Shown here: in pieces, positions 1-39,657 of the stretch
Numbering within the stretch: the first letter of the stretch is position 1
Layout: every line of letters begins with the position of its first letter
Assembly (NCBI GenBank): GCA_002269645.1
Contig: NIVC01002673.1
Location: forward strand, 1 to 39,657
Length of the DNA: 39,657 nt
Origin: Macrostomum lignano
Taxonomy: Eukaryota
Reading direction: 5' to 3'
Translations under genes and position numbers: made by a program
Notes under the pieces: model-generated
Database searches by the model: none
Seen by the model: the letters and a program-made list of their open reading frames with translations, nothing else
What the model was told of the DNA's origin: nothing

Positions 1-742
1 GCGCGCTGCGGGCTACTGCAACTCTAGCGGAGACTGCCAGTGGTCCGTTTGCCGTCAGGACAGCTGCGGCCTCTGATGGCCCGAAACCGGTACGCCTCTG
101 CAGGTCGTGAGTTCGAGTCTCTGCCTTGGAATCCAAGGTACCGCAGGTTCCTTCGCTACACTGCACCCCCGGTTGGCATCGAGGATCGTCGCTTATTGGC
201 ACATTGCCAACATCTAGGTGTAGGACAAACGGACAGGTGCAAAACTGTCTGGCGTGAGCTGCCATCGGCGATTCGCCAGGCAGCCGGGGTCCCAGCTGTC
301 CGCGGCAAAAAGCGCAGCGGGCGCCACCGCCATCCGAGTGAAAGCCGGCAGCTGCGAGCTCCGCTGCCTCGGCGTCGGCTGTCCGGAAGGTCGCCAGCCG
401 AGCCGCCTCCGAGCGCAGCTCAGCTAGCAGAGGGTCTGCTGACTGTTCGCTGAATCGCAGCTGCTGCGGCCTCCTGGGCATCTGGCCTGAGCCACCAGCG
501 TAGTACCGAAGGCAGCGAGCAACCGCAGTTTGGCTGGCAGTGTCGGCTGCAGCTCGATGCCCCGGCGGCGTCGGCGGCCGCGGCGGAGTTCCAACTTGGA
601 TTCCGGCGAGCACCTTGACGGTGAAACTTTCTGCTTCGGCCAGAGCTGCGCGCGTCTCGCAGCCTTTGACTGCCAGGGCCTCGAGTTCAGCGGCCTGATT
701 GACTGCTCGCCGCTTAAACTCGCTGCTGAGTCCATGCGGCAT
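1..742 (-). CDS. BIR-domain (inhibitor-of-apoptosis-like) protein, 3' end beyond the window
   Basis: Hand translation from ATG at 742 stays open to position 1: MPHGLSSEF...LRSEAARLATFRTADAEAAELAAAGFHSDGGGARCAFCRGQLGPRLPGESPMAAHARQFCTCPFVLHLDVGNVP. This gives exact BIR C-x2-C-x16-H-x6-C spacing (ligands at ~316, 307, 256, 235), plus RLATF, LAAAGF and CPF...VGNVP motifs. A splice acceptor TTTTATCCGCAG lies 10 nt upstream of the ATG, so an upstream exon or trans-splice is possible. Not in the ORF track. Confidence 0.88.
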   Translation of the reverse strand, partial: MPHGLSSEFKRRAVNQAAELEALAVKGCETRAALAEAESFTVKVLAGIQVGTPPRPPTPPGHRAAADTASQTAVARCLRYYAGGSGQMPRRPQQLRFSEQSADPLLAELRSEAARLATFRTADAEAAELAAAGFHSDGGGARCAFCRGQLGPRLPGESPMAAHARQFCTCPFVLHLDVGNVPISDDPRCQPGVQCSEGTCGTLDSKAETRTHDLQRRTGFGPSEAAAVLTANGPLAVSARVAVARSA

Positions 743-1640
743 TGAGGAAGATCTGCGGATAAAAGCATTGAGAGGAATACGAGTAGAAGCAAGGAAGTCC
801 AACAGCACAAATATTTCATCAAGGTTACTTGTAGCGAAGTCAAATTTGGACCTTATTTTTAGTTGCTAAAATTAGAGCTTTCGACTTTGAGTTGAAAATC
901 GACTGTACATTGAGGCTACGCTTATGTGTACATTCAGTACTCGCGAAGAGTGTACGAGTAGTTCATTCCCTGAGGATGCACCGTCTCGTAATTCGAGCTC
1001 ATGACCCAATCCGTGGCCGAAATTTCGTGGACATTTCATTTAGTTAGCACAATCTATTGACCGAAAATAGAATTTGATTGTTTAAACGCAGCGAATACCT
1101 TAGTTTCAGAGGGAACCACAGAATATCAAAATGTTATCTTAAACAGCATGGAATGGGTGAATTATAGCTCGAGTAATCACTGAGAATAGAATCATTACCA
1201 AACTGTCTATATTGTACACAAAGTGTCGAAATTACTTCTTTAGTACCGCTTTTCCTTAGAATACGGCACGCATTAGTCTACTGTAAGTATACTAATTGTA
1301 GCAGTAGCGTGCGAAAATTTTATTCAGTATTAAAAAGATATGAACGCCAGTACCTGTTGACAATTAATGACTTAGCACCTGTCCCCCAAGGCGCTGCTAC
1401 ACCCAGATTCAAGAGTGTACAGGAATGGCCTGGCAGAACTGTACAGCCAGTGAGTGTACATTGAAAGCCTGTATTTCTAATGCACGCAGTGCATTGAAAA
1501 GAAACTCTCTCTATCCCCAGCTAGCGATAAAGCCACATTGCATTGCCGGTTTTTTCAGTAGCTGGCGAAGAGAGCGCGAAAGGCCAAGAGAGCCGAAATA
1601 AAACAATAACCGGAATTATTAAAATTGCTGCTCAATCTCT

Positions 1641-4600
1641 ATGCTGCGCATTGGAATTGACGTTGGCGGCACCAACACGGATGCTGCTCTGTTGAAGGCC
1701 GCAGAAAATAGCACCGGCCGGCCCGCTGTGAGTCCTGCTTGTACACTGTCGATTGATAATGGGGGGGAGATAGAATATGCAGGAACAGACACATTGTAGT
1801 TGTATGCATAGCCACCTAATAGCCTGCTGACGTGTAGATACGAAGGCGAAAAAGTACTTCTAGTCACCTATATTGATGGTCATTAATAGACCTTTGAACT
1901 GGAGGTCTGCCGAACCTTCCTGTGGGGGAAGACACCGAAGACGCCTTGTGACCCGGAGGAATCTGATGAGCTGTTGGGATGTTTTTGGTCGGGTCGGCGC
2001 GCTTCTTCGATAGATGGGTTCAGCTAGAGGTGATGAAGGTTTTCATTTTTTAGGTTGCAAAACTGACACAGCTTGCTCTCCTCGGTCGCTTCCTCGGAGG
2101 AAATTGTGTTTGGTAATGCAGCCATAAACTATGAGAGTCATGGTGAGGACCCGGTTGTGTCCGTTGGTTTTGATTCAAAAGGACCTTCTGGAGACGGTGC
2201 GATGGGTTCGGAACTGCCACTTAATATTTGGCGCTTGTTCACCAGCAAGGTTTTGCTACATGATTGATAACTGAGCGGGCAATCTAGTTTGGGCCAGGGA
2301 AGGAGCTGGAGGCATACCTGAGACGATTGAGGATCTCGTGTCAAGCCAGTTAATTACCCATTAGCCTTGAGTAACCTTGGTCTGCTGGAAAGTCACCTTT
2401 ATCTCTACCTGCGGATAGACGAGTTATCTGATACAGAACCCTAAATACTTGCTGCATAAAAACTGCTCTTTGACTTTGAACAGATCCTGCGCAGTGTCAA
2501 GACGCCAACAACTGACGACGTAACCGGAGGCGTCCGTCAGGCTCTGCGCGAAGTACTGCAAATCGGCTCTCCCGATGAAGTCAAGGAGCCTGTGCAGCTC
2601 GTCAGCATCGGCACCACGCACCTCATCAATGCTGTCTTGCAGCGTCGCGGCCTCGCCAAGATCTGCGTCGTCCGACTGGGCCGGCCAAGCACGGCTGCTG
2701 TACCGCCGTTCTCTGATTGGCCAGAGGACCTGCGGCAGGCGGTCCGTTGCCGCTGGCTGCTCGCTGACGGAGGCTACAATTATGATGGCGAGACTGTCAT
2801 CACTGAGCCGAACGAGGCGCAGGTGAGCTGTCATGGAAAATATTCCTCAGCAAAATATGTGAATTTCAGAGTATTCTAAGCACTAAATGAAAATATGCAT
2901 AAATTGGGGTTGTAGCCTAGTGGTTACAGCGTCGGAATCACAACTTGAAGGTCGGGGGTTCCATTCCCGATCCCACTGGAACAATTTGTGTCCTTGAGCA
3001 AGACACTTACTCTGCATTGCTTCAGTTCACCCAGCTGTAAAATGGGTGCCCGCATTAGCTGGGATAATTAAGGGCGTGTTGCGACCTTCCCGTCCTTGGA
3101 CTGAACAGCCGTACGCAGCCTTGAGATATGCCGCGCAATAGCTGCGGCTGAGCTGTCAGTTGCATATCTGGCCATTAGTGCAAACTGGCCTCTATCTCTA
3201 TATGGTTACAGTAAGTTGTTATGTATTTCTCAACCCTTGCAGATAAAGGAATTCGCCAGGTCAACCAGCGCCGAAACTGGCTGCCGACGATTTGTAGTTG
3301 TGGGAGTCTTCGCTCCGGTGAGGCCAGACCAGGAGCTGCAAGCAGGCCGCTGGATCAGAGAGGCGGTGCCGGGCGCCAGCCTCACCCTGTCCCACCAGGT
3401 GGCTGGCAGTCTGGGTCTACTCGAGCGCGAGAACGCATCAGTGCTGAACGAGTGCCTGAAACCAGCCTGTGCGAGGGCGATTCGCGCATTCCAGGCTGCC
3501 ATGACCGAAGTCGGATTGGCCTGTCCGCTGGTGCTGACGCTCAGCGACGGCACGGTGGCTACCGCACCGGACTGCCTCGACCGGCCCGTATCGATGCTGG
3601 GCTCCGGACCAACGAACAGCATGCGCGGGGCCGCATTTCTCACGGGCCTGTCCGATGCTATCGTTGCCGACATTGGAGGCACGACCACGGACATTGGCCT
3701 GCTTGTAGGAGGCTTTCCGAAGCCGGCCGCTGTCCGAGTTCGCATTGCGGGAGTGGCGACCAACTTCACCCAACCTGACGTCACATCGATTGCGCTCGGT
3801 GGAGGGTCCATCGTGACGGCTGGCCTGACTGGTGAATCGCCTTCTGTTGGTCCGCAGTCTGTGGGCTACAAACTCATAAAGGAAGCTCTGGTCTTCGGAG
3901 GGAACATCCCTACCGTAACTGATGCCGCCGTTGCTTCCTCGCCTCACGACGTGCAGGTGGGCGACGCTGATCGCCTCAGAGCTCGGCTCGCTGATGCAAA
4001 CGAAGAGTCGCAGTCACTGAGTCGTCTGCTCAGGGCGGCCTACTCGATAGCTCTAACTAGCTTGGAGGCCGCTGTAGACGCCGCCCGTGTATCGAGTGCT
4101 CAGATGCCCGTCGTGCTGGTTGGAGGTGGCGCGGCTCTATTCTCGGGCGCCCGAAGCCTGGCCGGAATGCCGGTGCAAGTTCCCGCCGACGCCGGAGTGG
4201 CGAACGCGCTGGGCGCAGGTCTCTGCCAAGTAAGTGGCAACGTTGAGGCTACGTTGAATCTGGCGGATCCAGCCGAGCGAAAAGCCCGCCTAGACGAAGT
4301 CAAGGCTGCCGCTGTTGACGCAGCCGTTTCAAGAGGATCGGTGCGCTCTTCGACGCAACTAAAGGAACTACACGAGGTCCAGCTGCCCTATGTGCCAGGT
4401 GGTGCTTGTCGTGTCTCAGCCAGGGCTATTGGGGAGCTTGATATCTCTGCTGCTGCTCGTCTGAGCTTGCAGGTAAATGCGCATGCTGACGGTGCTGATG
4501 CCTCAGTTTTATCGGAGGAGGAGAGCGGTACCGCTGCCAAACAAGCTTCACGCAGTACCTGTGTGCCTGTGCCAGCACAGCGCGAGTTTGATGACCAAGG

Positions 4601-5816
4601 CGATTGGCTTCTCAGTGACTACGACACTCACTGTCTGAGCGTGGGCGCCGGGCTTATAGGTTGCGGGGGAGGCGGCAGCCCCTACGTCGGCCGGCTGATG
4701 CTCAACTGTCTGATGGAGAACGGTCATCGGCCTCGCATAGTGAAACTCGACCGAATGCTTGAGCTCAACGGAGCGGAAGGCCTGGTTGCCCTCCCTGGCT
4801 TTGTGGGCTCGCCGACAGTCTGCAATGAAAAAATCACTTCCGGTTTAGAGACAGCAACAGCCATTCGGCTCGTCCACCTGGCTGACGAGCTGCGTCGGCA
4901 GAAACCTGAGCAGCAGCTGCACTTTGTCGAAAGCTGCGATGCACTCGGTGGCGGTGAGGTCAAATGGGATGAAAAAATTGTCGGTGTAGCCTCCTTGGAA
5001 ATCGGGGGACTAAACAGCATTGAGCCTCTGGTGGTAGCGGCTAAACTTGGTCTGCCCGTACTCGACATGGACGGCATGGGCCGGGCATTCCCGGAGCTGC
5101 AGATGGTTCTGCCGATGATTGGCGGTTGTCCAGCGGCCCCGGCTGCAATTGGCGATGAGTTCGAGCGAGGTGCCGTCATTGTCGAGTGTGATAGCGCCAA
5201 GGAGCTGGAGACGCACTTCCGCAGTGTCTGCGTCCAGCGTGGCTGTTCGGTTGGTATTGCGATGCCTCCACTGAAGCTGCAGCAGTGCAGAGAGCACCTG
5301 CTGCCTGGCAGCTACACCAGAGCCTGGCGTCTCGGCGACGGAATCCTGCGAGCTCGTGCGGCCAAGACGGATCCAGTGGAAACCGCGCGCAGTTTGCTGA
5401 ACGGTCGCGTGCTGTTGTCGCGCGGCAAGATTGCGGACGTCCGTCGAGTTACCAGCGGGGGATTCGCACGCGGCAGCCTGATTGTAGTTGAGGACAGGCG
5501 CGGAGAAAGCGAAGAGAGCGGCCTCGATGTGGAGTTCCAGAACGAGTACCTGCTCGTTAAGCGTCTGGGCGCGCCGGAAACTGAGGCACTGGCCTGCACA
5601 CCGGACCTCATCATAGTGATGGACGCAGACTCCGGCGAGCCGGTAACGACAGAGGAGCTGCGCTACGGCCTCCGGGTAGCCGTGCTGGCTGCGCCGTGCC
5701 ACCCGCGAATGGCGACGCCAGCCGCGCTCGCTGCCGTCGGGCCGCAGGCGTTCGGCTTCGACGGAATCAAGTACCGACCCTGCGCCGAGTATCGGCTCGA
5801 TGCTGACGAAGCGTGA
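1641..5816 (+). CDS. Hydantoinase-A/oxoprolinase-family + DUF917 fusion protein (~999 aa, 3 exons)
   Basis: join(1641..1727,2484..2822,3243..5816); both introns are GT-AG, phase 0. N-half motifs: IGIDVGGTNTD, SIGTTHLINA, GSGPTNSMRGA, VADIGGTTTDIG, SIALGGGS, VGPQSVG, VLVGGG, ANALGA (Hydant_A_N/Hydantoinase_A). C-half motifs: GAGLIGCGGGGSPY, GFVGSPT, EIGGLN, LPVLDMDGMGRAFPEL, GKIADV..GGFARG, EFQNEYL, PDLIIVMD..GEPVTTEELRYGLRV (DUF917). Confidence 0.9.
1800..2400 (-). mobile_element. Possible highly degraded non-LTR retrotransposon RT fragment in intron 1 of the hydantoinase gene
   Basis: Interrupted minus-strand peptides appear in RT-like order: HEILNRLRYASSSFPGPN*I (cf. SAPGPDGI), a frameshifted F-R-P-I-A-like stretch, EEATEESKLCQFCNLKN (cf. 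DLKNAF), KVRQ. Weak, recognised by eye only. Confidence 0.3.
2906..3202 (+). mobile_element. tRNA-derived SINE, family 1 (CORE-like central domain), full-length copy in intron 2
   Basis: tRNA-like head with A box (TAGCCTAGTGG) and B box (GGTTCCATTCC). Central domain TGTGTCCTTGAGCAAGACACTTAC...CTGTAAAATGGG at 2987..3046. Homologous copies at 10965, 11651 and 24429. Confidence 0.85.
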
Positions 5817-6509
5817 ACTCCTGGGCTTCTTGAAGCTTCTTGAAAACCAGCCAGTCTGGCAACCTAACGGACGATTGACTTTAAAATAGGACCTCCAAGT
5901 TGCGATGAAATATTCCAATTTTATTCAAGTTAAAACAATTCAAAATATTTAAATGTTTAAATATATTGCTGGATCAATATACGAGCTAAGTCTGACTTAA
6001 GAATTGTTTCCGTTTTAGACAATAAAGAAGACAGCAAGACGCGAAAATGATTATAAAAATAAAGGAAATTGATGCCAGAAATTTGCACAATTTATTTAAA
6101 AGATACGCATAGGAAATCTGGAATAAACGCGCGATCTCTGTTGCATTCGCGCCGCGGTAAGGCCGTGAGAAACGTGCAAAGCAAAAACCCATGCGCTTGC
6201 AGACCGGAAAAAATTAGGATAAAAAATTAGAGAATCTACAGCCGGAATTGTCAAGTCAATGGCGCTGATGCAGGTAAAAGCGGAGAGCATACTCGCGAAT
6301 TACTGTTACAACAACTCTAAGTAAGTAGGGAATTACAACTTTAATTATTGAGCAATAGATGGATGCACAATGTGATAATTATTATTGAAGCATCAGTAGT
6401 CAAGGGACCGAACCCTGTGTCACATTGGCATCTAGCCTCCAGCGCAACTGTTCGCTAGGTGCTGACATCGGATGCTACTGTTGGATGCCCGGAGTCCCGG
6501 ACACCGGCC

Positions 6510-10224
<3,715 letters not shown>

Positions 10225-10964
10225 AGCTTGGATGTTGGATGCACTTATAAAATCACCGCGACCCGACGGCGGTCTTTCCAGCTTGTCCCCCTGTCGATTC
10301 AGGTAAGCCCTACTCAGGCTCTAGCTTGTGTTGGCATAAAAAACTTTTCTCGCTTTATACTGTGGACTGGCTGTGAAGCTGTACGAGTCGTTATAGCAGC
10401 CATTTTTGTTGAACGGCTCTCTGTACTCTCAGGCAGCGCGCGGCCGCTCAACTCTGCCCTCGGGCGCCCATCCCCCCTTCCCCGTGCAGCCCCACCCCAA
10501 CCCCCGATAGCCCGGCGCACGGGGCGAGAATTTCATAACCGCGCGCGCTCCCCGACGTTGCCCGGACAGAAACACTCACCTAAAACTATGCTGTAGACAA
10601 AGTACACGCTAGATAAAGATAGTAAGTACTGACTTCTGCGCGCAGTTACTACCCCATTACTTGCCACCAAGCAAGTACACGAACTCAACTGCAGGACAGG
10701 GAGGTTGCAATTTCCCAAGACCTCCTGCACCAAATTCCTCTGCCTTTTCATGCCATCAAGGACGCTTGACTACAAATCTGTTCCGAGAGGTAATGCGCTT
10801 CTAACTAACAGGCCTGCTCAAGAAACCAGCTTAACATTCTCACGTAGATGCAATAAGCAGACTGCAGGTACTGTACATGCATATACGTGCGTTTCAAACT
10901 CCGAATGCATAAATATGATGCAGTACAGACTCATCGAGTACATACACGTACGGCTATTCAGTGA

Positions 10965-11034
10965 GCTAATGCTGGCACCCATTTTACAGCTGGGTGAACT
11001 GAAGCAATGCAGAGTTAAATGTCCTGCTCAGGAA
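10965..11034 (-). mobile_element. SINE family 1 central-domain fragment
   Basis: Reverse complement of the GAGCA..ACA..TTAACTCTGCATTGCTTCAGTTCACCCAGCTGTAAAATGGGTGCCAGCATTAGC segment of the 2906 and 24429 copies. Confidence 0.8.
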
Positions 11035-11515
11035 TTTTTTTAAATCTGACTACTCGTAGTAGCAATAAACAAATTAAAAAAACTCGCAGCGTTGCGAAAC
11101 AGTTTAAAATTTATTCAAAACGACCAAGTCTACAGGACTAAAGCCTTTCTTTAGTTAATATTAACTTATTTTATTAAGGAATAAAAACTGGACCGACACT
11201 ACTACTAGAAGCCAAGAGAAGTGAGTAGCAGCGACTGCATTTTTACAGAAAAATTATATATGCGTCTTTTCAACAGCTGCTGCAGTCAAAAAGACGAGAT
11301 CAATTTGCAATTACGGTAGAAGTCCATCGCAAGACCTACCGAGTGCTTGCTAGACCGGGGGTCACAGCCTCAGTACGGTCACCCGCCCGCATCTTTAGTT
11401 CAGTCTGGAGTTCGAACTGCAGCGATTGTGCATGGTCTACAATATTGCACAACAGTAAAAAACACGTGTGTTGAAAAAAACGCACAACGGAGCAGAAACA
11501 CTTCAGAGCCTCCGA

Positions 11516-14500
11516 CTACTCAATCAGCTTGGACTTCAGGAAGTCAACGAAGTCGTCAATAAGCGACGGCCAGGCGCCTGAAATGTCGGATTGCAGAAAT
11601 GTACTTTTATTTATCGGCGCTTTTGCCTGTAGATGGGGCACTCGGCGCATTTGCGACCCCCCGTCCTTGGACTGAAGAGCCGTACGCAGCCTTCAGATGC
11701 ACATCTGCCCAGTGGGGCAGGTGTAATCAATAATAATAATAATAAACATTGTGCCACATTGCTCAATAGCCCGCAGCCTACCATTGGGATCATAGTCGGC
11801 CAGGTTGTCCGGGTTGCTCACAAAGTCGAAAAATAAATTCCAGGTGTCGCGAGAGACTCCGCGCACCTTGGCCTCGCGCAGGAAACGAAACCAGGACTCG
11901 AGCAGCTGACCGAACGGCCCGCCATTCAGCAGCAGGTTCCAGTAGGGGATGGCAGTCTCCACAGCTGCGGGGTGGCGAATTCGTCAGATGAAACTACTAA
12001 CAGTAGAATAAAATCGGCGAATCGGTGAGTGGGAATAGGGATAGGGATCCCGGGAGTCGGGATTTCGGAAGTCAGGATAGGGATCTCGGTAGTCGGGATA
12101 GGGATTTCGAGAGTCGGGACCTCGGGAGTCGGGTCGATATCCGGATCGGGACCTTTGGAAGTCGGGATCTCCAGAGTCGGGATCTCCAGATTCGGGATCG
12201 GGACCTCGGGAGTCAGGATCTGGATCTCAGGAGTCGGGATCGGGATTTTGGGAGTCGGGATCGGGATCTCGAGAGTCGGAATCGGGACCTCGGGAGTCGG
12301 GATCGGGACTTCGGAAGTCGGGATCTCCAGAGTCGGGATCGGGACCTCGGGAGTCAGGATCCGGATCTCAGGAGTCGGGATCGGGATTTTGGGAGTCGGG
12401 ATCGGGATCTCGAGAGTCGGAATCGGGACCTCGGGAGTCGGGGTCACAAAACTCGGGATAGGGACCTGGAGTCGGGATCGGGATCTCGAGAGTCGGGATC
12501 TCGGGAGTTGGGATTGGTTTATCAAAGATCCGAATTTCGTCGCAGACTTACGCAGCACTTTGGAGTCCCGCGACTCCCTAGCGAAGTCAAACGTGAAGGC
12601 GTGCAGGTCGCGCAGCTGCCCGACGTCCTGGGCCAGAGCCCGCTCGGTCTGGGCCAGCCGGGAGCGCAGCTTGTCGAGGCTGTCGGCGCCCAGACGGCCG
12701 AGGCCGGTGACGAATTCGGCTCTGGAGAACTCGCCCTGAACACCGGCCTGCAGCTTCCAGGCCAGCACGAGGGCGGCGAGGGACACCGGGTCGATGCGCA
12801 GATCGTCTAACAGGCGACAAACTCCGGTAGGGTTGATGCGGTCGGGGTCATCCTGAGAGTTAGGGCAGCGGTGCACAATACTGGTCATAAGCCTTGGTAT
12901 ACGGTTCGGGAACCTTAGTTGAATTTGGCGTTCCCAAGCAAGCCGCCTTTGAGAGTCATTCACAGAACATGTGGGCTGTCGTGCGATTCACAGCCATGAA
13001 GGCCAGTTCCAAAGGCACAGAGAGTCAGGACCGCTGTACACCCTGTGTGAGCGTGTGAGTGCGTGCCTGCGTACAGTATAGGCTCAGAAGTCAGTGGAAT
13101 GGGCAGAATTGCCTCAGCGCTGGTTGTGTTGGCTCAGAAGTCAGTGGAATGGGCAGAATTGCCTCAGCGCTGGTTGTGTTGGCTCAGGAGTCAGTGGAAT
13201 GGGCAGAATTGCCTCAGCGCTGGTTGTGTTGGCTCAGGAGTCAGTGGAATGGGCAGAATTGCCTCAGCGCTGGTTGTGTTGGCTCAGGAGTCAGTGGAAT
13301 GGGCAGAATTGCCTCAGCGCTGGTTGTGTTGGCTCAGAAGTCAGTGGAATGGGCAGAATTGCCTCAGAAGGCGTTGCGTCAGGGCGGCCGCACCTATCCA
13401 GCAATTAGTAATATTATTACGAGGGGTGTCCCCGAAAAGTTCTGACACTTTTAATTTCAGAGCAAAAACAGTCGCAACTGCAAGCACAACTTTGGTGTCA
13501 TTTTCAAGCGGCACATCTCTGCTTTCCATCAATTGAATTAAGTCGCGTGTATTTTGGTCATTTCATTCAAAAGTTACGTGTCTTAGAGTAAAAGTTAAAA
13601 AATATAAAAGTCGATTTTTTTGTGTTCAAAGAAACGAATTGTAGTCATTCATCATTATCATCCTTCAAGGCAGCCTTGTCAACGTAGTCTCCACCTGTAG
13701 CAACACACTTTTCCCATCGTTTGAGCATTCCGTGCCTTCGGCCTTTCAAATGCACACTCATGATGGTGTCAAAAATCACAAAAATCAAAACACTTGACCT
13801 TTGCAAGGTGCAAAACAGTGAGATTTGCTTACAAGTGACGGAGTGTATAAAATACTCAACACAGAAATGGTGGACGGTAAGAGAGGGATGCACTGTAAAT
13901 TAGAGCCGTTTTGTGTACGCTCGTAAACGATTGTACTTGCGTGCTGCAAACAAGATCCATAAAAAGCTATGTACTTCACCTTTTACTCCTGTAAGACTAT
14001 CTGCAGCATTTTGATGGTTTTTCACACACAATTTTTGAATGAAATGACCAATATACACGCGACTTAATTCATGACATGGGCACCCCTAGTATATTATCTT
14101 TAATGTATTATTCTATTCTTTTTCATTTATATGATCCTACTGCTCAACTTCCCTCAACCGAATGCATTCAACGACACCACAGTGATCGCTAGCCAATGGC
14201 AGGCCTCCCGCACCTGACTAACAACATCACCCCCAATTAGGCAGCTTCTGAGTCCTGGTTCTCAGGGCGGGAGGGATTAAGATCGCTACGTCCCGTGGTT
14301 GAGTCTCACCTGAGACCGGTAGGAGTTGAACAGCGCGGCCACCTTTCTGGTGTCAACAGACAGCCGCTCGTCATATTTGGCGGGGCTGCTGTAATAATCG
14401 TCCACTGCTGCATCCAGGCGCCAGGCATTCTGGCTGAGGCACTGCAGCGCCACCGGCTCCTGCGCCTCTGTGCACTGCACGAACCGCTGCACGAGCTCGC

Positions 14501-14525
14501 GCTGTTCTCGCCGTAGTCGGTTCAT
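11516..14525 (-). CDS. DCUN1D1: DCN1-like NEDD8 E3 ligase (UBA-like + PONY domain), 253 aa, 4 exons
   Basis: complement(join(11516..11577,11782..11964,12552..12852,14310..14525)); 762 nt, phases 0/1/1 consistent, all GT-AG. Motifs: MNRLRREQRELVQRFVQCT..WRLDAAVDDYY, LVLAWKLQAGVQGEFSRAEF, FTFDFARE, ETAIPYWNLLL, VSRDTWNLFFDF, YDPNGAWPSLIDDFVDF. The paralog assignment (D1 vs D2) is not resolved. Confidence 0.93.
11651..11745 (+). mobile_element. SINE family 1 3' fragment with (AAT)n tail in DCN1 intron 3
   Basis: TTGCGACC..CCGTCCTTGGACTGAA.AGCCGTACGCAGCCTT matches ~3079..3122. CACATCTGCCCA.TG.GGCAGGTGTAATCAAT(AAT)n matches the 3' end of the 24429 copy. Confidence 0.75.
12036..12510. repeat. GGGATC/GGGAGTC-based minisatellite filling DCN1 intron 2, with an internal ~141-bp duplication
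   Basis: Iterated GGGAGTCGGGATC(GGGA)(T/C)CTC units. The block starting at 12201 recurs at 12342. Confidence 0.9.
13025..13367 (+). repeat. Partial SINE family 2 copy with a 50-bp internal unit tandemly amplified ~5.7 times
   Basis: 13025..13080 resembles family 2 (G.CCGCTGTACAC.CCTGTGTGAG.GTGTG). The unit GGCTCAG(A/G)AGTCAGTGGAATGGGCAGAATTGCCTCAGCGCTGGTTGTGTT repeats at 13081, 13131, 13181, 13231, 13281, and partially at 13331. Confidence 0.85.
13420..14089 (-). mobile_element. Internally deleted Tc1/mariner element (670 bp) in DCN1 intron 1
   Basis: TA on both flanks (13418-19, 14090-91). Imperfect TIRs CGAGGGGTGTCCC / GGGCACCCCTAG. A subterminal ~39-bp inverted repeat (TGAATTAAGTCGCGTGTAT.TTGGTCATTTCATTCAAAA) at ~13535 and ~14034. 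Minus-strand remnant HGMLKRWEKCVATGGDYVDK matches the mariner transposase C-terminus. Confidence 0.8.
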
Positions 14526-15186
14526 GAGCCAGATTGCACCGGATGTCAACTAATCTAGCTTTTGTTTTTGTTTGTAAAAGTACATTTCAATAACAACTAG
14601 CTAATTACTTTCTTTGTTGTCGATCAATTTTAAAGACTAGGGCATAAAATAGTTCTAAATGCTAGTTATATTAGTTAAATTGTTTAAAACACAATTGAGT
14701 CACAATTTCATTTTGTGTTCAAGCATATACTTTGCACATGTTTAATTTTTGTATAGAACACACATTGACTTTGCACAGTTTTTATTAGAATTCAGGTTGC
14801 CATTTACCACAAGTGCCCAAAAATTGAGGTGAATTTTTTTCAAGTCAAATATAGCATTAAAACAAATGTTGCAAACCGAACTTATGTTAAAAGTGCAAAG
14901 CAAAATTAAAGGCTAACAAACTATGATATTATTCCTTTTTTATCTATCAAAGAATATAATCAAAATGCATGCTAAAACTTTAATGTTTCTCTTCATATAT
15001 AATTTGCAATAGATTCAACTAATAGATTGGCTTAACCAATTTCTACCAAACTTACATTGTTAGTTAGAGATTTATTTGAATTTTGTTTTTTTTGGCTATG
15101 AGAATGCTTATTGCTAAGGGAGATTAACCATTCAATGCTAAAGATGATCTATTCTATACTACAAGCAAATTTTAATATCTCTCCTA

Positions 15187-16284
15187 TATAGAGATGCTAA
15201 TACTGGGATCCCAGTTTTGAAAAATACCAGTTTTGGGCCATTTTTGGTATTACCAATACCAGTTTTAGGGTTCAGTATTGGTCTAAAATTATGTCTACAT
15301 TTTTACAAATTTGCAATTTTTGTTTAAATTGCATTTTCCTAGACACTAAAAAATTCTTTCACTTTGGCTTTTTAGCTTTAAATTTACTTGGGATTTGGGG
15401 ATTTCTTAGAATTGGGAAAATGTTCAATTTATGCTACTATAAAGAGTAAGCCTGGGATACTCCTGGTTACATGAGTGTCTGAGTGGCAAGACACTATCTA
15501 ATCAGTCCAAGGGAGAGAGAGAAGGGCCATGTGGTGGATTGGAGTTGCCTGGGAAATGGACACACCAATGGGGAATTTCAATAGCTAATGGGGAATTCTA
15601 ACAGTTAATAAGGAATGCTGGCATAGAGAGTGGGATGTTTAATAGGGAGTGGGGAGGTAGGAAGGTAGAATGCCTAATGAATCCGTGCTAAGGCCTAATA
15701 GTAATTGCCAGAACAGGGCAATCAAGCACAAGTTGTTCTTCCTCACCGTATATTTGCTTGTATTTATAGTAATTTTACTAAATATGGCGGACAATTATTA
15801 ACAAAATTTAACCAATAGTATTGAATATTTATATAGTAAGCATAGTAAAGCAAAGCAACATATTTAACCACTTAATAAGGAAAAATAGAATTGAAATGAG
15901 TAGAAGATACATGTTTTTGTGATCTATTTAACAAACAATATAGCTGTATCAAGACAAATATGATAAGGCAATCAATAAGACAATAAAGTAAGGCTATTAA
16001 GAATGCTACTAAAATGATAAATACTGTACAAACAATTACTATTATTTCACAAATTGATTGGATTTAAAAGTCAGGACAATTCAGTAAATGATTTATAATG
16101 CATTCAAAAGATAGGCAATACAAAAATAATAGGTAAAATGCAATAAAATTCTATTTTTTTTATTTGGGAGCTAAAATATGAAAAAAGCTATTGAATTCTA
16201 GTATGCAAAACCAGTATTGGCAAAATTCTGGTATTGAATATTGGGATCCCAGTTTTGGACAAGTCTAGTATTTTAGCATCCCTA
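15187..16284. mobile_element. Non-autonomous hAT-type DNA element (~1.1 kb)
   Basis: 8-bp direct repeat CTCTCCTA at 15179..15186 and 16285..16292. Ends are (TA)TAGAGATGCTAATACT and AGTATTTTAGCATCCCTA (TAGGGATG-type TIR). GGGATCCCAGTTTT subterminal repeats at both ends. Confidence 0.75.
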
Positions 16285-16627
16285 CTCTCCTATGGCTATA
16301 CCTAATTTTTGACTGTACAAATTATTGCAAAGAACTTTTTATTAACATTTATAAAAATAACAAAGATCAAAGCCTAGTATAACACATTTGCTAATTGCCA
16401 ATATATGCAATATGGGCAATATGTGTTTTATTGAACTACATTAATAATTTATTTAGCTGCAGCTGTTTTTGCTAAAATTGATCACATCTAGATAAGATAG
16501 ATACCTAAACCTACCAACAAACCATTTTTAGTATAATGGAAGTCACAATTCTTTTCCTTTCTTGGTAAGGTGAACTATGCTATGTACATGCATCAATAAT
16601 TAAAATAGTATTTAATAGATATGTTTA

Positions 16628-16983
16628 GGGGGGCCATAGCCCAGCAGTAGCGCAGCTCCTCTGGTCTCTCCTCTGGCTCGATTCCAAGTGCAGTCACATT
16701 AATTTGGGGCTGAATTGGAATCTTGGCTTGGCTCTGCTCATGCAATTAATGGCCTTGAGAGCCAACCCCCCAAGGTACAGTGAAGTTTATATGCCTAATG
16801 ATAAATAAAGTCAGGGCTGCTGTACACTCCTGTGTGAGTGTGTGCCTGTATACATAACCGCGCACTTGTATGCCTGCTCAGGGGAGTTGGCAGAATGGGC
16901 AGTAATGCCTCTTGCTGGTTATGTACCTATGTCGCTTAAAGTATGCCAGGGTGCACACAACCCCCCTGCCTCTAATAAAAAAA
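16628..16983 (+). mobile_element. SINE-like repeat family 2, copy with a putative tRNA-like head
   Basis: GGGGGCCATAGCCCAGCAGTAG...GGCTCGATTCC head, then ~310 nt collinear with 6775..7091 and an A tail. Confidence 0.8.
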
Positions 16984-17456
16984 TAGATATGTTTTGCAAT
17001 TTAGATACTAGACTGATTTTTTAAGCAACAAGAGATTTTTGCATTTTCAAGGGTTATTAAAGTATTGTACGTAACGTAGTAAGTACTAGGCCTAAACATT
17101 TCAGAAATTACCATATAGGCCTACCATTGTAGCAAATTGTAGCAGCTCATGACTATCATTATCACAAATTATGTAAACCTATGTGAATAGTAATTTTTGG
17201 ATATTAAAGATGTATGTTTAGTCATGTTTACTACATAGCAATCAAACTTTACTTTTTAGTTAGGGGCCTATGCTTCAAAAATTTTCCTCATAGAATATTT
17301 ATTACAAAGAGCAGTAGGCCTAGGAAAAGTTTAAGGATCTGAAATGTAGTATTAAATTGCTTTCTTATTTTTGTATGCACTTTCAAACAATTCTCGAAAG
17401 GTGCTATATTATCGGTGGTGTGCGTCATTCATTTTGTCTGCTGCCTTTTTGTCGTC

Positions 17457-17716
17457 GGGCCTTTTCATATTGCTTGCTCTGGTTCCAGAACCAGAACAAA
17501 TTTGTGAAGTATAACTTTTTGTCTCCGTAACTATAGGGAAATACGTGCTATAAAGTTTTTATTATTGAATGACAATCGCCAAGAAAAAAGTGAAAAATTG
17601 TGCTAAGTTAGGTTGTTAAGTCAGTAAAATATTAACAGAGTTAAATAGTTATACTGGTGTTTTTCTTGGAATTCCGAACCGATTCTGGTTCTGGAATTGG
17701 TAATATGAAAAGGCCC
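17457..17716. mobile_element. 260-bp MITE with GGGCCTTTTCATATT TIRs
   Basis: Perfect 15-bp TIR, plus TTCCAGAACCAGAA shared by both arms. Flanked by GTC(GTC) on both sides. Superfamily uncertain (Harbinger-like termini). Confidence 0.75.
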
Positions 17717-18938
17717 GTCGTCGTCTGCCGTCAGACGTAAAAACTTTTTTTTAAAGTGAAATATAGCCACGAAAACTGTTTAGCTTTTTTTTCATAACAA
17801 GAAATTGCGAGTCATGCAAAAAGTTATTATGTGATATCTTTTTTGCATGCGTAATATTGTTTAACGCAGTATTTCAAAGAAATATATATAATTTAAACAT
17901 CCGTTAAAAAAGTGAATGAGCTCGAGATCATGAGCATTGTTATGATCCCTGGCCCCATCCCGATGATAATAACGCATTTGCTGTCCTGTTGCAAAGTTTA
18001 TATAAACTTGTAACTTCGAATTATATTTAATAATTTTAAATTTAATGATAAAATCCATTTTTTCTTGACCTATACTATATTTGACTAGAATTTCTCCTTT
18101 GATATCGAATATCTCATAAGTTAAAATAATGGCATGCATTAGACCCCTTATGGCCCTATTCAAGGGTGTTGCCATAGATTTTATGGTAGAGGGGATAAAG
18201 CCAAGAGTTCTACATGTAAATGTACACTTATACATATTTTTTAGTATTTTCAGCACTCAGCACTATATTTGGTGTTGCAGTCACTTTATTTTAGTGCCAC
18301 AGGCACATTTTGGTGCTGCAGATATTATGTTTTGTTACACTTAAGCAAATTGATTTCTATACTGGGATACAAACTTGGGAGACAAAGCAATGGTATTCCC
18401 CACCATCTTTTACTGGAAGTATGTCCCTTTGTCCACTAGTATCAACATCCTTTGGCAATACTTGTAAAATATAAGTGCATTTGCTGCTGCTATACTAGGC
18501 CCACCTTTTTGTCTGTGCTTATAGTATTATAATATAGTATGATACTATAATATAATACAATAACACTCAACTCCAATGAGCCAAAAGTAAAAGACAGCCA
18601 ATTCTAGAATAAATTTCTTAAAAATTTTGTTTTGTCAATTTTTCTCTAAAAACAATTATTTAATTTTGGCACTAGTAAATCTCTCTTTTTTCATTTTTTT
18701 AATGCCAATGCCAGCAATCTTTTAATCAATATTTGATATGGACTGATAACCTATATATTTATTTCAATTACCTACTGTGTGATTTGCTCTCCATGAAGTG
18801 TACATAGTACTTATTTTATAATTACTTATTTAAATTCTTTTTGTTTCATTAGCCATGAAATTTTGTTTAAAGATTCATAGAAAAATTCTAGCTGCTCTTT
18901 CATATACTATATTTTTTACAAAACTTTACTCACTAAAT

Positions 18939-19190
18939 GACCTGTATAACTTTCATTGACACATTTTCAGATGCATCATTCCAAAACTTTTACAACACCT
19001 TAAAAGCTGCAAAAAAGTGTCAGAAAAAGTGCCATAATAGTTAACTTTTGCTGACACTTTTTCTAACACTTTTTGCAACATTTTAATGTGTTTTTAGGAA
19101 GATTTGTTAGCAAAAGTTACATTTTAAATGTTGTAAAAGTATTGGAAGATATATCTTGTCTACAGTTGACAAAAGTTATATAGGTAGGTC
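18939..19190. mobile_element. 252-bp MITE with imperfect TIRs and an 8-bp TSD
   Basis: Ends GACCTGTATAACT / AGTTATATAGGTAGGTC. Inner inverted repeat TTCCAAAACTTTTACAACA / TGTTGTAAAAGTATTGGAA. Flanks CACTAAAT and TACTAAAT. Confidence 0.65.
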
Positions 19191-19310
19191 TACTAAATTG
19201 CTTACATTTACATACATGATACATGTATATAAAATATTGTGTTAATTGGAAAAAAATAAAAGAAGTCTATAAATTTCTGCAAAAAATTATAATTGCTTAA
19301 CTAATTTATA

Positions 19311-20190
19311 CAGTGTTTGGAGTGTGGAGCGAATTTGCGCTTGGTGCAAAAATGGCTCGGACAGGCGCAAATCCACAAATTCTGAAGCCATGGTGCAAAT
19401 TTTTTGGCTCCTCAATGGCGCAAATTTTCAAGCCCTGTTTCATCTAATTGCCTATAAACAGCAAATTTTGCTGCCTTTTTCTACTTGTCTGTCACTTCTG
19501 TTTTTATTAAAATTTCCAAAACTGTATAAACCATGTTTGTAGCCTACACACCAAACTTTTTTGCCTTTTGAGTCCCGTGTTATTTCATTCTAGTACTTTT
19601 ACCACTTGCTTTGCCTTGTTGTCTTCCTAGTTGCTACTAGTTATTTTCCTCCAAGGGGACAAGAATAATATAAGGAAATATTGTGTTGTGTGTTTTGTGC
19701 ATTATTATAGAAGATTGAGCTGGGAAAATGCAGTAGACCAGTGATGTGCCCGTCTACCAGATGAGATGCCAGTAGAAAAGGAAGTTGGATGTAATTATAG
19801 GTAGAATAGAGGGCATGTAGTTCATGAAATGCTTCATTCCACTTTTCCCATGGTTTGCTTTGATGGCAGTGTATTAATTGAGGCCCAAGATCAAGTTGCT
19901 AATATTCTAAAGAATTTGTTATTCAGTTTACATTCTACTCATTTCTAGTAATCAGTAGTTACCTACAAGCCAGTGTGCCTGTGTCAGATATAGTTAAAAA
20001 CATAGTTTCATAATGTCGTGCATACATTACATTATTTTAAAATTTGAACTAAAATTTTAAAATTTGTCTAAAATTTGAACACTACCGGGATTTACCTATT
20101 GTTTTCAGTAGACTACGCCCCTAGGCATACTCATAGGTGCAAATATACCCCAGGCGCGAAAAATTGCAGGACCCCTCGCTCCGAACACTG
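19311..20190. mobile_element. Non-autonomous hAT-type element (880 bp)
   Basis: TIRs CAGTGTTTGGAGTG / CGCTCCGAACACTG. Exact 8-bp TSD AATTTATA at 19303..19310 and 20191..20198. Confidence 0.8.
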
Positions 20191-20253
20191 AATTTATACT
20201 TAGACCAATTCAGCTGCTCCCATTTTTGTCCATGACACTGGTTACTTTGGTTT

Positions 20254-20811
20254 CCAGTTCATTTGTCTACTAACAGTTCATCTGCTAAGTATATGAACCA
20301 ACTTTTTCTTATAAAACTGTTTGTCTGCTGGGAAATAGGGTGGGGATGATTGAGGAGTAGGGTGAGGACTACGGAACTACCCAGCAAACTTCTCTCCATT
20401 GGCGTCAACATTGTTAAGGTGGTTCACAATGGGTCTTTCATCATTTTTAACAAACTATTTCACAATATACACCTACAATAAGTCTCCCTCTTTCTCTAAA
20501 CTGTTTTCCCTAGTAAACTTGCATGTTGCTATAGCTGCATCTAGAGCATGCATTTAAAATAATAAAAATAATAAAAAATTTAAAAGAAGTCCCTAGTAGG
20601 TCTATATATGTAGATGACATATTCGTCATTCAAAGAGACTAACTGTCTCTATAGCATTTTAACAATGTTAATGAAGAAGTTAGGGGTTGGGCAGTTTCCC
20701 ACCCCACCCTACTCCTTATCCTCACCTCAATTCCTAGTAGACAAAAAGTTTTACAAAGAAAAAACTTTTTGTCTACTCAGCAGAAGAACTATTAGCAGAC
20801 AAAACAACTGG
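20254..20811. repeat. Long imperfect inverted repeat (~135-bp arms), probable MITE/foldback element
   Basis: Arm 20254..20392 is the reverse complement of arm 20676..20811. Differences are mostly transitions. TSD not identified. Confidence 0.65.
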
Positions 20812-21939
20812 CACCCATTATTTTTGCTAGCAGCCAAATTGGCAGCAGACAAATTGACTGGGAACCACATTTTTCTTAGTTAGGCTTATCAGTTGTTAGG
20901 GTCTAATATATTGACATAATTCTGATTCTGATTACAGAACCAATCAGACTAATAATGAGACTAATTCTGATTTCAGAACCAAATTAGTAGGAAAATGAAA
21001 CCATCAAATGTATTTTATATGTTTAAATATTAGTATTTTTAATTAAGCATAATATTTAGGCTACTTTTGTCTTTATTTGACTTATTTCATCCTCTCAGCT
21101 AGTCTATATGACAATTTTATATTGTTTGTCCATTTGTCTGTCTTTGATTTTTTTGAAAACTATTAAAATTAGCTTTAAAAGGTCTAATCTTCTGGCAATT
21201 AGTTATAACCTTTTTTGATGAAAAAAATCAAATGGGAAGTAGGTCAAATGTTTAAAAAAAGTTTTTTATTTTTTTCAATAGGCACTTTTTTAATTTAATT
21301 GCTTAGTTCAACCGTTTAGGCCTCTCCTTGGCCTATGCACAATGTTCAATATTCACAATACTGTTTAGCTAAGAAGTTTTATGACCCTTTGTGTGGCGTG
21401 GCAGGCTTGCAATTTAATTGTGGTATTGATTGATTTTTATTGTTTATTTAACTAGTCTGATAGCCAATGATTAATGAAAGTATAGGGAATTATAAAGATT
21501 TTTTGTTTCTAGATCAGAATTTTAAGGCCATGCTCAAGAAGTTAACAGGGTATATATTAGAATGAAATTTTGGCAATAGCTAATTGTGTTCAAAAAATGA
21601 AATTCTGTACCAGGAATATCTCTCTAAAAAGGTCATTTAAATGAAAGATTTTTTATTTTTATATGGCTTACCAGACTGTATACCAAATATACATAAAAAA
21701 TGTAGCATATAAGGTACATTTTTTAAAGCATGGAAATAAAGTCTAGGCCTAAAGATAATAGATCAATCTGTGATTAAAACAGCTAGTTAAAGCAAGCAAC
21801 AAAATTAAGTTTGTTTATCTTTCATGATTGGCTAGATAAAAAGTGACAAAAGAAGTTGTTATGATTTGTAGAAGTGTAGCTTGTCTAACAAATAGTAGGA
21901 AAATAAACGTCAACAAAAACATAAAAAGTTAACTTTGGT

Positions 21940-23150
21940 AAATTCTAGCCAACGCATTTCATCAAACATAAGACATTGTCAGGGCAAATTCAATCAACCT
22001 AAGATCACACCACCAATATATTTAAGCAAAAATCACTGTACAGTCCAGAGGCGGGTCAACACAGTCCGGTAGAATTTAGAAAGTGCCAAGTACACAACAA
22101 CGTGAGAGAGAAAAAAAATAATAAATAGGCATAGCTCTGCTCACAGTACTCTTAGCTCACGCTCCACCCCATTGCTAGCAAGCTGCACATTCAGGTTGGG
22201 TTTGTGCATTCTGATATATGAAGCTTCGATAATCTTAAGCTGGTGGTCAAATTTGCACCCATCCAGCACTTTAAAGAGCTGAATCGGTTCACTGTCACAG
22301 CATTTTTTACAAACAAGCAGATGGTCATTAATCGCAGAGCTTTTTAGCCAATGTTCCCTAGCTCTAGTGTGCAGGTGTCGCTTCGTTTTTCCAATGTAGG
22401 AAATGCTCTGATCCTCAGTGCAGCGAAATTGGTAAACAACACCAGCCCTTAGAGCAAGTGGAACAGCTGACTTGAGCCTGCTAGCATAGCAACCAATCTT
22501 TTCGGTGCGAAACACAATCCTAACGGTGCACTTAAGCCATTTGCTAAACATTTTCTCAAGTTTTTTCTTAAAGTCAAGCGAAGTGTTGCCAAAAAATGGG
22601 AGAACCAACAGAGCGTCCCAAGAATCTATCTCCGGTTGCCTGGGTCTCGCATTGCTAGAAACTTTCTTAGTGACAAATGCATTGATAATATGGCTGACAA
22701 AACTGAGAGGGTAACCATTAGATCTAAGGATTTTAGTCAGGGCACAAACCTCTTGGTAAAATAAACTCCAAGAACTGCTCACCTCGTAGGCTCCATGAAG
22801 AAGGCACCTAACTAACCCGGATTTCCAGTGAGTTGGACATAAAGCATGAAAACTTAACATCAGCCCAGTAAATGTCAGTTTACGGTAAACTTTCATAAGA
22901 GGACAGTGTCCAGAACAGAAAGAAATGTTATGATTTCTTCTCTAGTGGAAAAAAATGAGCGAAGACCTCTTAATAACTGCTCTCTAAACAATGTTTCTTA
23001 TTTCATGTTGTCATAACATTATTTTTTTATTTTCAAGCTTGAAGCATCGCTTCTTTAGCTTATGGCTAGGTGTATGTGCAACTGAGTCGTCTATGGCCAC
23101 ACCCAACAGAAGTGTCTTCCCCATACTGCTAATGGTATCCTATTGCAGCC
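21940..23150 (-). mobile_element. Penelope-like retroelement 3' fragment: RT C-terminal/thumb region + GIY-YIG endonuclease (ORF 22141..22896)
   Basis: VYRKLTFTG, NGYP, LPFFG, GVVYQFRC...SYIGKTKRHLHTRAREH...SAINDHL...LKIIEASYIRMHKPNLN is the typical PLE thumb + GIY-YIG signature. Upstream RT is degraded (GVAIDDSV cf. GVAMGSPL). Confidence 0.88.
21949..21982 (-). ncRNA. Putative decayed hammerhead ribozyme core in the Penelope 3' repeat
   Basis: Minus strand reads CTGACAATGTC-TTATGTTT-GATGAAATGCGTTGG. Three CpG-type reversions give CTGACGA-TGTC..GAC-GAAAC-GCGTTGG. Located ~160 nt downstream of the GIY-YIG stop. Stems I and III were not confidently folded. Confidence 0.4.
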
Positions 23151-23217
23151 AATGGCCATTTTCAACTATCTAGCATCTGTGCATTTAGCACAGATTGGTC
23201 TTTAGCTATATAGGCAC

Positions 23218-23406
23218 AGCGTGGGTGGCGGGAGGTTGGGGCACCAGGGGCACATGCCCCCCCCCCTAGAAAATGAGTCTACATGGTATAGCATTTTTAG
23301 TGCTTTTTCTGATTTTAGGCCCTAATTAGCAGCTTATAAAGGTACCTGTGCCCCCTTTGCCCTGTGCCTGATGCCCCCCCTAAAATATTTGGCTCCACTG
23401 CCCCTG
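23218..23406. mobile_element. Possible small DNA-transposon remnant with (C)AGGGGC-type termini
   Basis: G/C-rich island in AT-rich DNA containing GGGGCACATGCCCCCCC and ending in GGCTCCACTGCCCCTG. Flanks TAGGCAC / GAGGCAC. Confidence 0.35.
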
Positions 23407-24307
23407 AGGCACAATCTAATATACTAGTATAGTCTAGCACTAGAAAGGGGGGCATCTGGCACAGATCAGACCTTGACTACAAATGGGTGATAATATAATA
23501 CCTAGAGTAAGAAAATATAGCATATAGCATTAGATAGTTTTTTCAGTAGAATAATGGTGCCATTTGGCATTCTAGGTCCAAAACCCTGATGTTAAACTGA
23601 AAACTAGAATTCCAGGTGGCATCAAAAAAAAACTTTTGAAATTAAGAAAATTCCTATCTTTAATCTGCCCCTCACGCTGCTCTGACTTTGAGAGCCTTTG
23701 ACCTATATCCTAAAATGCACTACATTTCTATTCTAATGAATTCTATGCCATTTTAGATCAACTATCAAATGATTTTATTTGTTACAAGTTTAGTAAGTTG
23801 GTATTAATCTTAGAAAAAACAGGGTGACAATTTGGCATTGGGGTTCTAAGTCTAGGATACCAAAATAAAAGTCAGGATGTCATGGCATCTATATACCACA
23901 GAAAACCTAGAGTAATAGTAACCTATGCACTAAGGTTTTTATTCAATAGGGTTTCTACATAGGCCTAATAACTTTCTAAATTATATAGTTCTAGCCTATG
24001 CAAAGAAATTTTTAGCAACTGCATTAAAATTTATTGACACTTTAGATAACTATCAATAAAAAATAGGCCTCGATACTCAAATTTTTGCATTTTATTTGCT
24101 ATTGGCTAATGCTAAGCAATGTATCTAGTTATTCTAATATCTGTAAGTCAACCAGGTTGTAAAAAATGGTTTTTATTGCAATAGTTATTTGTATTTATTT
24201 TATTTTTATATAGGTTAATCTAATATTTCATCAAATTACTTAATATTAGTAGACTTTAATACTTTATAATTACTATGCATGTTGTCAATATTAGTACAAA
24301 GCCACAA

Positions 24308-26006
24308 ATGTTATCACAAGACTCGCAGTATGGAACTGTTAATGGAGCTCAAGGTTCTTCTGATGCTGCCATTGATCGTGTAAGTTCATAAATCATAATG
24401 AGAGATTAACAAGATTTGTAGTTGACATGGGGGTTGTAGCCTAGTGGTCAGAGCATTGGACTCATGACTTGAAGGTTGGGTGTTCGATTCCCGAATCCCA
24501 CTGGAACAATTTGTGTCCTTGAGCAAGACACTTAACTCTGCATCGCTTCAGTTCACCCAGCTGTAAAATGGATGCCAGCATTAGCGTGTGTGTGGCGACC
24601 GTCAGACAGCTGCGTCTGAGCTGTTGGTTGCACATCTGCCCATTGAGGCAGGTGTAATCAATTATTATTATTAGTTGGCATGCTCTTGTCAAAGTAAAAA
24701 TGAAACTTAATAGTATATAAAAAGTGATTTGCTTTAAAGTATTGTATTTTGGTATTACAGTATACTTATGGCACTTTCTGTAACACCAAATTGCATTATT
24801 TTTATTTTAGATCGTTTGTGACATGCCCGGGACCTCACACAGTTCAGCTGCTAGAGATGAGTAAGTTTACCTGCCATTTTTATTGACTGAGTTTGAAAAT
24901 GCATATGTTATTTATTATGTCTGACAGTCCCAGAACCCTACGGGATAGAGAAAGAATGTTCTACAGTCCCATTAAGAATGCCCGATTCGTTTGCAGCGCC
25001 GATGCAGAGCCGGGTCCCGTGCCCAACATGAGCTTCAGCTATCAGGTCAGAACACACCGAACTCCGGCTCCATCGCGGCTGGATGTGATCAAAGCGCCAC
25101 TGCTCAAATACGGTCCTAGGTGAGTAAACTTTACAGCTTCTTTTAGTCACTAAGGCTTGATTTGAATCGAACAGCAACGTCTTGTATACTGAAATCTTAA
25201 TTTCTAGCTGGCTGTCCCATCCTGAGATCCAGCATCACTGTCGCCTCATTCTGCTTTCGTCGTTTTTCTGCACCTTTGGCGTTGGTAAGCTTTATAATGT
25301 TTGTGTATTTGTTTTACTTCTAATGTCATTTCTTTCATCTCCTCTCCGTCTGGCTCACGCAGTGCTGCTGATAGTCGGCGTGTACATCCTGAGCGCGCCG
25401 CCGCATCCGAATTTCAGCGCCATCTTCATTGTTGGCGGAGTGATCATCTTCATTCCCGGCAGTGAGATTCTGACTGCTAATTTTGGCGTTGCACACTTTC
25501 CACCAACCCCAATCATATCGCTCACCCCTGCCTGCCCCCACAAACCCCAATCGATGTACATCGCTCACTCCCTGCCCGTCCCTACCAACCCCAATCAATG
25601 TACATCGCTCACTCCCTGCCCGTCCCTACCAACCCCAATCAATGTACATCGCTCACTCCCTGCCCGTCCCTACCAACCCCAATGAATGTACATCGCTCAC
25701 TCCCTGCCCGTCCCTACCAACCCCAATGAATGGACATCGCTCAGTCCCTGCACATCGCTCACTCCCTGCTTTTCCCTGCCAACCCCAATCAATGTACATC
25801 GCTCACTCCCTACCCGTTTCTACCAACCCCAATCAATGTACATCGCTCATCCAACCTTGTCACCAGCAACCCTAATGAATGTACATGAATGTACATCGCT
25901 TACTTTTTTGTCAATCAATTCCGCAGTTTACCATTTGGTTTATGTTCTACGCGCCTATCACGGCCACGAAGGCTACTCATTCCAGGACCTGCCAATCATG
26001 GATTAG
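24308..26006 (+). CDS. TMEM134: TMEM134-like membrane protein, 189 aa, 6 exons
   Basis: join(24308..24379,24811..24860,24928..25119,25208..25284,25363..25461,25927..26006); 570 nt, phases 0/2/2/1/1 consistent, all GT-AG. C-terminus SWLSHPEIQHHCRLILLSSFFCTFGVVLLIVGVYILSAPPHPNFSAIFIVGGVIIFIPGIYHLVYVLRAYHGHEGYSFQDLPIMD fits the TMEM134/TMEM230 family (two TM helices, PG.YH, G..G(Y/F).(F/Y)..LP). The HP.I...R.(V/I)L motif favours TMEM134. Confidence 0.85.
24429..24672 (+). mobile_element. tRNA-derived SINE family 1 copy in TMEM134 intron 1
   Basis: GGGGTTGTAGCCTAGTGG head, GTTCGATTCC B box, the same central domain as the 2906 copy, and an (ATT)n tail. Confidence 0.85.
25504..25850. repeat. 44-bp minisatellite (~7-8 copies) in TMEM134 intron 5
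   Basis: Unit CCCCAATCAATGTACATCGCTCACTCCCTGCCCGTCCCTACCAA; TGTACATCGCTC recurs at 25555, 25599, 25643, 25687. Confidence 0.9.
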
Positions 26007-27009
26007 TGATAGAATAAATGCTTGCAATCTCCTACTCGTACTGCAAATCCTCATTTGGTGTGATTCAGTTTCATGTATTTATAAATAAAAAACTTTCATA
26101 TTTTAATTCGTATAAAAATCTAGTCGCTAATTGGTGTGTATATTCTTGTACATACATTGTCACTCAATATATGCCTGCAATTTTTGTTATTTTTATAAAT
26201 TACCCAGCGTTTATGCTATTTTAACTTGCTTCACGTACTTTCTTCTATCGCTTGTGTTGTGAATTTTCTATTTGAAGTTGACTTAAGTCTGGCAACAGTT
26301 GCTGATAAGAACTGTTTTTTGCTGCAAGTCGGCTGACTTTACATGAAAATATTTTTTAACTACGCCTCAATATTAAAAATATGTTTATTACGCGAGTAAC
26401 ATTGTGCGTTGCGGTTTATGACAGATTATTTATGGCAGGCTGCATCTACCATATTTGGTTCTGGCTAATGGGACGTTATTAGTTTTAAAAAAAAAAGAAA
26501 TTAAATTAGTGACTAGCTATCCATTAATCAGTGATACGAGCGTAATTGGCATTATGCGTTCCTGTCATTACATTTTTGCGAATAAAATTTTGATAGTTTT
26601 TGAGCACTTTGCTAACAGATATTTTTAATACTTCGTTTGCTTCTGGTCTGCCTTAATTATATTTTCCTTCAGAAGTTTCTTGTCTTTTTGCTGCTTTTTA
26701 TATGGCAAGCTGTTTTAATCGTTAATTGTACCAGTAAGCTTAAAACGTACTAGCTTTGCTGTTTTGACTTTCGACTCCGTGTTATAGATGTTTCGTACAG
26801 TTGTTTTGTGACACCGAAAGAAAAGTAAAAATGAATGTTGTTATATGCTGATCCGACTAGGATTCATCGCATAAATTACGTAACTTTTTGTAACATAAAG
26901 TTACTTTTTGTTGAATTAATGGTCTTATTCTATCCTCATACGTCACTCAGAAAGACCGCTCGCTAACCGAGAGCAGTATGTGTACGGGCTACGGGTACTG
27001 TGGAAAGAA

Positions 27010-27445
27010 AATAGGGTGGGGGTTGAATGGTCAGTTATGGCTTTACGCACTCCACGCGTGGACACTGATAAGGACCGCTAGCCAAGAGCAATGAAGTAAG
27101 AGCATTGGCTGGGCCTGGGGAAGGGAAGTGAGGGTGTGGATTGAATAGTCAGTCATGGATTTACGCACTCCACGCGTGGACACTGATAGGCTAGCCAAGA
27201 GCAATAAAGTGTAGGCATTGGCTGGGCCTGGGGAAGGGAAGTGAGGGTGTGGGCTGAATGGTCAGTCGTGGCTTTACGCACTCCACGCGTGGACACTGAT
27301 AAGGACCGCTAGCCAAGAGCAATGAAGTAAGAGCATTGGCTGGGCCTGGGGAAGGGAAGTGAGGGTGTGGGCTGAGTGGTCAGTCGTGGCTTTACTCACT
27401 CCACGCGTGGACACTGATAAGGACCGCTAGCCAAGAGCATTGGCT
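27010..27445. repeat. ~118-bp tandem repeat (~3.7 copies), each with the palindrome TCCACGCGTGGA
   Basis: Palindrome at 27051, 27169, 27282, 27400 (periods 118/113/118). Each unit also has an AGCCAA...TTGGCT inverted pair. Confidence 0.9.
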
Positions 27446-28474
27446 CAATATGGCTGGGCAAGGAAAATGGGGGTGGTTGAATAGTCAGCTTTAAGCACTC
27501 TCCAAGCTAACGCGTGTAACGCTTCTAGCCAATAGTAATAAGGGGTTGAAAGATGTCGAAAGATTGTACTATGTGACGTCGTAGTAACTAATTTTTTTTT
27601 TCGGCGCGCCAGCTTTTTTTCGTAAAGTATCGCATGTGTGTGTTTATTTTTTACTTCATTATATTTCTGCTTCTGCTTGCTTGCGAAGTTAATCAATTGT
27701 TGGCAACTTAAATCGAATGAATCTCAGAAATATACCATATACGCTTTGGCACATTACCGTAAACGCCCAACAAGAACGCCATTATTGAAAGGCAGTGTTT
27801 TAAGTCACTGCTACTTTTCTCCCCGGAAGCAATTCCTGGAAATTTATTAAAACAAGTTCTTTGTTTTATTATTATTTAATTTTAAGTACATTGGTAAAAA
27901 CCCAATAGTTTTGCTATTGTCGCAATGAACTGCGGCCAAAAACCTGTTGGTTTTTCTTTGCCTGAAAGGATATAAAGTTCAAGGATACAAGCTTGCAAAA
28001 TCATTCTGTATATTTGGATTGAGAACTAAAAATAAGAATGAATTGCCAAACCCCCGTATTTCTAAAGTTTTTGAATCAGTCGCTGGAGCCTTGCGGGTTG
28101 CCCCTCGTGGGTGTGAATTTCGCGACGACCCCGGCATAAGTCGAATACGTATTTCTTGTTTATAGGCTTGGACTCAAAACGTCCAGCAGTTCAAATCACA
28201 GACTGTCAATGGTATAATCTATTATAAAATATGAATATATGTTTGAATTGCGTGCATAATTAATAAGGACTGAGCAAATAAGTAAAATGGTCTGAACAAG
28301 AATGCAAATCATTAACGTAGCAAAACAACTCGCTGACAAATCAACAGTTAGAATTACATGTGTAAACAAAAACATTTCAATTGTAATAATAGAAATTTTT
28401 TGACGTTGTCATGCTCTAACTGCACTACTGACTGTTCACTAAGTAGTGTAGTAAGAACTAGAAAAAATTACTAG

Positions 28475-29200
28475 CTACTCGCGGGCGCCAATACGACCAC
28501 CATTTGGCTTGAACTTCACGCCCGGGAAGCAGTCGGGATGCTCGCCTCTCAGCAGCACCCGGTCCTCCTCCGTCAGATCAACTCGACCTGATGGAGAAAT
28601 GTCCGAGTTTTCAATGACGCGCCATGATAACCAATTGCATCCATTTATACCTAGGAAGCTTTGGTCCAAAATAACGTTAGGACTTTTAGGGTCTTCCCAT
28701 TATTACAATCCAATCTAGCATTAGATTCTAAGAGTGAGTGATTCTTTGAGTGAGAGCGTGATTCTTAGGGCGATAGAGTGATTCTTAGGGCGATAGAGTG
28801 ATTCTTAGGGCGAGAGAGTGGTTCTTAGGGCTATAGAGTTATTCTTAAGGCGAGTGAGTGATTCCTAAGGTAAGAGAGTGACATGAGAGTGAAAGGCGAG
28901 TGAGTGATTGGTATTCACCGTTTGGGAATCGATAAACCCAGAATATGATTTGCTCAAGCGGTTTTCCCTCTGTGACTCCGGTCCCCTCTCACCCTCGTGT
29001 CGGGCGATGAAGGCCAGGCAGATGCGGGCGGTGAGCAGAACAGCGTCGCACGGGTGCAGCGAGTCGGCGAGACCGATCCGCCTGGACAGCCAGGCAGACA
29101 GGTACAGCCCTGCGTCCGTCTGCGCCGCGTGGTTCGCGCCTCTGCGGGGTTTAGGGCGGAGTGAGCATTAGGATTCTTAGAGTGATTCTTAAGAGAGGGA

Positions 29201-29255
<55 letters not shown>

Positions 29256-32252
29256 AGAAGGAGAGAGGAGAGAGAGGGGGAAGGAGAGAGAAGAGAGGAG
29301 AGAGAAGAGAGAGAGAGATAGAGGGAGAAGGAGAGAGGAGAGGTAGAAATGGATGCAGATAAAATCGGAGAGTGAGACGGGTATAGATTTGAAGGGCAGC
29401 AGAAGCTGAGGAAATTCTGCATGCTAAGATTCTTAGAGTGATTCTTAGAGAGTGATTGTGGTAGGGTGAGGGTGGGTTTTTAGGGTTAGAGTGATTCTGG
29501 TAGGGTGAGGGTGGGTTTTTAGGGTGAGAGTGATTCTGGTAGGGCGAGGGTGGTTCTTAGGGTGAGAGTGATTCTTTGGGTGATAGTGATTCTCGTAGAG
29601 TGAGGGTGATTTTTGTAGGGTGAGAATGATCCTTGTAGGGTTAGGGTGATTCTCGTAGGGTTAGGGTGATTCTCGTAGGGTGAGAGTGATCCTCGTAGGG
29701 TGAGAGTGCTTCTCGTATGGTGAGGGCGATTCTCGTAGGGTGAGGGTGATTCTTGTAGGATTAGGGCGATTTCTAGGGTGTGAGAGCGTGATTCTTACGG
29801 TGTGAATGATTCTTTGGGTGAGAGAGTCATTCGTAGTGTGAGAGTGATTGAGAATGAGAGTGACAGGAATTATTCAGATTCTTAGGGTGACAGAGTGGTT
29901 CTTTGGGTGAGAGAGTCATTCGTAGTGTGAGAGTGATTGAGAATGAGAGTGACAGGAATTATTCAGATTCTTAGGGTGACAGAGTGGTTCTTTGGGTGAG
30001 AGAGTCATTCGTAGTGTGAGAGTGATTGAGAATGAGAGTGACAGGAATTATTCAGATTCTTAGGGTGACAGAGTGGTTCTTTGGGTGAGAGAGTCATTCG
30101 TAGTGTGAGAGTGATTGAGAATGAGAGTGACAGGAATTATTCAGATTCTTAGGGTGACAGAGTGGTTCTTTGGGTGAGAGGTTATTATTTTGGTGAGAGA
30201 GTGATTCTTAGTTTAAGAAGAGAGCGATTCTTAGTTGCGAGTGTTTGAAGCTCACTATGCCACATTTTACCTGATGCTCAGGTTGGCCTTCATCTCCTCG
30301 CTCTCGATGGCATCCAGCACCGCCTGCACCCGCTGGGCGTTGGCCTCCCAGTGAAAAATTTCGTTGCTAAGAAACAGCACGGGGATCTTCACGTTGTTGT
30401 AGTGCTCGGGGTCAACCGGGTGCATCCAGATGTCCAGCAGGCTGCAAGTTCTGTGGTTAGATGGTAGCGAGCGGTTATAGGGATAGTCGCAGCGGCTACC
30501 CACTCCCCACCCACCCCACTCCTCACCGACCCCCCTCCCCACCCACCCCACTCCTCACCGACCCCACTCCTCACCCACCCCACTCCTTACCATACATGCG
30601 CAATCTCCGAAATTCGGTCGGCCGTGCGACTTAGTTTAACAAAAATGCGACGTAGTTTTTAGCCAAAAATGCGACTTACATGTAAAAAAATCCTAAAGCA
30701 AAATTACCGCAACTTTGGGTAAACGGCAGGAGTAACTATGACTGTCTTATTAAGCCAAAATGCCTCGTCAGCTACTTAGTACTACTTCTTGGGTGTTTTT
30801 TGGGTGGGCATTTTTGCGACTTCCTTGGTTGGCCGCCAAATCGGTCGGCCGGATTGGCCGACTCGGCCGACTGTTGCGCATGTATGCTCCTTACCCACCC
30901 CACTCCTCACACCCCACTCCTCACCGACCCCACTCCTCACCCACCCCAATGCTCACCCACCACTGCTTACCCACCCCACTCCTCACCCACCCCATTTTTC
31001 CCAATATTTATAATATTCTTACTTGTACACTGCCTCAGGCGTTGTGGCAAGCGTCGTTAATGCGGTGGCGGCGCCGAAGGAGTGGCCCATCAGATGAACT
31101 CGATTCGGGTCGATCAGGCCCTGTGCAGTGATAAAAGAAAGAAAAGTATAGAAACTGGAAAGTTTTTCTTTAGACCCAAAAGCCTCCAGTCTGGGAGATG
31201 AAGAGCGCCCGTGTCGGAGAGTGAAAGCCGCAATAATGACTATTGAAGTGGACCGACGCCAAAACTAAACCCGTAGCAACTAAAACGACCTCCAAGGTGC
31301 TTGAATTGGCACACCAATCATCTGAACTGGCACACCTAGCATCTGAACTGGCACATCTAGAACCTGAACTGGCACACTTAGCAGCTGAACTGGCACACCT
31401 AGCATCTGAACTGGCACATCTAGAACCTGAACTGGCACACTTAGCAGCTGAACTGGCACATCTAGCACCTGAACTGGCACACTTAGCAGCTGAACTGGCA
31501 CATCTAGCACCTGAACTGGCACACTTAGCAGCTGAACTGGCACATCTAGCACCTGAACTGGCACATCTAGCACCTGAACTGGCACCTCGCGAAGCTGAGC
31601 ACCCAGAAGCGCCCCCAGCAGGACTCACCCGGAAGCTGGCCAGCAGGCTGTCGGGGCAGCCGCCCAGCTCCTCGGGCAAGCGATTGGCCACCGGCGGCTG
31701 CCCCCTGCCCAGCGCCAAGACGGCCTCCGTCAGCTGAAGGCACTCGCCGGCCCGCCACCGAGCCTGCGCGTGCCGCCGAGGAAAGTCGTTCAACTGGCCC
31801 GCCTCCATAGGCAGCCAGCGGCGTTGCCCGTCGACAACGTCGAAGGACATCGATGCGGAGCCGTCGCGGTGTTCAACGGCAGCCACTAGGAAGCCGCGCG
31901 AGGCCAGCTCCAGGCACAGCGACGAATAGATGTGACGCTGAGCGCCCAGGCCGTGCGAGAAGATGATGACTGGCAGAGGCTGCGCGGGCCGCAGCGGCTC
32001 GGCCTGCCAAGCGCAGTTCAGGCGCAGACGGCCGAAGCCCCAGCAGAGGAAGGCGGACAGCCAGGAGCCCCAGTTGGAGAAAGCCAGCAGGCCGCGCACG
32101 TACTCCGGCTCCGTGTAGGGGTGCCCGGCGCCTGGCGCGGCTAGCGCGGGGTAGAATAGGCGCGCCAACACGCCGCCGCCATTGTCGGAGGCGGGCCCGG
32201 TCAGCAGGTCGAGCGCTCCGACCGGGTGCGGGCCGCAGGGCTCGAACACGAA
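28475..32252 (-). CDS. Platelet-activating-factor acetylhydrolase family (PAFAH2/PLA2G7-like) alpha/beta hydrolase; 5' end unresolved
   Basis: complement(join(28475..28587,28993..29141,30271..30450,31023..31120,31629..32252)); 1164 nt, phases 0/2/2/1 consistent. Motifs: GPHPVG, RLFYP, PVIIFSHGLGAQR..YS..C.ELASRGFLVAAVEHRDGSAS, MGHSFGAATA (Ser), LLDIWMHP (Asp), RGANHAAQTD (His). No in-frame ATG before the first recognised exon. Confidence 0.9.
28735..28905. repeat. ~20-bp GAGTGATTCTTAGGG-type minisatellite (PAF-AH intron)
   Basis: GTGATTCTTAGGGCGATAGA repeated with variation; contains TTAGGG. Confidence 0.85.
29193..29342. repeat. (GA)n microsatellite and degenerate purine tract
   Basis: Pure GA run at ~29205..29248 followed by GGA/GAA variants. 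Confidence 0.95.
29420..30235. repeat. TTAGGG/GTAGGG-containing minisatellite with an 89-bp higher-order repeat (x4)
   Basis: ~20-bp units (GGTGAGAGTGATTCTCGTAG). The 89-bp unit starts at 29816, 29905, 29994, 30083, and partially at 30172. Confidence 0.9.
30500..30995. repeat. CCCCACTCCTCACC(C/G)A minisatellite interrupted by a MITE
   Basis: Arrays at 30500..30590 and 30887..30995 flank the insertion. Confidence 0.85.
30591..30886 (+). mobile_element. hAT-type MITE (296 bp), copy 1
   Basis: TIR CATACATGCGCAA / TTGCGCATGTATG. Exact 8-bp TSD CTCCTTAC at 30583..30590 and 30887..30894. Inverted homolog at 37043..37338. Strand is arbitrary. Confidence 0.9.
31301..31586. repeat. 21-bp minisatellite (~13 copies) in the first recognised PAF-AH intron
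   Basis: CTGAACTGGCACA(C/T)(C/T)TAG(C/A)A(T/C/G) from 31322 to 31574 at a 21-bp period, with a degenerate first unit at 31301. Confidence 0.92.
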
Positions 32253-35107
32253 CTGGAATGATTGGCGTTGATTCCAGTTGAGGGTGAAGAACTCTTGCGA
32301 AAGGAGTTTTAAAAGCTTGGAATTACACTTCTAATAACACTTTTAAATCAATAACATTTCAATAGACATTGTCTAGCTGCTTTCAGAAGAATATTCAAGC
32401 AATGATTTTTGAAAAAATGATCCTGTAAGTTATTTCGCTTTTCATGGATTTTTATAGAGCTATACAAGTATGGAACATGCCTAACCTGCTTACTCTGAAA
32501 GTTTGCCTTGGATTAATCTGTGCCGAGCCCGTGAAAATGCATGCACATGTACACGAAAAGTGCAGTAAAGTTACGCGAAGCGAGAGTTAGGAGAGTATAG
32601 TTGTGTGGATATTGCGACAGCAAACCTCGGCAGGAATCGTGCAGGGTGAGGGAGAAATGTCAGAAAAGCGCACAAGGGTTTTTATGCACTCAATAAAAAA
32701 TCTGCCTGAAAACCTTGATCCCTAAGGTAGGAAGTATTGGGCGGCAAGGAAATTTCTCCCTAAAAACTCGCAACGGAAGTATGGGTGGGGAATTTGAACT
32801 GAGGCAATCGATAACCGCCATTTGTTACCTTGCCGCCGCCCCCCGCCGCCGCTGTCCCACTTTGCAGACTTAAGCCCCAACCTTGCCAAGCGCAGACCGA
32901 GTTTCTCCTGCAGCGCGCAGTCAAGGCAATGAGCTGCAGTGTTGGCTCTCAAGAAGCTCGGCAAGTCGAGCTGCGGGATGAACACCCCGGAGCAGATGAC
33001 ACAGCGTCCAACGAGGCGAGGCGGAATCCCATGGAAGACGAGCCGCCAACTCGCTGGCTGCAACTGCGGCGGCTGCAGGTGCTGCTGCTCGAGCTGGAGC
33101 GGCGCGCCAGGGCAGCTCGGACGCTGCCTAGAGCAACGCAGGGTTGCTAGGGTGGCTCAAGAATGAGTTCGAGTGACCAGCCTGCCTGGCATTATTTTCT
33201 GCCAAAGTTTGCACTCCTCTCGTGTAAAGATAGTGGACAGTTGAATATGGGTTTCACAGACTTCAATTTGATCTTGGATTTCTATTTCTTTTATCTTAGA
33301 GCTGAGAAAAACACCACTTGTGAATATTTTAACCGCTTTTCTAACTTTATTACAAGTACAATAGCACAAAGTATAGCTAATCCAAATATTTATGGTATGG
33401 TGCAGTACAAAAATTTAGGTCAAACTCTTTTTAGCACCCATTCTTGGAGTCTTGGCTCAAAGTACAAAAAATTAAAATAGGCCTAATACACTTCATAAGT
33501 CGATATTGCTATTTTAGCTGCTTTTATTACGCATAATCCAAAACGTAAAACATACTTTTATATACTAATACTTGACATACTTTTATTGACTCGTAGCTTA
33601 TTCCACCAACAAAACAGAATGCTCTGTTACTTATTTAATTATCCTAAACTCTTGCTGCTGCATATTTTTTCGTTCGAATGAACCGATATCTGGAATTAAA
33701 AGTTTTTTTAGAAGTCTAAGTTGTATCATTAAAAAGGAAATATAATATTTGATATAGCCACGAAGTCCCCACACCCAATCGACTCAAGGTTTTTTGATAC
33801 CTCATGCCGCATGCCAGCAGCTTTGGCGACACTGGCGCTGAAGAAATAATCAAGGGCCTCAAAAATCATACCTAACCTACGTATGATTTTTACGTATGAT
33901 AAAAATCCTACCTACGTCCCAGACTCCCAGCAAAATAATTCTTAATAAGCAGCTATTTTAATAAAATTGAATAATTCTTATCTTCGAAATTCGTATAAAT
34001 AATAGAAAATATCTATGCCAAAGAAAAATTTTTCATTTAAAAATAAAATAAAATTTTCACTAAAAGTTATTTAGAATAGTATACAAAACTATATAACCCT
34101 ATTCTGCAGAAACTTTTAGTTATAACTATTAAAAGCCGATTAAATTTTCTAAGAAATTTTTGAGACGTTTTTTGAGGCCTTGCGAATTAAAACCGTTACC
34201 TGAGCCTTATTTATTTAATCACGCGCGACATTAGGCTTTCTTCGAAACTACCTCGTTTAGAGACTATCAGTATATTTTAATGTGTGATGTGTCGGATTTT
34301 ACTATAGCGGGTATGTATGATATATACTAAATAAAATACAAAGAAGAGTCAAATAAAAATATAAGTCTCGTCATAACCTTAAAACCTTATCATGCAATTT
34401 CTATTATTATAGACGTATTCTATAGATAGGCTAGTAGACATAGCCCATGGCCATACTGCTCTACTCAGTATACACTGTAGGCCTGTAGCCTAGGCCCATT
34501 GGCCGTGTAGGTTAATCAATAGTCCTACTCCTAGAGTCCTATTGGATGTGAATGCTATCAATATTAGGCCTAGGCATTATGAAACATAGTCCCATGCTTA
34601 CTATTTAATCAGCCTAGTTGTTCAACCATCCCCATAGTGGTACCATGCCTAGGCTGCCTACTGCTAGGCTAAGAGAAAGACTAGCACTAGCAGACTAGGT
34701 CTAGGTCCTAGGAATATGATGACTTAGAAAGAAGCTACCCATAGGCCATAGCCCATAGCATGCCATTAGCACTTGTCAATTAGGCCTAGTTTTAGGCCTA
34801 GACTAGATGGCCACATACCAAGATGGCCACAACATTAAATCTTTATTACAAGCTAGGGCCTATATCTAACTTTCTCTTTTTACCATTGACATTGTTTTGT
34901 AACTTGATAACTAATGTTATATTAATTATTATGTTTAATTAATCATCATCGTCAAAGATTAATCCAATAGGCCTAATATTAGATTTGAAACTAGGCCTAA
35001 TTATCTATAATACAACTGAAATCATTTTGACTTTAGTTTTTGTTTAGCCTCCCTAGTCTAGTTCTATTTATAATTTATATATATAAATATAAATGGAATA
35101 TATAATA

Positions 35108-35189
35108 TATGGCAGTGCTTATCCCCACGGTACCGTAGGAATAATTTCTGTCTTATTCCAACGGTACCATGGGAATAAGCACTGCCATA
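35108..35189. repeat. 82-bp near-perfect hairpin (37-bp arms, 8-nt loop)
   Basis: TATGGCAGTGCTTATCCCCACGGTACCGTAGGAATAA - TTTCTGTC - reverse complement with 34/37 matches; TA-rich flanks. Confidence 0.9.
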
Positions 35190-36249
35190 ATATATATATA
35201 ATATATTTATCTCTTTAAGACTTGAAGATTTATTCCCAAGACTAATTATGACTAATTAGTAATAAAGAAATATATAAACATTATTTAGGTCTATCTATTT
35301 AGACATTTTAACTATGGAGTATGGCCATCTTGTTCTTGGTATGTAGCCATCTTGGTCATCTACCATTAAGGCCTAGGTATACACTAGGCCTAGGCTATTG
35401 CCAAATGCCTATTTATTATAATAGGCCTAACAAAATGGCCCCATTGGCATAATAAAATATTAAGCCTATAATTTAATAAAATCTGTGGCTGTGGCTAGGG
35501 TTGGGATGCCTATAATGTAAAAATAAAAATATAGGGCCTAAAGTAGAAAATAATATAAGAATAAGCCTATTTTATTAATAATATTAATATAGGCCCCTAT
35601 TATTTGAGAGATATTACAATTTTTTGTATTATTCAGTCTATTGTTTGCCTTGATTAAAAACTGTATTGATTAGGCCTATCCTACCTAACCTAGGCAAAAA
35701 CTTAAATCATATCAAATATTATGAAAAAGAAAACAAACATTAACTTATATTTATTTTCTTATATATTATGGCCAATATATTTTGACCCTTGTAGGTCATC
35801 ATCAGGGTAGTAATGAAAATTGAAAATTGAATAAACAGTTAAATAAATATATATGTATTAATATATATTAAATAAATATAACATGTTTATTCAATTTTAA
35901 GTGGTGATTATAAACTGAAAGATAAACTGAAAGATAATGATAGCTATTTGCTAAGCAAGCAATGAATTTAGATTTATGATGACTCAATTTAAATAAAATG
36001 ATTAATTATAAATGTTGCCACTTAAATCAGGCAAAATAGAAAGATTTTAATCAATTCTGCTACATATCATCTTTACCCTCTTGCTGCTATTTTGGTTATG
36101 CATAAATATGGCTAAAGGCCCAAAGAAATATGGCAATCAACAACTATGTGCCCTCTCCCAGGTATTGGTAGAATGTCTCAAACCTAATATTCACTTGCAT
36201 TTACCTAGGATACATTTGCTAGTAATGCCTGATAGTGTGGCCTTGGTGA

Positions 36250-37720
36250 ACTTGCTATAGCAGACACTGCACCTGTTGTATGTTATACTAAAGTAGGGCT
36301 AGTAGAAAATACAAATTCAGCACTTTTTTCTACTCTTGTTGAGCTATGTGTGCCAAGCTGAAGCCTCCATGGTATTTTTCATCCTTGTGAACCACTCAAA
36401 GATGAAAATGGTATCTCAGTCCCATATAAGGTGCTATAGCCAAGTTGCACACACATTCTATTAGCTCTAGAAAGTGCTAATTTGCTCTTGCCATTGCAGT
36501 GCAGGCTGCAAGACCATCTAGCATACAAAGAAATGGCAGACAAGAAATCAAAAGTAGCATACATTCTAATAACTTTACTATCAGGGAAGTTAAATACTGC
36601 ATCTGCAATCCAAAAGACTGGACTTGCCTGAAAATAGCCTGGTAATAATGAAAAAAGCAACCACATTCCACAAACTTAGGCTGCTAGATAAACTAGCCAA
36701 ATGGCTTGCTAGGTGGCCAACTCAAAGTTGCAGATAAATTGGATTGGTGCATTATTAGTTAACTCTCATACCTGCTAGAAGTAGGCCTGGTATTCAGCCT
36801 GAACCTTACCTGATATTAGAAAGAATACCAGTGGTACCAGATTTTCTCAATTGTCATAGCAAATGACTCTATGAAGGCTGTGCAGCTGCATATAAGGTGC
36901 CTTGACAATGCCAAATGTGCCATTATAGTGCAGAATATGTTGGGTAGATAGGATCTCCCATTATATTGTAGACATAAAAACAAAGTGCTATCTATTTGTC
37001 TCTTGGACAATAATGTCTTGCAATCAAAATCTGGGGGCACACCATACATGTGCAACAGTTGGCCAAGTCAGCTGATCGGGCCAACCGATTTGGCGGCCAA
37101 TCAAGGAAGTCGCAAAAATTCCCACCCAAAAAATACTAAAATAGTAGTACTAAGTAGCTGATGAGGCATTTTGACCTAATAAGAAAGTCATAGTTACTCC
37201 TGCCGTTTACCCAAAGTTGCGTTAATTTTGCTTTAGGGTTTTTTACATGTAAGTCGCATTTTTTGCCAAAAACTATGTCGCATTTTTGTTAAAACTAAGT
37301 TGCATGGCCGACTGAATGTTGGAGGTTGCGCATGTATATGGCACACACTTAGGATCAACCTGAAAATGGATATTAACTAGCTCTGTGGAATGGCTTTTTA
37401 TAAGAATAATTAGCATTGCAACTTTAGGAATCTATATTAATCAGTCTATACTTCTTTTAAGAGCTCTCTTACTTTCTCCTTAACAAAAATGCAAGCAGAT
37501 TTGAATGGCACTCACTTTGTTTCTGTTTTTACCTGAGCTATAATAAATCTTTTTTTCAACTGGCTGATCAACTGAATTGTAGGTATGCTCTTTCAAGGCG
37601 TGATTTGTTCTGTCTTGATGCTTGACATATGAGCCTAGACATTTTGGTGTAGTTTTATTGCAACAATAGTAAGTGTTGCTGTTTTGCCAGCTCTTGACAT
37701 GCAGCAAGCAGTGAAGATCA
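36250..37720 (-). pseudogene. Fossil FLYWCH-MULE (Mutator-like) transposase
   Basis: With stops and frameshifts, in order: YYCCNKTTPKC...EHTY (FLYWCH-like), FKSACIFV, VDPKCVPPDF/LQDIIV..R*HFVFMST..EILS..HYNGTFGIVKAPYMQLHSLH..VPLVFFLISGK..EYQAYF, CNFELAT*QAI, GCFFHYYQAIFRQVQSFGLQMQY, LPFL, RMKNTMEA..WH.*LN. These match the MULE DGTF / DFE / GC.FH / RTNN..E.WH core; both catalytic Asp appear as Asn. Confidence 0.85.
37043..37338 (-). mobile_element. hAT-type MITE, copy 2, nested in the MULE fossil
   Basis: Reverse complement of 30591..30886. Flanks GGGCACAC / TGGCACAC (7/8 TSD). Removing it plus one TSD restores VDPKCVPPDF. Confidence 0.88.
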
Positions 37721-38398
37721 TGCCTGATATACTGCACTAGCAAAGTCTTTGTTGTGGCTAAATCTAGCACTTGGAATATGCTCAAAAGCCTGCAGGGATA
37801 GGCTAAAAGGTGGTGCCAACATTGGAGGCTTGTGAATAGATTCTTTGAGCACAAGTTCAGCATCAGAAAATTGAAATAATGAAATAAAAACCTCTCTTCC
37901 ACTTCTATATGAAAGACTAAAAGCAATGGCTCCTCTTGGTCAATTAGCTTACTACCTAGTCTTGATCCTAGAAAGGTTGGCTGCATAGTAGCAACTGGAG
38001 CAGCTTAGGGTGCAGATGAAGGCATACCTGCAATTAGCCTAAGGCATCGATTGCATAGATCATGCCTGATATACTGCACTAGCAAAGTCTTTGTTGTGGC
38101 TAAATCAAGCACTTGGAATATGCTCAAAAGCCTGCAGGGATAGGCTAAAAGGTGGTGCCAACATTGGAGGCTTGTGAATAGATTCTTTGAGCACAAGTTC
38201 AGCATCAGAAAATTGAAATAATGAAATAAAAACCTCTCTTCCACTTCTATATGAAAGACTAAAAGCAATGGCTCCTCTTGGTCAATTAGCTTACTACCTA
38301 GTCTTGATCCTAGAAAGGTTGGCTGCATAGTAGCAACTGGAGCAGCTTAGGGTGCAGATGAAGGCATACCTGCAATTAGCCTAAGGCATCGATTGCAT
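37715..38398. repeat. 342-bp near-perfect tandem duplication (2 copies)
   Basis: Units start at 37715 and 38057. Over the part that can be compared I noticed one difference (AAATCTAGC vs AAATCAAGC). It explains the duplicated ORFs 37480..37986 and 38005..38328. Confidence 0.9.
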
Positions 38399-38724
38399 AG
38401 CAAGAAAAACTCATTTTATTGCAGCATACTATAGCGTAATGCAACTATTGTATGCACAATGCTGTCTTTTGCAACACTATAAGCATTTAATAGCTTCTTT
38501 TCCATTGATAACAGACTATATGCACACAACACATGGGTATACACCTGCCATTTTAATGGTTTTTCTTTATCAAAAACTATTTAGGCTCCAATGCAGGGAC
38601 CAATGCAGGATAACTGCTATTTGATAAGTGTCCAGCCAATAAAAGTTATATCCTTTTTGGAAGAGCAATCAATCCCACTGTCAAAAATGAATTTTATGGT
38701 CAAAAAATCACTCTCACCCACTGT

Positions 38725-39160
38725 TTCTTAGAGAGTAGAGAAAAGGTGAGAGTGGAGAGAGGCTGCATAAGAGTGAAGAGATTTGAGAGTAGAAAGAGAG
38801 TGAGAGTAGAGAGATGTTGAAAGTGGAAAGGAGCTGAGAATAGAAAGATGCTAAGAGTGGAATGAGCCTAAAAGTAGAGAAAGGGAGAGTAGATAGAGAC
38901 TACAAAAGAGTAGAGAGATGCTAAGAGTAGAGGGTGAGAATGGAAAGACACTGAGAGTAGAAAAAGGGTAAGATTTGAAAATGCTAAAGAGCAGAGAGAT
39001 ATTGAGAATAGAGAAATGCTAAGTGTAGAGAAAGCCTGAATATAAAGAGGGTGAGAGTAGAAAGAGGCTGCATGAAGTAGAAAGAGGCTACACAAGAGTA
39101 GAGAGATGCTGAGAGTGAAGAGAGACTAAGAGTGGACAAAGGCTTAAGAGTGAATTATTA
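38725..39160. repeat. Degenerate purine-rich tandem repeat (GAGAGTAGAGAGATGCTAAGAGT-like)
   Basis: Recurrent GAGTAGA(A/G)A and GATGCTAAGAGT motifs. Confidence 0.75.
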
Positions 39161-39657
39161 TTATGAGTGAGTGTATATTAAAGCTAAATGCCTCATTATC
39201 TAATTAATACCATGTGCATTTTTGTGACTGCAACATTTTTACAACTTACCTTGGCAGTTAAAAACATCCATTGGAGGCACAAAGGCCAAAGATATTAGAC
39301 AACAGACCCATAAGGCAAACCTACCATTTGTCTCATTTTACCTTGACTTTGATCTAAAACTAATAACTCTTATATATATAGTGGCAAAGATGAAGCAACC
39401 AATTGTTACTATACAAAAACTCTATTAATATCATTTTGTGCCGCTTAAAAATCTGTCATCTATTCCTATAGACTCAAGTATAAGACATACACATTAGCTT
39501 AGGATTAAGGATAGGATCTCTTAAAATAGAAATACACTTTTTATCTTGTTTGAGGGCAATGCATAGACAAGTGGATAAATGAATCCATGTGTGCATTGTA
39601 TGAAACTGATAGAAAATGTAAGAGCTATATCAAATATGTCATTATTGAAAAAGCATG

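What the first reader, a model, noticed from the sequence alone, without database searches (positions are those of the whole stretch)
1641..5816. Spliced hydantoinase-A/oxoprolinase + DUF917 fusion enzyme in an animal-like genome
Seen: one ~999-aa reading frame joins an ATP-dependent hydantoinase-A/oxoprolinase-type module to a complete DUF917 domain through an acidic, low-complexity linker. There is no hydantoinase-B part, so this is not 5-oxoprolinase (OPLAH). Both introns lie in the first 142 codons, followed by a 2574-nt exon. Established: bacteria often carry these two families as neighbouring separate genes near nucleobase/hydantoin permeases, and fusions are known to me mainly from fungi. 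From memory, DUF917 has been relabelled S-methyl-thiohydantoin desulfurase-like (ergothioneine-related catabolism); this needs verifying. Inference: a bifunctional enzyme giving the host an uncharacterised (thio)hydantoin/lactam catabolic step, possibly gained by horizontal transfer and then intronised.
Basis: partly seen in the sequence, partly recalled or inferred. Interest (0 to 1): 0.75.

Follow-up and report, generated by a model that had tools for sequence, protein, structure and literature searches.

The report
Conserved animal hydantoinase-A/DUF917 fusion gene
This is a real three-exon flatworm (Macrostomum lignano) gene already in the public databases; its two-part enzyme of unknown substrate occurs in many invertebrate animals, fungi, algae and amoebae, so it was inherited rather than taken from bacteria.

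Summary
Exons 1641-1727, 2484-2822 and 3243-5816 (+), joined by two GT-AG phase-0 introns, encode 999 aa with Hydant_A_N + Hydantoinase_A + S-Me-THD_N + S-Me-THD_C (old DUF917). No hydantoinase-B part is present. The protein is 100% identical to the annotated M. lignano protein BOX15_Mlig028193g1.

The horizontal-transfer reading fails.
- The same ~1000-aa fusion occurs in cnidarians, placozoans, echinoderms, hemichordates, amphioxus, molluscs, brachiopods, nemerteans, priapulids and a sea spider. It also occurs in fungi, Naegleria, Balamuthia and green algae.
- In the 80 best bacterial and archaeal loci the two halves are always separate adjacent genes.
- Macrostomum carries the insertion seen only in the animal sequences of the DUF917 half.

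One real oddity remains. Amphioxus, Lingula and Priapulus share about 15 intron positions, and six of these are also shared with Trichoplax and a soft coral. Macrostomum has none of them, and its two introns sit at positions not seen elsewhere. Three mollusc orthologues have no introns at all. A processed-mRNA copy followed by intron gain is plausible but unproven.

The function is unknown. My inference is that the ATPase module activates a cyclic amide or ureide and the DUF917 module replaces HyuB. The gene is ordinary and already catalogued; interest is low to moderate.

The parts
1641..1727 (+). Exon 1 (codons 1-29). It starts with the ASKHA phosphate-1 motif DVGGTNTD (nt 1659-1682).
   Evidence: ATG at 1641 and GTGAGT donor at 1728. 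Motif translation checked. D7, G9, G10, T11, T13 and D14 are invariant in 32/32 eukaryotic and 29/29 bacterial relatives.
1728..2483 (+). Intron 1 (756 nt, phase 0). It lies at the edge of a Macrostomum-specific 7-residue insertion, at a position not shared with any of five intron-rich animal orthologues.
   Evidence: GT-AG boundaries. Intron map. Insertion alignment.
2484..2822 (+). Exon 2 (codons 30-142)
   Evidence: AG acceptor, GTGAGC donor, frame continuous.
2823..3242 (+). Intron 2 (420 nt, phase 0), at a position not seen in the other animals mapped. It contains a tRNA-like head at 2906-2975 followed by a possible SINE-like body.
   Evidence: Boundaries. Rfam tRNA 25.3 bits, below the gathering score of 29. 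A related macrostomid contig has an 83-nt non-coding insert at exactly this site.
3243..5816 (+). Exon 3 (codons 143-999 plus the stop codon), 2574 nt
1641..4466 (+). Short HyuA-like ATPase module (residues 1-~550; the range includes both introns). It has an ASKHA fold. The phosphate-2 motif DIGGTTTD is at 3669-3692 and VLVGGGAAL at 4113-4139. Pfam detects no HyuA C-terminal domain.
   Evidence: Pfam. PDB sequence hits to N-methylhydantoinase, caprolactamase CapA and acetophenone carboxylase. Foldseek hits 9h03, 5l9w, 5svc, 6yra at E 1e-27 to 1e-19. Motifs.
4467..4586 (+). Disordered Ala/Ser-rich, net acidic linker (residues ~551-590)
   Evidence: pLDDT below 50 for residues 554-581. Composition. 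Absent from the separate bacterial genes.
4587..5813 (+). DUF917 / S-Me-THD-like module (residues 591-999). It has a Gly-rich loop GCGGGG (4659-4676), the motif DMDGMGRAFP (5064-5093) and QNE (5538-5546).
   Evidence: Pfam PF06032 and PF20906. The only structural relative in the PDB is 2o3i, TM-score 0.68-0.78. Motif residues are invariant or nearly so from bacteria to animals.
4884..4976 (+). Insertion in the DUF917 N-domain found only in the animal sequences (residues ~690-720), predicted mostly disordered
   Evidence: The segment E671-E728 is 58 aa here and 58-77 aa in nearly all sampled animal sequences. It is 30-31 aa in the bacteria and 30-33 aa in algae and protists. pLDDT is below 50 at 697-701 and 708-718.

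Best explanation
The locus is the Macrostomum lignano orthologue of an old, widespread eukaryotic fusion gene. The gene is already annotated as BOX15_Mlig028193g1.

Architecture. The fusion joins a short hydantoinase-A-type ASKHA ATPase module to a DUF917 (S-Me-THD-like) module through a disordered linker. In bacteria and archaea the same two proteins are encoded by adjacent, often abutting or overlapping, genes. The eukaryotic gene keeps that order in one chain.

Inheritance. The flatworm gene was inherited vertically within animals. Its unusual exon structure arose because all of the roughly 15 or more ancestral bilaterian introns were lost. This happened either through a processed-mRNA copy replacing the parent gene or through wholesale intron loss. 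Two introns were then acquired in the macrostomid lineage at the 5' end.

Mechanism (inferred, not shown). The ATPase module binds ATP-Mg and phosphorylates the carbonyl oxygen of a cyclic amide or ureide, such as a hydantoin-, lactam- or diketopiperazine-like compound, as HyuA-type subunits do. The DUF917 module takes the place of HyuB. It displaces the phosphate at the activated imidate carbon, which opens or converts the ring. This is chemically parallel to the leaving-group displacement carried out by stand-alone DUF917 (S-methyl)thiohydantoin desulfurases. The substrate is unknown.
For: Shown:
- Gene model and four domains. 100% identity to the annotated M. lignano protein.
- A second copy, 99.7% identical at the DNA level, on another contig. 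This fits the known duplicated blocks of this assembly (PMC5730564).
- The same collinear ~1000-aa fusion occurs in at least 10 animal phyla. It also occurs in Coccomyxa, Myrmecia and Balamuthia, and in Naegleria, Lentinula, Sanghuangporus and Eremothecium.
- About 100 of the best 150 representatives of 50%-identity clusters are of fusion length.
- None of the 80 best bacterial and archaeal loci is fused. HyuA-like (~515 aa) and DUF917 (~370 aa) are adjacent ORFs.
- Six intron positions and phases are shared by Trichoplax, Dendronephthya, Branchiostoma, Lingula and Priapulus. About 15 are shared by the three bilaterians. They fall in both halves, in the linker and in the animal-only insertion.
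- Macrostomum has the animal state of several indels. E671-E728 is 58 aa against 30-33 aa outside animals. N909-P929 is 21 against 17. Residues 45-72 span 28 against 25-26 in bacteria and most non-animal eukaryotes.
- A profile built from animal sequences scores the DUF917 half at 456 bits. Non-animal eukaryotes give 373 and bacteria 360.
- Concatenated NJ tree: the eukaryotic fusions form a clade in 87.5% of bootstraps. Macrostomum never groups with bacteria in 200 replicates.
- The flanking genes are ordinary animal genes, a HERC-type E3 ligase and a DCN1-like gene.
- Three mollusc orthologues have an intronless coding sequence, so complete intron loss in this gene has a precedent.

Support for the mechanism:
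- ASKHA motifs and all DUF917 signature residues are invariant or nearly so from bacteria to Macrostomum.
- The N half matches NMHase, caprolactamase CapA and acetone/acetophenone carboxylase ATP-binding subunits.
- In those systems the HyuA-type subunit phosphorylates the substrate and passes it to the partner subunit (PMC8453981).
- pTM 0.87 for the whole chain suggests a fixed interface between the modules.
- Genes next to the bacterial pairs are dominated by Opp/Dpp-type ABC transporters, NCS1 permeases and TonB receptors. This points to catabolism of an imported small nitrogen compound.
Against: - Distance trees do not resolve where Macrostomum sits among eukaryotes. 'Animals including Macrostomum' is recovered in only 42% of bootstraps, and the point tree places it basal to animals plus Balamuthia.
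- The HyuA half scores about equally against the animal and non-animal eukaryote profiles, 532 against 538 bits. Animal membership therefore rests mainly on the DUF917 half and on indels.
- Retrocopy origin cannot be separated from stepwise intron loss. The neighbouring HERC-type gene also has a 3.1-kb exon. The genome averages about 5 introns per gene. General intron loss in this lineage could suffice.
- No biochemical datum exists for any HyuA-like/DUF917 pair in the literature I could search.
- The DUF917 fold has no functionally annotated structural relative. The role of 'HyuB substitute' is pure inference.
Confidence: 0.8

Rival explanations
1. One reading: the gene, or its two halves, entered the flatworm lineage by horizontal transfer from bacteria and later acquired two introns.
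For: The gene has none of the ancestral animal introns and only two introns at positions not seen elsewhere. Identity of the HyuA half to the best bacterial proteins (39-45%) is about the same as to other animals (37-44%).
Against: - Bacteria never show the fusion in the 80 best loci.
- Macrostomum has the eukaryote-type fusion with a linker and the eukaryote-invariant W597.
- It carries the insertions seen only in animal sequences.
- It falls in the eukaryotic clade in every one of 200 bootstraps.
- The DUF917 half scores about 96 bits higher against the animal profile than against the bacterial one.
Confidence: 0.02
2. The gene was acquired by Macrostomum from a non-animal eukaryote (alga, fungus or protist) that already carried the fusion, as an intron-poor copy.
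For: - The NJ tree of the HyuA half places Macrostomum next to green algae, with low support.
- The HyuA half scores 538 bits against the non-animal eukaryote profile and 532 against the animal profile.
- All animal introns are missing.
Against: - The ~30-aa insertion at E671-E728 is present in Macrostomum and in nearly all sampled animals. It is absent from every alga, amoeba and protist sampled.
- The same holds for N909-P929.
- The DUF917 half is clearly of the animal type.
- Long-branch attraction explains the odd placement of a fast-evolving flatworm sequence.
Confidence: 0.05
3. Functional rival: the DUF917 module is a true (S-methyl)thiohydantoin desulfurase of ergothioneine or thiohistidine catabolism, and the enzyme handles thiohydantoins.
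For: - The only named relatives of the DUF917 half are NCBIfam NF058532 (S-methyl thiohydantoin desulfurase) and NF058529 (thiohydantoin desulfurase).
- From memory, the phyletic pattern resembles that of ovothiol-making animals: many marine invertebrates appear among the best 120 hits, with no vertebrate, insect or nematode.
Against: - Scores are 57.7 and 48.3 bits against cut-offs of 450 and 440, so the protein is not an equivalog.
- The named desulfurase models are stand-alone DUF917-length profiles of 352 and 362 positions. Here the module is always tied to an ATPase, which suggests different chemistry.
- The bacterial neighbours surveyed are peptide-type transporters. I did not look specifically for ergothionase or thiourocanate hydratase genes, and the census shows only the top 25 families.
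Confidence: 0.1
4. Functional rival: the ASKHA module is not a substrate kinase. Instead it is an ATP-driven activator or reactivase of the DUF917 enzyme, like diol-dehydratase reactivase or the activators of 2-hydroxyacyl-CoA dehydratases.
For: Foldseek also lists reactivase and activator ASKHA proteins (2d0p, 4ehu, 9gai) at E ~1e-4. The two modules are always paired.
Against: The matches to substrate-phosphorylating HyuA-type subunits are far stronger, at E 1e-27 to 1e-19 and over most of the N-terminal module. Residues conserved across the family (D7, D285, D292) are equivalent to those lining the phosphorylation site in CapA.
Confidence: 0.1

Closest known systems
Orthologous HyuA-like/DUF917 fusion proteins of other animals, for example Branchiostoma belcheri LOC109483812, Lingula anatina LOC106170126 and Trichoplax TRIADDRAFT_26861. 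All are uncharacterised.
   Same: - The same four Pfam domains in the same order, about 1000 aa, with a linker.
- 37-44% identity over 98-100% of the length.
- The same animal-only insertions.
- The same invariant motif residues.
   Different: Macrostomum shares none of their 10-18 introns. It has its own insertions at residues ~22-29 and within 371-436. Its HyuA half is more divergent.
Bacterial and archaeal operons encoding a short HyuA-like protein (~515 aa) next to one or two DUF917 proteins (~370 aa)
   Same: 39-45% and 30-41% identity to the two halves, the same gene order, and all motif residues conserved.
   Different: - The genes are separate, with no linker.
- They lack the animal-only insertions.
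- A second DUF917 paralogue is often present.
- They sit next to Opp/Dpp-type ABC transporters, NCS1 permeases or TonB receptors.
ATP-dependent HyuA/HyuB enzymes: 5-oxoprolinase (OPLAH), N-methylhydantoinase (PDB 9h03, 7hk5), caprolactamase CapAB (6yra), acetone and acetophenone carboxylases (5svc, 5l9w)
   Same: The N-terminal module shares the ASKHA ATP-binding fold and motifs with their HyuA-type subunit. It probably shares the strategy of activating the substrate by phosphorylation.
   Different: There is no HyuB (metal-site) subunit or domain. The HyuA module is about 150 aa shorter, with no C-terminal domain detected. The partner is DUF917 instead. NCBIfam scores are far below the equivalog cut-offs, for example caprolactamase alpha at 73.7 against 1000.
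Stand-alone DUF917 enzymes named thiohydantoin desulfurase and S-methyl thiohydantoin desulfurase (NCBIfam NF058529, NF058532), and the structural-genomics protein CV_3147 (PDB 2o3i)
   Same: The same two-domain DUF917 fold (TM-score 0.68-0.78 to 2o3i) and the same Pfam families.
   Different: The sequence relationship is remote: 48-58 bits against cut-offs of 440-450, and E 4e-10 to 2o3i. Those are stand-alone DUF917-length proteins or profiles, not fused to an ATPase. The animal module carries extra insertions.

Membership tests
Hydantoinase A / oxoprolinase superfamily (Pfam PF05378 + PF01968) | Both Pfam models matched above their gathering scores | tested here: met
   96.5 bits (cut-off 25.2) and 93.4 bits (cut-off 22.9).
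Hydantoinase A / oxoprolinase superfamily (Pfam PF05378 + PF01968) | ASKHA ATP-binding motifs intact (phosphate-1 DxGGT, phosphate-2 DxGGT..D, GGG) | tested here: met
   DVGGTNTD, DIGGTTTD and VLVGGGAAL are present and invariant or nearly so across 61 relatives.
5-oxoprolinase (OPLAH) / N-methylhydantoinase type HyuA-HyuB enzymes | A Hydantoinase_B domain or subunit fused or partnered with HyuA | tested here: not met
   No Hydantoinase_B hit in the 999-aa protein at E up to 0.01. The PDB alignments stop at chain residue 486 of the 1288-aa NMHase.
Caprolactamase alpha / acetophenone carboxylase subunits (NCBIfam equivalogs) | Score at or above the curated equivalog cut-off | tested here: not met
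   73.7 against 1000, 55 against 1500 and 26.1 against 1250.
DUF917 / S-Me-THD-like family (Pfam PF06032 + PF20906) | Both domain models matched above their gathering scores, and the fold agrees with 2o3i | tested here: met
   132.1 and 186.8 bits against a cut-off of 27. Foldseek 2o3i E 4.6e-20, TM-score 0.68-0.78.
S-methyl thiohydantoin desulfurase / thiohydantoin desulfurase (NCBIfam NF058532, NF058529) | Score at or above the equivalog cut-off | tested here: not met
   57.7 against 450 and 48.3 against 440.
S-methyl thiohydantoin desulfurase / thiohydantoin desulfurase (NCBIfam NF058532, NF058529) | Desulfurase activity on (S-methyl)thiohydantoin substrates | not testable with these tools
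   Needs an enzyme assay.
Animal HyuA-like/DUF917 fusion orthogroup | Collinear four-domain single chain of about 1000 aa with an inter-module linker | tested here: met
Animal HyuA-like/DUF917 fusion orthogroup | Insertion between E671 and E728 seen only in animal sequences, and the longer N909-P929 segment | tested here: met
   58 aa against 30-33 aa outside animals, and 21 against 17.
Animal HyuA-like/DUF917 fusion orthogroup | Conserved ancestral intron positions | tested here: not met
   None of the shared positions is present. Mollusc members also lack them, so this feature is not universal within the group.
Animal HyuA-like/DUF917 fusion orthogroup | Phylogenetic placement inside animals | tested here: inconclusive
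   NJ bootstrap is 42% for animals including Macrostomum, and 87.5% for the eukaryotic clade. Profile classification is clear for the DUF917 half only.

The most novel reading that the evidence does not exclude
The short-HyuA/DUF917 pair may be a distinct, HyuB-independent class of ATP-dependent heterocycle-processing enzyme, conserved from bacterial operons to a single-chain enzyme in animals, fungi and protists. In marine invertebrates it might serve the catabolism of a diet- or microbe-derived cyclic ureide, thiohydantoin or cyclic dipeptide. The apparent phyletic pattern would fit a metabolite such as a thiohistidine derivative, though that link rests on memory only. Separately, the flatworm and mollusc genes might descend from one ancient processed-mRNA copy that replaced the intron-rich parent in part of Spiralia. 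The flatworm copy would then be a dated example of intron gain.
Probability: 0.3. Interest if true: 0.55.

Novelty: already known. Interest (0 to 1): 0.27.

Why it matters
As a discovery it matters little. The gene is annotated, its architecture is catalogued in Pfam, and the proposed horizontal transfer did not happen.

Two things have some residual value:
- This is a strongly conserved two-module enzyme that is widespread in invertebrate animals, fungi and protists. No substrate has been assigned to it in the literature I could search. M. lignano offers RNAi and transgenesis, so it is a workable system for finding the substrate.
- The gene family gives a clean case of intron turnover. About 15 introns are conserved from priapulids to amphioxus. 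Three molluscs have none. Macrostomum has none of the old ones and two at positions not seen elsewhere.

Tried and rejected
- NJ trees of each half separately were unresolved. They were also distorted by three badly extracted bacterial sequences (L009, L058, L074) and by long branches. I replaced them with a concatenated tree, indel characters and profile classification.
- Literature searches for DUF917, thiohydantoin desulfurase, ergothioneine catabolism and 'hydantoin utilization protein A' found nothing on the function of this pair. The one paper that mentions DUF917 says it is uncharacterised.
- A P. putida fitness study held nothing relevant.
- Foldseek with the DUF917 module alone gave no informative structural analogue beyond 2o3i.
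- The Lineus gene could not be looked up.
- I looked just downstream of the stop codon for a poly(A) remnant of retroposition and saw none. After this much time none would be expected, so this says little either way.
- Contamination or misassembly was considered and rejected. The gene has spliceosomal introns, sits between animal genes and occurs on two contigs.
- ARAGORN found no tRNA gene in the window. The tRNA-like stretch in intron 2 falls below the Rfam threshold.

Full report
**1. The observation**

The region holds a clean three-exon gene on the + strand. Exon 1 is 1641-1727, exon 2 is 2484-2822 and exon 3 is 3243-5816. Both introns have GT-AG boundaries and are phase 0. The coding sequence is 3000 nt and encodes 999 aa.

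Pfam finds four domains, all far above threshold:
- Hydant_A_N at residues 3-183;
- Hydantoinase_A at 204-472;
- S-Me-THD_N (PF06032, the former DUF917) at 603-785;
- S-Me-THD_C (PF20906) at 794-988.

No Hydantoinase_B match was found. The stretch between the modules (residues ~551-590) is Ala/Ser-rich and net acidic, and AlphaFold predicts it to be disordered. That includes the 2574-nt last exon and the Pfam renaming of DUF917.

**2. Where the sequence comes from**

The protein is 100% identical to the annotated 'hypothetical protein BOX15_Mlig028193g1' of the flatworm Macrostomum lignano. The window is the complete contig NIVC01002673.1 of assembly GCA_002269645.1. The lineage is Platyhelminthes, Macrostomorpha.

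A second copy with the same structure lies on contig NIVC01004125.1. It is 99.7% identical over 4.9 kb. This fits the published description of the assembly, which has 180 Mb of duplicated blocks at 95% identity or more. That paper also states that the annotation rests on a genome-guided RNA-seq transcriptome (PMC5730564). The annotated model equals the model deduced here, so the splice junctions and the single-transcript fusion have indirect transcript support.

The neighbours are ordinary animal genes. A HERC-type RLD+HECT ubiquitin ligase lies at 6510-10224 on the minus strand. A DCN1-like gene lies at 11516-14504 on the minus strand. Contamination can be excluded.

**3. Is the gene foreign?**

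No. Five lines of evidence point the same way.

- *Distribution in animals.* The best 120 database hits are almost all full-length, collinear, ~1000-aa proteins with the same four domains. They come from cnidarians, placozoans, echinoderms, hemichordates, amphioxus, molluscs, a brachiopod, a nemertean, a priapulid and a sea spider, at 36-44% identity.
- *Distribution outside animals.* The same fusion occurs in green algae and Balamuthia. It also occurs in Naegleria, basidiomycetes (Lentinula, Sanghuangporus) and a yeast (Eremothecium). About 100 of the 150 best representatives of 50%-identity clusters are of fusion length.
- *Bacteria and archaea.* In the 80 best loci of a scan of 185,579 species genomes, the two halves are always separate ORFs. 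They are usually adjacent in the order HyuA-like then DUF917, often abutting or overlapping, and a second DUF917 paralogue is often present. None is fused.
- *Trees.* In a concatenated NJ tree the eukaryotic fusions form a clade in 87.5% of bootstraps. Macrostomum never joins the bacteria in 200 replicates.
- *Rare changes.* The position of Macrostomum inside the eukaryotic clade is not resolved by distances: 'animals including Macrostomum' gets 42%, and the branch is long. Indels decide it.
  - The segment E671-E728 of the DUF917 N-domain is 30-31 aa in the bacterial sequences that aligned properly. It is 30-33 aa in algae, Balamuthia and other protists.
  - It is 58-77 aa in nearly all animals. 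The three exceptions (Lottia 31, Actinia 35, Trichoplax adhaerens 37) may be faulty gene models; Trichoplax sp. H2 has 75.
  - Macrostomum has 58 aa, at the same site and with a recognisable shared strand motif.
  - Two further indels in the DUF917 half and two small ones in the HyuA half also show the animal state.

A profile built from animal sequences scores the Macrostomum DUF917 half at 456 bits. The non-animal eukaryote profile gives 373 and the bacterial profile 360. The HyuA half is ambiguous between the two eukaryotic profiles (532 and 538) but scores above the bacterial one (508).

That criterion is met.

**4. The exon structure is the real oddity**

I mapped introns exactly in five orthologues: Branchiostoma has 17, Lingula 18, Priapulus 17, Trichoplax 10 and Dendronephthya 10.

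Six positions with identical phase are shared by all five. About 15 are shared by the three bilaterians. They lie in both modules, in the linker and inside the animal-only insertion. The fused, intron-rich gene therefore predates the last common ancestor of animals.

Macrostomum has none of these introns. Its two introns, after codons 29 and 142, are at positions seen in no other species. Intron 1 sits at the edge of a 7-residue insertion. Molluscs have a 4-residue insertion at the same site. Intron 2 contains a tRNA-like head, possibly part of a SINE.

A contig from a related macrostomid (Logan run SRR28338165, 71-74% identical) has an 83-nt non-coding insert at exactly the intron-2 site. Its ends resemble those of the M. 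lignano intron. It shows no intron 1, but it may be a transcript, so that absence is uninformative.

The orthologues of a scallop, an abalone and a mussel have a completely intronless coding sequence.

Wholesale, simultaneous loss of all introns is the classic mark of a processed-mRNA copy replacing its parent. That is my preferred explanation for Macrostomum, followed by the gain of two introns. Gradual loss cannot be excluded. The neighbouring HERC-type gene also carries a 3.1-kb exon, and the genome averages about five introns per gene. Whether the mollusc and flatworm genes share one retrocopy is open.

**5. What the enzyme probably does**

*The N-terminal module.* It is a short member of the HyuA branch of the ASKHA ATPases.
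- It matches N-methylhydantoinase, caprolactamase CapA and the ATP-binding subunits of acetone and acetophenone carboxylases. This holds by sequence and by fold (Foldseek E 1e-27 to 1e-19).
- Its phosphate-1, phosphate-2 and GGG motifs are invariant or nearly so in all 61 relatives examined.
- In that enzyme class the HyuA-type subunit uses ATP to phosphorylate the substrate (or bicarbonate). It then passes the activated species through a channel to the metal-containing HyuB-type subunit (PMC8453981).

*The C-terminal module.* Here there is no HyuB. The constant partner, from bacterial operons to animal fusions, is DUF917.
- The only solved structure with this fold is the unannotated protein 2o3i.
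- Its conserved features are a GxGGGG loop, DxDGxGRAxP, QNE and several acidic residues. These are invariant or nearly so from bacteria to Macrostomum.
- The whole-chain model has pTM 0.87, which suggests a fixed interface between the modules.

*Named relatives.* The only named DUF917 relatives are the NCBIfam models for thiohydantoin desulfurase and S-methyl thiohydantoin desulfurase. The Macrostomum protein scores about eight-fold below their cut-offs. It belongs to the same superfamily but not to the same enzyme.

*Proposed mechanism (inference).* ATP-dependent O-phosphorylation of a cyclic amide or ureide occurs in the ASKHA module. The DUF917 module then displaces the phosphate at the activated carbon, in place of HyuB. 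This parallels the displacement of sulfide or methanethiol from a thio-imidate carbon by the stand-alone desulfurases.

*Bacterial context.* Genes next to the bacterial pairs are mostly Opp/Dpp-type ABC transporter components. LuxR regulators, TonB receptors, NCS1 permeases and a few amidohydrolases also appear. This fits catabolism of an imported small nitrogen compound but does not name it.

*Localisation.* The N-terminus starts directly with the catalytic motif, so no N-terminal targeting peptide is evident. The protein is probably cytosolic.

**6. Comparison with what is known, and novelty**

The protein is a member of the HyuA superfamily and of the DUF917/S-Me-THD-like family. It belongs to the animal fusion orthogroup by architecture and indels, but not by intron positions. 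It is not an OPLAH, a hydantoinase, a caprolactamase or either desulfurase (see the membership table).

The exact sequence and its domain architecture are already in public databases. No paper I could search deals with its function. I therefore rate it 'already known' as an entity. Its function is open and its intron history is mildly interesting.

**7. Verdict**

The fusion, the absence of HyuB and the renaming of DUF917 are correct. The horizontal transfer and the novelty are refuted. Interest is 0.27.

Noticed in passing
window 2906-2975 (+), extending to about 3130, inside intron 2: A tRNA-like sequence (Rfam tRNA 25.3 bits, just below the gathering score of 29; ARAGORN calls nothing). It may head a tRNA-derived SINE, but the body was not analysed. 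It makes up roughly half of intron 2. Only one copy is in the window.
   Followed up: partly
window 6510-10224 (-): A HERC-type E3 ubiquitin ligase gene (RCC1-like domain plus HECT). 1046 of its 1081 codons lie in a single 3141-nt ORF (7084-10224). Long exons are therefore not peculiar to the hydantoinase/DUF917 gene at this locus.
   Followed up: partly
window 11516-14504 (-); repeats at 12051-12514 and 13081-13367: A DCN1-like gene (UBA_4 + Cullin_binding, as annotated) overlaps 21/42-nt G-rich tandem repeats and a 50-nt x 5.7 array. On the sister contig the 50-nt array is much longer, spanning at least 2.3 kb (L085 about 21836-24122).
   Followed up: no
L085 (contig NIVC01004125.1) against window 1190-6103: A second copy of the whole gene with both introns, 99.7% identical at the DNA level and encoding the identical protein. 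It is either a duplicated block of this partly polyploid genome or assembly redundancy.
   Followed up: partly
L088 (Ylistrum balloti), L090 (Haliotis rubra), L091 (Mytilus californianus): The mollusc orthologues (1048-1057 aa) are encoded by uninterrupted single-exon coding sequences. Lingula, Priapulus and Branchiostoma have 17-18 introns. This suggests an old retrogene at the base of Mollusca. Molluscs also share an insertion site with Macrostomum at Macrostomum residues ~22-29.
   Followed up: partly
L087 (Logan SRR28338165), positions 461-543: A relative 71-74% identical to the Macrostomum protein has an 83-nt stop-containing insert exactly at the intron-2 site. The insert begins GG rather than GT. 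It could be a retained intron with a damaged donor, a sequencing error or a pseudogene.
   Followed up: partly
window 22141-22896 (-): A 251-aa ORF with a GIY-YIG nuclease domain (E 2.9e-6) in an AT-rich stretch. It may be a remnant of a Penelope-like retroelement.
   Followed up: no
window 31170-32249 (-): An ORF with the N-terminal half of a PAF acetylhydrolase domain (PF03403, E 2.5e-35). A 21-nt x 13.5 tandem repeat (31302-31585) lies inside the reading frame.
   Followed up: no
window 25517-25886, 27013-27439, 28732-30209, 29192-29342, 37715-38400: Several satellite-like arrays (units of 44, 118, 20/89 and 342 nt) and an (AG)n microsatellite. They account for the extreme GC-skew spikes at 25-26 kb and 29-30 kb, and fit the known repeat richness of this genome.
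   Followed up: partly
bacterial loci L016, L022, L025, L029, L031-L033, L038, L060, L066 and others: Many bacterial operons carry two or more DUF917 paralogues next to a single short HyuA-like gene. This hints that one ATPase may serve several DUF917 partners.
   Followed up: no
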